NCBI GenBank assembly: GCA_023515725.1
Contig: JALDTO010000098.1
Coordinates: forward strand, 276,615 to 340,614
DNA: 64,000 bases
Source of the DNA: Amoeboaphelidium protococcarum X5
Taxonomy: Eukaryota > Fungi > Aphelidiomycota
Direction: 5' to 3'
In this document: positions 1 through 64,000 of the stretch, piece by piece
How the letters are laid out: each line of letters starts with the position of its first letter
How positions within the stretch are numbered: the stretch's first letter is position 1
Notes under the pieces: model-generated
Seen by the model: only the letters and a program-made list of their open reading frames with translations
The model's database searches: none
Told to the model about the DNA's origin: nothing
Position numbers and translations under genes: made by a program

Positions 1-22
1 AACTAAAAAATCAAATTCTTAC

Positions 23-1453
23 CTCAGTGATTAAAGCGACATCAGACGTGACATTCTTCATTCTAGGGAAGGAAGCAATGACATCAATAGACACAAAGCC
101 TTCATCATCCATAAAGGATCTAAAGTACGTATCATGGATCAGATTCTCAATACTGAAATAGTACTCAACCTGACGAATGACAAAGTGTCTGATGGAGTCC
201 ATCTCCATGGCAGATTGCACATAAGCATAATATGCCTGAGGATTACCATACTCATACGCATAATTAGCTCCATAAGGTCCTGGCATCATCGCCTGAGGAC
301 CACCAGCACCAGGTTGACCTATAAATGGTTGCTGCTGTTAACCTTGTTGCATCATTTGTTGCTACTGAGCCACTGGAGGATATACACTGCCGTTGCTGTA
401 ATATCTTGGCTGACCACTATTGTAGCCGCGGCCGCCACCTCTACCACGACCACCTCGTCCTCTGTAGTAACCACCAGTATTGCTGTTGTTATAATAGCCA
501 CCAGAGGATTGACTATGAGTACTTCCACTCTAGTACCCATTACCGTGATAGCCAGCGTATCCAGAAGCTGAAGACACTGCGCGATCAGACTTTTGAGCAG
601 GCGACACTCTGGCAGGCTGAGATGCTCTTTAATCAGGCGAAGAAGAAGGACTCAGCTACTACTAAGAGCGCCCAGATGACGCGTTTCCACTGCCATTGCC
701 ATCTGCAGCAGAAGCTAAAGCTTTCTGACCATCATTGACTGCTACAGGGTCGGCCAATTGAATATCGCCCACTTTGGAGGCAATTTCATCACTCTTGTTC
801 ATATCAACAGTAGATTAGTCGAGCTAAGACTATCCACTTTAATCTTTAGCCTCACTAGCAATACTCAGCTCAGATGAGGATGAAGAATTTTATTACTTTT
901 CTGAAATTGACGCGCCAACTGATGTTTGCCCCTGTTACTACTACTACTACTATTACTATGATTACTACGGCGGCTATTGTGGAATCTTCAATTTTCTCTC
1001 TGCCCACACGTTGACAGCAGGAGTAACCGAAGGCGTCTATTGATTAGATGAGCTAGACTTTGGTGTAGTGTCTTTGACTAATTATTAAGAAGCAGAACCT
1101 TAATCTTCATCACCATCAGATTTTCGCGATTTCTAACTCTCAACGGGAGCGGATCTATGTGACTGAGATTTATTACTACTATTCGCATTTCTACCAGCTT
1201 ATTTAGAATTGGCATTCTACCCAGCACTTTACGACGTGTTCTTACTCTTAAGCAAATCTGCAAAACTCATCTTCTTCAATGGGGCGGCAGACGCCTCTTT
1301 CAATATCGTCGAACCAGTCTCATTAGTATTCTACTATGATGATTTACCAGCATTTGATGTCAAAGTATCCAATTCTTTTGAGGCCTTCTTTTTATCAGAA
1401 TGAACAATATTACTATCCATCTGCATAGGATCTCTAACTTCGTCAGTTGTCAT
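23..1453 (-). CDS. La-motif (LARP/Sro9-like) RNA-binding protein, first exon; continues off window after a GTAAG intron donor at 22
   Basis: La motif 'IRQVEYYFSIENLIHDTYFRSFMDDEGFVSIDVIASFPRMK' (ORF 11..289) is in frame with ATG 1453 when TAR=Gln; RG-rich low-complexity N-terminal part. Confidence 0.75.
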
Positions 1454-2498
1454 TTATAATGTTCGAGCGTGTTCAATAGAGATTCAAAATAGTAATGATA
1501 TAGCAATGTCTTCGAGAACAATCAAACCAGAGCTGTATGGTCAGTCAGTCAGTAGTAGCGATATTACGGGTATTCACAAAATGAAGGCTTTCAATAATAC
1601 TGCGGTAATATATTAAGCGCGTCTACACAGAAGGCAGGCAGTATACAGCGGGACTATATGAATGAAGCTAATATAAATTCACACACTAGAGTGATGACTG
1701 ATTGTCGCAAAGGAAGAATCAAGGCGGCCCAGCTGGCGAAGAAAATTCAATTTTCGGTTGGGTTCGAATCACTCGGCCGCGTACTCCGCTCAATTGCATG
1801 CATGCTTCCACATAACGATTGCGATTCGCGGGATGTAATTCAGATTAAATGGGACTCTGTTTTAAGATTATACAAGATTTTATTGATTAACTTTCAATAG
1901 TTGCTGCAACTAACTTTGTAGAATTATTTACCTTATTGAGTACGACTTTATCGCCATGATGGAAAGTCACTTTCGAATACGCGAAGACTTGTTTCGTTAC
2001 ATTCAGCCTAGCATTGCCTTGCATCAAACTTTTTACGGGCTTTGTCAATACATATTTAATTACACAATATCATTTCGATTTCTAAAGATCATATAAAGTT
2101 CTCGTGTTGAAGTTGTAATTCAAAAGGTCAACTTAATGGCTGGTGGTGGCGTGAAAAGGTTCTTGGTGAATGTGAAACAAAACAATATTGACTGCGATTA
2201 TGTTTGTTTGAAAGTAGCGCTACAATTTTAGTGATAATTTCAATTAAATATTTGGGCAGATCTTTCAGAATTCTGTAAACCAACCAATCAATCAATGAAT
2301 GATATGCTTTGTGTGGATTGATGCGCGCCTCTCCAATGATTTTTCATATTTCTTTCTTCAACTGCCTCCGTCTTATTTGATCATCATCACTCCTCTCTGG
2401 GTAGAATTTCCCGAATTTAAAAGAAAAAAGCCTCTGAAACAAATCCCATCACGGCTTCGAATACAAAGTATAAATTATTGCCTTGTTCCACTGATTAA

Positions 2499-3191
2499 AT
2501 GGATTAGGATTAGTAAAAGCAGAAGAGGGATGATGAGGTTGCTGCTGATGGAAAGTCACAGGTGCCGGTGGTGGATGGTACCGATTCACAGAAGGCTGTT
2601 GATGACGCAAACGTTGTCAAGTCCAATGTGGAGGCCGCACAGACTTCTGAGAGTACTACGGTGACGCCTGCAGATAAGATTAATTTGCGGCTCCTGCTTA
2701 CCAGTGGATAAAAAGCTGATTTTCTGTTCAATGCTTAAGACTCAATATTGTCTGTGAAAAATTTCATATTTGAACATTGGCCAAAAGGTATGCTACTAAT
2801 CCGTATTCTTTTAATAATTAACATCACAATGCATTAACATGTATTTGGATTAGGTAGACTGGTCGTCTTGTTAGGTGGAAAATGTGGATGTAATAAGGAT
2901 TCTGTATCGAGGAAGATTTTTGGAAGATAATTTGACATTTGAAAGTAGGCCTCTCGTATTGATTTATTATTGTTCAATATTTTCCCCTGCTTACATTGCA
3001 ATGAATTGTAGACTTGAAAATCGCATCTGGACAGACTACTACCATGCATTTGGTGCCAAAGCCTACTGTTGTTTAATCTGGAAAAGGTGAGTTTTTGTTA
3101 CACTCTTAAAGTCAATTAAACATTCATTCATGTTCATGTCGATTGTACTGTAGAGGATAAACGTGCTGGATGTAAATGCATTTGCTGTTGA
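2499..3191 (+). CDS. Membrane-anchored ubiquitin-fold protein (UBL3/MUB-like), 3 short introns
   Basis: Table-6 translation gives 'KINLRLLLTSGQKADFLF...IFEHWPK', 'IRILYRGRFLED', 'TTMHLV' and a Cys-rich C-terminus 'AGCKCICC' + TGA; GT..AG introns visible. Confidence 0.75.
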
Positions 3192-3583
3192 ATTGTTTCT
3201 AATTGTTTCGCAATAAAAATTATTTAAAACGATTCGGTGTTTCCTATTTGGTGTTGAAGGTTTTGCATTATTATGACTTCTTTCTCTGACAATAATACAG
3301 TGTATCTGCTGTCGAATTCCCTTCTGACGAGTAAGACGATGCTCAGAGTATTATAAAGCTGGCCCACTAGGATCACGGTCCATCTTTCTCAGCTGGCATC
3401 GCCTTTTCGTCAGTGTCGAACGCGTCTTGGAAATATCTATTAAATACTTCCAAAGATGAAAAACTTTTGCAGACAGTTTAATTTACTGTCAATGACTATA
3501 GTTAAAGTAAACGGCGCCGCTTCTTAGTCGCGCCGTGTTTTAGACTTTGAAACAACGATTGGATTACAGGCGAACGGCTAACG

Positions 3584-4634
3584 ATGAAAAGCAGGCAAAT
3601 ATTGAATGGCGGTGAATATGGCTTATAGATCAGACAGTCCGGAGATAAATGCGCCAAGCTGGCCGTAGTATCTTCTCTAGATAATGTTATAATCTTAGAC
3701 AGTGATTAGTTGAACGAAGAGACGCGTATAATGGCATCTGACTGCTCTTGTCCCATTGTTGATCTCTCATTTTTGGACAATAGTAATTTGGTTGTATGTG
3801 GCAAGCAGAAGCTGTAATTATTTGATTGTATGTCTGGTGAACTTAAATAGCTTACAGGTAATCTATCTTAACTTTATTTTTAAACAACATCTAATGACAT
3901 TATATGATGTAGATTCAGTGGCTACAGTCGCGCCTTTTACTGCTTGTTGTGCAAATGCGCGCTTCGTCTGTGCTGGTACTGAATATCAAAATTATGAAGC
4001 ACACGTCTTCATATGGGACGCGTTGTATCTGACTGATAATCCAAAGTATAAACTGTCGGAAAGCTTTGGGAATGATATTAGCTGTCTTCGATTTCATCCC
4101 TATTAGGACAATCTGTTGTATGTGTCTGCAACTGATGGATTGATTTCCATCATTGACATTGATCAACTTTCATCATAAACTTTTGGCGTAGATGGTGAAT
4201 ATGACAACGGCGAGGGAGATGCTCTGATATAAACACTTAATGTTGGTAGTAGCGTGGCTAAATTTGAATTCTTTGGATAGAATGTGGAATTCCTGTGGGT
4301 AATTACAGATATGAATTCGTTATAAATTTGGTGTGTGAAAACGTATCAGCTATTGTCTAATCATCGGTTTAGCAACGGAGTGTGGCCGTTATCTTGCATT
4401 TTTATCCCATCGTCTAGTATGCTCTTCTGCTTAGCCACGAGTGACCAGGAAGGTTAAGTTTTGATATATAAAGTCCTCTTGGATCATATACCTTAAGCTG
4501 CATAGTTTTCAATCAGCTCAACCTCGTCCATACGTGATATATTGTGGTGTGAGAATTAGAACGCCATGATTAGCATAACTGAAGATGGGCAATTATGTAA
4601 AAGTCTCGTATATTTTAAGAACAGTGCATAATGA
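3584..4634 (+). CDS. WD40-repeat protein (WDR89-like), probably one intron near 3858-3912
   Basis: 'LSESFGNDISCLRFHPYQDNLLYVSATDGLISIIDI' WD repeat resembling WDR89; ends TAA(Gln)-TGA. Confidence 0.6.
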
Positions 4635-4650
4635 TTAAATATATATAGAA

Positions 4651-5349
4651 TCATAGATATTTCCACTTCAACTTCAAATTACTAACCGCTGATATAACGC
4701 CGAGAAGAGCAACTAATTTAGGAGGTAATGGATATGACTCCAGAGACCAGTGAATAGCCATTGGAAGATCTGCGCATGAAGTTATTAGACGAAGCTTTAA
4801 ATCTTCCATTTCTCTGCTCAATTTCAGCACATCTTTATCCTCAGACTTTTCAGACTTCTTAGCGTTGAGCATCTAATTAAGGCTCACCATCTATTTCACA
4901 ATGGTGTACAAATCTAATACGATATACACACCCCAAGCTTGACAACTTCGTCTGGACCATACATCAGGATTGTTCACCTGCAATATCTTATGTATTCCAA
5001 ACCAATAGATATGCTCACATGGATAATACACCAACATTGACAGTACTTGAAGATGCTAAACTAAATCTTCAATGTTATTTGCCTAAAGTTTAGTTTCCCC
5101 TTTAAGATAGCTCTTAAGAATAGGTATATAATAAGAGAGACCAAAAAGTCTAAGAACCATCCTAGTATCTGAAAACGAGGTGACCAGATTAGATAGTCGA
5201 TTAGCAAGTGACCAGTCTCCCTGCTCTTTAGAACTCAGTGCAATCAACTTTGCTGCATACACTATAACTTTATAAATCTTGTCGATTCCCACCGCTTGAC
5301 TTGAAAGGGAGTTGAATTTTCTAATGGAATCTAAACTTAAAGCTGACAT
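4651..5349 (-). CDS. PEX11: Peroxisomal biogenesis factor 11 family protein
   Basis: 'GIDKIYKVIVYAAKL...FSDTRMVLRLFG' and 'ADLPMAIHWS...LLGVISAV' joined in one 233-codon frame under TAR=Gln; ends TGA. Confidence 0.75.
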
Positions 5350-5624
5350 AAATCAAGACGACGTTTTACTTTATACAAAATTTGGGATTGTTGGACAGAG
5401 TTGATGAAGAGAGAGAGAAAGAAACAATGAAATTCATCTTGGCTGATCTCACTTCAATAAGTGAGAAACGCGGACTGAAACAATCCGAACTGCGATTGAT
5501 GATGTATCCCATCCGACCAATCAGATGCCATGCTTAATTAAATCATACTAAAGCGTGGCTGTGCTATGATTTCTTATTTTCTATCACCAAATTGAAGATT
5601 TGCTATTTTATTAAAAGCTAGAAA

Positions 5625-6803
5625 ATGAGAGTATTTGGTCAGCAAGTGAGTAATCGCGATCACCTTGAGGATCTTGAAGATGAGGAAATTGCATCTTACG
5701 AGAGGATTGGGAGTGAGAATGAACCGCTTCTGCCACTCTAGAATCAAAATATTGATTAATAATCAACATCAAATAAATATAATAAAGCAAAGAAATGTTT
5801 TGTGATATCACTGTCCGTAATTTTGGCAATCATGATGATGCTAGCATTGGCAGGTGCATTCTTGTACAGCTATTATCTGCCGCGTTTAATCTAGGAAAAG
5901 ATGTCTGAAGCTTCGAATCCACGCGTGCACAATATTACAATAATGTCGATCACTGATGATGGATTCTCGGCTGAAACGTCTTTGCAATTGAGAATGAATG
6001 ATCCAAATCTGAAATATGTCAATCCTTAAATTGGGATTGGGTAGGCGTCATGGAGCGTTGAGTATCTGCAAGCAACGAAGTTGGAATCAAACTAATAAAT
6101 GATGAACGTACAAATTCCGAGTATGAACTTTATTGCTACGGATCCTCTTAATCTGACACTTTAGCTGACGGCCTCTGATATCAATTCTGCTCTTTTAAAT
6201 CAGATGCTAATGCTTCCATAAGAGGATGATTTAGGAAGCGACATGGTGTAGCTATCTGGATCTCCTCGCGTGTCTTTATTTGATTCTCGAGTATATTGGA
6301 AATCCATTGATTTGGAGACAATTTACAGCATTGATCAATCTAGCATGGATTTTGATATTGAAGATCTCAATCTGAGAGTGGAAATGCCAGAGAAGTTGAA
6401 CTGGTTAAAGCTGTTTCAATCGCGTCCGAAATCACCACTGAAGGTGACATTTGATCTTCCTGTTGATTTGCATTTTGATTAACTCGCCTACTTGGAATGT
6501 GATCTTCTATATGAGGCTGTCTAGATCGGTAACATTTCTGTCAGTGATATCAAAATATCTGGCATGCTCAATAACACTGTTAGCACGCTGCTGGAATTGG
6601 ATCTTACTAATGCCGAGGCGGAGAAGAAAATTGGACTTCTAGCCTATCGCTACTACCAAAACCAGGAGGTGGCTGTGACAATTCAAAACATTGTCGTCAA
6701 ATCAACGTCATCGCGAAAGTCTGTCAAGTGGATTGACGAAATTCTCAAAGGCGTTTCTTTCAATGTCAGTCTTCCTAAACAAGATCCTAGTGCGGCATTG
6801 TGA
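5625..6803 (+). CDS. Single-pass type II membrane protein (Tag1/DUF3712-like), hypothetical
   Basis: 393-codon table-6 frame; 'ENEPLL' dileucine-type signal, then TM 'FVISLSVILAIMMMLALAGAFLYSYYL' and a beta-rich luminal part; ends TGA. Confidence 0.5.
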
Positions 6804-7252
6804 TGAATAAAATTTGTAGTATATTGTACCGGTCTCGGTCTCATTAGTGTATTTCATCTGTGAATGTGATTAAATATATGCAAAGCCTTCATTATCTTTA
6901 AGTTTGCAGTTAGTGTCCTTCAACAGTTTAAAAAAGGCTTTTAAAGGCATACAATAGATAGATACACTATAAATATCTCGTCGATTTTAGATTGTACTGA
7001 ATGATGGTTTGAAACGCCGACGCTGCGGTGAAACCGAATCAGAAACGAACGCGTGGCGTCTCGGCCGTAACCTTACGAAAGAGGCGCAACCTTAGCCAGA
7101 TGAAAATCGGAGTAATTCGGAGCATTTTCTCTTTCCCAAACTTATTCATTCATTTGGAGAAGATTTGCTGAAGTAAGTTGCTCGTTCAAGAATCTCTGTT
7201 CCTTAGGTCTATTAGTGCTCTTTTATCTCTCTTTCGGTTATCTATATCAAAT

Positions 7253-7600
7253 ATGTCAAAGTTATTCATTGGTGGTCTGGCTTGGGCCACGGACAACGAT
7301 TCTCTGCGTGCTGCTTTCGAGAAGTTTGGTCAAATTGATGATGCTATTGTTATCAAGGACCGTGAAAGTGGTCGCAGCAAGGGCTTTGGCTTCGTCACCT
7401 TCTCCTCTGAGGAATCTGCTTCTGCTGCCATCAACGAGATGAACGACCAGGAGCTGGATGGTCGCAGAATCCGTGTTGATCGTGCTGGTGACCGTCCTCC
7501 TCGTCAGGATCGCGGTGGCTTCAACAGCCGTGGTGGATACGGTGGCAATGACCGTGGCTATGGCGGAAACGACCGTGGTTATGGTGGAAACCGTTACTGA
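7253..7600 (+). CDS. Glycine-rich RRM RNA-binding protein (CIRBP/RBM3/GRP-like)
   Basis: RNP2 'LFIGGL', RNP1 'KGFGFVTF', C-terminal RGGYGG repeats; ends TGA. Confidence 0.9.
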
Positions 7601-8069
7601 GTGCTCGGCAGTGGTTGCTCCAGATCTTTATGATCTTATAAATTGAGGGTTGAAAATACATTTTTAAATGGCGTATATGTTTGTTATCCCTTTTGCATAG
7701 TTTTCAACCTTATGATGAAAGTCATTACTAGAGTGGCTTGCTCATTGAAGGCAAACGACTTATGCCAATTCACGGTTCATCGAATTACGTTGGTGAATAC
7801 GGGGCCGTGAACTTCTCGATGAGTACGGGGCTATTTCGAATATTGTACGCTTTTCAAAAAGTCAGAAACTCTCAGTTATTTTTGAGGTATGATATTCCAA
7901 GTACAAAGCTCTAGCGCCTTAATTATGCTCAGTGATGATTAAATTACCGACCGACCTGAATATCAAACCATCTAATCACTCCACTTCCTTTCTTTAAATG
8001 ATGAAACCAAACTACTATGTCGAATTTAAATTTAATTGTCAAATTACAACATTACCTTTAATCTTTATA

Positions 8070-9480
8070 ACCGTAGCCACTAGAGTTGATTGCTGAGCTG
8101 GAGGACAAGTAATAGGAGGCGTTTGGACGATGGATGGCGATGTCTAGAAGTGAATGGCTCGCCCATAATGAATAACATGGGCATGATATCTTCCTTTACC
8201 TCGTGCATTCAAGTAATAAGATGCTGTTGACTGTTCATGATGTAATAAATCTTCCTTTTAATGAATGTCGCGTTGGTCTATCGAAGAGTGGATGCGTCAG
8301 CTAATAATATTATTCTGGATTATCAACGAAACTTTGATTTCCGTGTCTGGGCCGACTTTGATTAAAGTCTTGTGGACTTTATTGGTCTAATCCCTGATTT
8401 ATAATTATCGAACGAAATTTCATTGCCATAGCAGAGGTATGTGGGTGATGAGGCTCAAGTTTTAGCTTAATCAGATGGAATGATACTTGATGTAGTGTCT
8501 GAATGCTGCTGATCTCTCTCTGTTAACCAATCTTACGCGTATTTTGGTGCGAATTGCGGATTTTCATCTGCACTTACTTGTGCAGTAATGGCTGATCCCG
8601 ACCGTGTTTGGATATCTGAACAAGAGTAGAATTGTCTCGCGAAACTTACCATTGAGCTGAAAACTCCATGGTCTTTTGAAAGTCTCCATGAATTGATACC
8701 TAGGTATGAGTATGAGTATTGTTCGTTTGAGGCTAAAAAGGCTGGAAGTTACGAATCCGTTGAAAACATCAAGAGAGGTAAGACTATAAGAGCGGTTAAG
8801 CAGATTTATGGTTACATGACATTGAACCGCCACCGCTATGGTGTACTAACTATATTTAATGACACTGTGTTCTTACGCAAGATTGAAGACCCGTAAGAAG
8901 AAGGACGATCGGTGTTGGAGTGCTCACCAGTCGTGCAATGCTCTTAAACAAAACCGTACACTCCAATAGCGGCTTGGATCTACTTATTGTCTTTAATAGA
9001 AAGACCTGGTGACTAATGTATGTTCTCTCCTCCGCGTACTAGCACTTTGCTTAAATACATTTCGCGCCCTTTAGATGATGATTGCCATTGGACTAATATC
9101 ATCTCACGCGGAAATATTGGCGTCGTGGCCAGAAGCATTGGATACGTTTGATCATGAGGTTGAGGTGTACTAAGCTCTGGAGTCTTTGTAAGGCTTAGTG
9201 ATTCCCAAATTTATCTCGTACGGTACTTTGTAAGATGGAATGCAGGTGATTGTATTGGAAAATGTCGGATCGACAATGACAACTGAATAACATGAATAAC
9301 GCAAAGAGGAGGTGAATGAGGCTCTTAAAATTCATGCTTTGGGTTATGAACATGGTAATTTAGATTGCGGAATTTGACCATTGACAGCATCGGGCGCGTT
9401 CGCATCATTGATTTTGAACGTGCCGTAAAAAAGGCTGGCAATTAAATAAGTGAGCGGTTAGCCTTTGAACTCTCTTGATG
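8070..9480 (+). pseudogene. Crinkler-type effector (PD-(D/E)xK REase + kinase), degenerate
   Basis: 'ADPDRVW...LTIELKTPWSF...AVKQIYGYMTLNRHRYGVLT' REase motifs; kinase remnant 'HGNLD/LRNLTIDSIGRVRIIDFERA' split by a frameshift near 9365; in-frame TGA near 8510. Confidence 0.6.
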
Positions 9481-9570
9481 AACTGAATTAACAAAAGTTG
9501 CTTTAATGTAAAGATGTATAATGGATTGAAATATAACAATGATAAAACTTTTTAAGTTATCTTAATTTAA

Positions 9571-11142
9571 TCAAACATCGTTTACCAGTTAAGCCAACTC
9601 ATCTGATAACTCTTTCAGGCCAGCATTCTTCAACAAGTCAACGAGATTCTCCGTTTTCAACTTCATTCTTACATCAAATGTAGGAACTTTGTGATGCAGA
9701 GCCAACTTGCACTGATTGATAAGAACCATTTCTTTCAGCTAAATCTTTGATATAATACGCGCAAGATCAGAGCCATCATTTATACAGACAAATGCATTGT
9801 ACTCCTATTCAACCAACTCAAGTTCATCCAAAGCCATTTGCTAATATTGGACCAAAGACTTCAATGAACAAGGCTGACTATAAGCAAAGTTCATAATACA
9901 TTAGGCAGCAGAGTCATGCAGATTATGAAGAGAATAGAAATCATACATTGGCAACCACTCCTATTTATCTTTCAAATACTTTAGAAACTGAATTTCAAGG
10001 CCAGCACTAGCAAAGTTAAACTGAACCATTTCTTAATCGCGTTCCTCCTTCAACATCAACTTGACAAGTTTCTTCATATGAGCAATCTTGACTGATCTAT
10101 CTTGCAACTGGCATAAAGAATTAAATGCAACTGAGAATTAACGCAGCTTGATATTCAGCGTAAACATAAGGCTGTAAATCATATCCAAAGCTTTACTCTC
10201 CACTTGTTCAGCGTCCTTCAAAGCACATTATAGGGCATAATTGGCACAAGAACATAACGACTGCAATTATTACTAATCAGTTACCGAAGATTCCAGCTCA
10301 ACAATCTTCTACTGCACGAATATATGCTCTTTATCAGGTAAGTCGCGTCCATTCAGAAAAGTCAACACCCTTCTCAATGCATCACCGCCAGTCTGAGTGG
10401 TTTATTACTCCTCAGTATTAATATTTTTCGAGCAATTCTAATAATAATGCAGAGAAAACAGTACTATCTGCTAATCCAAGTCTTCAGGCATAAAATTTAA
10501 CATGGCCAGTGGATGACATAGTCCGTCATTATCTGCCAGAGATAAAAGTCTTTAGTCTTTTAACTCTACAGCTAACACACATAACAAGTATTGCAATTTC
10601 ACCTACTGCAGACGCGATAAAACATCCACCTGTAAAGCATCAGCTACAGATTGACTGGCTTTATCTGATTTTAAAGCATATCTATAAACGGCATAATAAA
10701 ACTTGACTAAACCAAACAGATGTGTTAATATCGCTTTGCCGCCAGTAGTTGCATTCTTAACATCATCATTCTTATTAAGCGCGGTATCATTATGAAGAAC
10801 ATTATCAACATCAACAACTACTGAGGCACCAATAAGAGTAAGCAAGTACTCCGTCATTGCATAATATAAGAACGTCTCCACTTGATCGCTCGAGAATGAG
10901 AGTCCATATTGATCATCAAGCTATGTCCCCATGTCAAACTTCTTTTCCAATACCGAAAGATGACTCTGCACAGACTATATATCCAAATAATCTATCCACT
11001 CTGCAGCATGTATTTACAGCAATTCAGACACCAGCATATACTATCCACTCAGCAACTCATCCAGAACACTCTCAAAGAACACCACAAATGAATCGAATGT
11101 ATTCAATATCCGATCTCTAATTAAATCTGTGAGTTGATCCAT
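9571..11142 (-). CDS. Helical-repeat protein resembling the Nup160/Nup120 C-terminal region
   Basis: 524-codon table-6 frame ATG 11142 to TGA 9571; 'IYSLMFTLNIKLRQFSVAFNSLCQLQDRSVKIAHMKKLVKLML...MYDFYSLHNLHDSAAQCIMNFA' aligns by eye to the Nup160 helical domain. Confidence 0.45.
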
Positions 11143-11738
11143 AAAGTATTTATTTTCACAAGTGATTACCAACACTCAAAGTTGGAAAAAGTGATTAATA
11201 AATATAAATGTAAAGGATTAAGGACTATTGGCAATAACTTTGTACCGAGTCGATCTTCTAAAGATCTCGCTTAGGAAAGAGAAATGAATTGATGGGAAAA
11301 CTTAATGGAGTTGAAGAGGTTACGCACAGAGCTCAAAACTGACTTTCCAGATCATCACGCGTTCAAAACAATTCTTCTTCTTCCCTGACCATTTATCTCT
11401 TTCCATCTACTATAAAGCTTTCGTACATTCACTGAAGTAGATAGTCATGTAGATTCCCTCATCGCTCTCTCTATCTCTTCTCTCTCTATATAAAGCCCTT
11501 CCCGTTTTTAAACACTTTGCCTTTCCGCGTGTTCTTGAAACAGCGCGTGCTCTTCTTTCGCCATCCGTTTCTCTCACGCCCTTCTCGTTTCCTCGTTCAA
11601 GTCCCGTTGTAGTTACACTTAATTGTATTCACATACAGTTATACAAGGCTAATCTTCCTCTTTATCAACTCTTATTACTGGATAGTTCCCGTCTTATACT
11701 AATACAAGCTTAGAGGCAATCAAGTGATAATAGGAATA

Positions 11739-14000
11739 ATGATTAGAAAGTTGCTGGTGGCTAATAGAGGTGAGATTGCACTGCGAGTCATGAGAACGTG
11801 TGAAAAGTTGGGCATCAAGACTGTGGCGCTGTACACTAATGCTGATGCCAAGAGTTCTCATGTATCTAGAGCTAATGAGGCATACTGTCTAGGTGAGACT
11901 AATCAGTACCTGAACATGGAAAAGATTATAGAGGTTGCGAATCGTACCAAGGCTCAGATGATCCACCCTGGCTATGGATTCTTGTCAGAGAATAGCAAGT
12001 TCTCCAAGATGATTAGTGAACATCCATCACTGACTTTTATTGGGCCTCCTGCACCGGCTCTCAGTGCCATGGGTAGTAAGGCAGAGTCTAAGCGAATCAT
12101 GGACAACGCGAATGTTCCGACAGTTCCCGGATACAATGGCGCCGATCAAGATCCACAATTGTTGGAACGTGAAGCTGAAAAGATTGGATATCCTGTACTC
12201 ATAAAAGCGTGGGCAGGCGGTGGTGGAAAGGGCATGAAAATGGTAGACAATGCGGCAGATTTCTAAAATAGTCTTGCCAGTTGTAAGCGTGAGGCTTAGA
12301 AAGCATTTGGTGATGATCGCGTGCTCGTGGAAAAGTACATCAAAACTCCGCGTCACATTGAAGTTTAAGTGTTTCGAGATGCGCCTAAAGATGGCTCAGA
12401 TCCCGCTTGTGTTTACTTGTGGGAGAGAGATTGTTCAGTGCAGAGAAGGCACTAGAAGATTCTCGAGGAAGCGCCTGCTCCGAATATCACTCCAGAGTTG
12501 AGATAAAAGTTGGGTCAGCTGGCTGTTCAGGCTGCAGATGCCGTAAATTATGAAGGCGCGGGCACAGTGGAATTCATTTTCGATGTTGATAGCAATGAAT
12601 TCTACTTTATGGAGATGAATTGTCGTCTCCAAGTTGAGCATCCTATTACGGAGTGTATTACCGGGGTTGATTTGGTGGAATGGTAGATTAAAGTGGCAGC
12701 TGGAGAGAAGATTCCTCTTCCTCATGGCTTGAAACAAGAATCTAATTTTACCAGGCGGGAGCAGTTGTAGAATTATATTAATTCGTAGGCTCGCGGTCAT
12801 GCTTTTGAGGCTAGAATTTATGCTGAAGATACTCGTGATGGAGGATTCTTGCCATGTTCTGGTGTAGTGAAACATCTGCGTGTGCCTTCTATCGACTAAA
12901 TCAGGGATGACTTTGGCTGGGTGAGACCTGGAGATTTACGCTTTTTTGACAGCGGTAATAAGTACTTTGGCTAGACTGAGAATCATAACGATTGGCTGAG
13001 AGTAGAATCTCATATCAAGGAAGGTGATGAAATATCGGTACATTATGATCCCATGATTGCCAAGCTTGTCACGTACGGCCGTGATAGAGGTGATGCTTTG
13101 CGCAAAATGAAGGCTATGCTTGACTAGTACGAAGTTGTTGGCCTGCAGACGAATATTGCGTTTTTGAAGAAGTTGTGTATGCATCCAGAATTTATTGCCG
13201 GAAATGTGGAGACTAATTTTATTCCAAAGTTCAAGTCTGATCTATTTGACGCACCTAATAAGAAGGCGGATGATAGAGCTATCCTCATGGCATCTATTGG
13301 ACTTTTTTAGAAGGAATTAGGAGAAAGTGCATTGGGATCCTTGACTGGCTTTAGATTGAATTCCTCGTTTACACGAAAATACTTACTAAAAGAAGGCGGA
13401 GAATAGTCGGTGCAGGTGGAGATTAGTAGAAATGTCGATGGAACGCTCAATGTCAATGTCAAGCGACTCTCCGCTGAAAGTGGTTAGGCGAGTGTGAAGG
13501 ATGACGGGGAAGACGGTGAGCCGATGTAATAGTTTAAGAATGTCGTTTTCACCAAGGATCCATAAAGTGGCAAATTGATTGTCAATACTGAAGGTGAAAG
13601 ACTTGAAAGTAGCGTCGTCACTGACAAGAGTAAGATTCATGTATTTGTGAATGGTCAAGAGACTGTTTTATAGCTGCCTTCTGCTTCTCAATACCAGGCA
13701 GGTGGTGCTGGTGCTGGATTATCATCTGGCGCCAACAGCAATGTTATCAAATCTCCTATGCCGTCAAAGATTGCTTTCATTCATGTTAAGAAGGGCGACG
13801 TGGTCAAGAAGGGACAGCCTATCATTGTGCTGGAAGCCATGAAGATGGAGCATGTTATGAGAGCTGCATAGGATGGCGTCATTGGAGATGTTCGTGGCGC
13901 TGTTGGAGACATGGTTGGTGATTCCCAGGTGCTCGTTACTTTTAATTAACCTTCTGCTACAGGAGCTTCTGGAGGTAATAATGGTACTCAGAAGAAGTGA
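11739..14000 (+). CDS. MCCC1: 3-methylcrotonyl-CoA carboxylase alpha subunit (biotin carboxylase + biotin carrier)
   Basis: '[11 protein letters not shown]', '[11 protein letters not shown]', 'GGGGKGM', '[11 protein letters not shown]' (last Q = TAG), 'YDPMIAKL', 'EAMKMEH'; 754 codons, ends TGA. Confidence 0.85.
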
Positions 14001-14215
14001 TAATGATCGAAACAAAATAAATTCTGTGCGTCCAATTAAAAGTTGACATTTTTAACTACTTGGTGATAGTTTTATTAATCACACATTTTGTCATCTTTCG
14101 CAATAAAGCTATACACGCTATCACACCAGTACTCTGCAATTCTCAAACTATGCCAACAAACCTCACTCACTCACTGACTCACTAAATCCAATCCTATATT
14201 ATCACAATGCAAATC

Positions 14216-16972
14216 TCACTTATCCGCCGTCACCTCATTGATGTACTCTGGATTCTTTTTCAGAATGACAAAGCCCTCCAGAATAGGACTCAGCGGAATG
14301 TACTCCTCCGTGGCCAACTCTGCGCGGTCAGTATAGCTCAACAGTACCGGTGTGGTGTGCGTCTAAAATCCAGTGATTGTCTTTGCACGTCCCACCTTAC
14401 CAACAACATCCACAGCCTGACCGACACGGACACTGACAGGCAGACTCTTACCCGTCTAAGCATCCAGTGTGATGAGAAAGCGCGGATACATAGCTGGCGT
14501 CAGATAATATAGCATCCAATGGTACTTGTCCAGAATAGTCTTCTACGAGTCTAGCAGAGCCGTAAACACCACCAGCAGACCGCTCATGGCTGCACTGGAC
14601 ATCAAAAATCTGTTGGAGTGGAATGGATTCACACTAATAGTACCCTTGCCCAAGTACAGTAATCCCTGAGCTATGCGCACCATGAACAGACCATTAGGCT
14701 CTTTCTGATAATAAGATGCCAACTGGCGCAACATCTAAGCAAGACGTGCATTATTAGTACCAGCTCCAACCAGACCCATGGCGAAAATAGCATTAATAGC
14801 CACTTTAATATCGCTGTCATGGGAGTACTTGCTCAAAATCTCAAGAACATTGACCAGTGGATTAGATGCACAAAGAAGACCGATCGCCAGTGGAACAGCC
14901 TGACGAATCGCTGGCTCGCCGTAATGCATCAGATGATTAAACTGTCTCAGGGCCATTTAAGTACCAACATCCTCACCGATTGCAATCATTGCAACACCCA
15001 ATGTGGCAAAAGATTAAAAGCTATCATCCTCCTTCTCTGCATCCAGGTGATCATTACAATAATGTAACATCTCCTAAATCTTCAAAACATTGCCAGTGCC
15101 TGCATACGCACAAGCATCAACAAACACCTGTGCCTACTTGGAAATAGGATGATCAATAGCCTTCAGTGTCTCCATTGTTGCATCTGCAGCACCCTACTTG
15201 CCCAAATACAAAAGACCCAATGAGACGATAAACAACTTGGACAGGTGCGATTTCAAAGACTCTTCATCACGCTCCATCAGAGTCTGCAAGATTGTGCTAG
15301 TCAAATCACCATTGCAAGTGCCCACAAAGATCAAGGCCAAAGACAGGGCAGCGAAAGCACTCAATTCCACAGACAGAGTGGTATCACTCACGATGGAAGA
15401 CAGCAGATCCATAAGATCCTCTCGAGCAGTGCCAACATACGCAAAGCCCAATCCCACGATGGAGGCCAACTTCAAATTACTCTTTCCACCTCCAGCACCA
15501 TCCTCCAAATGTTCACTCAGCAACGCAATCGCTGGATCACTTTCATTTCTCACACCACAATTCACCAGGCCGATTCCCATCAGAGCACCAGCTTTGACAT
15601 GATCCTCATTGGAATACAAATACTTGTCCAAGTAGGTGAGACCTTCCTCAACGTTCCAAAGTGACAGCAGACCAATAGAAGCAGTAGCACTAGTCATACC
15701 ATGCTCCTTGTTCTTATAGATCCAAGAGTTGGAATCCTCACAATCCAAAATCAGCTTATCCTTGTTGAATCCAACATTTACGAAAGCATTTACAATGGCA
15801 GATGCCAAATTCTATCTAGCCGAGTCAACATTAGCACCAAAACCACCAGCTTTATTATCTTCCAAATGGCTCTTGTAAATATCTTCCGGATTCTTGGCTT
15901 CCACGATATCCAAATCCTTGGCCAGATTGGTAAATTACTCTGAGAGAGCTCCATTCGAGAAGATGCCAGTCAACTCTTCATCTGCCACGTCAACTTCAAT
16001 GAATTGTCTAGTCAGATTATAAGCCAACTACTTCTTCACCAAAACATCTGGACACTCGGTAAAATCCTGCACAATTAAATCCTGATCATTCAACTTCATG
16101 GCAATCTGCACAGCTTCAGGCCACTTGTTAAACTTCTTAAAGATGGAGTGAGCCACCTTAAGAGCAGTCACATCATCTGGGGAAGGGACATAACTAGCAC
16201 AGCTAACTAGGTACATGGACACTCTATGATAAGTCTCCTTACTCACAAGATCCAATAGACTCTCAAGCGACTCAATTTCAAGCAGGAGATCCACGGCATC
16301 ATGTTCAGCATTATGCGACAAGAAGAATGGGACCAACTTCATGGCAAGCGTGGTGAGCTACTTCACTTCTGGAGACTGTTGCGCATCCTCCACTCCAACC
16401 TTCTCATTATACTCTGCAATCAATTCCAATGCAAGATGACGAACATACTCATGTCCCCAGGAGCCAACATCATCCTTACTTCCAGCCTGGTAATAATGCA
16501 GAGAATCCCTAGCAGTTCCATCGTAGTAAGTCATACCGAGCACGGACAAGATATCAGCCAAGAACTACTTGTCCTTACCATCCTTCCACCCGTTAAACAC
16601 TTATTTCAAAGTGTCATAGTGAGGTCTCAAAAACTTGAGTGGTTTCGGAACCGAAGTCATAGAGGAAGTGGAGGAGCGGATTAAACTTCTCAGCGATTCC
16701 AAGGCAGCATGGTACAGCGAAGAGTTCTTCTCTTGCAGACGCTGGACAAGCATTTCCAATTCAGAGCGCAAGTTCAAATCTTCTTCAGAGAGATCTTCAT
16801 CTGGATTCTGCGGTTAATCCTTCTATTATTTACCATTAACATCCTACTACTTCTACTGACCGTCATGTGCATTCGACGACGACTAAGTAGAGCTTTTCTT
16901 GTCTTTATTGTCCTGAGGCGGATCCTCAGACGAGTCTTTCTTATTTCTTGTACTTCTGCGAGTTTCCACCAT
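14216..16972 (-). CDS. RPN1: 26S proteasome regulatory subunit RPN1/PSMD2
   Basis: '[16 protein letters not shown]', 'WGHEYVRHL', '[11 protein letters not shown]', '[18 protein letters not shown]' (Q from TAG); 919-codon intronless frame ending TGA. Confidence 0.95.
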
Positions 16973-17363
16973 GTTCAATAACTGTCCTGTTAGTAAGTTA
17001 TTAATTAAATGATACGTTTTGAAGAAGAAAAATGTTTTAGTTAAAAACGAGCTCCAAAAGGAAAAGAAGCACGAGATGACTAGCGCGGTGCCTTTCTAGT
17101 CTCAATAACACTGGCCGTTCGTTCTCAACGTGACAGAGCGCCCAGAAAGATCGAAAACTCTTGAAGAAAAAAATATACATTACAGTAGTACGTTCCAACT
17201 GCGCAGTGTCACAAAAAGTGCATTGATCGAATCTCGATTCTTACAAGAGCTCCTACTTGCGTTACATTCCATTTTATTCATTCATTCTTCTTCTTCATAA
17301 AACAATTTTATCATCATTACTTGCATATCATAGCAACTTCAAAGTGCTCAAAACGCGAATTGC

Positions 17364-20300
17364 TCAGTAGAGATTGATCAAATCCTGTAATAGTTTTTAA
17401 GCATTAACACGAGTAAAAACATTCTGATCCCAAGCCATGTCAACAATCTGACAATATTTGTCGAGCCTTGGATCTTGGATGGTTGGTTGAATTTATACTC
17501 TGCCACCTGCACAAACAGACTCTTATATCTGTTCTTTAGTGAACCCTTTCCAAGCCGGCTGTCTGTTCAGCAGTTCCGCCAGAATGACAGCACCTGCAAA
17601 GACATCGCGCTTGGGTTTCAAATCATCAGATACAAGTTGCTTCATCCAAACTTCCGGTGCAGCGTATGTAGGAGTGGAACCAGCCAGTGCATTCCAATTC
17701 AGCCCGGTAACCGTCTATGATTTGCCCAGCAGGGTACAAATACCAAAATCGGTCAGGCAGACGCGTACCTGTCCAGATGAAGTGTCCACTAGATAATTGG
17801 CAGCCTTGATATCGTTGTGGACGACACCTGTAGCGTGCATCACCACCATAGCAGAGAATACATCAATAGCCAGAGACTTTACGAGATCAAAATTCCATTC
17901 AACCTACTAACTTAACACGCTCTTCAAACCGATCAAATCATCCAATGATCCATTATGGTAATAGAACATCAGCATAACCAAATTCTCAGCATCAATACCA
18001 GCCAGTTTCGCAATGTGAGCACAATCTTTGAATCTCCACATTAAAGCGACTTCTTGCAAGAAAGCTTCGGAGTTCGCCTTGTTCGATGTATATTTCGCAA
18101 CCATGGTCTGGCCTTCGTATTGACGCAACGGATGGTCGGATGGGGTAGTCAGTATCTGTACAAGCCATATACTACCTTAACCACCAGCATTCAGTTAGGA
18201 GTTTGGAACTTTACGGAAATTCTGACCCTCACTTAGCCGTAAAAATCCGGGAACTGAGATTTCAAACGAGGTTGGGAGCATTGTCGTACCACCTTGCATT
18301 TACGTGCTAATGACTTGCATAGCAGTAGTGGTGGCGGCAGAGGATGCAACACTACTTTGTGTATACGTGCTGGCCCTTGTCATCTAAGTGCTAACCTTTT
18401 TAGTACGACGATACTTTTGGCGCGCATATAGTCCCACAATCAGAACAGCTATCACAAATACACCAGATACAATAGCTGCAACCGCAGATATCATTGACGA
18501 TTAGCCCTATAAAGCCTGAGGCCCAGATTGATCTCGAGCACCCTCATTTGAATTGGTGGAAACAGACTAACCTCCATTAAGATTGCCAATTCCAAAAGTT
18601 ATCAGCCCATTAATTGAAGTACTTACTACAAAAGACGAGCTAGATGGCAATGTAATTGACGTCTTTGTAGAAGAGCTTAGAAAACCAGCCGACTATGTTA
18701 CTGTATATGTAACGGCAGTCGATGTAGATAGGGAGTGAGAAGTATATGAGAATTATGTAGCAGAACCATTGGTAACGGAGCCATTAGTAACAGCAGTAAA
18801 TTACAAGGACGTAGAGAACGAGGTGGCAGTCGGTGTAGAAGTAGTGGTAGTAGTCGTAGTTGTGGTACTAGTTGTGGTAGTGGTCGGAGTGCTTGTAGTA
18901 GAGGTAGTTGTCGTAGTTGTGGGAGTACTAGTCGTTGTTGTGGTCGTCGTCGTAGTAGTCGTAGTTGTTGTACTTGTCGTCGTAGTCGTAGTTGTTGTAC
19001 TTGTCGTCGTAGTACTGGTGGTGGTAGTCGTCGTAGTTGTAGTAGTGGTAAGTACCATAGGAAGCAGATTACCAATCTTTGCCACACCTTGAACAAATGC
19101 CAAATTCTTCGTAACACCAGAGTCTTCAATAACATCTACAGAGCTTCCACTTGTCTGAAAGGAAATGATGAAACCACGATCTTCCAACGCAAAACCTTTC
19201 TGGAGATTAACATTTTACGAGGGAGTATAAATAACAGTTTGATTGAAGAAATTGCCAGTTGAATCAAAGACCATAATGACTGCGTACTGACCGGCGAAGG
19301 GGTGCACGTACTACTTTGTTATACTACCACTGTTGTTAAAGCTGATTGTAGCGGCTGAAGACACACCACTAAACAGCATATTATCGTTTACATCAAATTG
19401 AAGAGGTAGTTTTACAGCGGCAGAGCCAGACACAACTAACCACTTAGAAATAGACCTTGCACCCTGCAGTTTTAATAGATAAGATCCAAAGACCCCAGTT
19501 GATCCAAGAGTCATTACTGCAAAATTTGAAGCATTATACGCAATAAAGGGACCGTTAACGAAAATAGAAACATACGCAGCACCTGACTTATCAAAAGAGA
19601 CTCCACCAGAAGTTTCATCGCCTATGCCAGCAAATCGCCAATTATACTGAAACGCGCCAGTGGAATTAAATATCAACAGAGCACAATCAATTCCTTAAAC
19701 AAAGGGCGCTGAAACCACCCGACCTGTGGAGTCAATAAGATTAACATCATTTTATTGATTCATCTGCATGTACAAGTCGCCATTGGAGCTAATTTACATT
19801 CCAAAGTCCAAGGCAAATGTATAGTCGTTGAGGAAATAAATCAGATTAAGATTATTATCAAGCATAAAGACATGACCATAGCCACCACTGGAAGGACCAG
19901 CGACATTATCATTGTCATAGTATACAACTGGGTTATTTTACCAACCACCAAAACTGTTCCATACATGGATCACGACTTAACCATTAGGGCTAGTGAGGCT
20001 ATAATGAGGCACATTCCACGAGCCATCCGCACCAAAACGTGCAGTTCTCAATAGAGTACCATTACTAGCAAATTTGGCGACTACTGGCTGAGAGCCGCCA
20101 TTTAGAGGAATGGTCTTGGCTACTAGATTAGTTGTAGTGTAAAATTTAAAATCACTTGACTACTCCCATACAGTTGCTATAATGTTATCAAAGGGATCGA
20201 CGGTAAGCTAAGCCATAAAGTCGTCAGCAGCACCACTCATCATTAAATGCCACTGTAACGCGCCAAACTTATCATACTTTGCAATGTAACCATCAACACC

Positions 20301-20504
20301 ACTCTGATAAACCTGGGTTAACACAAAAGAGCCATTTGCAGAGTATATCTGCTCATTCAACTTTCCGACAGCCTAATAAGCGTAGAAATTTCCTTTAGAA
20401 TCTTGTTTAGTAACGTACAAAGAGCCTGTGGCACTGATAGTAAAATCGACGCCAGCAGTGATTACATCGGCCAGCAGCAACCAAGATGAAACTATAAACC
20501 ACAT
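17364..20504 (-). CDS. Receptor-like protein kinase 1 (signal peptide, beta-propeller-like ectodomain, poly-Thr stalk, TM, TKL-type kinase)
   Basis: 1047-codon table-6 frame; kinase motifs 'AGGQGSIWL', 'VAKY', 'HNDIKAANYL', 'TDFG', 'RDVFA'; TM 'MISAVAAIVSGVFVIAVLIVGLY'. Confidence 0.85.
18835..19050 (-). repeat. ACN-codon microsatellite encoding the poly-Thr/Ser stalk of RLK1
   Basis: gta/gtt/gtc/gtg runs on the + strand; about 65 Thr/Ser/Pro codons. Confidence 0.9.
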
Positions 20505-20973
20505 TTTCGTATGCGAGTAATTTATTCAAAGCTTAATAGGGAGATGTAAATGAGACAAAAGCGCAAAATGACTTATAATCCGTAATCTGAACCCAATATG
20601 CATTGGAATAACCTTGGGATTGGACGAGTACAGGAATCTCTGATAGGAATCGTTATTAAATCTATTTTCATGTCTTATACCAAAATGCGATAATGAAAGT
20701 AACATCAGATACTGTATATAACATATATATCAGCTGTTTTTCGACCGCCGCAGCTGCTGAGAGTATCGTTGCGAGTGGCTTGTTTCTAATGCTATCATCG
20801 TTTCACCTCAACAGCTTTTGGGGGAGATCATACAGTGAGAATGCAACTCTCACGGTCGCGGAGACCCCGATTTATCTGCACACAGCGTCTAAAATTAAGA
20901 AATTAATATTGATCACGACTATTTTCTATTCATTTCATCGTTTCCTTTTACTATCATCATTTTTTATTATATA

Positions 20974-21380
20974 AGAAGTAATATCTTTTATTTGGGACCA
21001 AAAGTAAAACAATTTAAATTTTAACTTCGGAGAATATCTAGAAGTAAAATAATACTCACTTTTACTGCGCCATAAATGTCGCCGTAGTAAATCAAATGAT
21101 TATTTTACTTGGAGATCTTAATGGATGCCTAAAAGTATAATTACTTTTGGTCCCAAATAAAAGATTAATTAGCAAGTCAAACTTGAAATGATAACATGCA
21201 TATCTTAAGACAGAACTTGATAGTAAGATTGTGTTTAAAAAGGACCTTAAACCATGACTATCAGGATCCCAAAAAAGTTTTCAATTTTGATCCCAAATAA
21301 TGCATCAAAATGTTAATGAAACCCAACCAGGATGTCTTTGAAAGGTGTCACAGATATCTCAAGGAATCTCTAAGAAATCT
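20974..21380 (+). repeat. Left terminal inverted repeat
   Basis: Outer ~195 bp match the reverse complement of 29011-29205 with ~13 mismatches by manual count; inner ~200 bp match 28797-29010 more loosely. Confidence 0.9.
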
Positions 21381-21541
21381 CAGAAGGTGAACACAACTCG
21401 ACATATCAACCGAATGACGATGGGATAAATGTGCTGTGGTGACTTGAAATCCAACGCTGCTCCGAAATCGCTCAATCAGAACATCGGTAGCCAGATCATC
21501 CAAAAAATCAGAACGCCAATCTCTTTTTTTCAATTTTTACG

Positions 21542-22804
21542 ATGGACCAAAATCAGCTCACACCAAGAGAATGCGCCGCTAAACTAGAAGCCATTGAGAA
21601 GAAGATCGACGACTTGAGGACCAAGAATGAGTACAACGGTGTCGAAATTACTGACAATGAAGAGAAGAAGGAGATAATCGCGGATTTGAAGCAGAAGGAG
21701 AAAGAATGGAGCGCTCGACTCGATCGTGCTCAGTTCGCCTCTACTCAGAAGCCCACCTGGCAATCACCATCATTTACGCTTTCCGCCGAGCCAGCATCTT
21801 ATTCAGTGACTATTATGAATCAAAAGCAGGGCGGCGCATTGTTATTGGCTATTCCGTGTCTATCGAAGGGCAGACGATGGGATCGCGTTCTGCTCTTTCT
21901 GAAGGCCGTGTGTGGCGATTTCGATATTCAGCATTATTCCTTGTCAAGTAACAATTCTGATATCGAGCTTTCAGATGATCTGCACCTTCCTCCTGCCGAA
22001 TTCACGCTCTCCCCGATTGATGATTCTCATTCCGTGCTGACCGTTATTTTCCAACCGCTTCCTATAGTTCCCCGTAGCACGTTGTCGCGACGAACATCAG
22101 GAGCCACTACACCGATTGAAGAACCGTCATCATCATCAAGACCTCAAAAGAAACCACGAGTTGAGTCTGAAGTTGACAAGCTGGTTGTTGAAAGTACGAA
22201 AGCCTTTGGCCGCGACGCGACATTTGAAAAACGAATCTTTCAGCGGGATCAACACTGCATTATCACTCGACAATACAGGTCACTGAAAGCCTCCCATATT
22301 GTTGCTCACGCTTGGTGGATGGACCATCCTGATCGTAAAGAACGACTGCCAGAAGATATCAAAAGGATTATCCGTTCTCTTGATGGGGGTATTGATCATA
22401 TTACCAATGGAATATTTTTGGATGGATCGATTTCAGATGCGTTCGACCGAGGAGACTTTTCGTTTCAGTTTGTGGATGGGCATTACTATGTCGTTTCAAT
22501 TACACCTGACTATGATTCAATCGATGGACTCCAGGTTGATGAATGTGTGCGTAATCGCTGGGATGGCACTGTTTGGTGGTGTCCGGAAAATCGTCCCAAT
22601 CCTTATCTGATGGCATTTCATTTGCGTAATAGTGTGTTTGCTCATTGTCGTGGTGCTGCTGGTTATGATGAATTTGACACCGAAGATGACAAAGAGAATG
22701 TTAAGATTGCGAGATCGGTTGTCAGTGAGTTCTTTGAGAATTCTGAAATCGGAAGTAAGATTGCATCATCGCTTACTTCGGAAGCATTAGCTCAATTTGA
22801 ATAA
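21542..22804 (+). CDS. HNH-endonuclease-domain protein with coiled-coil N-terminus (Crinkler/CR-effector-like); cargo
   Basis: 'FEKRIFQRDQHCIIT...ASHIVA...GGIDHITNGIFL...AFD...RPNPYLMAFHLR' HNH_2-type motifs; 420 aa open in the standard code; TAA stop overlaps AATAAA. Confidence 0.75.
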   Translation: MDQNQLTPRECAAKLEAIEKKIDDLRTKNEYNGVEITDNEEKKEIIADLKQKEKEWSARLDRAQFASTQKPTWQSPSFTLSAEPASYSVTIMNQKQGGALLLAIPCLSKGRRWDRVLLFLKAVCGDFDIQHYSLSSNNSDIELSDDLHLPPAEFTLSPIDDSHSVLTVIFQPLPIVPRSTLSRRTSGATTPIEEPSSSSRPQKKPRVESEVDKLVVESTKAFGRDATFEKRIFQRDQHCIITRQYRSLKASHIVAHAWWMDHPDRKERLPEDIKRIIRSLDGGIDHITNGIFLDGSISDAFDRGDFSFQFVDGHYYVVSITPDYDSIDGLQVDECVRNRWDGTVWWCPENRPNPYLMAFHLRNSVFAHCRGAAGYDEFDTEDDKENVKIARSVVSEFFENSEIGSKIASSLTSEALAQFE

Positions 22805-23028
22805 ACTCATAAACTCTCATGGAAACTCGTATTTTAAGTTATGTCTACTATACATCATCACAGTTTATGTCCCAAACGCCCGAATAAATCAGCGAGCTCT
22901 CGTTCCATATTAACATCATTCGCTATTGTCATCACGATGCTGCTCATTTTGCCGCAAAGATGGACATCGTCAATAAAACCCTGTTTGTTTACTAACTTAC
23001 TTTCTTTCCAACAAAATTTTAGACTAGA

Positions 23029-24999
23029 ATGACCAGCTCGACGCAATCGGTGTCGGGTGAGAGTAAAGCACCATTATATGACCTTCATTGCCATCTAATG
23101 GGTTGCGGTCGATGGGACGATTTTTGGCAGAAGGAGTTGAAGGAAGCGCTGCATAGAGCCCATACGGCAAATTTTGATAAACTGAGAGGCTTAACGGATG
23201 AACAACAGAAATTGTATGAAAGTACACTACTTACGGCAGTGAAGGCGGTGGAAGAATCCGACGATAGGGACAGAGATAGGGACAGAATATCCCCAGTCTT
23301 AAAATGTGACCCTAAGGCCATTTCCACACAAATTCAAAGCGAAGCTCTGCAAACTGCTGTCAAGGAGAGTCCGAATGACCAATTCTTATTCAGCTCACAA
23401 CTGTTGGTTGACAATCGGGTATACAGTCGATTTACTCAACAAGGATTAGGTTGTTACGAGAATTTGGGTGTCATCATTTTTGCGGCAGTGATGGGCTTCT
23501 CCTCGCTACCGGTAATCATCGAAAGTGTGAAAGCTTTAATCGACGGTTTCAGTCGAACCCCAGTTATTACATTGTCATTATGGACGATTATCGTGTTTGG
23601 TGGGATTATGAGTACCAAACTAGTGATGTATCTTTTGTGCCAACGCCTACTCAGCTGCAAGATCAAGCAAAATGTCATATTCTTCAACGAACGTCTCTGG
23701 AAATTTGACATTTATCGTGAAGCACTCCTGGTTCAAGATATTTTTGATTGTCTGGGGATGGAGGGGATGAAACAGTTTTTCGAATCAACTGACGATGCAT
23801 GTGTCTTTACGCCTGGATTTTACCCGAAATGTTTCTTTATGAAGGATGCCCTATATTTTAGAGACATAACGGTTCTGCAACGATTGATTGAAGAAGTGGT
23901 CGAGAAATACAAGAAGGCTGGAGTTGTATATGTCGAGTTCTCTGTTAGCGTCAAAGATTTGTATAAGTATCCGTGGGTGTTTCATCAGCTCTGTGTCAAA
24001 GCGAAGGCTGAAGAAAGAGCCGCGCAAACCCATGACAAAGACGGGGCGGTGAAAGAGAAATCAGAGTGTAAATACCGCTTTTTGGCTGCTGTTGCTCGCA
24101 TGGAGCGAAGATTTGCGTTGAATGATGAGGATGCTATTGCCATAAACAGTAACACAGAGTCGGTAGATGGTTGGTTGGACAGGCAATGTCCTAATGATCC
24201 AATGTCTCACTACTTTGACAGCATGAAAGGTGGTGATGAACTTTTGAAAATGGTTCGCGGTCTCGATTGGGTGTCAGATGAATACGGGTACCCATATTGC
24301 CCGTTTTACCGTGAAAAGTTTTTCGAGTATTCTCGTCGGCAAATTGAACGTAATGCAGAGAAAGGGTTTCCACCATGTTTCGGATTGCGTCCACATTTGG
24401 GTGAAGTGACTGAGAAAGGTTATGAGGAGTGGGTTGATAAGAATGGACGAAAAGTACCTGGTTCGATTTACTTTGACGTTCACAAGAAAATTATCACCAA
24501 GATTGCTGAACGAATGATGCAGGGTCAATTGGTTCCGTATGATCTTGAAGGTAAAAGTTACTATGTTGGTATGCGGTTTGGCCATGGCGTAGCACTACTT
24601 GTCGATTCGCACTTTCAGAAAGGGATGGTAGTGGAACTCAATTACACCAGCAATAAGAGATTGCTTCGATTTCTCGGTTGTCACGAGTTTGTAGAAGCGT
24701 CCAAAAATAGCCTTGTGAATGAATTGATTGCCAACATTGTTATAGGTACGGATAATGACGGCATATTTCCCTGCATAACAGGGGATGAACAGTTAATTAA
24801 AGCTGAACTTCTGAACCTAAAAAAGGACGGCTTCGTCGATACCATTCCCGACCGACCTGATCAACAAATTGTTGCTCAAGCATACCAATGTACTTTCAAT
24901 TACTATGATGGTTGGTCACCCAGATTCCTCTTGCAGGCAAAAACTCATACAGTTTTGCCTTTGGATACAAATGCTGATCAATTGGCGCCCTACCCTTAA
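23029..24999 (+). CDS. Adenosine/AMP deaminase-like amidohydrolase; cargo
   Basis: Metal/catalytic motifs 'DLHCHL', 'VVYVEFS', 'HLGE', 'RFGHG', 'VELNYTSN', 'GTDNDGIF'; 656 aa open in the standard code; stop TAA-TGA. Confidence 0.75.
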   Translation: MTSSTQSVSGESKAPLYDLHCHLMGCGRWDDFWQKELKEALHRAHTANFDKLRGLTDEQQKLYESTLLTAVKAVEESDDRDRDRDRISPVLKCDPKAISTQIQSEALQTAVKESPNDQFLFSSQLLVDNRVYSRFTQQGLGCYENLGVIIFAAVMGFSSLPVIIESVKALIDGFSRTPVITLSLWTIIVFGGIMSTKLVMYLLCQRLLSCKIKQNVIFFNERLWKFDIYREALLVQDIFDCLGMEGMKQFFESTDDACVFTPGFYPKCFFMKDALYFRDITVLQRLIEEVVEKYKKAGVVYVEFSVSVKDLYKYPWVFHQLCVKAKAEERAAQTHDKDGAVKEKSECKYRFLAAVARMERRFALNDEDAIAINSNTESVDGWLDRQCPNDPMSHYFDSMKGGDELLKMVRGLDWVSDEYGYPYCPFYREKFFEYSRRQIERNAEKGFPPCFGLRPHLGEVTEKGYEEWVDKNGRKVPGSIYFDVHKKIITKIAERMMQGQLVPYDLEGKSYYVGMRFGHGVALLVDSHFQKGMVVELNYTSNKRLLRFLGCHEFVEASKNSLVNELIANIVIGTDNDGIFPCITGDEQLIKAELLNLKKDGFVDTIPDRPDQQIVAQAYQCTFNYYDGWSPRFLLQAKTHTVLPLDTNADQLAPYP

Positions 25000-25050
25000 T
25001 GAATGCAGGTATGCCTTTACCACTGGGTTTTAATGATGCCAATAAATCCT

Positions 25051-26085
25051 TTACTTTCTTGATCTCTTACTTTGTCTTCTATCAGGCTCAATACCTTCAC
25101 GTTCACGAATGCGTTTATCAGCGCGGTAGATGTCAAGTTGCTTTTGCCTCAGTGAATTGTCAATGTCTTGACTTAGCGGTGACACCTTTAGCACTTCAAA
25201 CAAGTTGAATTTCTGGTGCCGACCTTCCACTTGAACACTATTTAATCCCACCTCCTCAACAATGTACACCTTTAACGTGAATCGCTGTCCCTCTTTCTCA
25301 AACGCGCCTCGTTTATTCAACAACCTGACAAAGTCCCCACGTTTGATGGCCGAATCAATAACTTTATTGTTGTGCGCAATACTTTTCCTAATCAGTTCCG
25401 CTTCATCAAATGTATCTAATCGCTCGGGTATCTTTGCGATGCTGCTATGAAATGATGAGTTGTAATTTTGAACAAAGTCTCCCAGATTATCAATCCATCT
25501 ATTGGTATTATTACGCGTCAGGAACTTTTCAATCATCAGTTTGATCGTGCGATTGAACCTCTCCGCAATCCCTAAACACTTCTTATCATCCTTCCCACAA
25601 TACTGGGCAGTGATATTATGCTGCGACATCCAAGATGTTATTCGTTTGTTTTGAAACTCTTTACCATTATCAGTCTGTAAAACTTTGATCGGTCTTCCAT
25701 CGTTGACTGATTGTTGTCGGATTAGATCAAAGGCTGCCAATACAGTTTCTTGAGTTTTATCTTTCAATGCTTCAACATATGCATATTTGGTGTTGACATT
25801 GATAACGTTGAGTAAGATATGATAGTTTGAATTCTGCTTTTGGTATCGTGTCAAGAAGGTCAGATCTGCCTGGTAATGCCCGACTTTACCGTGGATCTTT
25901 GGAACCGATTTAGAGTTCTTTGGTTTCTGAAACACTTGGCTTATTGGATTTTCAGCAAGGAACTCCTTAACCTGTTTCATTGTGATTTTTGGATTCTGCT
26001 CCTTGGCGCGTTTCAACAGCTTATCAGCTCCAACAAACCCTGTTTTGGGATCATTGAAAAGTGTACTTAGTAATTGTTGAGACAT
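25051..26085 (-). CDS. Retroviral-type (RVE) integrase, Polinton clade
   Basis: 'YQADLTFL' (D), 'LQTDNGKEF' (D), 'GIAERFNRTIK' (E), 'YNSSFHSSI', 'GDFVRL..RGAFEK'; likely start MSQQLL at 26085; ends TAA. Confidence 0.92.
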   Translation of the reverse strand: MSQQLLSTLFNDPKTGFVGADKLLKRAKEQNPKITMKQVKEFLAENPISQVFQKPKNSKSVPKIHGKVGHYQADLTFLTRYQKQNSNYHILLNVINVNTKYAYVEALKDKTQETVLAAFDLIRQQSVNDGRPIKVLQTDNGKEFQNKRITSWMSQHNITAQYCGKDDKKCLGIAERFNRTIKLMIEKFLTRNNTNRWIDNLGDFVQNYNSSFHSSIAKIPERLDTFDEAELIRKSIAHNNKVIDSAIKRGDFVRLLNKRGAFEKEGQRFTLKVYIVEEVGLNSVQVEGRHQKFNLFEVLKVSPLSQDIDNSLRQKQLDIYRADKRIREREGIEPDRRQSKRSRK

Positions 26086-26125
26086 GTATATATCAAAAAA
26101 GATAATCTTTATCAATAAATAATAA

Positions 26126-27922
26126 TTAATTACTGGATCGATGACCCATTGGAACTGAGTTGTTTCCAATGAAATGGCGTCCTTTCCATGGGGTGGAATT
26201 AATTTGTTTTGTTAATGCATCCAGCTTCAGAATACTGAAATTATCTACGTTTTGCTGTTTTGAGCTCTTGTTTAAATTGACGCGTTTGAAGTCTCTTTGC
26301 ATTTCAATATTGACCGGTTCCCCTCGCATCATCAATTCAAAGTTTTTCATGTTTAACTGATCGTTGGGTATGCCTTTGCCTCGTAAGTGATACTTGATCT
26401 CCTCAACATCGCCTTGTTTTTGAACGTACTCAAGAAAGTATAACTTTGGGGCAATCCATCCACCATACAGGATTTTACTCACTCCAGGCAGGTCATCACT
26501 TATGCCTCCGATCTCATTATCCAGAGTTAATCCCTTCAAGTTCTTGACGTGAATTTGAATACTATCTGTATCTGTGTAGTAAGGCGCGTTTTCAAGCTGA
26601 TTTTTTGTGTCAGCGCTATTGAAATATAGATTAGTCTTTTGTAAGTAATCGAGCATTATCCTGCGACTGTACCCCAGAATGAAACTTCCCAGATAGCAAG
26701 GCTTTGAAATCTTTGTTGCAAGTTTGGATTCATCCTGATAGGTAAGGTAGAAGCTTCCATCGCTTAAATATCGCATTGATACTCCACCGTATTTGATGTG
26801 AAACTTGATGAATTCTTCGTGAAGGTAAATGATCACGTTCTCGTCAAGAATGGGCCGTTGGATGGTTTTACCATATAGTCCATTCATCATCAACTTGGCT
26901 AGTTTGTACTGGGCACTGCCCTTTGTAGCATTTTTCTTGAATTCATACAGGTAGTTGATGTAGTTATTGAACACGTTCTCAGTCTGCTCCCAGTAATATC
27001 CCTCCAATATATCTATTTGATACCCATTCGTGAGAGCGTTATCAATATCAACACTGTTATATGTTCCACATCCATCAACCAAATCCCATAATAATCGCCC
27101 ATCACTTCTCCTTGGCAAAATAGCATCAATCAAGTTTCTATTTGTTACATATTCCACGCGGTAGATGCCAAATTTTGAACACTTATTATTCTGTTGGATT
27201 GACTGGTTAAAGTATTTGCATGATGGAGTGCCAGGTCTCAGATGTACTGGAATACCTACTGGGAATTCGTTTTTCATGGCAGCTGGATACAAGGAATTCA
27301 CATCTGCATTAACTAAGTAGTCATCAATATCTTCAAACTTGATCTGCTTACGGATATAGGGCTCACGTTGGCTACTCACAAACTTGTGTTTGTATTTGTA
27401 TGTTCTCCCTCCATAAATTGACTCTCTAAAGAACTGCTCTTGCTCTGGGGTGGGTAGAAAAACTGGATTGTTGCTTTCCTTATACAAGAAATCAACCCAT
27501 GCAGCGTAAGTCAGCTTTGATGTTGATAGAAACTTGTAAAGATTAACACCGAAATTCTCGAAACAACTTTTGTTTAATCGCTGGGACAGTTCTTTCAATC
27601 CCATTACATCGCCTTCCAAGTATTTCAAACAATCTGTTCGGTCATCATTGCACATGTTATCCCACTCATCTCCCAATATGTAATCAAAATCACCTTTCTG
27701 AACTGCACACTCTAACTCCTCGAGGTTCTTTCTCAACGTTCCTGTAATGTGTTTCGATATATCAAAACACGAGATATTTCCAATACTGGCTTTGAGAATG
27801 GCTCCGTTGTTTAACAGCAGCGTATCCAGCTTGATATCCACATTATCGCTATGCATCTGATTGAGTTTCTTGACAAATTCGTAGTGATCAAATTTGCTGC
27901 CGTTGAATGCATTGATGATGAC
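26126..27922 (-). CDS. Protein-primed family B DNA polymerase, 5'-truncated (no ExoI)
   Basis: ExoII 'AFNGSKFDH' upstream of the called ATG, ExoIII 'YLEGDV', motif A 'DVNSLYP', B 'KLMMNGLYGK', C 'YTDTDS', 'APKLY', 'RGKG'. Confidence 0.88.
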   Translation of the reverse strand, partial: VIINAFNGSKFDHYEFVKKLNQMHSDNVDIKLDTLLLNNGAILKASIGNISCFDISKHITGTLRKNLEELECAVQKGDFDYILGDEWDNMCNDDRTDCLKYLEGDVMGLKELSQRLNKSCFENFGVNLYKFLSTSKLTYAAWVDFLYKESNNPVFLPTPEQEQFFRESIYGGRTYKYKHKFVSSQREPYIRKQIKFEDIDDYLVNADVNSLYPAAMKNEFPVGIPVHLRPGTPSCKYFNQSIQQNNKCSKFGIYRVEYVTNRNLIDAILPRRSDGRLLWDLVDGCGTYNSVDIDNALTNGYQIDILEGYYWEQTENVFNNYINYLYEFKKNATKGSAQYKLAKLMMNGLYGKTIQRPILDENVIIYLHEEFIKFHIKYGGVSMRYLSDGSFYLTYQDESKLATKISKPCYLGSFILGYSRRIMLDYLQKTNLYFNSADTKNQLENAPYYTDTDSIQIHVKNLKGLTLDNEIGGISDDLPGVSKILYGGWIAPKLYFLEYVQKQGDVEEIKYHLRGKGIPNDQLNMKNFELMMRGEPVNIEMQRDFKRVNLNKSSKQQNVDNFSILKLDALTKQINSTPWKGRHFIGNNSVPMGHRSSN

Positions 27923-28287
27923 CTGAGAATAGGTCGAATAACTGAGCAGGTGATTAATGAATTGTTCTTTTCCTTGCTCGCGAAATAAGCTAAATCCCGA
28001 ATTGGCATTCTTTCATTCATGCCGATTAGATATCCATCATTCGATAATTTGATTTTCAGTCGATATTCAAACTTCCTTTTAAAGTCTGTGTAGTCCATTT
28101 GATAGTAATCATTCAGCAGATCAACTAATGAATATGTGTCATCCTCAGATATTACCATGATATTATTCAGTTTTTTTCTGAGGCATTGCTTCTTACTATC
28201 AAAGTACAAACTAAACTCATCAAAGATATAATCTATAGTAGGAAGCCTCTTTGGCTCTTCGAAATTAAGTTTGTTTGTACGAACCAT
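27811..28287 (-). CDS. Element ORF, probably the pPolB N-terminal remnant joined out of frame
   Basis: 158 aa standard-code ORF preceded by the same AT-rich motif as the integrase; its last ~35 codons read the PolB ExoII region in another frame. Confidence 0.5.
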   Translation of the reverse strand: MVRTNKLNFEEPKRLPTIDYIFDEFSLYFDSKKQCLRKKLNNIMVISEDDTYSLVDLLNDYYQMDYTDFKRKFEYRLKIKLSNDGYLIGMNERMPIRDLAYFASKEKNNSLITCSVIRPILRSSSMHSTAANLITTNLSRNSIRCIAIMWISSWIRCC

Positions 28288-28344
28288 CGATGTATATAAT
28301 AGGAAATATATTTATTACCAAAATAATTAATTAATACCTCTTAC

Positions 28345-28790
28345 GTTTGACCTTTCGAGCTTTGAGCTTTGACCTTTGATCTATCTTTGACCTTTGCACC
28401 TTTTGACCTTTCACCTTTGATCTATCTTTGACCTTTGCACCTTTGCACCTTTTGACCTTTTGACCTTCAATTATTTAATTATTTTCTACAAAATTTTCAT
28501 TCCCAATATATAGCACGAGGTTGCATCACACATAGCTTGATCGGAAGTTTCAACTTTGACCTTTTTCACCTTTAGCAAATGATCTAATGACCTTTCGACC
28601 TTTCAACTTGTGATCTTTAACCTTTTGACGCTTCACCTTTGCATCTTTAAACTTCTACGCCTTTGTTTTGCACAATCTCGCATTCTATTGAGCTTTATGA
28701 GAATATTCAACTTTGACCTTTGCGCCTTTGACAAATGATCTAATCCCTAATCCTTTGACCTTCGACCTTTGACATATCACCTTTTGAGAT
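28345..28790 (+). repeat. Degenerate (T)TGACCTTT tandem array in two clusters
   Basis: Many units of tttgacct/tttgcacct/tttcacct at 28345-28470 and 28555-28790, all on one strand. Confidence 0.8.
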
Positions 28791-28796
28791 TTATTT

Positions 28797-29205
28797 GCGA
28801 TTTCTTCAAGATTTCTCGCTGATATCTGTAACGCGTTTCAAAGACATCCTATGTTGGGTTTCATCCAAATATTGTTGCATTATTTGAAATCAACATTGAA
28901 TGCTCGGCTGCGATCTCTTTATACGTGGTTTAAGTTCATTTTAAGACGATCTTGTTATTATCAAACTCAAGACGTAGTTTAAGTACTACTTGAGGGTCTA
29001 ACCATTCAAATTAATATTTTATTTGGGACCAAAATTAATTACACTTTTAGGCATCTATCAAGATCTCCAAGTAAAATAATCATTCGATTTACTACGGCGA
29101 CATTTATGGCGCAGTACAAATGATTATTATTTTACTTTTAGATATTCTCCGAAGTAAAAATTTAGCTTGTTTTACTTTTGGTCCCAAATAAAAGATATTA
29201 CTTCT
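28797..29205 (-). repeat. Right terminal inverted repeat
   Basis: Reverse complement of the left TIR. Confidence 0.9.
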
Positions 29206-29247
29206 TATATATCACTGTTCTAAAGTAATCAAAGAGCCAATTGCTCA

Positions 29248-32200
29248 TCATAGATTGACCAAATCATTCAATACGCGTTGAGCATGTACACGCGTAAATA
29301 TATTTTGATCCCAGGCCATATCAATTATTTGACAATATTTGTCGAGCCTTGGATCTTGGATGGTTGGTTGAATTTATACTCTGCCACCTGCACAAACATA
29401 CTCTTATATCTGTTCTTTAGTGAACCCCTTCCAAGCCGGCTGTCTGTTCAGCAGTTCCGCCAGAATGACAGCACCTGCAAAGACATCGCGCTTGGGTTTC
29501 AAATCATCAGATACAAGTTGCTTCATCCAAACTTCCGGTGCAGCGTATGTAGGAGTGGAACCAGCCAGTGCATTCCAATTCAGCCCGGTAACCGTCTATG
29601 ATGTGCCCAGCAGGGTACAAATACCAAAATCGGTCAGGCAGACGCGTACCTGTCCAGATGAAGTGTCCACTAGATAATTGGCAGCCTTGATATCGTTGTG
29701 GACGACACCTGCCGCGTGTAGCACTACCATAGCAGAAAATACGTCAATAGAGAGAGACCTAATCAGTTCAAAGCTCCAAACAATTTGCTAACTTAACACG
29801 CTCTTCATATTTACAAAATCATCCAATGATCCATTTTGGTAATAGAACATCAGCATAACCAAATTCTCAGCATCAAAACCTGCCAATTTTGCAATGTGAG
29901 CACAATCTTTGAATCTCCACATCAATGCAACCTCTTGTAAGAAAGCCTCTGCACTAACCTTATTAGTAGAATACTTTGCAACCATAGTCTAACCATCACA
30001 TTAACGGAAAGGATGATCAGACGGAACAGTAAGTATCTAGACAAGCCAAATACTACCTTGACCGCCTGCATTTAGCAGAGAATTAGGAATTTTACGAAAA
30101 TTCTGCCCCTCACTAAGCTTTAAGAATCCGGGCACCGAAATTTCAAATTAGGTAGAGACCATAGTAGTGCCACCCTACATTTATGTGCTTCGAATCTCCA
30201 TGACAGTGGAGGAAGCTGCAGAGGGAGCGACACTATTCTGAGTTAACGTGCTGGCTTTAGTGCTAATCTTCTTGGTACGACTAAACTTTTGACGCGCATA
30301 TAAAGCAACAGCTAATACTGCGACTACAAAGATGCCAGAAACAATAGCTGCAACTGCAGATATCATTGACGACTAATTTTGTTGAGCCTAAGGCCCAGAT
30401 TGATCTCGAGCACCCTCATTTGAATTCGTGGATACAGATTAGCCTCCAATAGAACCACCAATACCAAACGTTATTAGCCCATTAATTTAAGAGCTAACTG
30501 CAAAAGATGAGCTCGATGACAATTTAACTGGCGTCTTTATAGAATAACTCAGAATACCAGCTAAAGATGATACTGTATATGTAACGGCAGTCGATGTAGA
30601 TAGGGAGTGAGAAGTATATGAGAATTATGTAGCAGAATCATTGGTAACGGAGCCATTAGTAACAGCAGTAAATTACAAGGACGTAGAGAACGAGGTGGCA
30701 GTCGGTGTAGAAGTAGTGGTAGTAGTCGTTGTTGTGGTTGTGGTCGTGGGCGTCGGAGTACTAGTTGTGGTTATTGTACTCGTCGTGGTGCTAGTGGTAG
30801 TGGTTGTCGTAGTAGTTGTTGTAGTAGTCGTCGTAGTCGTAGTAGTGGTCGTGGTTGTTGTAGTAGCAGTGGTGTACAGCACGGTAGGTACAGGTAGGAA
30901 ATCCAACAATCTCGCAACACCTCTCTGGATAGGAATGGCAACTTGGCCACCTCTTGTATCATTAAACAAAACGCCCTGTCCATCAGTGATAAAGCCAGCA
31001 AGCATTTTGTTCTACGGAAGCCACTAAAAATAGCCAAATCTTGTATTTTGTGTTGCATTGTACAATAAACTGCGACCCCAAATCTTGCCCAGATTATGAT
31101 AAGCAAACACAATACCATACTGAAACGGGAACTAACGATTGTATTGCGTAGAAATTACACCAGTAGTGTTAATACTCAAAACAGCAGCATCAGAATATAA
31201 AGCATAAAACAAATTATCCTCATTGTCCATGAGCATGTTGCCTGTAGTGGATCCAGCACCACTTACGCTGGACCACCATGTAACAGATGTCCCGCCATTC
31301 AGCTTGAAAAAATAAGCCCCAGATACACCGGTTGCACCCATTTATAACACGGGAGTATTAACAACATTAAAAACAGTGAACGGACCACTGGAGGATACCT
31401 GTTAAATCGGAGCACCAGCATTATCAAAAGTTAGCTAAATAGGCGCCTAATCGCCTGGGCCACTAAATCTCCAAAAATATAAGAAAGCTCCAGTGGGATC
31501 AAATACTATCAAGTTGACATCGATGCCAGAATCATAAAGAGTATAAACTTCAAAGCCTTTGGTATCCGTGAGAGCCGTACCTGACTATGCATACTGCTGA
31601 TAATAAAGCACACCTGTGGGTCCTATAGTTAAACGCGAAAATACAGCGAAGCTACCATCATCCACATTATAGATGTGATTGAGGTTATTGTCCATCATGA
31701 AGATGTGCCCGCCACCATTACTGGTTGCGACAATGGTACCATTATTGTCGTACATATTCACTGGATTGGTTGGCCATCCGCCGTAAGAGTTCCACATCTG
31801 TACCGCAAACCATCCGTTTGGCCCAAGCACAGACCAATTTGGAACATTATATGAACCAGGGGCATACAGTTGAGCTGTGCGGAGCAAAGTACCGTTGGGA
31901 TGAAACTTGGCAACGACGCCTTAAGTGCCACTCGGGATGTTGATAGACTTCACAGGCTAATGATTAGTGCTATAATACTTAAAGTCTTGCGATGTTGTCC
32001 AAGTAGAAAAGAACAGATTATCCTGCGCGTCAACAAAAGGACCTTAACCCCAATCATCACCGCTACCAGCAATGTGGAAGTACCATAATAGATTACCTTA
32101 GGTGTTAAATTTCATGTAGATACTGTCTGAACCACCTCCAGCGTAGAAAGTTGTTGTTGTCACAGACCCATTCGCAGAATAGATCTACTCACCAACTTTA

Positions 32201-32340
32201 TATACATATGCACGTGCGTAAAAGTTACCTGCGGAGTCAATAGTGGAGAGTTCATAATCACTCGAGCTTCGAATAGTAAATTCATTAGAAGCAACAGCCA
32301 AGTTGATTAGCAATGCAGTCAAAGCCAGGCGAATATTCAT
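29248..32340 (-). CDS. Receptor-like protein kinase 2 (paralog)
   Basis: 1031-codon table-6 frame from MNIRLALTALL to ...DLVNL-TGA; same architecture; kinase C-lobe nearly identical to RLK1. Confidence 0.85.
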
Positions 32341-32517
32341 TGATGGCAAATTATTCGTAAATAATGACGATAAAGCACGAAGTCTGTACTGTATGCTGAT
32401 GTAATAGTAACACAAGTTGTCTGATTGGTGCATTAATAGCAGGATTGATTGGCCATTCTTAGGCCGAAAAAGCAACACATGAAGCTAACACGGTAAATAG
32501 ATTATTTTACTTCAAAT

Positions 32518-35500
32518 TCATTTCAAACCATAAAGAGAATTCAGAACTTACATTGCGTGCGGCCTTAACGTGACATCCTACTCCCAAGCAGTGTAAATGA
32601 TCGCAAGTAACGCGTCATTCTTCGGGTCTTCAAAGCATGGAGTCAAAGCAGGACGTTCGCCGGCCAAGACAGCTTGACTTATTAGATCTCTGCTTTGTCC
32701 TGCCCATGCCACTTTTCTGTTGACCATCTCAGCCATTATGACAGCACCAGCATAGACGTCACGTTTCATTCTCTGTTAATCAAGCAATACTTGCTTAAGC
32801 CATACTTCAGGTGCCGCGTACATCGCAGTAAAGCCATTAAGCGCATTCCATGTCATACCAGTAACTGCTTTGGATGAACCCAAGAGGGAGCATATACCGA
32901 AATCGGTAAGACAAACGCGAATTTAACCAGATGACACATCGACGAGATAATTGCCAGCCTTAATATCATTGTGCACGACACCTGCTTGATGAGTAACCTG
33001 AATAGCGGCAAAGACGTCCACAGACAATGAATACACCAAGTCGAAATTATAAGTTACTAGACGGCTAATTTCGCTCTTACTTTCGATGAACATTTCAAGT
33101 GAACCTTGCTAGTAATGAGCCATTAAAAGGATCATATTCAGTGGGTCAAATCCGACTATTTTTGCTATGTGTGCGCTATCCTTAAATCGCCACATAAGAG
33201 CCACCTCTTACAAGAAAGCTTCAGACTAGCCCACGCCATTACTATACTTGGCAACAAATTTCTCGCCGGGCTGTGGTCTTAAAGGATATTAATAAGGTAG
33301 ATCCAGTATTTAAGCCAGCCATATAGAACCTTGGCCACCAGCGGTGAGTTGAGAATTAGGAATCTAACGAAAGTTGAGCCCTTCTGTCAGTCTCATGAAC
33401 CCAGGAACTGAGATCTCATAGGATGTCGGAACCAGTGTCGTTCCGCCTTGCATATTCGTAGCCCCTTGATGTATAGTGGTAGTTAATGCAAAAGATGCAA
33501 GGCTACTTTAAGTATACGTACTTGCCCTGGTGACTTGTGAGGTGATCTTAACACGGCGACGATGTAATTTGTGACGAGCATATAAAGCAGCTAGTACAAC
33601 TACCAGAACAAAGACAGCAGCTATTATTGCCACGATAGTCGATAACATCGAAGATGAGCCTTATAGAGCTGATGAATTAGACTAATTTTGAGTAGAATCA
33701 TCCACACCAGTTGTCGATTGAACCTTACTGTACGCAAAGTCTCCCAATCCAAAAGTGACAACGCCAACAGATAAGGAAGTCTTAATAGTTGTAAATGAGG
33801 ACGACTACAGCAATGGTTATGTCGTCTGTTCGACTAGCGACGTATTTGTCTTTGTGCTTGTACCAAAAGCTACCGTTGATGATGCATTCGCAATACTAGT
33901 AAATAGACCTGCGGCGACATTCCAGGTACTTGAAGATGCAGCGGATGCGAAAGGCGCAGTATTATTATTAGCAGTAATTGAAGTCGTGGTAGTAGGAGTA
34001 ATAGTGGAAGTTGTTGTCGTCGTCAATGTTGTCGTAGTCGTTGTGGAGGTGGTAGTAGATGTTGTAGTTGTTGTTGTTGTTGTGCTTGTAGTCGTCGTTG
34101 TACTTGTAGTAGTAGTTGTTGTTGTCGTGGTGGTTGTGGTAGTTGTCGTCGTCGTACTAGTCGTAGTACTGGTGGTGGTAGTCGTCGTGGTCGTTGTAGT
34201 GGTAGGTACCATAGGAAGCAGATTACCAATTTTTGCAATGCCTTGAGCGAAGGCGTAATTCTACGTAGTACCAGAATCTTCAATAATGTTCACAGAACTT
34301 CCACTTGTTTGGAAAGCTACTAGAAAGTCGCGATTTGCCAATACAAAACTTCCAAAGAGAGTAATACTTTACGCAGAAGTGTAGATTACAGTTCGGTTGA
34401 GGAAAGAACCAGCTTCATTAAAAACCATAATGATTGCGTACTGACCGGTAAATGGATGCACATACTAATTAGTGACAACACCATTGTTGTTAAAGCTAAT
34501 CGTAGCGGCTGCGGACACACCGCTAAAGACCATATTGTCATTTGTATCCAAAGCGAGAGATAATCTTACAGCGGCAGAGCCGGTTATAGACGACCATTTC
34601 AATATAGATCTGCCACCATTAAGCTTGAAGACATAAGATCCGGATACTCCAGCTGCTCCAAGCGTCATAACTGCAATGTTAGAAGCATTGTAAGCAACAA
34701 AAGGACCATTGACGAACACCGAAGCATAAACAGCACCAGACTTGTCAAAAGAAACTCCACCAGGTATTTCATCACCTGTACCAGCAAATCGCCAATAGTA
34801 CTAGAATGCACCGCTGGAGTTGAATACCAACATAGGGCAGTCCACTCCGCTAACTAAAGGTGCAGAAATCAAGCGACCTGTGGAATCAGTCAAGCTCACA
34901 GCAGTTTACTGATTCATTTGCAAAAATTAATCCCCATTAGCGTTAATTGTCATTGTGACATCCACGGCGAAAGTGTTATCGTTGTGGAAGTACACAAGAT
35001 TTAGATTATTGTCAAGCATGAACCTATGACCAGTGCCGCTACTGGACGGGCCAGCAACATTATCATTATTATAATAGACGACTGGATTGTTTTACCAACC
35101 ACCGAAGCTGTTCCATATATGAACCAATACCTGTCCATTAGGACCCACGACTGAACTCTGAGGCACATTCCACGAGCCAGCCGCGTCCAAACGCGCAGTC
35201 CTTAACAGAGTGCCATTACTAGAAAATTTGGCAACAACTGCCTATGAGCCACCACTTAAAGGAATAGTTTTGGCCACTTGGTTAGTTGTTGTGTAAATTT
35301 TGAAATCACTAGACTACTCCCATATTACTGCAATAATGTTATCAGAGGGATCAATGTTAAGAGAATACATATAATCGTCATTAACACCTGTCATCATGAG
35401 ATGCCACTACAACGCGCCAAACATATTATACTTTGCAATGAACGATTCAGCACTTCTCTGATAAACCTGAGTTTACACGAATGAGCCATTAGCAGAGTAT

Positions 35501-35658
35501 ATACGCTCATTCGCGACTCTGACATGTGAATACGTGTAGAAGAAGCCTTTCGAGTCTTGTTTAGTTGCCCATGTACCCGTGGCAGCCCTGACTGTAAAGT
35601 CGACGCCAGCAGTGATTAAGTTGGCAAGCTGCAGGGAAGCTACCACGATAGCCCACAT
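32518..35658 (-). CDS. Receptor-like protein kinase 3 (paralog)
   Basis: 1047-codon table-6 frame from MWAIVVASLQL to ...LYGLK-TGA; 'HNDIKAGNYL', 'TDFG', 'RDVYA'; poly-Thr at ~33980-34203. Confidence 0.85.
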
Positions 35659-36444
35659 TCTTAGAAATAGTTACATATCGAATCAAACTATTTAAAAATT
35701 ATAATCTTATAATTATCAACTTAACCAATTATATGATGTAAAAAGGAGCACCGTAACGAAATTTTGGGACTATATGCAGCGAAGTGGCTTGGGATTGGCC
35801 AGAATAAGCATCTCTGATTGGAGCCTTAATTATAACTAATGGGTATGGCCTCTTTCATTAACTATTAATCTTTGGCCAAATTCACTGCATAACGCTGTAT
35901 TAGACTTTATATATAATGGCTATTGTTTCAGTAATACGCTATTTTTGCTTTAAAAAATACGATGAAGAATATAGTAACAAAGAAGTGATGGGAGCATGAC
36001 ACTTTAACAGAATCGCGCCAAAGATGATTAGAAAGTAGAATTTTATTGCAATATAGATATATTTCGCAGCTATTATTGATTTGTTCAGTTAGAACCTCTA
36101 TGGCTGCATCTGCGTAAACTCCATACACAATCGATAGTTTGATACAGTACCACAAAGCAACCGCGCGAAATTGAATTCAAAAACTGAGAAAAGGTCCAGT
36201 AAATTCTATATAAGTTATACTAGCAGCAATTAGAACAAGGGAGTCAGTGTACAGTAGAGTTAAATACTTTGTTGTTTCATGTCTTGATCATAGCGGCGGA
36301 AATCATTCCAATCAACGGGCGACGGTCAACTGTCTACTCATTCATTCATTCTCGCTATTTCGCCCCATCGCAACAGACTGAAAGTGAGAGCCGGTGAAAC
36401 CATCAGGATTCCTCTCTCCCTCTCTCGTTGCTCCCAGTACAACA

Positions 36445-37632
36445 ATGATGAACTCTGTCAAGTCACCAACCGTAACACAGGCTTAATTAAAGTCGCAGGA
36501 TAAGGCCAAGTCACCGGCAAGTCGTACCATGTCTGCTAAAGGTCGCAAAACCTCGTTGACACCGAATGTACCATCTGATGAGTCTGCGCCTGCACTCAAT
36601 GTCCCTGTCGATGAAGTAGATTTTCCGCTTTAGGACTCAGTTCAATAGAAAGACGCAATTGTTAATGGTGACAAAAGCGAGGACATGATTTATATGGGCT
36701 AGTAAGAGAAGCTAAATTATGTCGGTGATACTGATGATGCTGGCGATATCGCAGTTGCTGAAGGAGGCGATTTCGCTGAAGCACATGGCTCCCAAAATGC
36801 GTCAACCGAAGAATTACGTCTTAACTTTGATTCTGCAAACGCAATGACATCTGACAGGGGGAAATAATCTAGTAATACAATAAATAAGCTGGCTACGGAA
36901 AATAGTGGTAGCAGTGCTGACGATGATGATAACAATGACGAGGATGGTGTTCATAACTCGGGATTGATATAACAATAGCAATCATCCAATCACCTTGCCG
37001 CTATAGAACAGAGACTTGAAGAGACGCGGAAACGTCGTAAAGTGTTGCAGCGTGACATGCAAAGGATTTCTGATAAATTTAGTGAAGTCAAGAGCAAGTA
37101 AGCTGATATTAGCCATTTTCTGTGAATTTGATATGTTGAATTGGTGTGTCTGATGTAGATTGTATATAGGGAAGGATCGGTTGCTAGTTGAAGAGATTGC
37201 AATGCTTTAAGCAGGTAATTTTGTATATCAAGCCTCGAGTCTCACGTCATTGTTTAACTCGCATGTGTAGGTAATCATCCAGAGTTGCGAAGACGAATGA
37301 GTGTCATTTAGTAAGTACACGAGGATCGAGTCAATATTGCTAAGCGAAAGTTTGATCTCCACAAGAGCTGCATTGAGTCTGAATATTAGTCGCGCCTCGT
37401 GTCGATCGCGAAACAAATTTTGATCGCCTCGGCTGATGAACGATCGTCGCTGACATTTTCGGCTGATAAGTAACGCGTAAAATCGACACTTGAAGTTAAA
37501 GACGATTTTTACGACTCGTGGTGTCTTTCTGGTGAGGATTTGAGTTCATGTCAAGTTTCCTGTAAGATAGAACCTCTCACGGAGCAAGAGTTTAGAGAAG
37601 ATATGGCGGCTATAAGCTAATTGATCAATTGA
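36445..37632 (+). CDS. Sds3-like Sin3/HDAC complex subunit, 2 short introns
   Basis: Acidic N-terminus, then 'RRKVLQRDMQRISDKFSEVK..LY...EEIAMLQ.GNHPEL' and C-terminal 'LTEQEFREDMAAI'; ends TGA. Confidence 0.6.
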
Positions 37633-39372
37633 GTCTTTTCATCACGAATATCTTTTCTTTGTACTTTAGAGGACTTTTGAATCGTTTCAACTCATCGACC
37701 CTAATATTGTCAAACGCTTCAACCGCGTGAACGACCTGAAAGTGATCTCGATGAAGTTGAGGAGTGCTAGTTAGTAAATGTGTGTAAACGGAGTAATCCG
37801 TAACATTCTCAGCTTTTGAGTATTTCCAAACACTGTTGTTTTGACAGTTGTGCACCTTATCAAACTGATGTCCGAATAGCGAGATTCCAGACATTGCAGA
37901 CTCTGGATCAATGTGCACAGAGACCGTTTTGTTTACGCTGACATTATTGTGAAGCCACATAAGCGCGTGTCCTCCAGGATAGTTTTACATCGATATGTAC
38001 GTCATAAGAGATGTTGCACTAAAGTTGGCAGCGAGCATTAATACCACAAAGACCGCGGTGATCACCCTTGCTTAAGATTTATGGCGATTTATCCAGCTAC
38101 ACGAACACAGATGATGTGAAACAGTGCGAACAAGATTATGTTACCTCTTGGACATTTAATCAGCAGATATTAAATTCATCAATGGTAGAACATAAATGAT
38201 GAATCGCCATTCTTTATGCGGGAGAAGCGAATAGATTGTTATGAAGGCCATTATAACAAACAGGTACGGAGCGAATTTGGATTGCATACGAAACTTGGCA
38301 AACTCGTGAAAGCTATTTACCAAGAACATCAAGTAGCCTGATAAAGTCAACTTTGGCAGGAAGATTGTGACATAAGCATGCACCGGACTAACTCCCCAAT
38401 GATGGCTCTAATTTTGAACTGTGTTAAACCATAATACTTCACCTTCAGGATAAAACCATCTCTACCAAAAATAGGAGTCAATTGTAACAGTGAAAACTAC
38501 ACTAAATAGAAATAAATGCCTACAAAATGTAACGGCTCTAACACGAATCAGCATACCTAAACAAGCAACTGCAGCTTTAAGACTAGACCATATCAGTCGA
38601 CTAATCCCTACAGTCCTCCACACAAACACCTCCATCGCAAATAATGGCAAATAGAGGATAATCAGCTCTGATCTGAGAATGATTCCAGCAATTGCTGCCG
38701 CCCATATAAGTTAATCAATAATCTGATTCCGTGTTTTTACTGAATTTTGGACTACTGAGTGTAATTCCATCCAATACGAGAAGCTGACCACCACAATATT
38801 AAATGCAAATACGTTTGGAAGAGTTCGGGAGGCGTAATACATCAGATGAAATTGAGACATTGTCAATAATGTAAACATCACAGAGCATAACCAGCCAAAA
38901 TGCTTCTAAACGCTGCATCTAAATATGCTGAGACTGAAAGCCGTGAGCAAGCCAAGACTTAAACGGACTACATATGAGCATTTAATATAACGCTGTTATT
39001 TGAAGAATGATAAGCAATCAACTTACCAATGACTTGATCATGTAAAGAAGAGTGACACGGTGCTACCACTCTATACAAGCTTACAGTGGGATAAGACACT
39101 GCACTCAAAACTAACGCTCCAATGAAAGTTCTAGATACAACGCCAGGAAATTGCAAATGATCATACTACAATATGTATTAAAATTATGGCTCTAGTCCGA
39201 GTGGCAATATGGATAGTCATACCTCGCTCACACTGGTGTCGTGATGCAGAATATCATGCACAGCTTGCAAGTTGAAACTTTCTTCAACCTTTGTAAAAGG
39301 GCTCAGCAAGCAGTGTGCAGTAATTACACCAACAATCAAGAAATCTTGCCAACTGATTGTCCATTTAGACAT
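37625..39372 (-). CDS. ALG12: Dol-P-Man alpha-1,6-mannosyltransferase, several introns
   Basis: '[19 protein letters not shown]', '[11 protein letters not shown]', '[14 protein letters not shown]', '[10 protein letters not shown]', 'NYPGG'. Confidence 0.85.
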
Positions 39373-40888
39373 TTTGGTCAGTTGTGTCTGGAAAGCCAAA
39401 ATTTGATTTTGTTTCAAAGGAGACATTACAGTAAATGCGATCGCACCGACGTGCAGCGAGTTTGAAAGGTTGTTTTAGTAGTAATTTAAAATTTATCTTT
39501 TACTTTAGAAGAATAATGTCTATTGCCGATAAGTGTCCAACAAGACATTTGTCTTTCTATGCTAGATTAAGATGTTAGTTCTATTGATGGTAAGATAATA
39601 CAAGATCTGGACACAAAGTATCACGATTGTGTTAAAGAGCACCAGGCGGAGAGGAAACGCGGATTGGAGAACAACATAGTCTGATTATCTTCATCAGATG
39701 ATTGTTATTTTGAATAGTCCTCTTTAATTTAACATCCAAGTTGGCTCATGATTCTTATCATCCTGTTGTATGTTACGTGTTTTGTGACGTGTCGGTGGTA
39801 TTAAGTAAGTCACAACTGGATATATGAGTAAAAAACTGACATCTCTCCCTTTATAACAAAGAGTGAAATATTGATGAGATGGGCATGAGTTATTATTGAC
39901 AATAGTAATACATAGTCTACATCCTTCGCATTTGTCTCCCCTGAAACAGTTACATGAATTTTTATCCGTGTTAAACATGAATGAAAATGGCGCCGACAGC
40001 ATCTACTGTCTTACTGGTTGTTTGAGCGAGTAAAGTATATGGCTTCCTATGTTTGAATCAATAGTGCCGATGAAATGTTTCATCGCCTTTAAATCGTTGC
40101 GTGAAGCATGTCGATTGACGTCTTCTTTGATAAACAGAATAAGATAATTGCTAAGGGATGTATGTCAAGTATGATTATGCCAGTAGATGTGATATGATAA
40201 TTTCTAACTAGTATTCCGGTAAACTGTTATTCTACATTGAACTTAAAATTGGGTATATACGCTATATGACGTCCCTGGTATGAAAAGAGCAGACTTGCTC
40301 AAGTGTCTTTACGCGTCCAATGTCCCTTTGATTTTAGTAAAATCTGAGAACTTTTAGCATTCTTCGAGATAACTGCTAGAGATCGCGTCTTTACCTTCCC
40401 ATTCGATATAAATGCACTTGATGTTGGACGCATAAGAGCTGTTCAGGCTACGTGGTAACACTTCACTCAACTGTCACGTTTTAGTTTCTGTAGAGCGTTC
40501 TTCTAGTGCAATATTCGGACGCGATAGTCGGTGTTCTATTCATCGAGTGCTATGGTTATCGTTTTCTATGAACCTTGGTTTGATCATTTGTTCAATAAAG
40601 TTAATTCATTGATCTGGTAGAGTTGACGCTCTGTATGAAACATCAGTAAAACGCCTCGTCTCTGATCAAACAGATCGTCATCGGTTAAAGTTCGGAATCC
40701 GAAGCTCATCGTTCCCGACGCCACCTTCTCAATCTCGTTCTCTCTCGGTTCAAAGGCTTAACGTTCCGCTTTCGATCGCGCCTTCTCTCTTCTTCGTCTC
40801 TTTAATCGATTCAAATTACACGTAATCGAACTATTAAAACTAGGATTGCCTACGCATTTAATACTACCGCATCTGAATATAATTAACA

Positions 40889-42214
<1,326 letters not shown>

Positions 42215-42334
42215 GTTGTCGCGGCAATCTAGTCTCACCATTGAACAGAAATGACATTTTGAGAATAAGATTTAATCATTATTATTTAATACCTATTTTT
42301 TATTCAAGATTCACCCTGCAATACTTTCAGTTGC

Positions 42335-43339
42335 TCACTTTGACAGAAAACGACTCAGATCAGGCTTAATGGTCAAATCTGGCCCATCACTCAGCCCGTA
42401 GATCTGATTAGGATTGATGCTGGTATGAGACATGTAGTAGTGCTTCTTGATATGCTCCATGTTCACAGACTTGGAAGCAGACCCAGTCTGGTAGATGTCG
42501 CGCATCCAACGCAGAACATTCTCATACGCCTCAATAGGCTTGAGGTTACACTTGAAATGACCATGATACACCGACTGGAAACGCCACGCTGTTTATACTG
42601 CACGAACATCAGCCTCGGTCAGCTTGGAGCCGCACAGATAACGATTATCCTTCAAAATACCATCTAAACGATCCAAAGCGTCAAACACGGTTTTGCAATG
42701 CTTCTCATACACATCCTGCTTTGTGGCGAAACCAGCCTTATACACACCATTGTTAAACTGGTCATAAACCCATTCATTTACCTCATCAATCTTGGAACGC
42801 AACTCTTCTGGATACAGATCAAGAGACGGATTCTTGGCCAGATGATTAAACTCGGAATTCAACATTCTTATAATCTCACTACTCTCATTACTGACAACAG
42901 TGTCCAACTTCTTATCCCACAGCAGAGGAACAGTGAAGCGAGCATTATAATTAGGATCAGCGTGATAGTACAACTCTTTGATGAACTTGGCATTGAGAAT
43001 AGGATCAGGCGTAACGCCAGGGGCAGTGGCTTAGTCATCACCGCTACCATCCTCTCGCGTAAATCTCCAGCCGTCAGACTTCATCAGAGGGTCAACGACA
43101 ACAATGTCAATTACATCCTGCAATCCTTTCAGCTAACGTACAGTCTCGACTCTTGTGCACCAAGGACATGCATAAGCTATATAGCAAATGTATCTACCAG
43201 TCTCGGGTTAAAACTTTGCACCAGGTTCGTTCTTTATGAAATTGCGAAAAACACTCTGCTGTCTCTGGAACTCACCATTCTTGGATGCCCACAAGGGCTT
43301 CAACTTGCCATCTTTGGTGCCGTGTGGATCTTCTGCCAT
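42335..43339 (-). CDS. Glutathionyl-hydroquinone reductase (ECM4/Xi-class GST)
   Basis: 'YACPWC', 'RFTVPLLWDKK', 'SNESSEIIRM', 'NNGVYKAGFA', 'HFKCN', 'HIKKHYY'; 335 codons. Confidence 0.88.
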
Positions 43340-43676
43340 CTACACATTAAAATACTGTAAGTAATTATTAAAATGATTGATATTGAGTGATATGATGTAT
43401 CTTACCTTTCTTGTGTTGTTAATGCTAAATATTGAGCGTCTCGTCGAAACTGATCGGATAAAATGCAGGCGAGTTAACATTGTCTATTCCGGTCGCATTC
43501 ATTACCAAAGCACAAGTGACATTATATTGCTCGAGAGTTCGCCCGTCGTTTCATACGCGACTGTTGCGCCAAAACATTGATAGGGCGACTTGTTTCAAAG
43601 TTTCCCATTCTTTCATGGTTGTGTTTATCTGTGATTGAAAAACTATTGGTTAGATTTGCTATTGACTTTGTAAAAA

Positions 43677-44837
43677 ATGTTTTAAATTCTGTTTGACTTA
43701 CTTTCGCTGTATGTTAATGGTGTCTTGCTCCTGTGTGTGTATTCAGCTTCTTGTTTCTTATCGCTGTGTCGTTTTGTGTTAGTGAAAGCTGAACAGGTGA
43801 ATGAGAGAGTGGGTGATTATTTGCGTCAAGTGTTCAGTGCATCACCTTAGGTATTTAAAGAACATGGATAATTTGCACCACTTGCTCTTGGAAACATTCA
43901 TTACCTTATAGTTGGAAAGTCTTCATCTCCGCTAATCGTTCTGTTAAACAGTGAATTTACTACTCTTCAATCTTGGCTGCCCGTTGCCAAAATCCTGTCT
44001 CATTCTGGTTATCAAGTACTGATGTTTGATTACTTTGGCACTGGTTACAGCGATCACCCAGCGGTAGAGTGCACCTTAGACATGTATGTGGAGACTACAA
44101 TTGAACTCTTGGACTTTTTGTACTTGAATGATAGGCCATTCTGTGCTTTGGGCGCTAGTATGGGCTCCTTGATTGCCATGCAGCTAGCAGCAGATTATCC
44201 GGAGCGAGTTTCGAGATTAATTATGTGTGCTCCTTGTGCTTATGAGCCATCACTGCAGTCTGTGGGTACTCTTATCCCTTATTTGCACAAAACTATGTTT
44301 AAAGTGTTTCTTCAAGATTCAAATTACTTGCAGTTTGCGTATTTGCAGAGCTGGATGTAGATTGTTTCCTTGAAAGCTTTGATGTACAGTGTTGTCACGT
44401 CCGTATATTGCAATTACTTTGTAAACTTGAACACGTAAATGTTTTCAGAGTAATCTGGTTAATCGTTTACAAGAATGAGATAGGATTTCATGTAAATGTA
44501 TCTATAAAAGAAGTAGGAGAAGTATCTTAAACTGGCACACGAAATGATGAATAATGCCGACTTTGTTGGTAATGCCAGCTCCATCCTGAGTAATATACCA
44601 TTCTATGGATAGCTAGATTCTCAAGTGTTGGAGCGTTTGAAGAACCATCCTAAGCGAGTTCTCATAGTTTGTGGACAAAAAGATGATAGATTCCCGTCCA
44701 ATAATACTAATCAGTGGTATCAAAGCTGGATTCCACAGGCCAAGTAAAAAGTGATCAATAACAGCTCTCGCGGAGTACACATTGATGCGCCTGTTAAATT
44801 GTCAAGTGCAGTGCTGTCTTTTTTCAACCAGAATTGA
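43677..44837 (+). CDS. Alpha/beta hydrolase
   Basis: 'FDYFGTGYSD', nucleophile elbow 'GASMG', 'GQKDD'; 387 codons under table 6. Confidence 0.75.
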
Positions 44838-45038
44838 ACTGAATATAAAAAGATGATATAGCTGATGTGAACTGCCTGATCTTGATTTGTGGTTGTAAAA
44901 TAGATTTTTAAGTTGAGATATTTTTACATTTCAAACATTGCATTTGTGGGGGGTGTGAATGGTGATAAATCTATTTTCCTGATTATATCGATTTTGTTAA
45001 AATTCAGCAAGAATATAATCGTAAACAAGTTTAGAAGT

Positions 45039-46835
45039 ATGATGAAATTGTTTAGTAAAAGAAACAGTCGCGATAGTGGTATTGGGAGAAGTCCGCGTTC
45101 ATCTGTTGATACAAGTGCTGATCGCGCTGCTGTTTAATCTCCTACACCTTAGGCAGTCGCGTTGTCTCAAGCTCCACATTTAGATGTGCCGAAAGTTGAT
45201 GCTGCTTATTAGCACGATTAGCTCAATGGGTATGAGGCTACCGCTGTGGAAAAGACAATAAGTGCAAAGTAAAAGAAGACTGCGTATTCTGGTACTTTTA
45301 AAATCAAGACTCTTGTAAGCAATGTACGAGAAGAATTGCAGTGTCCGATTTGCCTTGAAGAATTCTCCAAGCCGCGCCTACTGCATTGTGGTCACTCATT
45401 CTGTACAGGTTGTCTCAAAGGCCTGTACAGAGATCAATGTATTCGCTGCCCAACGTGTAGAAGTGTCACCAAGTTGAATCCTTAAAAATAATCAGCCCGC
45501 GCGCAGGATAATCAGTCTTATGTTGTTAACAATAATCTCCAATCTTCTACTGGGCAAAGAAAGTCTATAATGGAATCCAATGAGCCGTATCATCCTGTGT
45601 AAGAATTGTCTTTAAATTACTCCATACTCAAAGTGATGGAGGCTGTCGACACTATCAATGCGCTGAACGTTTCCTCTCAAGAATCTGAATAGAGTCGTCC
45701 ATCTTGTTTATCTGACAGTTGCGTTGATTTGGATGCTATTCTGCCTGATCCTGACTGCTTTCAATCAAAAGATGATCTATTGAATCTGCGCGGTGTATGC
45801 GATTCTAAATCTATCCATGTTGCTCCATAAAAGAGTGCTGATCTATGGACTTCGTAGTTGTTGCTGTGCAAGGAGCACAAGAACCAGGAGATTTTGTTCT
45901 ATTGCGCGACTTGCTCCCAGCTGTTATGCTCTTAATGCCTAGTTGGAGACAATCCTGATGAAGACGGATGTGACAAACATGTTTCATCACATACCTCTCA
46001 CGATATAATGTCTCTGCAGCAAGCTACGAAAGCACAGGTTTAAAAGGCTTGGTAGATTATGCAAGATAGTAACGCATAAACCTAATCTCTGTAGATTATT
46101 CAGTCCAACCTTGAAAAGAGCCTCCTAGGTGCGGATGCTTAATATATACAGATTAAACAAGATTTGCTGAATATTCGAGCTAAATGGGTCAATCACGTTG
46201 ACAAATGGTTCAATGAGCAAGAAGAAAAGCTTGCATTGTTGGTAAATCTGAACAAGTCGGAGTTGAAGGATTCTCTAGATATCGCAAATGTTTTTGCATA
46301 GTAGCTGAGCAGCGCCTCTTGCCACTTCAATGATATATTGACAGACTTGAATGTTAAGGCAGATGATAGCAAGGTGAATGTGCCGAATTTGAAGAGACGT
46401 GACGCGACTAAGATTTGGAAGGAGGTAATGCCGCTTTGTGAGCGTCTATCAGCTTGGAATCTAAAATCTTAAGAGCACTGCAACGGTAAAAAAGAGACAT
46501 TAAGCGACCTTCATCTAGATGGCAATCCTGAGAATTGCTTGTCCGTGGTTGACCTTGCCTCAGTGTTGCCACCGTTGGCGAGCGTCTGCAAAAAGAACTC
46601 GTCAGTTAATGTGAAGATCAACGCTGGAGATGAATAGATTGAACTGCATTTGGCGCAAGATGTGATTGAAAAGTCTAAACTCAAGTAGAAAATATAGAAT
46701 GCTATTGGTAAAAGCGCGTCTTTATTTACTCTGAATGTGCCAACAGACTTGGACAGAACGGACTTCTCAGTAAAATCCAGTGCGGTGCGCAGTGTGTTTC
46801 AGTTTAAGGAGAATTCGGAGATTGATGTGATTTGA
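45039..46835 (+). CDS. RING - B-box - coiled-coil (TRIM/RBCC-like) E3 ligase
   Basis: RING 'CPICLEEF...LHCGHSFCTGC...CPTCR'; B-box 'CKEHKNQEILFYCATCSQLLCSQC...HTSH'; heptad region; 599 codons, TGA. Confidence 0.8.
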
Positions 46836-47000
46836 TTGATGAAAAGTGATGATGCTTAATATAGATACCATGTTTCCTAAAATAGAATTGTTGCACCGAG
46901 TCTCGGTGTATAAGCCGCTTTAGATTATCTAGTTCTTCTTCTTCTTGCTATAATCTGAACAGAATACCAATACTAAATAACTCTCGATTAATACAATCAA

Positions 47001-47936
47001 ATGGTAAAGAAGGATAAGAAGGGAAAGTCTCCAAGTCAGACGCGTGCCTCAAAGATACCCGAGGAGCCAATGCTGAAGAATGTCGTCGACAAGAGAGCCA
47101 AGAAACAGAATAGCAAGCCAGTTGCTGCTGATGAGCGTCCATTGAGTATGTTTGTCCAGCCTGGCTTGTAGCTGCAGACTCGTGAACGCGCTCAGTCCAG
47201 TGCTCCATCCGTTGTTTCAAACTCCACTGATGCAAAATCTGGCGTGACTGACAACACCGCAAATGCATCCAAGAAGACTCCAGCTGCACCTACCAACTCT
47301 GCTCCTCTGACCGTGTCATCAAATGCTCAATCATCTTCAAAGGCTGTACCTAATGCTGGTGCGCAGATGAAGAATCCAACATCCATGCAAGAGGCTATGC
47401 AGAATTTCAAATTGGCAAAGAAGTAGGCGGAGAAAAACCAAAAGTACAAGCTTAACAGTACTCAGCGTCTGATTGATGCCATGGCTGATGTGATGGTTCT
47501 CCTTCTGACTCGTGCCATGTGTGAGGGTATTGACGAGAAGATAGAGATCCGTATTTACAAGAAGCCGCAGAACATCGGCTCTGGTATGGCCGTCGCTGAA
47601 TATCGTGATGGCCGTGATGCCAAGGAGAAGGGTCAGAAGACTACCAATATTCAAAATTTGGTTGATAACAATGATGATTTCTCAATCTTGCTGTCTAATG
47701 AGCTGACTCTGCGCTCCATCAATCAGCAAACTCCTGATGGATACAAGGCTTTAGATTGTGCAGACAACTGGAAGTAATTCTACGATGTCGTGCAAAAGTT
47801 TAGCTTATGGTTCAGATTCTGTCTGGCAGTCCACAAGCGCATCGGTTGGAAGTGTGTCCTTGACAGATCCATGTTGAACGGTATGGATAGCAGATTCTTG
47901 GGCTTTGTCACTATCAAGATTTCCAAGTTTGTCTGA
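47001..47936 (+). CDS. Hypothetical protein (312 codons)
   Basis: Open under table 6 with host-like codon usage; ends TGA followed by AATAAA at 47949. Confidence 0.65.
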
Positions 47937-47959
47937 AGATTCTTTATGAATAAAGTGTC

Positions 47960-48100
47960 ATTGAATTAATAGATTGGTAAATTTCATCTTATCATCAAGT
48001 TTCTTAACTGATTTAACTCGCTTACAGTCTATTTCATCGGTTTGTCCGACAAACATTACTGTATATATCAGGCGCGCCTTTCGGCGCGGCAATTCCATTA
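47960..48100 (-). ncRNA. Candidate Fanzor omegaRNA (scaffold + 3' guide)
   Basis: CGCGCC-GAAA-GGCGCG hairpin over the last codons; nested TACAGT/ACTGTA and GTTTGTC/GACAAAC stems just downstream; position as expected for TnpB/Fanzor. Confidence 0.5.
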
Positions 48101-50381
48101 AGGTCTGCTACCATGCATCGCGTAATGGCGGACTATTTGAGCCATACTCCTGTAAGCATTAACGTCCCGATCTACAAAGACGTCACATCCAGTGTTTTGG
48201 CAGTTTGGGCAAACTCCAAATCTTGATTGGACTCTTCGGTTAAAACGATCAGGACATTCTTACGATAGGATTTCTGGACCATCAGCTTTGATGCAGACAG
48301 TTTAAGCCCGGCGACGACCAGGCAGTATCTTCTTTGCCTTCTTGTGTCGGCACCTCATCACCACTTCATGCTCCCATTGAAGATCTGCATGACATAATGA
48401 GTGCTGCTTACTAGTGTGGAACTCCGGCGTTATAACTACCAATGCCCGACGACTGAATTCAAACGCGAATTTTCTCACCGGAACAGGAGGATTACCACGC
48501 ACGTGCTTCACACCAGCGTTACCAAGAGCAATTACCGGAGGCTTATCTGGAGGTGAAAACTTGCCAATAGATTTACGCAGTTCGCGTTTCCTCTTCTTTG
48601 CAGCTTTACCTCGGCGCCGATCGTTGATTTTAGGCACTGGTGGCTTTGGTCTGCCATACATCATGTTGATGACTTTACCAAACGCAGACTTGGTCGCGCA
48701 AAATCGTCGGAATCTCCAATTACGATGGAATGATCTTGAGTAGAAGGCATAGACGTCCTCAAAATATCTGATGTAAACATCGAGATACTACTGGCAAGTG
48801 TGTGATTAGGCCATATCTTACTCCATCAGCGTGATTTCAGTTGGTTTGATATGCAACAGATGGGCTTCAGACTCTGTAGTCAATGCAAGACGTTACCAGT
48901 ATCCAGCAGATATGTGGCCCGTTTCTTTTAGCTCCTTCTTGGCTTCTTTTAGCGTAATTGCACCATCGACGTCCGCGTCGTCGCCCCACACCAGTACGTT
49001 CTTCTTACCAGGGTCAACGCCAATCAATCGAGAGCCATCTAATCTTTGTTGGAGATTCCGACAGTTTTCCAAAGCAAAAGCCCCAACGATTACTTGAGAC
49101 ACGTCAATGCTTCGTGCTTTTCTCTGCAGGTCTGAAGCTTCATTTGCATACGCTTTCCCACCTTAATCTGAAACAGACACGGAGCACGCAAAACGATCAG
49201 AGGTGATACTGACACTGACGTTTTTAGATTGAGCCATCCGCTGTTAAAGACCCAAAACTTTAAGCCTTAGGATACATTACCGTTGATCGTCCTCCTCTTT
49301 CGACTCCTCCCCCAACTGATTGCCCAGGCGATACTGTTCAAATCCCCACTGAGCCAAAACTTTATTGTCAAAGCAGATGTGGCGCGGAACATCGGTACCA
49401 GTAGGGAAAATCTTGAATGATGGCAAGCCTATCTCCTTGAGAGTTTAACGCTAATACATCAGATATTGGACCAAAACTTTCTAGCCCTCCTAATTCTGAA
49501 ATGCATGGTGTGCTCTTGATGGCATGTATGTTTGATGGGTATCACGCTACTTCATCTTACCCGATTTCTATCGCTTGAAACCGATGAGTCCATGCAGCTG
49601 ACTAGGAGATTATGCTTTTCTTTTACTGTATCTCCTTCTTGGAGCTCTGTCTTTAAAAGAAGTGGTGACAATATCCAATAAATGGTGACGATGCATTGAG
49701 ACCAAGTGCCGAACTTCTTCAACTTATAACAATTGCAGCAACTCGTCCTTAATAGCAGCATCTTATTGCGCAATTGTCTCCTCATCTTCACCAGCATCGT
49801 AATCAGGAGGCAAATGTATCTGAGTCGCGGGATTAATCTCCAAGTACTCGCCCCCAAAGTGTTCCATCGTGTTAACAGCTTCTTCAGTCAGCAAAGAGTT
49901 GAGCAGCTATAGAAACACGGTAAGCCTTCGGCCTTTTACATTAAAGGCCTCCATTTAAGCTTTAATCACCTTCTTCTAGTAGACCCATATAGTTTCAGTC
50001 AGATGCCAGGTGATAGCTTAAATAATCTTACGCGCTTGAAACACGTACAGGTTAGGATTTGGACCAATCAGGCTTTCGTGCCTCAATCTCTATCGCACTT
50101 CAGGAGCGATTGTTTCAGCCAGTATTCGTGTGTACATTGTCACGATGAAACGCAGAGTTGCAAAGATACTCCAGCATTGACGCGAAATACTGCTAATGAG
50201 ATAGCTCAGGTAGTGCCTTGCCGGCTTCATTCCATACATTAAGACTGAGATAGATCAGACGGGATGCAAAGGTGAGGTGCACTGAGCTCAGTCGAATCTG
50301 TGGTATCAATCTCTCTTTATCACCATCGCTAAGATTCAAGACAGTATTTAGTTTGCATTTACGTGTTACTTTCTTTGCCAT
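48068..50381 (-). CDS. Fanzor1-like (eukaryotic TnpB-derived) RuvC nuclease, ~770 aa, host code, one frameshift at ~50115-50190
   Basis: RuvC-I 'IGVDPGKKN' (D 49013), 'ALGNA', rearranged RuvC-II 'TPEFHTSK' (E 48422), Zn ribbon 'CPNC', RuvC-III 'VDRDVNA', C-terminal 'GSRPQWNCR'; 48068-50137 free of TGA. Confidence 0.85.

Positions 50382-64000: not shown

What the first reader, a model, noticed from the sequence alone, without database searches (positions are those of the whole stretch)
17364..35820. Receptor-kinase array shuffled at a poly-Thr hinge: RLK1 = RLK3-type ectodomain + RLK2-type stalk/TM/kinase
Seen: N-terminal of the Thr run, RLK1 matches RLK3 ('ITAGVDFT', 'IGNLLPMV.TTT'; even the upstream ttgggattgg...tctctgat.gga at ~20615 vs ~35790), while RLK2 is more divergent. 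C-terminal of the run, RLK1 matches RLK2 ('STPTATSFSTSL', TM 'MISAVAAIVSG', kinase), while RLK3 differs. The switch lies inside the ACN microsatellite. Inference: the mucin-like repeat acts as a crossover hinge that swaps sensor and signalling modules, diversifying receptors in a parasite.
Basis: partly seen in the sequence, partly recalled or inferred. Interest (0 to 1): 0.7.

Follow-up and report, generated by a model that had tools for sequence, protein, structure and literature searches.

The report
Hybrid receptor kinase in algal parasite
Of three neighbouring receptor-kinase genes in an algae-eating relative of fungi, one has the outer half of one neighbour and the kinase half of the other, likely fused long ago by recombination in a threonine-repeat stalk: real, but a familiar way for surface proteins to diversify.

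Summary
Observation confirmed. Read with code 6 (TAA/TAG=Gln), the region holds three intronless receptor-like kinases of the aphelid Amoeboaphelidium protococcarum: predicted beta-propeller ectodomain, Thr tract, Ser/Thr stalk, one TM helix, non-RD kinase. RLK1 sides with RLK3 before the Thr tract (496 vs 115 informative sites) and with RLK2 after it (503 vs 89); ectodomain and kinase trees conflict (AU p 0.003, 0.017). Contigs of other runs carry the same joins, so misassembly is unlikely. An active hinge or hotspot is not shown. A new instance of known repeat-mediated chimera formation.

The parts
17364..20504 (-). RLK1, 1046 aa, intronless, code 6; hybrid gene (RLK3-type ectodomain, RLK2-type stalk/TM/kinase)
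19055..20453 (-). RLK1 ectodomain, predicted all-beta propeller related to SBBP-repeat proteins; 69% aa to RLK3, 38% to RLK2
   Evidence: pLDDT 74, pTM 0.79; best PDB match CylK, TM 0.58-0.60
19006..19076 (-). Short RLK1=RLK3 identity patch (exact runs of 25 and 29 nt; partner about 34160-34230) at ectodomain end and start of Thr tract; likely a small conversion
   Evidence: 29-nt run vs maximum 23 in 300 codon shuffles
18840..19049 (-). RLK1 Thr tract (70 codons, degenerate ACN repeat); holds the old breakpoint
18699..18857 (-). Conversion tract 1, RLK1=RLK2 (partner 30571-30729), 1 mismatch in 159 bp, starts at the 3' end of the Thr tract
18423..18494 (-). RLK1 transmembrane helix (MISAVAAIVSG...), hydropathy peak 2.89 at residue 672; end approximate
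17385..18200 (-). RLK1 kinase domain: GGQGSIW, VAKY, HNDIKAAN (non-RD), TDFG, YAAPE; limits approximate
17956..18041 (-). Mini tract RLK1=RLK2 (partner 29837-29922), 4 mismatches in 86 bp, in the kinase; weakest of the three tracts
17449..17830 (-). Conversion tract 2, RLK1=RLK2 (partner 29330-29711), 3 mismatches in 382 bp, kinase C-lobe
20563..20640 (-). Short upstream motif shared with RLK3 (about 35790-35840)
   Evidence: weak
20974..29205 (.). Polinton-like element, 8232 bp, ends AG...CT, about 415 bp inverted ends (80%), TATATA on both sides (20968-20973, 29206-29211)
21542..22804 (+). Element ORF with HNH domain (PF13391), no TAR codons, followed by TAA
23029..24999 (+). Element ORF, 656 aa, no convincing family hit; deaminase-like HxH motif by eye (recalled, untested)
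25051..26082 (-). Element integrase (rve, PF00665)
26129..28287 (-). Element protein-primed DNA polymerase B (PF03175; 26129-28012) and an overlapping upstream ORF in another frame (27811-28287)
29248..32340 (-). RLK2, 1030 aa; divergent ectodomain, Thr tract about 30711-30870; inferred parent of RLK1's 3' half
32518..35658 (-). RLK3, 1046 aa; Thr tract about 33990-34205, divergent stalk and kinase; inferred parent of RLK1's 5' half

Best explanation
RLK1 joins an RLK3-type ectodomain to an RLK2-type stalk, membrane helix and kinase at the Thr tract, likely through one old recombination event between the RLK3 and RLK2 lineages, and was later likely patched by gene conversion from RLK2. Shown: the mosaic, its breakpoint in the tract, dS near 1 on both halves, near-identical patches with RLK2. 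Inferred: RLK3 and RLK2 are the unrecombined old pair; a crossover or deletion between their Thr tracts (their most similar stretch, alignable in any codon register, and a linker where a join breaks no folded domain) made an in-frame hybrid with RLK3's 5' flank and RLK2's 3' flank; the hybrid class now has at least two genes (RLK1, P0004). The order RLK3-RLK2-RLK1 fits duplication of the pair followed by a deletion between the tracts of the second copy, or re-insertion of a hybrid copy, but not one simple unequal crossover, which would put a hybrid with the RLK2 ectodomain in the middle. The tract is a permissive join point and afterwards a passive border of homology, not a shown hotspot. The proteins would work as single-pass receptors that couple ligand binding by the propeller to a non-RD Ser/Thr kinase (untested).
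For: Site counts and breakpoint. Trees: ectodomains RLK1+RLK3+P0004 100/100, RLK1+RLK2 rejected p-AU 0.0033; kinases RLK1+RLK2+P0004 99/98, RLK1+RLK3+P0004 rejected p-AU 0.017. Synonymous sites agree: dS 0.94 for ectodomain RLK1-RLK3, 1.09 for the unconverted C-half RLK1-RLK2, RLK2-RLK3 saturated or above 1.3 in every region; fourfold sites differing in the ectodomain 62 of 151 (1-3) against 51 of 78 (1-2), in converted tracts 0 of 107. Distance ratios ectodomain/kinase N-part: RLK2-RLK3 1.57/0.76, RLK1-P0004 0.41/0.15, and the hybrid's halves to their parents 0.42 and 0.21. P0004, annotated on another contig, has an RLK1/2-like sequence directly after its tract (TPTATLSSTFAQ), which places the old join in the tract and not in the later-converted stalk. 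Longest identical RLK1/RLK2 run 174 nt against a maximum of 83 in 2000 codon shuffles. Flanks: 3' flank of RLK1 matches RLK2's (35 vs shuffle maximum 26), not RLK3's (20 vs 29). Other runs: X9 record 24 covers 18816-20967 in one piece; X5 record 10 runs from the RLK2 ectodomain through a Thr tract to the RLK1/2-type tract end; an X5 contig joins 33938 to 34170 across RLK3's tract.
Against: Only four kinase-bearing members of this subfamily were found, so polarity rests on parsimony. P0004's ectodomain is closer to RLK3 (77%) than to RLK1 (70%) while its kinase N-part is closer to RLK1 (86%) than RLK2 (80%), which may mean a second event; the ectodomain tree does not resolve this (82/88, 47/25). 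RLK2 and the outgroup P0011 are long branches that meet; the tree of the kinase N-part alone is unresolved. X9 record 24 reaches only 24 letters past the tract (42 past the start of the RLK1=RLK2 run) and has 61 gap letters; contigs, not long reads, were laid; no piece spans the whole array. The 5' flank match to RLK3 barely exceeds shuffles.
Confidence: 0.68

Rival explanations
1. The Thr tract is a recurrent crossover hinge that keeps re-pairing ectodomains and kinases across the family.
For: Three of 9 mapped ends lie in a tract that is 210 of 3141 nt. P0004 may be a second hybrid. The same ectodomain family also occurs without a kinase (P0011, P0164, P0165). X5 contigs show joints between the tracts of different genes and shorter tracts.
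Against: Both halves of RLK1 have dS near 1 from their parents: no recent swap. The two recent ends in the tract are expected without a hotspot, because homology with RLK2 and with RLK3 stops there. Six of 9 ends lie elsewhere. No reciprocal type among 8 hits. The kinase-less members have no poly-Thr run (9-10 Thr per 30 residues against 27-28). The X5 joints were called at 80% likeness in low-complexity sequence and can come from other Thr-rich genes.
Confidence: 0.17
2. The RLK1/P0004 build is ancestral; RLK2 took a foreign ectodomain and RLK3 a foreign stalk and kinase in two separate events from donors not seen here.
For: RLK1 and P0004 look like ordinary paralogues over their whole length (ratio 0.41/0.15); the family sample is incomplete.
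Against: Needs two events and two unseen donors, and makes the ordinary RLK2-RLK3 ratio (1.57/0.76) a coincidence. No donor appeared.
Confidence: 0.1
3. Misassembly at the Thr repeat made the chimera, and the near-identical tracts are collapsed repeats.
For: Short-read unitigs break at the tracts and no laid piece spans the array.
Against: All three ectodomains and all three kinases are distinct sequences; the three tracts are only 69-76% alike; neither linear re-ordering through the tracts gives congruent trees (reasoning); P0004 has the same build on another contig; X9 and X5 carry the same joins; the near-identical tracts keep 1, 4 and 3 mismatches.
Confidence: 0.03
4. No recombination: RLK2's ectodomain and RLK3's kinase merely evolved fast.
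For: RLK2 (ectodomain) and RLK3 (kinase) are the long branches.
Against: Synonymous and fourfold sites switch partner at the tract as the amino acids do; in the C-half the fourfold intervals overlap (0.51 vs 0.64, each +-0.10), so this rests mainly on the ectodomain and on NG86 dS.
Confidence: 0.02

Closest known systems
Recombinant yeast adhesins (ALS, FLO, IFF/HYR)
   Same: The N-terminal domain of one gene placed on the Ser/Thr-rich repeat stalk of another; recombination within a family as a source of new adhesins (PMC8712946, passages); coding repeats enriched in cell-surface genes (PMC3899988, passages).
   Different: Here the product is a transmembrane receptor with a cytoplasmic kinase, not a GPI-anchored adhesin; the repeat is a degenerate single-codon Thr run, not a long-unit minisatellite.
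Plant receptor-kinase tandem clusters (Arabidopsis OAK/At5g59670)
   Same: Tandem RLK array with a recent gene-conversion tract making two paralogues identical over part of their length, and discordance between regions (PMC3136440, passages).
   Different: Unrelated ectodomain (SBBP-like propeller, not malectin/LRR); a Thr tract at the join; an opisthokont parasite; intronless genes in code 6.
Aphelid receptor-like kinases (Mikhailov et al. 2022, recalled; paper not held)
   Same: [quoted passage not shown] Paralogues P0004, P0007-P0010, P0161, P0162 are annotated hypothetical proteins.
   Different: I could not see whether that paper or its supplements describe this propeller subfamily or its mosaic structure.
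Polinton/Maverick elements (for the insert)
   Same: Long inverted ends, AG...CT termini, 6-bp flanking repeat, protein-primed polymerase B and rve integrase; the defining features are recalled.
   Different: Only 8.2 kb; no packaging ATPase, protease or capsid hit among 5 ORFs; carries an HNH gene and an unassigned 656-aa gene; codon use looks like the standard code in a TAR=Gln host.

Membership tests
Receptor-like kinase (single-pass) | Cytoplasmic protein kinase domain with catalytic residues | tested here: met
   PF00069 above cut-off in 3 of 3; K, HxD, DFG, APE present, non-RD (for RLK1, for all)
Receptor-like kinase (single-pass) | One transmembrane helix between ectodomain and kinase | tested here: met
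   One hydropathy peak (2.85-3.22) in each of the 3
Receptor-like kinase (single-pass) | Folded extracellular domain | tested here: met
   All-beta model pLDDT 74, propeller matches, profile hits to SBBP-repeat proteins
Receptor-like kinase (single-pass) | Cleaved signal peptide | tested here: inconclusive
   Apolar N-termini by eye, below the 1.9 hydropathy cut; no signal-peptide predictor available
Receptor-like kinase (single-pass) | Ligand-dependent kinase signalling | not testable with these tools
   Needs experiments
Repeat-mediated paralogue chimera (ALS/FLO type) | 5' part from one paralogue, 3' part from another | tested here: met
Repeat-mediated paralogue chimera (ALS/FLO type) | Join inside the Ser/Thr-coding repeat | tested here: met
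   Breakpoint between columns 486 and 552; P0004 post-tract sequence
Repeat-mediated paralogue chimera (ALS/FLO type) | Recurrent, ongoing exchange at the repeat | tested here: inconclusive
   One old event suffices; 3 of 9 ends in the tract; four members only
Yeast ALS/FLO adhesin families themselves | NT-Als or PA14 domain and GPI anchor | tested here: not met
   No such Pfam hit; TM helix plus kinase instead. Works alike in recombination only; not a member.
Polinton/Maverick (insert) | Terminal inverted repeats with AG...CT ends | tested here: met
   421-column inverted match, 80%; ends
Polinton/Maverick (insert) | 6-bp target-site duplication | tested here: inconclusive
   TATATA on both sides, but it is its own reverse complement and could belong to the inverted repeat; empty site not seen directly
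Polinton/Maverick (insert) | Protein-primed DNA polymerase B and retroviral-like integrase | tested here: met
   PF03175 E 1.7e-49, PF00665 E 3.6e-11
Polinton/Maverick (insert) | Packaging ATPase, cysteine protease, capsid genes; size above about 10 kb | tested here: not met
   No such hit for 5 ORFs in Pfam or PHROGs; 8232 bp. Filed as Polinton-like, not as a full member.

The most novel reading that the evidence does not exclude
Aphelids carry a modular receptor kit in which a degenerate Thr-codon tract is a built-in, frame-preserving recombination hinge that repeatedly re-pairs bacterial-type propeller sensors with non-RD kinases, giving a fungal sister lineage a combinatorial repertoire for recognising algal hosts.
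Probability: 0.17. Interest if true: 0.65.

Novelty: new member of a known kind. Interest (0 to 1): 0.38.

Why it matters
It is a clean, datable case of domain swapping and later gene conversion in a receptor family from the sister group of fungi, where nothing is known of how the parasite recognises its algal host. RLK1 against RLK2 (similar kinase, different ectodomain) and RLK1 against RLK3 (similar ectodomain, different kinase) form a natural pair of contrasts for testing input and output specificity. The mechanism itself is known from yeast adhesins and plant RLK clusters, so a specialist would be interested, not surprised. The inserted Polinton-like element with standard-code genes in a TAR=Gln genome may deserve its own follow-up as a case of transfer across a genetic-code barrier.

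Tried and rejected
No whole genome was held, so homeologous copies of the array could not be read. Exact look-up found none of the 5 RLK translations tried (1 of 9 proteins found, the polymerase). Three homolog searches gave no close copies of RLK1-3, only P0004 and more distant paralogues; candidates were capped and length-limited, so this is no proof of absence. Metagenome scan with the four-protein alignment: 174 pattern matches, none related (patterns may miss TAR-coded Gln). Viral-contig scan with the polymerase: nothing. Sequencing runs: no RNA holder listed; expression not assessed. Bins 21529-24763 inside the element had no cover in X5, X6 and X9; lack of cover is not taken as evidence. 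A second laying of runs gave no result, so longer bridging of the RLK1 join and the element's empty site stay open. The atlas did not answer for the 656-aa ORF. One search stopped on a script error after printing identities (redone); the tract-2 comparison was 3 nt out of register and was discarded (tract-2 figures come). The 2-vs-3 shuffle used out-of-frame triplets and is not relied on. Earlier scan notes: none. Rejected: simple unequal crossover as the origin of the gene order; pure microsatellite; misassembly; rate variation alone. Literature: searches for aphelid+receptor-like+kinase (4 papers), the genome paper's title+receptor, Amoeboaphelidium+Polinton and the mechanism terms showed no description of this array in the listings; the genome paper and its supplements were not available and may cover it.
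Full report
What the window is. Host genes are open only with TAA/TAG read as Gln. The nearest database relative of RLK1 is labelled Amoeboaphelidium protococcarum, and the window's own polymerase protein is in NCBI on a 1,966,960-base contig, the length also listed for a named A. protococcarum protein. The host is therefore this aphelid, a parasitoid of algae in the sister group of fungi (PMC10608142, abstract and passages).

The three genes. RLK1 (17364-20504), RLK2 (29248-32340) and RLK3 (32518-35658) are intronless minus-strand ORFs of 1046, 1030 and 1046 aa. Each has an ectodomain of about 470 aa, a Thr tract, a Ser/Thr stalk, one hydrophobic helix and a kinase above the Pfam cut-off with an HND, i.e. 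non-RD, catalytic loop. The link between non-RD kinases and pattern recognition in plants and animals is recalled, not tested. The ectodomain model is all-beta (pLDDT 74, three-sequence alignment); its best PDB matches are CylK and other propellers, and a profile of it hits thousands of repeat proteins, of which the 4 non-aphelid ones scanned all carry SBBP repeats.

The mosaic is real. Before the tract 496 informative sites join RLK1 to RLK3 and 115 to RLK2; after it 503 join it to RLK2 and 89 to RLK3; the best breakpoint is the tract (chi-square 527, permutation maximum 13.9). With outgroups, ectodomains group RLK1+RLK3+P0004 (100/100) and reject RLK1+RLK2 (p-AU 0.0033); kinases group RLK1+RLK2+P0004 (99/98) and reject RLK1+RLK3+P0004 (p-AU 0.017) (five and nine rows; long branches flagged; P0010, P0164 and P0165 left out). 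Synonymous sites switch in the same way, so uneven protein rates alone do not explain it.

It is old, with young patches. dS is 0.94 for the RLK1-RLK3 ectodomain and 1.09 for the unconverted RLK1-RLK2 C-half, while RLK2-RLK3 is saturated or above 1.3 in every region. On top lie tracts of near identity between RLK1 and RLK2: 159 bp with 1 mismatch from the 3' end of the Thr tract, 86 bp with 4, and 382 bp with 3 in the kinase; 0 of 107 fourfold sites differ in the two large ones, and the longest exact run (174 nt) is twice the maximum of 2000 shuffles. A 71-bp patch with exact runs of 25 and 29 nt links RLK1 to RLK3 at the start of the tract.

Which gene is the hybrid. RLK2-RLK3 has an ectodomain/kinase distance ratio of about 2 (1.57/0.76), RLK1-P0004 about 2.8 (0.41/0.15), whereas RLK1-RLK3 (0.42/0.73) and RLK1-RLK2 (1.70/0.21) are aberrant; the hybrid's halves lie 0.42 and 0.21 from their parents, again about 2. 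One fusion of an RLK3-lineage 5' half with an RLK2-lineage 3' half explains all four genes. The flanks agree: RLK1's 3' flank matches RLK2's, its 5' flank weakly matches RLK3's. Against a single event, P0004's ectodomain is nearer RLK3 (77%) than RLK1 (70%), unresolved in trees. The order RLK3-RLK2-RLK1 does not follow from one unequal crossover; pair duplication with a deletion between tracts, or re-insertion of a hybrid, does (inference).

Why the tract, and whether it is a hotspot. Between RLK2 and RLK3 the tracts are the most similar stretch (69-76%, against 65% in the kinase), align in any codon register and code for a linker, so a join there stays in frame and breaks no domain (inference). 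But only 3 of 9 mapped ends are in the tract, and two of these are where homology with the donor stops anyway. No gene with the RLK2 ectodomain on another kinase was among the 8 hits; the three other aphelid hits there besides P0004 are kinase-less receptors without a poly-Thr run. Another array (P0008, P0009, P0010) also shows patchy identity without a poly-Thr run, so conversion in this family does not need the tract.

Misassembly is unlikely. Of 4 runs laid as contigs, X9 (a metagenome of another study) has one piece over 18816-20967 with 56 other letters and 61 gap letters, crossing RLK1's tract, though only 24 letters past it; X5 record 10 runs from RLK2-type ectodomain (30792-31315) through a tract to the RLK1/2-type tract end; another X5 contig joins 33938 to 34170 over a shorter RLK3 tract (36 letters on the short side). 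X1, possibly the source sample, is no independent support. No piece spans the array and long reads were not available.

The insert. Between RLK2's stop and RLK1's upstream region lies an 8232-bp element (20974-29205) with 80%-identical inverted ends, AG...CT termini and TATATA on both sides. It encodes a protein-primed polymerase B, an rve integrase, an HNH protein and two unassigned ORFs, with no capsid, ATPase or protease hit. Its five ORFs use 0 of 101 TAR among Gln codons against 235 of 469 in 12 host ORFs (Fisher p 3e-27), and four are followed directly by TAA: they look adapted to the standard code, which suggests recent arrival from another host (inference). X9 record 24 stops matching at 20967, at the element's edge, with 217 letters left over, a hint of an empty site that was not confirmed. 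Nothing ties the element to the swap; it likely came later.

Comparison with what is known. Placing one gene's N-terminal domain on another's repeat stalk is described for yeast adhesins (PMC8712946, passages; PMC3899988, passages), and conversion tracts in tandem RLK clusters for Arabidopsis (PMC3136440, passages). A dual transcriptome paper on this species gave no passage on parasite receptor kinases among 9 shown (PMC8657485). The genome paper recalled as reporting aphelid receptor-like kinases was not held; it or its supplements may describe these genes. Searches were seen as listings only.

Verdict. Observation confirmed; interpretation partly supported. A genuine, old domain swap at a Thr linker plus recent gene conversion: a new member of a known kind. 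Interest 0.38. The bolder reading, a recurrent hinge building a combinatorial sensor repertoire, is not excluded (0.17) and is testable with the full family and long reads.

Noticed in passing
window 20974-29205: Polinton-like element without capsid, ATPase or protease hits, with polymerase B, integrase, HNH and a 656-aa unassigned gene; 0 of 101 Gln codons are TAR and four ORFs are followed by TAA, in a host where TAA/TAG code Gln: likely a recent arrival from a standard-code host. Worth its own follow-up.
   Followed up: partly
window 20983-21165 and 29009-29203: Each inverted end holds its own internal palindrome of about 190 bp, a MITE-like or hairpin sub-structure.
   Followed up: no
window 28346-28790: Degenerate TTTGACC-type tandem repeats inside the element's right end, upstream of the polymerase.
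   Followed up: no
window 27811-28287 (-) and 26129-28012 (-): The polymerase region is in two overlapping frames; whether one gene or two was not resolved.
   Followed up: no
window 25039-27703: X9 contigs match the integrase and polymerase at about 87-92% and all four runs have integrase-like contigs: related elements exist in other samples.
   Followed up: no
window 48071-50239 (-): 723-codon ORF in host-type code (24 TAR of 49 Gln codons) with no Pfam hit at 1e-4; by eye it has RuvC-like and zinc-finger motifs of TnpB/Fanzor proteins (recalled, untested).
   Followed up: no
P0011, P0164, P0165: Kinase-less single-pass proteins with the same propeller ectodomain family, a Ser/Thr stalk and a short tail: possible co-receptors or decoys.
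   Followed up: partly
P0008, P0009, P0010, P0162: A second propeller-RLK group with patchy identity between paralogues (53-96% in 50-column windows), suggesting conversion there too.
   Followed up: partly
window 18984-20861: In X5, X6 and X9 the RLK1 ectodomain region is about 97-98% identical to the window while RLK2 and RLK3 pieces are about 86-94%; may reflect exchange between duplicated genome copies.
   Followed up: no
window 57373-59034 (-): AIG1/MMR_HSR1-type GTPase gene, a family recalled as linked to host-parasite interactions.
   Followed up: no

What the first reader, a model, noticed from the sequence alone, without database searches (positions are those of the whole stretch)
20974..29205. 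Standard-code Polinton-like element integrated in a TAR=Gln genome
Seen: four long ORFs (420, 656, 344, ~600 aa) have no in-frame TAA/TAG although Gln is common (about 17 in the HNH and 24 in the integrase by my count, all CAR), and all end in TAA. Flanking host genes are peppered with TAR. AG...CT termini, 6-bp flanks, TIRs, pPolB and RVE are established Polinton hallmarks. Inference: a recent horizontal arrival from a standard-code organism, or an element that shuttles between codes (for example parasite and algal host). The code works as a one-way valve: standard-code genes are still readable here, with C-terminal extensions.
Basis: partly seen in the sequence, partly recalled or inferred. 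Interest (0 to 1): 0.88.

Follow-up and report, generated by a model that had tools for sequence, protein, structure and literature searches.

The report
Standard-code mini-Polinton invading a recoded parasite
An 8.2-kb jumping DNA element written in the ordinary genetic code sits in the genome of an algal parasite that reads two stop codons as glutamine; it likely arrived recently from another microbial parasite, bringing a predicted DNA-cutting effector gene, so the code mismatch marks a gene transfer between species.

Summary
Real. 20974-29205 is an integrated, capsid-less Polinton-type element in Amoeboaphelidium protococcarum (TAA/TAG=Gln). It has 197-bp palindromic TIRs, AG..CT ends and a TATATA duplication; the empty site exists in the same sample and two others. 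Its genes use 0 TAR/97 CAR against 395/405 in host genes, and end in TAA where homologues end. Relatives form a pPolB+integrase family in standard-code metagenomes, A. occidentale and the sanchytrid Amoeboradix (78-93% identity); no algal relative was named. A. protococcarum copies are not one clade (AU p=6e-7). With no stop-like codon in 2139 codons, under ~1% neutral decay is implied. Best reading: recent horizontal arrival, one of repeated invasions, likely a dead end; zero TAR needs no selection. Shuttling between codes is not excluded but has no positive support. Mavericks carrying cargo between species are known; this minimal family and the code contrast were not found in the papers searched.

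The parts
20968..20973 (.). Left target-site duplication TATATA
   Evidence: empty site holds one copy (joint 20967->29206, 6 letters fit both sides)
20974..21170 (+). Left TIR (197 bp, starts AGAAG), itself an imperfect ~185-bp palindrome; weaker similarity to the right end continues to ~410 bp
21542..22804 (+). Cargo 1: 420-aa HNH nuclease with a swappable N-terminus, likely Crinkler/CR-effector type; 17 CAR, 0 TAR, stop TAA
   Evidence: Pfam HNH_2 E 1.9e-7; 87% to an unnamed ENA protein, 40-42% to Entophlyctis/Obelidium/Chytriomyces proteins
23029..24999 (+). Cargo 2: 656-aa adenosine-deaminase-like protein (predicted); 30 CAR, 0 TAR; TAA followed directly by TGA
   Evidence: collinear motifs against E. 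coli Add, pairwise hhalign E 4e-4, probability 36%; one homologue, 26%; no Pfam/NCBIfam/PDB hit above cut-off
25051..26085 (-). Intact 344-aa RVE integrase; 24 CAR, 0 TAR, stop TAA (45-aa tail if read through)
   Evidence: Pfam rve E 3.7e-11; homologues 343-349 aa; no excess change at conserved sites
26086..26135 (-). Bipartite AT motif (TAATT/AATTAT ... TATATA) before the integrase start; promoter role is inferred
26126..27965 (-). pPolB 3' piece (612 codons in frame; first ATG at 27856 gives 576 aa), stop TAA
   Evidence: Pfam DNA_pol_B_2 E 1e-50; 87% to P0001
27966..28287 (-). pPolB 5' piece (107 codons); deletion of about 340 codons plus frameshift at ~27966
   Evidence: tblastn of full-length homologues
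28288..28800 (.). Same AT motif before the pol start, then degenerate 8-bp tandem repeats (TTTGACCT-like)
29009..29205 (-). Right TIR, palindromic, ends CTTCT
29206..29211 (.). Right target-site duplication TATATA

Best explanation
This is a copy, with a broken polymerase, of a small capsid-less Polinton-type transposon (pPolB + RVE integrase between palindromic TIRs) that likely jumped recently from a standard-code zoosporic parasite into the TAR=Gln aphelid A. protococcarum, carrying a predicted HNH effector and a predicted deaminase as cargo. Shown: integration with a 6-bp duplication, presence on one allele only, standard-code codon use, pol deletion, close relatives in other species. Inferred: the family replicates by protein-primed synthesis from its palindromic ends and integrates by its integrase, in standard-code hosts. 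This copy lost its polymerase, probably before arrival, since the TIRs have diverged more (6.6%) than the ORFs have decayed. It was likely taken up when the phagotrophic aphelid shared an algal cell or pond with a donor, and inserted by integrase: read-through protein, donor-made protein, or another copy in trans. It has no TAR because under ~1% of sites have changed since, not because TAR is selected against. In this host its TAA stops would be read as Gln, giving tails of 76, 1 and 45 aa, and such copies likely decay. Other, independent invasions left the broken integrase copies seen in the same species.
For: Empty site 20967->29206 in 4 of 4 runs laid (3 samples); in the source sample it lies on the other allele; element interior is one 7338-bp contig with 0 differences at single-allele depth. 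0/97 vs 395/405 TAR. Simulation: P(no TAA/TAG/TGA in 2139 codons) is 0.03-0.06 at 1% neutral change and <=0.003 at 2%. Integrase 91% to an ENA protein, 85% to Amoeboradix gromovi; pol 87% to a JGI protein, 78% to a protein of the same Amoeboradix contig, 72% to A. occidentale. Another A. protococcarum copy is 93% identical over 207 aa to an intact A. occidentale integrase, although the two species are described as phylogenetically distant (PMC10608142, passages). The three A. protococcarum copies are rejected as a clade, p-AU 6.3e-7. Eleven metagenome loci show 320 CAR against 3 TAR and 1 TGA in aligned pol/int. 10 of 12 loci have pol then int in tandem; in 2 the palindromic end and ...ATATTATCTTCT terminus follow int within 44-73 bp. 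MP228_002557 runs RLRK-Q into a tail at the homologous stop. A resident multicopy element in the window uses 24 TAR/25 CAR.
Against: No donor genome with a near-identical copy was found (best 87-91% aa). Contigs bridging the two filled junctions were not among the pieces listed, and only contigs, no raw reads, were available. TAR use in the other host copies was read at one Gln codon only (CAA in 11 of 11 other contigs, several being the same insertions in different samples). CAR->TAR alone cannot tell recency from selection (P(0)=0.07-0.19 even at 3.3% change). The Amoeboradix record could be contamination (its contig name gives coverage 0.27). No complete two-ended relative was recovered, so capsid genes in other members are not excluded. 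Some A. occidentale copies are also truncated, so broken copies do not prove a code-caused dead end.
Confidence: 0.75

Rival explanations
1. Active shuttle: the family transposes in A. protococcarum using read-through proteins and returns to standard-code hosts often enough that TAR codons are purged.
For: At least 6 other integrase copies in the same sample, and TIR-bearing sequence at another locus in run X8. Gln306 stays CAA in 11 of 11 other contigs while neighbouring synonymous sites vary. Integration left a clean duplication. ORF2 ends TAA-TGA; the integrase is intact.
Against: Three of four stops have no nearby TGA; the pol is broken; the copy is single. 3 of 3 annotated host copies seen are truncated or rearranged. 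Host copies fall in separate lineages. Recency alone explains 0/97.
Confidence: 0.13
2. Defective remnant of an integrating virus (virophage-Polinton hybrid) delivered in a particle; full members would carry capsid genes.
For: A related pPolB (30%) lies in a linear virophage with a Sputnik-type capsid and 320-bp TIRs (L013). A shared AT motif precedes pol and int starts but not host or cargo starts.
Against: No capsid, ATPase or protease ORF in the element or beside int in L008/L009. No close relative in IMG/VR by pol, int or terminus pattern. The virophage pol lies on a separate branch.
Confidence: 0.08
3. Assembly chimera with DNA of a standard-code contaminant or of the algal host.
For: Filled junction contigs were not listed; the best runs may be the window's own source.
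Against: Exact empty site with one TATATA in three samples; depth equal to one allele; the window's own flank allele shows no empty-site joint; related copies lie on long A. protococcarum contigs.
Confidence: 0.04

Closest known systems
Polintons/Mavericks, including capsid-less members (PMC4028283, passages: nine elements lacked MCP, protease and ATPase)
   Same: pPolB, RVE integrase, TIRs, 6-bp duplication, AG..CT ends (the last two hallmarks recalled)
   Different: 8.2 kb with a ~5.5-kb inferred core; no morphogenetic module; each TIR is a long palindrome; pol broken; host is an aphelid with another genetic code
Cargo-carrying nematode Mavericks (bioRxiv 10.1101/2022.07.12.499685, abstract and section list)
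   Same: Horizontal spread of cargo genes between distant species on a Maverick-type vector
   Different: Those have viral genes and a fusogen; here no particle genes, the cargo is chytrid-type HNH and deaminase-like, and transfer crosses a code change
Polinton-type EVEs of Streblomastix strix (PMC10120064, passages)
   Same: Integrated element in a TAA/TAG=Gln host; code used to infer length of association
   Different: Those use the host's table (long association); this one uses the standard code (recent)
Totivirus of CUG=Ser yeast (PMC3628385, abstract)
   Same: Selfish element lacking the host's reassigned codon
   Different: There avoidance is read as adaptation of a replicating virus; here recency suffices and stops are not adapted
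Rumen hybrid virophages, RVP (PMC4409740, passages)
   Same: Linear, TIRs, pPolB; the related L013 pol is 30% identical
   Different: RVP have capsid, ATPase and protease and no integrase
Crinkler/CR-HNH effectors (PMC5289972, passages)
   Same: C-terminal HNH with interchangeable N-terminal region; nearest named relatives in chytrids
   Different: No LXLFLAK/ubiquitin-like header detected; delivery to a host cell untested

Membership tests
Polinton/Maverick | Protein-primed family B polymerase | tested here: met
   PF03175 E 1e-50; gene broken in this copy, open in relatives
Polinton/Maverick | Retroviral-like integrase | tested here: met
   PF00665 E 3.7e-11; full length against homologues
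Polinton/Maverick | TIRs, AG..CT ends, 6-bp target duplication (hallmarks recalled) | tested here: met
   empty site
Polinton/Maverick (polintovirus form) | Major/minor capsid, packaging ATPase, protease; 15-20 kb | tested here: not met
   All five long ORFs assigned otherwise, no room left; 8232 bp
Polinton/Maverick | Self-synthesis / autonomous replication | not testable with these tools
   Predicted lost in this copy (deletion)
Virophage or RVP hybrid | Virophage capsid, ATPase, protease | tested here: not met
   Capsid found in L013, none in the element
Transpoviron/Tlr1 | SF1 helicase fused to inactivated pPolB (PMC5499653, start of abstract, plus recall) | tested here: not met
   No helicase hit; full-length relatives are pol only
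Crinkler/CR effector (cargo 1) | Nuclease-type C-terminal toxin domain (HNH) | tested here: met
Crinkler/CR effector (cargo 1) | N-terminal header domain (ubiquitin-like or helical) | tested here: inconclusive
   No Pfam hit; residues ~12-100 recur on an unrelated ATPase P0450, and relatives have different N-termini
Crinkler/CR effector (cargo 1) | Translocation into the host cell | not testable with these tools
   needs experiment
Adenosine deaminase family (cargo 2) | Metal/catalytic motifs of the amidohydrolase barrel | tested here: inconclusive
   Five motifs collinear with E. coli Add, pairwise E 4e-4, probability 36%; library scans blank; folds failed

The most novel reading that the evidence does not exclude
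A minimal two-gene Polinton family acts as an effector-gene shuttle among algal parasites of different phyla. It stays mobile inside the TAR=Gln aphelid through read-through integrase and cycles back to standard-code hosts, so selection keeps it readable in both codes.
Probability: 0.13. Interest if true: 0.85.

Novelty: new variant of a known kind. Interest (0 to 1): 0.6.

Why it matters
The codon mismatch gives a built-in clock and direction marker for horizontal transposon transfer in a eukaryote. The same family occurs in a recoded aphelid and in standard-code relatives, so it allows a direct test of an old idea: that altered codes act as firewalls against mobile elements. One can compare intact versus decayed copies, copy number, TAR gain with age, and activity of read-through proteins. 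It also points to a compact, capsid-less Polinton family with a variable cargo slot that could move effector-type genes among parasites of algae.

Tried and rejected
No whole genome was held, so copies could not be counted directly. No RNA holder was listed among 10 runs; this says nothing on expression. The narrow lay reported variants only for 25162-25210, so one Gln codon was tested instead of the five intended. IMG/VR gave no close relative by pol, int or terminus pattern, and one distant virophage; prokaryote genomes gave none. Both AlphaFold models of ORF2 failed (pLDDT 36 and 32), so no fold search was run; PDB, Pfam and NCBIfam scans gave no significant hit for it; the protein atlas gave no answer. 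Flip-flop inversion of the terminal palindromes was tested and not seen. An algal donor was rejected for want of any named algal relative in the listed hits (120 of 183, 120 of 164; 10 HNH/ORF2 clusters looked up). Selection against TAR was set aside as unnecessary. Earlier scan notes: three look-ups, nothing returned. The A. protococcarum genome paper, the 2024 polinton review and the original CR-effector paper were not held; they or their supplements may mention these elements. No supplements were read.

Full report
Observation. The element spans 20974-29205 (8232 bp), begins AGAAG and ends CTTCT, with TATATA on both sides. The TIRs are 197 bp with 13 mismatches, the first 39 bp identical. 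Each TIR is an imperfect palindrome that folds as one long hairpin (-37 and -34 kcal/mol, DNA parameters, no shuffle control). ORFs under the standard code: HNH 420 aa (+), ORF2 656 aa (+), integrase 344 aa (-), and pPolB in two pieces (-). All end in TAA. They hold 97 CAR and 0 TAR codons. Twenty-three host ORFs, chosen by me from the 46 code-6 ORFs of 200 aa or more, hold 395 TAR and 405 CAR (Fisher p=4e-27; lowest host gene 3 of 20). Three host proteins read in code 6 cluster with named Amoeboaphelidium protococcarum proteins (96-99% identity), an algal parasite known to read UAR as Gln (PMC5304391, passages).

Is it integrated? Contigs of 4 of the 10 listed runs were laid. In X1 and X2 (one sample, possibly the window's source) 21064-28401 is one contig with no differences at depth 78-79, like single flank alleles. 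So the copy is single. A joint 20967->29206, skipping the element plus one TATATA, is present in X1, X2, X6 and X8 (three samples). In X1/X2 it has the depth of the allele whose flank letters differ from the window, so this sample has one filled and one empty allele. X6 and X8 show no cover over HNH, ORF2 or most of pol. X8 has sequence starting exactly at 20974 behind a different flank, which supports the terminus and another insertion of a relative. Contigs bridging the filled junctions were not among the pieces shown (303 not listed), and no raw reads were available.

The polymerase is broken. Full-length homologues are 940-1058 aa. The window copy matches residues 1-115 in one frame and resumes near residue 455 in another, at about 27966. 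The lost part includes the first exonuclease motif and, by recalled pPolB anatomy, most of the terminal-protein region. This copy is therefore likely non-autonomous. The integrase is full length, and neither it nor the pol remainder shows more change at conserved columns than intact homologues (5 of 182; 11 of 272).

The family. The pol search gave 183 proteins (120 listed): 87% JGI, 78% EukProt, 72% A. occidentale. The integrase search gave 164 (120 listed), best full-length hits 343-349 aa, with A. protococcarum and A. occidentale entries. The EukProt contig carrying both genes is labelled Amoeboradix gromovi, a sanchytrid (PMC8371127, start of abstract); contamination of that record is possible. 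Twelve metagenome loci were fetched. Ten have pol followed directly by int; the other two end inside pol. In L008 and L009 a ~190-bp palindrome and the terminus ...ATATTATCTTCT follow int within 44-73 bp. In L003/L006/L007 and L004 other ORFs converge on int instead. The slot after int is thus variable cargo, and a ~5.5-kb core TIR-pol-int-TIR is inferred from separate copies; no two-ended relative was recovered. Aligned pol and int in 11 loci contain 320 CAR, 3 TAR (one opposite Gln) and 1 TGA, so these are standard-code copies, some decayed. A two-part AT motif, defined after seeing the data, precedes 7 of 10 family starts, 0 of 15 host starts and 0 of 2 cargo starts. The only viral relative was a linear virophage with Sputnik-type capsid and a 30% identical pol on a separate branch.

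Cargo. The HNH protein has 108 relatives: one unnamed at 87% over full length, then chytrid proteins (Entophlyctis, Obelidium, Chytriomyces) at about 40% with different N-termini. This matches the header-plus-nuclease layout of Crinkler/CR effectors (PMC5289972, passages), but no header family was detected. ORF2 has one homologue. Its motifs align in order with E. coli adenosine deaminase (pairwise E 4e-4, probability 36%); the fold could not be predicted.

Why no TAR? In code 6, CAR->TAR is silent, so a resident gene drifts to about half TAR. A multicopy RuvC-like element at 48068-50239 has done so (24/25). Simulated neutral change would give about 3 stop-like codons at 1% and 6 at 2%; none is seen in 2139 codons (P 0.03-0.06 and <=0.003). 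TIR divergence (3.3% per arm) exceeds this, so it likely predates arrival. CAR->TAR alone expects only 2-3 events at 3.3%, so the codon test cannot show selection. In a 21-row integrase tree the window copy pairs with an environmental protein (99/96). Two other A. protococcarum copies sit among A. occidentale copies, one being 93% identical over 207 aa to an intact A. occidentale integrase. Holding the three together is rejected (p-AU 6.3e-7; the two other copies were cut to their in-frame parts). The two species are described as distant and the genus as polyphyletic (PMC10608142, passages); that A. occidentale uses the standard code is recalled, and fits its integrase ending at the homologous stop. 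The other integrase copies in the runs (6 in X2, 3 in X6, 2 in X8, 80-93% alike over the stretch) differ mostly at synonymous sites and keep CAA at the one Gln codon that could be read. An annotated host copy runs RLRK-Q into a tail at the ancestral stop. All three annotated host copies seen are truncated or rearranged, but so are some A. occidentale copies.

Mechanism. Shown: integration with a 6-bp duplication, allele- and sample-specific presence, standard-code usage, broken pol, cross-species relatives. Inferred: replication by pPolB and integration by the integrase in standard-code zoosporic hosts; uptake by the phagotrophic aphelid from a co-occurring parasite; read-through tails of 76, 1 and 45 aa on the intact genes in the new host; later decay. 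Confidence 0.75, against 0.13 for an active two-code shuttle, 0.08 for a defective virus remnant and 0.04 for a chimera.

Comparison with the literature. Capsid-less Polintons are known (PMC4028283, passages). Mavericks carry cargo across nematode species (10.1101/2022.07.12.499685, abstract). Polinton-type EVEs in the TAR=Gln oxymonad Streblomastix use the host code, and that survey was capsid-based and excluded fungi (PMC10120064, passages). A yeast totivirus avoids a reassigned codon (PMC3628385, abstract). No held paper contains both 'Amoeboaphelidium' and 'Polinton'. None of the 25 listed of 49 papers combines an aphelid or Amoeboradix term with Maverick or pPolB; searches showed no description of this family in their listings. 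The genome paper itself was not held, so novelty is bounded by that gap. Verdict: a new variant of a known kind; interest 0.6. The striking codon contrast has an ordinary cause, recent transfer, but it makes the code-as-firewall question testable within one element family.

Noticed in passing
window 48068-50239 (-): 723-aa code-6 ORF with RuvC-like motifs (Fanzor/TnpB-like by recall; no Pfam hit), 24 TAR/25 CAR; its cluster holds 10 A. protococcarum copies, mostly 771 aa. Likely a resident, code-adapted mobile element.
   Followed up: partly
window 17364-20504, 29248-32433, 32518-35676 (-): Three tandem intronless paralogues with long Thr-rich stalks, a hydrophobic segment and a kinase-like C-terminus; the element lies between two of them, 43 bp past one stop codon.
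   Followed up: no
L013:1-13327: Near-complete linear virophage with pPolB, Sputnik-type capsid, collagen-repeat protein, 320-bp TIRs, an internal ~190-bp palindrome and repeated intergenic motifs.
   Followed up: partly
window 26110-28434, run X8: Weak joint (20 letters on the short side) skipping the whole pol gene: possible integrase-only derivative in another sample.
   Followed up: no
L004:2600-3320 (-); L003:3945-4406 (-): Other cargo ORFs converge on the integrase in relatives: one with a possible 2OG-Fe(II)-type motif (recalled, untested), one without Pfam hit.
   Followed up: partly
L012:5011-5358: A pol fragment of this family abuts a copia-like retroelement region (by recalled motifs), suggesting nested insertion in a eukaryotic host.
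   Followed up: no
window 21542-21840 vs P0450: The HNH N-terminal helical stretch recurs in front of an unrelated P-loop ATPase: possible mobile header module.
   Followed up: partly

Follow-up and report, generated by a model that had tools for sequence, protein, structure and literature searches.

What kind of mobile element carries an HNH-domain gene and an adenosine deaminase (ADA)-like gene in the aphelid Amoeboaphelidium protococcarum X5, and do these genes work as a pair? The window analysed here is a 64,000-nucleotide stretch of contig JALDTO010000098.1, in which the features of the Table were delimited. With moderate confidence, we interpret the element as a capsid-less Polinton with a truncated polymerase, flanked by a 6-bp duplication at a polymorphic site and written in the standard genetic code, which is likely a recent arrival through horizontal transfer and whose HNH and ADA-fold cargo genes are likely independent of each other.

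Table. Coordinates of the element and its parts, as positions in the window
Feature	Position	Strand	Remarks
Target-site duplication, left copy	20968..20973		TATATA, 6 bp
Whole Polinton-type element	20974..29205		8,232 bp; AGAAGT...ACTTCT termini
Left TIR core	20974..21170	+	Imperfect hairpin 20983-21165
Cargo gene 1, HNH_2 protein	21542..22804	+	420 aa; ends TAA
Cargo gene 2, ADA-fold amidohydrolase	23029..24999	+	656 aa; ends TAA TGA
CDF (cation-efflux) transporter fragment	23386..23655	+	aa 120-209 of cargo gene 2, in frame; two membrane helices
rve (DDE) integrase	25051..26085	-	344 aa; complete, its relatives having 343-349 aa
Protein-primed family B polymerase, 3' part	26126..28012	-	Exo II onward
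Short ORF, no known family	27811..28287	-	Abuts polymerase out of frame near 28010
Subterminal short-repeat tract	28340..28790		TTTGACC-type units; between short ORF and right TIR
Right TIR core	29009..29205	-	Imperfect hairpin 29014-29196
Target-site duplication, right copy	29206..29211		TATATA, 6 bp

Termini, target site and gene content

Polintons (Mavericks) are recognized by long terminal inverted repeats (TIRs) with AG...CT ends and by a 6-bp target-site duplication. The element has long TIRs with such ends and is flanked by TATATA on both sides. Its arms are 90-94% identical in the first 200 bp and 52-84% identical in the following 340 bp, and a fainter likeness of the left arm to the right one extends to about 21500. 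The empty-site joint (20967 to 29206, with six ambiguous letters) was present in all four sequencing runs examined. Both the possible source sample and a second one show it, so the insertion is polymorphic; the run from the second sample has no cover over HNH, ADA and most of the polymerase, and its evidence consists of site-spanning joints only. An assembly artefact was rejected because contigs of possible source runs match positions 21064-28401 without a single difference.

The two remaining main genes are those of a Polinton. The integrase matches the rve profile (PF00665, E 3.7e-11); its closest homologue, from Amoeboradix gromovi, is 85% identical, and related clusters contain A. occidentale copies. 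The polymerase matches PF03175 (E 1.1e-50), and the complete enzyme of an autonomous Polinton or polintovirus, with N-terminal region and Exo I, is absent from the element. A relative with an identical gene order (L075; integrase 46% and polymerase 42% identical) encodes a full-length polymerase of 1,133 aa with an Exo I-like motif at aa 402, and protease and putative capsid genes lie upstream of it. The window polymerase aligns to this enzyme from aa 511 only and has no counterpart of about 500 N-terminal codons, Exo I included. The short ORF abutting it is likely a 5' remnant beyond a deletion. Judging from this relative of 42-46% identity, a deletion near 28010 would have taken the N-terminal part of the polymerase and, probably, the genes for morphogenesis, which would leave an element that moves by its own integrase and depends on a helper if it is copied or packaged.

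The absence of capsid, packaging ATPase and protease genes, pointed out in a preliminary description of the locus, was borne out. Twelve proteins from related loci (two proteases, two packaging ATPases and eight putative capsid, fibre or unassigned proteins) had no tblastn counterpart in the element below E 0.15; for the queries from L074-L076, a capsid identity was assigned from size, mutual homology and context, with no profile match. Non-coding gaps within the element reach 918 bp at most, and eight of nine proteins compared with PHROGs had no match there. The same description held that the cargo had replaced the capsid module, for which position offers no confirmation: the module was probably lost through the deletion on the opposite arm, with its junction near 28010, and the cargo is probably not its replacement. 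That the locus is a Polinton-type, capsid-less element with HNH and ADA-fold cargo agrees with its ends, target duplication and gene content.

Genetic code of the element and its probable horizontal entry

Amoeboaphelidium protococcarum reads TAA and TAG as Gln. These two codons account for 407 of the 855 Gln codons in 21 host frames, as against none of 101 in the element, and TAA terminates all four main element ORFs. This signature makes horizontal acquisition likely. Under the standard code, the integrase and HNH proteins have the lengths of their relatives; under the host code, the HNH protein would be 76 aa longer. No stop has arisen in the 2,138 element codons, for which P is about 0.001 if neutral divergence is 2%. 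The TIRs diverge from each other by 6-10%, and the lack of stops despite this divergence points to a short residence and to arms that probably differed before arrival. We conclude that this parasite of algae likely acquired the element recently from another species. The mismatch in genetic code is an unusually clean sign of a Polinton entering an aphelid horizontally together with its cargo.

The HNH and ADA-fold cargo genes

The HNH and ADA-like genes were described beforehand as co-oriented, and both are indeed plus-strand ORFs. The HNH protein has a helical N-terminus followed by a middle region and a C-terminal HNH-type domain of the kind found in CR/Crinkler effectors (Pfam HNH_2 at aa 239-309, passing the cut-off with E 1.9e-7). 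The closest Atlas clusters consist of chytrid and ascomycete HNH_2 proteins (0.94-0.95). In active HNH nuclease motifs, the last His or an Asn serves as metal ligand. As noted in the preliminary description, Ser stands at this position (Ser298, within NGIFLDGSISDAFD); it is common to the window protein and two 87% identical relatives, so that none of the three sequences has His or Asn there. Against these relatives, which lie on contigs of up to 2,355 and 1,578 bp, the HNH core is conserved, with 4 differences in 164 positions compared with 51 in 256 elsewhere (p 3e-8). The protein is predicted to bind DNA or nick it weakly, likely under ongoing selection. The 'CR-like' header proposed earlier found no counterpart: Pfam detected no Crinkler or ubiquitin-like header in the protein and no match for aa 75-175 at E<=5. 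The model built from three sequences is poor (mean pLDDT 39.8, below 50 past residue 65), and within it a helical hairpin is modelled at aa 8-68.

The second cargo protein was expected to be ADA-like with all metal ligands in place, and it is. The ligands H20, H22, H456, H519 and D575 and the catalytic E459 are intact, each being the majority residue in 71 aligned relatives, where N576 is a normal variant (D in 36, N in 32). Support for the TIM-barrel fold comes from the family profile (best E 8.7e-10) and from an AlphaFold2 model that superposes on Pseudomonas aeruginosa ADA (3ou8; Z 21.6, rmsd 3.1 A, 298 residues aligned) and on mouse ADA (Z 18.3; ADA range 17.4-21.6). PF00962 (ADA, ADAL/MAPDA, ADA2, AMPD) shares this barrel and the Zn-ligand pattern, but the window protein, at 13-21% identity, has a lid of about 240 aa containing a CDF fragment; it falls short of the gathering score and has no Pfam match to PF00962, which matches 3 of 14 aligned family members at E<=0.05 (best 4e-5). 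Clustered at 50% identity, the family comprises about 150 clusters, whose patchy distribution includes bdelloid rotifer and environmental members. A quick 60-row tree puts the window protein beside member P0005, a placement made unsure by its long branch (2.32). Its likely activity is the Zn-dependent deamination of an adenine nucleoside or nucleotide.

A two-segment hydrophobic insert had been remarked on as unusual for the ADA fold. The two stretches are real, with 19-residue Kyte-Doolittle means of up to 2.38 and 1.80, when none of 58 ADA-family members reaches 1.6 in this region; they are not an ADA feature and originate from a captured CDF transporter. Ten of the 150 matches listed for the ADA-fold protein cover only aa 120-216, and nine of these ten pass Pfam Cation_efflux, a profile matched by none of the 58 family members. 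The match spans 90 residues (Pfam positions 54-125 of 198), and the full membrane domain and the dimerisation domain of a CDF transporter are absent from the insert. The fragment takes the place of part of the lid, with an HxH-to-FTP spacing of 242 compared with a family median of 233, so that a transporter fragment lies in frame inside an enzyme lid, a case of gene chimerism within the element. It is likely a one-off recombination product, which we propose was tolerated because it falls in a variable lid and keeps the reading frame open. By our estimate, however, a random sense-strand, in-frame, length-keeping swap has a chance of roughly 1 in 18, so that selection has probably acted on the chimera, if only to keep it open.

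A frameshift-pair artefact was considered for the insert and rejected, as the family profile finds nothing in the remaining frames and the annotated frame is the one that matches CDF proteins; an alternative frame is open at 23412-23708. Reading the insert as an intron is unsupported, none of five in-frame GT..YAG pairs having a strong donor.

Alternative readings and known systems

The public gene model KAI3640176.1 implies that the host splices both ORFs into a single HNH-ADA fusion of 1,048 aa. The implied intron (22755-23068) opens with a strong GTAAGA donor and the TAA of the HNH ORF is not a stop in the host, but its acceptor would be a weak AAG, the two HNH relatives stop at the residue where the standard-code ORF stops, and the model omits 16 HNH residues that can be aligned with both; a gene finder running under code 6 sees no stop at 22802. 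We therefore regard such a fusion as very improbable. It is also doubtful, if somewhat less so, that the CDF fragment is a functional innovation, a selected membrane anchor tethering an active deaminase. The replacement is sense-strand, in-frame, length-keeping and stop-free, it retains both CDF helices, and the barrel (aa 271-600) is modelled mostly at pLDDT above 75. Set against this are the single occurrence of the insert among the family members, the loss of a conserved motif present in 36 of the 58, and the drift of the piece from CDF proteins (for instance, Cys against Arg in eight aligned). Model confidence also drops below 50 at aa 80-126 and 139-154, and the ADA-fold sequence shows no evident signal peptide.

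More far-reaching is the idea, raised in the preliminary description, of a Polinton-borne effector, toxin or antiviral module, in which HNH and ADA would recur as a nucleotide-depletion pair like RADAR. Purifying selection on the HNH core, the unbroken ADA ligands and the domain fusions of the ADA family speak for it, as does the ability of Maverick cargo to become a toxin, described in the available text of Widen et al. (10.1101/2022.07.12.499685). Nevertheless, no second locus was found with either gene adjoining an integrase or polymerase. Neither cargo gene nor the ADA family profile was matched at any of 87 integrase loci, a weak test of co-occurrence with pPolB and integrase in that only two loci have a close integrase (64-70%), both stop within 200 bp of it, and the survey left out the DNA around the two HNH relatives and a 16.7-kb Amoeboradix node. 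In source-like runs, 4-6 further contigs cover the integrase and only one covers HNH and ADA, a record of presence, not absence. Exact-pattern scans of low sensitivity retrieved no locus from viral contigs (polymerase, integrase, ADA and HNH patterns), from metagenomes (HNH alignment pattern, among the matches listed) or from prokaryote genomes (four-sequence ADA alignment), and PADLOC gave no match better than E 0.01 and no RADAR model. Moreover, the element lacks an ATPase sensor, the closest fold is not RdrB, and identity to the nearest relative is only 35% for ADA compared with 87% for HNH, which points to separate gene histories. A recurring pair is thus unlikely; HNH and ADA are not demonstrated as a system, and we favour their acquisition as separate cargo, likely without a fixed module.

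Capsid-less Polintons and Maverick cargo have already been described. As far as the available text of Krupovic et al. 2014 (PMC4028283) goes, nine such elements carry TIRs, integrase and pPolB and jointly lack capsid, ATPase and protease; the element studied here differs in its truncated polymerase, its length of 8.2 kb, its two cargo genes and a code unlike that of its host. Nematode Mavericks with wasp or krma cargo keep capsid and fusogen genes, and wasp recurs among them (47 of 235 wasp genes), according to the portion of Widen et al. (10.1101/2022.07.12.499685) consulted, whereas the present element has no capsid gene, carries HNH and ADA-fold cargo, and showed no recurrence in a weak test. 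CR/Crinkler HNH proteins, in the part of PMC5289972 available, likewise have a eukaryotic HNH_2 domain that follows an N-terminal region of variable type, but the window protein has no header match and Ser for the last His. In the open-access literature, we found no work on A. protococcarum Polintons or, judged by listings, on a Polinton and Crinkler pairing; one of the papers retrieved for Polintons and adenosine deaminase concerns the tRNA deaminase TadA, and among the RADAR and eukaryote papers listed, judged by titles, the ADA-fold family was not found.

RdrB of RADAR, from what is accessible of PMC9994260, and the second cargo protein are both ADA-fold enzymes whose setting may be one of conflict. 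The model superposes on RdrB (Z 18.8, rmsd 4.1 A, 346 residues aligned) within the range of ordinary ADAs, and the family profile gives E 7e-4 for RdrB compared with 9e-10 for ADAL. The element is eukaryotic and mobile, in contrast to RADAR and Cad1, and has no AAA+ ATPase or CARF partner; no RdrA-like ATPase was found among its ORFs, which leave no space for one. The loose RADAR analogy drawn earlier is not supported. It is similarly unlikely, taken as a whole, that the ADA family is a eukaryotic nucleotide-deaminating effector, a counterpart of RdrB and Cad1 carried across genetic codes by Polintoviruses that circulate among parasites of algae, with this copy anchored to membranes by two captured helices of a metal transporter. 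Should the family deaminate ATP or AMP, eukaryotes would have in it an equivalent of the nucleotide-modifying defence of bacteria. The leading lead is the uncharacterised ADA-fold family itself and its immune-type fusions: 9 of 21 scanned members, mostly long ones, are fused to Roc, ankyrin, kinase, OTU, UCH, lipase or dynamin domains, which fits a role in conflict.

Boundaries, insertion state and gene content

The element is a genuine Polinton derivative without capsid genes, probably a recent arrival, and its unusual cargo is probably one-off. It is bounded by 203-nt inverted repeats (TIRs, 94% alike), and its genes include an integrase, a protein-primed polymerase B and the two co-oriented ORFs, confirmed at the positions given in the preliminary description.

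Features of the element and its flanks (window coordinates)
Feature	Position	Strand	Details
Receptor-like kinase	17367-20525	-	code 6
Left TIR	20968-21170		
Palindrome in left TIR	20983-21165		
Element	20974-29205		8,232 bp; termini AGAAGT and ACTTCT, TATATA adjoining each
ORF1, HNH gene	21542-22804	+	420 aa; Pfam HNH_2 aa 239-309, E 1.9e-7
ORF2, ADA-fold gene	23029-24999	+	656 aa
Cation-efflux (CDF) piece of ORF2	23386-23655	+	aa 120-209
Integrase	25051-26085	-	rve, Pfam E 3.7e-11
Polymerase B		-	Pfam E 1.1e-50
TTTGACC-type short repeats	28340-28790		right arm only, between short ORF and TIR
Right TIR	29009-29211		
Palindrome in right TIR	29014-29196		
Receptor-like kinase	29248-32511	-	code 6
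Receptor-like kinase	32521-35682	-	code 6

Insertion state was read from contigs of four public runs from two samples. The empty site, a joint of 20967 to 29206 with six ambiguous letters, was found in all four runs. In the three runs of one sample, possibly the source of the window, the element was present too, without a difference over 21064-28401. In run X1, depths of 88 for the element contig, 95 for the empty joint and 159 for the flank place the element on one of two locus copies. Several positions close to the site are different in the empty copy, which could represent either a second haplotype or a duplicate; genome-wide duplication in A. protococcarum is mentioned in PMC10608142. The second sample contained two empty-site joints. 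Another X1 contig runs along the right TIR (29205) and then enters a different flank, which suggests another insertion with a similar end.

Both TIRs are themselves imperfect palindromes of about 185 nt (predicted folds of -37 and -34 kcal/mol, without shuffle control), so the two ends of the element are also direct repeats. The palindromes are possibly a replication or integration signal. The element lies between two of three tandem kinases, about 37 bp beyond the stop codon of one; the kinases of this array have a signal-like N-terminus, a large ectodomain, a Thr-rich stalk, a membrane helix and a Pfam kinase domain.

The absence of capsid, ATPase and protease genes was borne out: 12 proteins of related loci (2 proteases, 2 packaging ATPases and 8 putative capsid, fibre or unassigned proteins) gave no match to the element below E 0.15, and the largest gap between its genes is 918 bp. 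The comparison set comprised 14 viral and at least 73 metagenome loci with related integrases. The closest long locus among those listed, L075 (integrase 46%, polymerase 42%, gene order alike), has upstream genes of 284, 581 and 505 aa, together with one that resembles a protease (Pfam E 0.0025). Its 581-aa protein is homologous to proteins of 577 aa in L076 and 600 aa in L074, and A32 ATPases are also encoded by L076 and L074. From their size and context, these 577-600 aa and related proteins are putative capsid proteins, with no confirming profile match. All three loci are viral contigs of 15-19 kb with pPolB, integrase (divided into two ORFs in L075) and the putative capsid genes.

The alignment of the element polymerase with the 1,133-aa L075 enzyme starts at aa 511, a counterpart of the L075 Exo I-like motif (aa 402) is absent, and a short upstream ORF meets the polymerase out of frame near 28010. 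This suggests a deletion near 28010 in which the N-terminal part of the polymerase was lost, probably together with the morphogenesis genes. Since the cargo lies on the opposite arm, the proposal that it replaced the capsid module does not hold positionally. Polintons likewise without capsid, ATPase and protease have been reported (PMC4028283). In the metagenome element L003:1-15826, whose integrase is related, a primase-like gene stands in place of pPolB within the stretch examined.

Genetic code and probable horizontal entry

Codon use, stops and relatives point to horizontal entry. A. protococcarum reads UAR as Gln (PMC5304391), and TAA/TAG account for 407 of 855 Gln codons in 21 host frames of the window (at least 400 aa, code 6), a count that takes in leaders and some shadow frames. 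In the element's ORFs they account for 0/101, and TAA terminates all four main ORFs. This zero is partly by construction, the ORFs having been called under the standard code, and is informative because the integrase and HNH lengths match those of their relatives and the polymerase end point matches that of L075. Code 6 would extend HNH by 76 aa, ADA by 1, integrase by 45 and polymerase by 11. Amoeboradix gromovi has the closest integrase (85%), and A. occidentale proteins occur in clusters at 75-83%. The 2,138 codons contain no stops, versus 6.6 expected at 2% neutral divergence, which argues for short residence. Divergence between the TIRs is 6-10% across 200 bp and rises further inward; the arms were therefore probably different before insertion.

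When read in the host code, HNH continues past its TAA to a TGA overlapping the ADA start (ATGA, 23029-23032), which may be chance. Both cargo ORFs are letter-identical to parts of the public A. protococcarum model KAI3640176.1, where a predicted intron (22755-23068) links the two; this fusion is possibly an artefact of code-6 calling on standard-code genes.

The HNH and ADA-fold cargo

The HNH gene had been described as CR-like. Its HNH_2 domain was recovered, and a Crinkler-type header was not demonstrated by a Pfam search of the middle region or a poor structural model. The closest Atlas clusters are fungal HNH_2 proteins. Crinkler-like effectors on transposons have been reported (PMC12957317; PMC5289972). 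The Ser noted in place of the last His is shared by two environmental relatives (86-87% identity), hence by 3/3 sequences, and the core is conserved (4/164 differences vs 51/256 in the rest, p 3e-8). The Ser is thus a lineage trait rather than decay of the element's copy.

No Pfam deaminase model matched ORF2; its one Pfam match, to Cation_efflux (aa 131-205, E 0.008), is weak. Its ADA-like nature was upheld by a profile of 72 aligned sequences (the window protein and 71 of its matches), which retrieved ADAL (E 8.7e-10), plant MAPDA, AMP deaminases, ADAs and RdrB (7e-4). The best structural match of its AlphaFold2 model (mean pLDDT 74) was P. aeruginosa ADA (Z 21.6, rmsd 3.1, 298 residues), against 18.8 for RdrB and for Cad1 and 18.3 for mouse ADA, and all its metal ligands are in place. 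The proposed analogy of the pair to RADAR was not sustained: in RADAR the ATP deaminase is paired with an ATPase of the AAA+ type (PMC9994260), whereas the element lacks any ATPase, and RdrB scores below the bacterial ADA.

The hydrophobic insert noted in ORF2 is present, and none of 58 full-domain family members has equal hydrophobicity there or matches the CDF profile. Its origin is a CDF fragment. Ten of the 150 matches listed cover only aa 120-216; nine of these pass Pfam Cation_efflux, and the best has 44% identity over aa 134-209 (E 2.2e-8). The limits of the piece come from a profile of the ten, circular as to score and useful for ends. The HxH-to-FTP spacing (242) is close to the family median (233, range 168-309) and a motif present in 36/58 members is missing, so the piece took the place of native lid sequence. 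The piece lies outside the barrel, which may explain how the gene has remained open. In the runs examined, no other contig covered the piece at 80% or more; a present-day host donor was thus not seen. We estimate the chance of a random in-frame sense swap at about 1 in 18, which makes some selection on the chimera probable and counts against the CDF piece being simply a tolerated chance product.

The preliminary description had allowed that the pair is a one-off capture. In source-like runs, the integrase occurs on 4-6 other contigs at 80% or more, and HNH+ADA on only one. Direct scans for HNH or ADA in viral contigs, metagenomes and prokaryote genomes, of low sensitivity, found no locus. Neither gene nor the ADA family profile was found in any of the 87 listed integrase loci, a weak check because two are close relatives, both ending within 200 bp of the integrase; one-off capture is uncontradicted by these results, if not firmly established. 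Overall, the cargo is probably one-off. The literature searches made turned up no paper on a Polinton with HNH+ADA cargo or on the ADA-fold family. [quoted passage not shown]

Fusions in the ADA-fold family

Matches to ORF2 numbered 164 at E<=0.001 among 1.84 billion representatives (best 35% identity), and bdelloid rotifer proteins are among the members bearing names (14 looked up). Roc, ankyrin, kinase, OTU, UCH, lipase or dynamin domains were found in 9 of 21 mostly long members scanned, some matches being under the Pfam cut-off. A conflict role of the family is plausible; it is a lead worth pursuing, and its fusion architecture merits its own survey. Eight members (P0032, P0038, P0065, P0081, P0085, P0105, P0107 and P0127) are fusions of 1,600-2,500 aa, with OTU, UCH, kinase, ankyrin, Roc, dynamin or lipase partners.

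What the first reader, a model, noticed from the sequence alone, without database searches (positions are those of the whole stretch)
47960..48100. Candidate omegaRNA scaffold overlapping the Fanzor stop codon
On the coding strand a GC stem with a GAAA tetraloop (48073-48088) covers the last codons. It is followed by an outer TACAGT/ACTGTA stem (48058-63 / 48023-28) enclosing GTTTGTC-G-GACAAAC. Such structure is striking in AT-rich DNA, and TnpB/Fanzor guide RNAs are known to overlap the ORF 3' end. The guide would be the flank below ~48020, running antisense towards the neighbouring gene's 3' UTR; the exact boundary is unknown.
Basis: partly seen in the sequence, partly recalled or inferred. 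Interest (0 to 1): 0.7.

Follow-up and report, generated by a model that had tools for sequence, protein, structure and literature searches.

The report
Fanzor1 guide RNA at transposon end
This is the right end of a 2.85-kb multi-copy jumping gene in an algal parasite; its two hairpins likely form the guide RNA of the element's Fanzor1 DNA-cutting enzyme, a new example of a known system.

Summary
The hairpins are real (z about -4.3) and lie at the right end of a 2,847-bp element (48023-50869, minus strand). Read with TAA/TAG=Gln it encodes a Fanzor1: a family profile hits SpuFz1 at E=4e-36, and an 86%-identical paralogue from Amoeboaphelidium protococcarum is already listed as FZ1 in Saito 2023's supplement. 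Sequencing contigs give five other flanks starting at 48020-48023 and an empty allele. Both ends read TA|CAGT, with imperfect 27-bp inverted repeats: a Tc1/mariner-like, non-autonomous element. The predicted RNA matches SpuFz1's layout: SL1 (48073-48088) in the last six codons, a 9-nt linker holding the stop codon, a 41-nt SL2 closing on the terminal TA, then a guide of about 15 nt from 48022 down. Corrections: the inner stem is 8 bp with a 5-nt loop, not the 1-nt-loop palindrome; the boundary is 48023/48022; nothing supports an antisense role. This copy's gene is frameshifted, so its RNA would act with sibling copies' protein. Expression, binding, covariation and cleavage are not shown. New member of a known kind.

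The parts
48023..50869 (-). Non-autonomous Tc1/mariner-like element carrying Fanzor1; 2,847 bp counting both TA dinucleotides (48025-50867 without them)
   Evidence: Empty-allele joint 48013->50873/50874 in 3 of 4 runs laid (X1, X2, X15; 2 samples); summed contig depth steps up near 48023 and down near 50890; terminal repeats
48023..48049 (-). Right imperfect terminal inverted repeat, including the TA; also the 3' half of SL2
   Evidence: 17 of 27 letters match the left end in register, in blocks of 6 and 7
50843..50869 (-). Left imperfect terminal inverted repeat, including the TA
   Evidence: no fold above chance at this end (z -0.7)
48023..48024 (.). TA at the right end, likely target-site duplication; closes SL2
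   Evidence: TA|CAGT at both ends; the X1/X2 empty allele has one TA at the equivalent place (table 5c)
50868..50873 (-). Left junction ACAT|TA: the TA plus the upstream bases from which the TAM is predicted
   Evidence: Sequence; one junction only; analogy to SpuFz1 CATA
48068..50381 (-). Fanzor1 gene (table 6). Intact siblings are 771 aa. This copy is frameshifted near 50127 and has private substitutions, including the Gly of the WED (S/T)DG motif
   Evidence: (table 4)
48073..48088 (-). Predicted omegaRNA stem-loop 1: 6 bp with GAAA loop; a 7th pair 48090-48072 is possible with a bulge (probability 0.38)
   Evidence: synonymous-codon null gives 3.3% (1.2% usage-weighted) as stable
48064..48072 (-). 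Predicted 9-nt linker holding the TGA stop; 48067 is the one listed difference between subfamilies inside the scaffold
48023..48063 (-). Predicted stem-loop 2, 41 nt: 6-bp outer stem, 4x4 internal loop, 8-bp inner stem, 5-nt loop
   Evidence: z -4.56 on the minus strand against -2.20 on the plus strand
48089..48107 (-). Likely 5' leader of the scaffold; the 5' end is not fixed (about 48097-48107)
   Evidence: Subfamily differences begin at 48108; X15 contigs branch at 48103; one divergent X2 contig differs at 48096, 48101 and 48105
48008..48022 (-). Predicted guide of about 15 nt: host flank, different in each copy
   Evidence: Five other flanks (table 7); length by analogy to SpuFz1; no other exact match in the window
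47001..47936 (+). Neighbouring host ORF, 311 aa, no Pfam family at cut-off; not part of the element
   Evidence: present on the empty allele

Best explanation
The two hairpins at 48023-48088 lie at the right end of a multi-copy, TA-flanked element that encodes a Fanzor1, and they likely form the scaffold of its omegaRNA. Shown: element ends, multiple insertion sites, an empty allele, protein family, predicted fold. Inferred mechanism: a transcript running through the gene's 3' end and out of the element is trimmed to about 90-100 nt. SL1 (in the last six codons) would dock on the RuvC/TNB face, SL2 would close on the terminal TA, and the next ~15 nt of host flank would be the guide. The RNP would cut DNA carrying a TAM ending in TA followed by the guide sequence, that is the empty or excised form of that insertion site; repair from the filled copy would restore or spread the element. 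The TAM should read at least one base 5' of the TA, because the element's own end (..CTG-TA) precedes the guide sequence and would otherwise be cut; the one left junction seen (..CAT-TA) predicts a TTA- or CATTA-like motif. This copy's gene is frameshifted, so its RNA would be loaded in trans on protein from intact siblings. Movement would need a Tc1/mariner-type transposase encoded elsewhere.
For: Family profile matches SpuFz1 (E 4e-36), GtFz1 (5e-27) and PpFz1 (2e-23) far above Fanzor2 (3e-6). KAI3645781.1 (P0002, 86% identical to P0001) is labelled FZ1 in Saito 2023 supplementary file 3. The D-E-D motifs are present in the window protein and all 7 of the 771-aa cluster members. Of 12 loose-end rows shown (of 14), 5 give different flanks starting at 48020-48023 in three runs. 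An empty allele joins 48013 to 50873/50874. SL2 is 41 nt from U to A directly before the guide, as is U35-A75 in SpuFz1. SL2 folds better on the coding strand through G-U pairs. TIR and TSD form part of the scaffold in Fanzor1 RNAs (PMC10711439). The X8 contig has 1 listed difference (plus probably 1 unlisted) in 85 scaffold letters against 11 in the next 133; against 91 of 930 pooled coding letters p=0.018.
Against: No RNA data: expression, ends and protein binding are not shown. No compensatory change was seen, because the stems barely vary in the listed differences; differences near contig ends are hidden (a degenerate X2 contig has 6 differences in 48025-48089, only 1 placed). The local conservation test is weak (p=0.08 with 2 differences, 0.03 with 1), the 48107 boundary was chosen after seeing the data, and 27 of the 85 letters are also a TIR and 40 are coding. 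The whole two-stem region folds almost as well on the plus strand (z -4.06 against -4.29). SL1 has 6 sure pairs where solved Fz1 RNAs have 7. The empty allele seen is not a match for this guide.
Confidence: 0.85

Rival explanations
1. The outer stem and the inner palindrome are DNA-level features: a terminal inverted repeat plus an internal inverted copy of its first bases that serve transposase binding; the GC hairpin is a by-product of the codons. No functional RNA.
For: 48023-48049 is the right TIR. The 7-bp palindrome with a 1-nt spacer suits a protein dyad better than an RNA loop. The region folds on both strands. Conservation can be partly explained by TIR and protein constraint.
Against: The left end has no comparable fold (z -0.7) and lacks the palindrome. 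SL1 is in the top 1-3% of synonymous encodings. SL2's inner stem needs G-U pairs of the coding strand. In the papers read, tested Fanzor1s carry an RNA at this position.
Confidence: 0.07
2. The scaffold is a real omegaRNA in the family, but at this locus it is a silent relic: the copy is decaying and makes no RNA that is used.
For: Frameshift near 50127: all contig depth laid there in X1 and X2 carries two more letters. Six private amino-acid changes recur against nearly all siblings, one in the (S/T)DG motif. The empty allele in the same sample differs at the TAM side and in the first 9 guide positions, so no target is seen.
Against: The scaffold of this copy equals the high-depth contig over 48023-48240 (0 differences), the 5' region is retained, and gene-less ghost loci of SpuFz1 give working RNAs (PMC10432273). 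The frameshift lies in a dinucleotide run and could be an assembly error.
Confidence: 0.3
3. The RNA guides Fanzor (or acts alone) as an antisense regulator of the convergent neighbouring gene.
For: Geometry only: the guide lies 72-86 nt beyond the neighbour's stop, on the opposite strand.
Against: Every copy has a different flank, so the geometry is an accident of insertion. An AATAAA lies at 47949-47954, about 55 nt before the guide, so overlap with the mRNA is doubtful (inference). SpuFz1 was reported to cleave only target dsDNA.
Confidence: 0.02

Closest known systems
SPu-1 element, SpuFz1 and its omegaRNA (Spizellomyces punctatus; PDB 8GKH; PMC10432273, PMC3627910)
   Same: Single-ORF Fanzor1 element with ~30-bp TIRs and TA duplication; two-stem scaffold; SL2 of 41 nt from U to A directly before the guide; best PDB hit of the family profile.
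   Different: Here SL1 lies inside the last six codons and the stop codon in the linker, whereas the SpuFz1 RNA lies downstream of the gene; TIRs are imperfect (17 of 27); linker 9 nt against 6; protein 771 against 638 aa; the junction reads CAT-TA against CA-TA; TAA/TAG read as Gln.
GtFz1 omegaRNA (Guillardia theta; PDB 9CER)
   Same: Fanzor1 whose RNA overlaps the C-terminal coding sequence (17 aa).
   Different: GtFz1 RNA is 150 nt with four stem-loops; here two are predicted.
Mariner-type Fanzor1 elements such as PUl-4 (Bao and Jurka 2013, PMC3627910)
   Same: Fanzor1-only element with TA duplications and TIRs.
   Different: No matching autonomous mariner was identified here; the host genome was not available.
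A. protococcarum KAI3645781.1, listed as FZ1 in Saito 2023 supplementary file 3
   Same: Same family: 86% identical to P0001, same last 12 residues.
   Different: Listed as a protein tree node only; I found no description of its element ends, RNA or TAM in the texts searched.

Membership tests
Fanzor1 protein | RuvC triad with DPG, rearranged Glu before the zinc finger, and RD motif | tested here: met
   GVDPG, PEFHTSK and DRDVNA in the window protein and 7 of 7 771-aa siblings; aligned to the SpuFz1 motifs through the profile
Fanzor1 protein | Closer to Fanzor1 than to Fanzor2 or TnpB | tested here: met
   Profile A3 (43 sequences): Fz1 chains E 4e-36 to 2e-23, Fz2 3e-6. P0001 alone had no PDB or Pfam hit. 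No tree was built.
Fanzor1 protein | TDG motif in the WED domain (PMC10711439) | tested here: inconclusive
   SDG in intact siblings, TDG in relatives, SDR in the window copy
Fanzor1 protein | Intact reading frame in this copy | tested here: not met
   The N-terminal ~82 codons are out of frame with the rest near 50127
Fanzor1 omegaRNA | Lies between the gene's 3' end and the element's right end, including TIR and TSD | tested here: met
   (DNA position only)
Fanzor1 omegaRNA | Conserved scaffold followed by a variable flank | tested here: met
   Five different flanks from 48020-48023; 1-2 differences in 85 scaffold letters between subfamilies
Fanzor1 omegaRNA | SL1 of seven base pairs, then SL2 before the guide | tested here: inconclusive
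   Predicted SL1 has 6 firm pairs and a possible 7th (0.38); SL2 41 nt; prediction only
Fanzor1 omegaRNA | Covariation in the stems | tested here: inconclusive
   No placed difference falls in a stem except an insertion at 48060 in one degenerate X15 contig; no alignment of diverged copies could be fetched
Fanzor1 omegaRNA | Expressed as a small RNA, bound by the protein, extending ~15 nt beyond the TSD | not testable with these tools
   Only DNA or untyped contigs were available
Fanzor1 omegaRNA | Guides TAM-dependent DNA cleavage | not testable with these tools
   Needs a TAM screen
Tc1/mariner-type non-autonomous element | TA target-site duplication | tested here: met
   TA at both ends; one TA at the equivalent place in the X1/X2 empty allele, whose adjacent letters differ. 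Only one left junction was seen.
Tc1/mariner-type non-autonomous element | Terminal inverted repeats | tested here: met
   Imperfect, 17 of 27, same spacing at both ends
Tc1/mariner-type non-autonomous element | Partner DDE/D transposase with matching ends in the genome | not testable with these tools
   No genome held. That CAGT is a Tc1-like terminus is recalled, not from a call.

The most novel reading that the evidence does not exclude
A young, active Fanzor1 drive in a natural host: at least seven near-identical intact copies share a dual-coded omegaRNA whose protein-binding stem is written in the last six codons, and the empty alleles that persist beside filled ones are those whose TAM and seed the guide cannot cut. 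At this site the empty allele differs from the filled allele's junction in most of the 9 seed letters and the 4-5 TAM-side letters, while neighbouring DNA differs by about 7%. If this holds across the family's loci it would be population-level evidence that Fanzor cutting shapes its host's alleles.
Probability: 0.12. Interest if true: 0.7.

Novelty: new member of a known kind. Interest (0 to 1): 0.33.

Why it matters
It turns a catalogued but unstudied Fanzor1 protein family into a defined system: exact element ends, scaffold, guide start and a TAM prediction that can be tested directly. The role of Fanzors in their own hosts is still open, and a recently spreading family with filled and empty alleles in the same isolate is good material for testing homing. 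As a discovery it is modest: Fanzor1 omegaRNAs at right ends, overlap with the coding sequence and TA-flanked carriers are all published.

Tried and rejected
Table 11 broke the gene into pieces; table 6 gave the ORF. No whole genome is held. Rfam gave only a sub-threshold snoR113 match at 47609-47706, outside the feature. Scans for related loci found none: metagenome contigs, viral contigs, prokaryote genomes; alignment A4 was too diverse to scan with. The AlphaFold2 model from a 4-row alignment had pLDDT 33 and was not used. No RNA holder was listed among 18 runs; this is no evidence on expression; run X8 has no recorded type and was used only as sequence. X5 and X6 covered only parts of the ORF at depth 2-5 and were not used. 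Guide look-alikes in the window with up to 3 mismatches were at chance level (4 found, 2.2 expected). The TIR pattern with 2 mismatches hit only the two ends, but the pattern was built from them and 33 of 100 shuffles gave 2 or more hits, so that count is not evidence. The Atlas feature search pointed to clusters with the Cas12f1-like TNB family on 42% of members, with recognition below its threshold: a lead only. Earlier scan findings: none. Rejected: the 1-nt-loop palindrome as an RNA stem; pairing of the linker with the flank (48071-48067 with 48008-48012, probability about 0.6), because the flank differs in every copy. For the pooled coding divergence (91 of 930) I used 4 X15 pieces and left out the more divergent ones (records 8, 10, 11), which makes the test conservative.

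Full report
Setting. Table 11 fragments the genes of this window; NCBI table 6 (TAA/TAG=Gln) gives long ORFs, including 48068-50239 on the minus strand, 723 aa. Its relatives are hypothetical proteins of Amoeboaphelidium protococcarum: clusters of 10, 14 and 4 members at 98%, 81% and 40% identity over the searched region. The 10-member cluster holds the window's own protein (P0009) and seven 771-aa proteins that differ from each other by 2-12 residues, so the family is young.

The protein. P0001 alone hit nothing in Pfam or the PDB. An HMMER search gave 63 relatives; a 43-row alignment (3 cluster representatives plus 40 of the 63 hits) matched SpuFz1 at E 4e-36, GtFz1 5e-27, PpFz1 2e-23, and Fanzor2 only 3e-6; 23 of 43 members match the Cas12f1-like TNB domain. 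The three RuvC motifs are present. KAI3645781.1 (P0002), 86% identical to P0001, is labelled FZ1 in supplementary file 3 of PMC10432273. The window's copy is damaged: the siblings' start lies at 50381 in another frame, and all contig depth laid at 50126-50127 in X1 and X2 carries two more letters in a dinucleotide run. It also has private substitutions, one changing the Gly of the WED (S/T)DG motif. Contigs drop rare variants, so these may be real copy-specific changes or assembly errors.

The observation. The GC stem with a GAAA loop and the outer TACAGT/ACTGTA stem are present as stated. The fold of 48015-48100 has z -4.29, 0 of 200 shuffles as good, and the two best of 348 local windows lie here. 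The inner element is misdrawn: the predicted stem is 48053-48046 with 48040-48033 around a 5-nt loop. SL2 alone has z -4.56 on the coding strand and -2.20 on the other; the whole region differs little between strands (-4.29 and -4.06); the left end is unstructured. Of 27,648 synonymous encodings of the last 8 codons, 917 fold as well as the native one (3.3%; 1.2% weighted by the gene's codon use).

The element. Contigs of 6 of the 18 listed runs were laid. An empty allele joins 48013 to 50874 (X1, X2; one sample) or 50873 (X15) with 15-16 other letters between. A contig of depth 1,377 begins at 48023, against 59-75 for single-site contigs in the same run; depth is not a copy number but shows many copies. 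Twelve of 14 loose-end rows were shown: five give unrelated flanks starting at 48020, 48021 and 48023 (X2), 48021 (X15) and 48023 (X8); two at 48025 (X2, X15) resemble each other and look like one older insertion whose TA has changed. Both ends read TA|CAGT and match at 17 of 27 letters in register. The X1/X2 empty allele has a TA nine letters from 48013, the same distance as in the window. This is the anatomy of a TA-duplicating, TIR-bearing, Fanzor1-only element as described for SPu-1 and PUl-4 (PMC3627910). Left flanks of other copies were not among the rows shown, so only one left junction is known.

Conservation. The X8 contig over 48023-48240 has 13 differences; 12 are placed: 48067 (linker) and 11 in 48108-48240. 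X15 shows the same pattern, and its piece counts imply one more unplaced difference in 48023-48042. Fisher p is 0.08 locally (2 of 85 against 11 of 133) and 0.018 against 91 of 930 pooled coding letters. The boundary was chosen after the fact and TIR and codon constraints overlap it, so this is supportive, not decisive. RPQWNCRAERRA is unchanged in all 16 proteins of the two clusters that reach the C-terminus (of 21 examined), while the residues just before it vary. No compensatory change was seen.

Comparison. In SpuFz1 the scaffold is 75 nt: stem 1, a 6-nt linker, stem 2 from U35 to A75, then a 15-nt guide. Here: SL1, 9-nt linker, SL2 of 41 nt from U48063 to A48023, then variable flank. SpuFz1 and PpFz1 have one stem between SL1 and the guide and SL1 has seven pairs. 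TIR and TSD are part of Fanzor1 scaffolds and the RNA runs about 15 nt beyond the TSD. GtFz1's RNA overlaps 17 codons. Each feature here therefore has a precedent.

Mechanism. Shown: ends, copies, family, predicted fold. Inferred from the papers above: transcription through the right end, trimming, binding, TAM-dependent cutting. Inferred from my background knowledge of TnpB and the listing of the bioRxiv abstract: cutting of vacant sites followed by repair from the filled copy. My own inference: the TAM must include a base 5' of the TA to spare the element's own end, and the single junction suggests TTA or CATTA. The guide's antisense position to the neighbour is incidental.

Unexplained. The empty allele differs from the filled allele's junction at 8 of 9 seed positions (ungapped) and on the TAM side, while 47897-48013 differs at 7 letters and 1 gap in 118 and 50874-51000 at 9 in 127 (X2). 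The two X15 empty contigs also disagree with each other there (agreement 0.77). A diverged haplotype or a complex indel explains it as easily as selection; SpuFz1 cuts 16-21 nt from the TAM, so simple repair scars would not fall in the seed. One locus cannot decide.

Novelty and literature seen. Full-text search for Fanzor with Amoeboaphelidium gave 0 papers; for the species with 'transposable' and 'genome' 0; one search gave one unrelated listing. PMC10432273: passages, section 10, supplement rows (all 12 protococcarum rows; file 2 unreadable). PMC10530073: passages; supplement search 0 hits. PMC11423790: passages and section 5. PMC10711439: passages; its supplement has 112 Amoeboaphelidium rows, 2 seen, and none of the two accessions asked. 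PMC3627910: passages. Unread supplements and non-open papers could hold a description of this RNA. Verdict: real, correctly interpreted in outline, new member of a known kind; interest 0.33.

Noticed in passing
window 20968-29211: Polinton/Maverick-like element: ~415-bp inverted repeats at 80% identity enclosing ORFs for a protein-primed-type DNA polymerase B (26093-27856), an rve integrase (24916-26220), an HNH_2 protein (21542-23032) and a 727-aa ORF without Pfam hit (22819-25002). The family label is from recall.
   Followed up: partly
window 17364-20504, 29248-32433, 32518-35676: Three tandem ~1,050-aa proteins with an N-terminal hydrophobic stretch, a Thr-rich tract, a likely membrane segment and a C-terminal kinase domain; the Polinton-like element lies between the first two.
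   Followed up: partly
window 50842-50856 and 50940-50954: A 14-of-15 inverted match between the inner part of the left TIR and the flank 70 bp outside the element (I6); perhaps a remnant of an older end or chance.
   Followed up: no
contigs laid on window 48058-48263 and 49172-50307: Diverged copies with internal deletions in X1, X2 (and X15 for the first); the first removes SL1 and the stop codon but keeps 24 letters of SL2 (table 5).
   Followed up: no
contigs laid on window 48023-48103: Summed depth falls after 48089 (X2) and 48103 (X15), more than the listed continuing contigs explain; may be gene-less ghost copies that keep only the scaffold, or overlap and adapter artefacts.
   Followed up: partly
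right flanks at window 48021-48022: Four of six flanks seen begin with AG after the TA, and a contig with that start has depth 280 of about 1,377 in X2; possible mild target preference, but the listing favours flanks that resemble the window's.
   Followed up: no
PMC10432273 supplementary file 3: Twelve A. protococcarum rows, nine labelled FZ1, from several unrelated-looking families: this genome is rich in Fanzors.
   Followed up: no

Follow-up and report, generated by a model that had tools for sequence, protein, structure and literature searches.

The 64,000-nucleotide stretch of Amoeboaphelidium protococcarum X5 DNA analysed in this study (the window) probably carries one copy, frameshifted and likely dead, of a multi-copy, non-autonomous DNA transposon that duplicates TA. 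The intact copies of this transposon encode a Fanzor1 that is predicted to cut DNA under RNA guidance and likely aids copying of the element into empty sites. The features behind this reading are given below in the direction of the gene, with the evidence for each in brackets.

50868..50871, minus strand: 5' flank ATTA, the predicted TAM, including the 5' TA duplication at 50868-50869 (contigs of four runs and two other-copy flanks)
48025..50867, minus strand: non-autonomous TIR DNA transposon of 2,843 bp, CAGT...ACTG, with Fanzor1 as its sole gene (contig depth, loose ends, empty-site joint)
50843..50867, minus strand: left imperfect terminal inverted repeat (15/25 match with the right one)
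50133..50381, minus strand: Fanzor1 coding part 1, start of the WED and REC, from the ATG (first 82 residues as in the intact sibling P0003)
50126..50132, minus strand: frameshift of 2 nt within a short run of CA, seen in the assembled window copy only (contigs, colinear siblings)
48068..50128, minus strand: Fanzor1 coding part 2, remaining REC and WED, RuvC and zinc finger, to the TGA stop (table-6 frame, sibling alignment)
49193..49195, minus strand: G397R in the [TS]DG motif of the WED, private to the window copy (sibling comparison and contigs)
49013..49015, minus strand: RuvC-I Asp in DPG (VDPG) (aligns with DPG in GtFz1, DPN in SpuFz1)
48422..48424, minus strand: alternative RuvC-II Glu (PEFHTS), six residues ahead of the zinc finger (aligns with EHYTS in GtFz1, EYKTS in SpuFz1)
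48212..48391, minus strand: segment of about 60 aa that separates the two halves of the zinc finger and has three additional conserved Cys (alignment, predicted structure)
48164..48166, minus strand: RuvC-III Asp in RD (DRDVNA) (aligns with SpuFz1 RD, within a stretch not significant by itself)
48023..48090, minus strand: predicted omegaRNA scaffold (folding, shuffles, window scan)
48073-48088, minus strand: 6-bp hairpin with a GAAA loop over the last codons (predicted fold)
48025..48049, plus strand: right imperfect terminal inverted repeat, within the predicted omegaRNA scaffold (end comparison, fold)
48023-48063, minus strand: terminal stem-loop, closed by the duplicated TA (predicted fold)
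48023..48024, no strand: TA target-site duplication on the 3' side, closing the terminal stem in the omegaRNA prediction (shared contig start, fold)
48008..48022, minus strand: predicted guide, the 3' flank of the window copy (analogy with the SpuFz1 extension)

The Fanzor1 gene, its code and its copies

An earlier, sequence-only reading of this DNA had proposed that reading TAR as Gln uncovers a long Fanzor frame, and this was confirmed: under table 6 a minus-strand frame at 48068-50254 stays open over 728 codons, of which 24 are TAA/TAG. That reading had also found only 60-120-aa scraps under the standard code. The frame is indeed fragmented under table 1, but its longest pieces are 161, 89 and 55 aa. 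The initial 40 or so of the 728 codons are out-of-frame sequence upstream of a break. The Fanzor1 gene of the window copy runs under table 6 from an ATG at 50381 to the TGA at 48068 with a frameshift of 2 nt near 50127; the second frame, from the ATG at 50381, is 88 aa long, and the complete protein has 771 aa. Table 6 is the host's own code, as 16 neighbouring host ORFs take TAR as Gln too, and UAR=Gln in Amoeboaphelidium protococcarum is reported in a passage of PMC5304391.

Judged from sequence comparison, the window gene is almost certainly a Fanzor1, as had been proposed. When profile A3, which includes the sequence P0039, was compared with 177,635 PDB sequences at E<=10, it picked out only GtFz1 (PDB 9CER-9CET; best match, E 4.2e-9) and SpuFz1 (E 5.5e-8). 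One caveat is that this profile depends on P0039 as a bridging sequence, a distant Fanzor-like protein (21%, E 7e-3); without it, the window protein alone and an aphelid-only profile matched nothing in PDB or Pfam. The sibling P0038 exceeds the PF07282 cut-off, and the ESM Atlas gave 0.98 to clusters with DUF8286 (54%) and Cas12f1-like_TNB (42%). The alignments of the family are shallow and the AlphaFold models poor (pLDDT 38 for the full length, and 49). Using the pLDDT-49 model, all of Foldseek ranks 1-6 were Fanzor1 structures with SpuFz1 at the top (best E 2e-3, TM 0.29), and a wide structure search with VIA-align had no Fanzor among its 50 rows, which says nothing given the weak query model.

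The motifs described in the sequence-only reading are all present. These are the full D-E-D RuvC triad (49013-49015, 48422-48424 and 48164-48166), the rearranged RuvC with Gly at the canonical RuvC-II site (the conserved Gly of ALG), and the WED/REC-like motifs FKIFP..RHICFD and SITSD. RuvC-I, for which Yoon 2023 uses DPG as the criterion, reads VDPG or IDPG in 7/7 aphelid rows, and DRDVN, with the RuvC-III RD after the zinc finger, is invariant in 12/12 rows. In P0003 the alternative Glu is E654, followed by six residues and then H661, and the canonical RuvC-II Glu is absent. All five aphelid families have SDG or TDG as the [TS]DG motif of the WED, from which the window copy alone deviates. 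Compared with the C4 motif of Bao and Jurka, the zinc finger reads HxxC...CxxC in the window protein and CxxC...CxxC in the sibling P0038, the first Cys being replaced by His in four of the five families. The three extra Cys between its halves occur in 7/7 aphelid rows (five families) and are mostly gapped in P0039; their segment was modelled as a beta hairpin (pLDDT 72-79), and alignment and model make a second metal (zinc) site possible there. From its sequence, the protein of the intact siblings is predicted to be an RNA-guided DNA cutter.

A protein search recovered six relatives from 6,331 candidates, all of them A. protococcarum hypothetical proteins, and further searching added P0038, also from A. 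protococcarum, and the distant P0039. Cluster 1 has 10 members, comprising seven distinct 771-aa proteins (one under two accessions) and shorter ones of 753 aa, 220 aa and 723 aa, the last being the mis-started model of the window's own copy. Cluster 2 has 14 members, six of 772 aa, and several cluster copies are truncated or decayed. The seven intact 771-aa siblings, all annotated at NCBI and with KAI3631682.1 among them, are 99% identical and differ at only 2-12 positions, which makes a recent expansion likely. The five aphelid families are 41-86% identical to P0003, and this suggests a long residence in the lineage. Scans of viral and metagenome contigs found no relatives with back-translated patterns, which miss TAA/TAG Gln codons. 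Two proteins, P0008 and P0037, are annotated as fusions of a kinase-like N-terminal part with a Fanzor C-terminal half and are perhaps gene-model joins across a truncated insertion; Saito 2023 has P0037 among its FZ1 tips.

Element ends, predicted TAM and predicted omegaRNA

Contig depth steps at about 48020 and at 50871, and loose ends from other copies fall at 48020, 50871 and 50874. In X1 and X3 the depth of 48020-50871 is about tenfold that of the flanks (961-1377 for single contigs against 74.5 for the empty-site contig), contig depth not being a copy number. The common element contig starts at 48023, at TA followed by CAGT, and at the far end the contigs that four runs of one sample have in common extend across ACTG-TA-AT as far as 50871, where the depth falls. 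Two other flanks diverge at 50871 or three bases further and both also carry ATTA. Runs X5 and X6 were left out as they contain short, low-depth pieces only, and the low-share runs X7-X11 were likewise left aside. Since the shared contigs have these limits at both ends, the element was taken to be 48025-50867 with a TA duplication, and its ends and duplication are very probably correct as defined. A motif built from the two ends was found at those two ends only within the window. A 12-nt inverted repeat (48028-48039/50513-50524) was rejected as the ends because copies extend to 50871 and differ at 50522.

CAGT ends are Tc1-like, and it is its ends that give this non-autonomous element the label of Tc1/mariner type. 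Among the 38 ORFs scanned (from 63 table-6 window ORFs of at least 200 aa), none matched a transposase family, in agreement with the earlier remark that none is adjacent, and the only integrase lies in a Polinton-like element 22 kb off. This Fanzor1 sits in a eukaryotic TIR DNA transposon with a TA duplication, in an aphelid genome, rather than in IS607. In the direction of the gene, ATTA is on the 5' side of every flank seen whereas the 3' side shares TA only. This asymmetry predicts ATTA as the TAM, and on these sequences the assignment is likely to be right. However, there are three readable 5' flanks from one sample, with contigs that match the window slightly further being favoured in placement, and ATTA could also be a preference of the transposase or a part of the element end.

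Only 43 nt lie between the gene's stop codon and the right end. For the terminal 78 nt the predicted fold has z -4.29, and none of 200 shuffles was equally stable. In a scan of 72 windows along the element this fold was the best (z about -4.4), the runner-up having z -2.46; the opposite strand folds at z -4.06 and the left end at z -1.27. These folding models predict, with good confidence, that an omegaRNA is made from the right end. Passages of the literature on Fanzor1 RNAs describe the TIR and TSD inside their scaffolds (Yoon 2023), a first stem-loop of 7 bp and RNA lengths of 75-150 nt (Xu 2024; PMC11423790), and a guide-type extension of 14-15 nt for SpuFz1 (PMC10432273).

One close known counterpart is SpuFz1 with its element Spu-1 (Saito 2023; PDB 8GKH, 9CEU-9CEZ), which is likewise a Fanzor-only, multi-copy TIR element with a TAM ending in TA, two conserved bases past the left end and an omegaRNA from the right end (here predicted). 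For Spu-1, whose flanks are asymmetric in the same way, a passage of PMC10432273 gives IRs of 30 nt, CA as the conserved bases upstream of the left IR, and the TAM CATA. The element described here differs in its predicted TAM (ATTA, not CATA), in its weaker repeats (15/25), in a predicted scaffold that overlaps the stop codon and in a gene written in table 6; its protein is longer, has His as the first zinc Cys and has the extra Cys-rich segment. GtFz1 RNA overlaps its coding end according to a passage of PMC10432273, as is predicted here, and a first stem-loop of 7 bp, as given in part of the literature, resembles the 6 bp predicted here. However, GtFz1 and PpFz1 (9CF0, 9CF1) have the TAMs TTAAN and ATN, the GtFz1 RNA is 150 nt long, and their identity to the window family is low (10-16%). 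The Fanzor1-only Mariner elements of the PUl-4 type, in the part of Bao and Jurka 2013 (PMC3627910) that describes them, also have Fanzor as their sole gene, TIRs and a TA duplication. Their TIRs are said there to match those of confirmed Mariner transposons, whereas no partner element was found here in the scanned window ORFs.

Probable damage, the empty allele and the proposed role of the nuclease

Because the siblings are colinear across the joint of the two frames, the break in the window copy is a 2-nt loss in the CA run and no intron, and a spliced intron was ruled out as there is no room for one. Such an intron, or a single-copy host gene domesticated from a Fanzor, would fit the fully host-like codon use and the failure to find a transposase nearby in the 38 scanned ORFs, but it is extremely improbable given the many near-identical copies with different flanks and the empty allele described below. 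An intact window copy in the cell, with the 2-nt break introduced by assembly, is also rather unlikely. The break does fall in a dinucleotide run, and all X1 and X3 contig depth at the site has two extra letters, with the short form in no contig; these data are assembled contigs of one sample from which rare variants are dropped, so the frameshift could be such an error. However, contigs collapse one divergent copy among many, and the window copy has six substitutions found in 0/7 intact siblings. One of them is G397R, in an otherwise invariant motif: residue 397 is Gly in 7/7 intact siblings and in P0004, P0005 and P0006 (SDR in the window, SDG in the siblings), and the window base in this codon disagrees with every contig covering it. 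The six private substitutions favour real decay, and we consider the lesion to be genuine with fair confidence. The window copy likely makes no working protein, but it could still supply a guide.

The proposed mechanism is as follows. A Tc1/mariner-type transposase encoded elsewhere in the genome would move the element in trans, inserting it at ATTA and duplicating TA. An RNA of about 80 nt from the right end would carry the stop codon, the inverted repeat and the TA in its scaffold and about 15 bases of the flank as its guide. The Fanzor of intact copies would load such RNAs and cut ATTA and the adjoining flank at sites free of the element, and the element would then be restored or spread when the break is repaired from a chromatid or homologue that has it. 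This homing role is somewhat better than an even prospect. In the part of the review PMC13565253 that bears on this, restorative homing is listed as shown for TnpB and IscB and not for Fanzors, so the homing step is one that we infer here; the same part states that homing may help cut-and-paste elements less.

An empty allele is represented in X1 and X3 by a contig that passes from 48013 to 50874 by way of 16 letters of its own. Compared with the window flanks, 9/16 aligned columns of these letters differ, and ATTA and the first guide bases are gone. The flanks around the empty site show 22 differences in about 340 bases (about 6%), and there are other clusters of differences nearby, such as 6 in 23 bases at 50921-50943. 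We take the A. protococcarum genome to be a hybrid, and the literature search found no paper on this. A canonical Mariner excision footprint does not fit the empty allele, with differences on both sides of the TA, and neither does a cut scar 14-21 nt from the TAM. A single complex event would account for the scrambling of the 9/16 columns, which is therefore a lead only. An improbable wider proposal is that Fanzor cuts matching empty alleles, so that escape mutants alone survive, and that the scrambling is a natural record of eukaryotic Fanzor1 homing by a clade locked to its host by 25 in-frame TAA/TAG codons and equipped with an extra metal-binding module. No second target of the window copy's guide was found below 5 mismatches within the window.

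These observations also bear on the alternative that Fanzor1 is an active or once-active passenger without homing, with plain cut-and-paste spread and ATTA as a transposase preference. The position of Fanzors in the review cited above would agree with this, as would the truncated or decayed state of several copies and the persistence of an empty allele opposite the window copy. However, that allele is without ATTA and the seed, and this suggests that it is not a target. Across five families that are 41-86% identical, the triad and motifs have also been kept, and the element's right end is precisely where a structured RNA is predicted; both points imply selection on the nuclease and guide. The passenger alternative is thus possible but unlikely, and the reading preferred here is a nuclease that likely aids copying into empty sites.

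Earlier catalogues and neighbouring elements

The sequence-only reading had expected a recoded Fanzor to be missed by standard-code surveys, and this proved incorrect. The host was annotated with the right code and its proteins are in NCBI nr; KAI3645781.1 (P0004), an 86%-identical sibling, is labelled FZ1 in Saito 2023, and sister families are in Yoon 2023. KAI3645781.1 is alike over its full length, including the motifs and C-terminus, and is tip node2540 of branch FZ1 in the Saito et al. 2023 supplement (PMC10432273). A term search of the tree table of that study returned 12 A. protococcarum rows, nine of them FZ1 and four of these from this clade. Table S2 of Yoon 2023 has 28 A. protococcarum rows, seven from sister families at 41-43% identity; the 771-aa family was not found there by N-terminal peptides or four accessions, and long cells of the table seem to be cut, which makes C-terminal terms uninformative. 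Across Amoeboaphelidium as a whole, Fanzor-like rows number 112 in Yoon (84 from A. occidentale and 28 from A. protococcarum) and 38 in Saito, some with a long extra N-terminal region (PMC10432273, PMC10711439). The two supplement files of Jiang 2023 gave no match to the family. A search of main texts, with preprint and subscription supplements outside its scope, found no paper that combines Fanzor and Amoeboaphelidium, and no title on this element turned up in the literature on Fanzor and the genetic code.

The family is therefore already catalogued as Fanzor1 and carries little weight as a catalogue item; no description of its ends, TAM or RNA turned up in the literature searched. What is gained is a system suited to testing: its ends are defined, its TAM (ATTA) and a compact RNA of about 80 nt are predicted, and it has seven intact siblings. 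Since the genome has one site in both filled and empty form, a genome-wide test of eukaryotic Fanzor1 homing is also possible.

The use of the host code by the Fanzor was compared with that of its neighbours. TAR makes up 25/51 (0.49) of the Fanzor Gln codons and 294/601 of those in the 16 host ORFs, most of which have Pfam matches (Fisher p 1.0). In contrast, 0/95 Gln codons are TAR in four ORFs of the Polinton-like element (p 1e-25), which end in TAA under table 1, so the difference that had been drawn between the Fanzor and an unrecoded Polinton stands. The host-like TAR share of 0.49 and the restriction of the five families to A. protococcarum suggest that the element has long resided here and that the code hinders its horizontal escape. 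The TAA ends of the Polinton-like ORFs are likely read through by the host.

The Polinton-like element itself (20968-29211) is 8.2 kb long with inverted repeats of 203 bp (94%), and its four ORFs encode HNH_2, a 656-aa protein that matches no Pfam family, an rve integrase and a polymerase B of the protein-primed type; the ORFs scanned include no capsid gene. Three paralogous receptor-like kinases with Thr-rich stalks lie at 17364-20525, 29248-32511 and 32518-35682, and two of them flank this element. Beside the Fanzor1 transposon, a convergent ORF at 46959-47936 (plus strand) without a Pfam match, with TAR at 3/20 of its Gln codons, stops 87 nt from the right flank.
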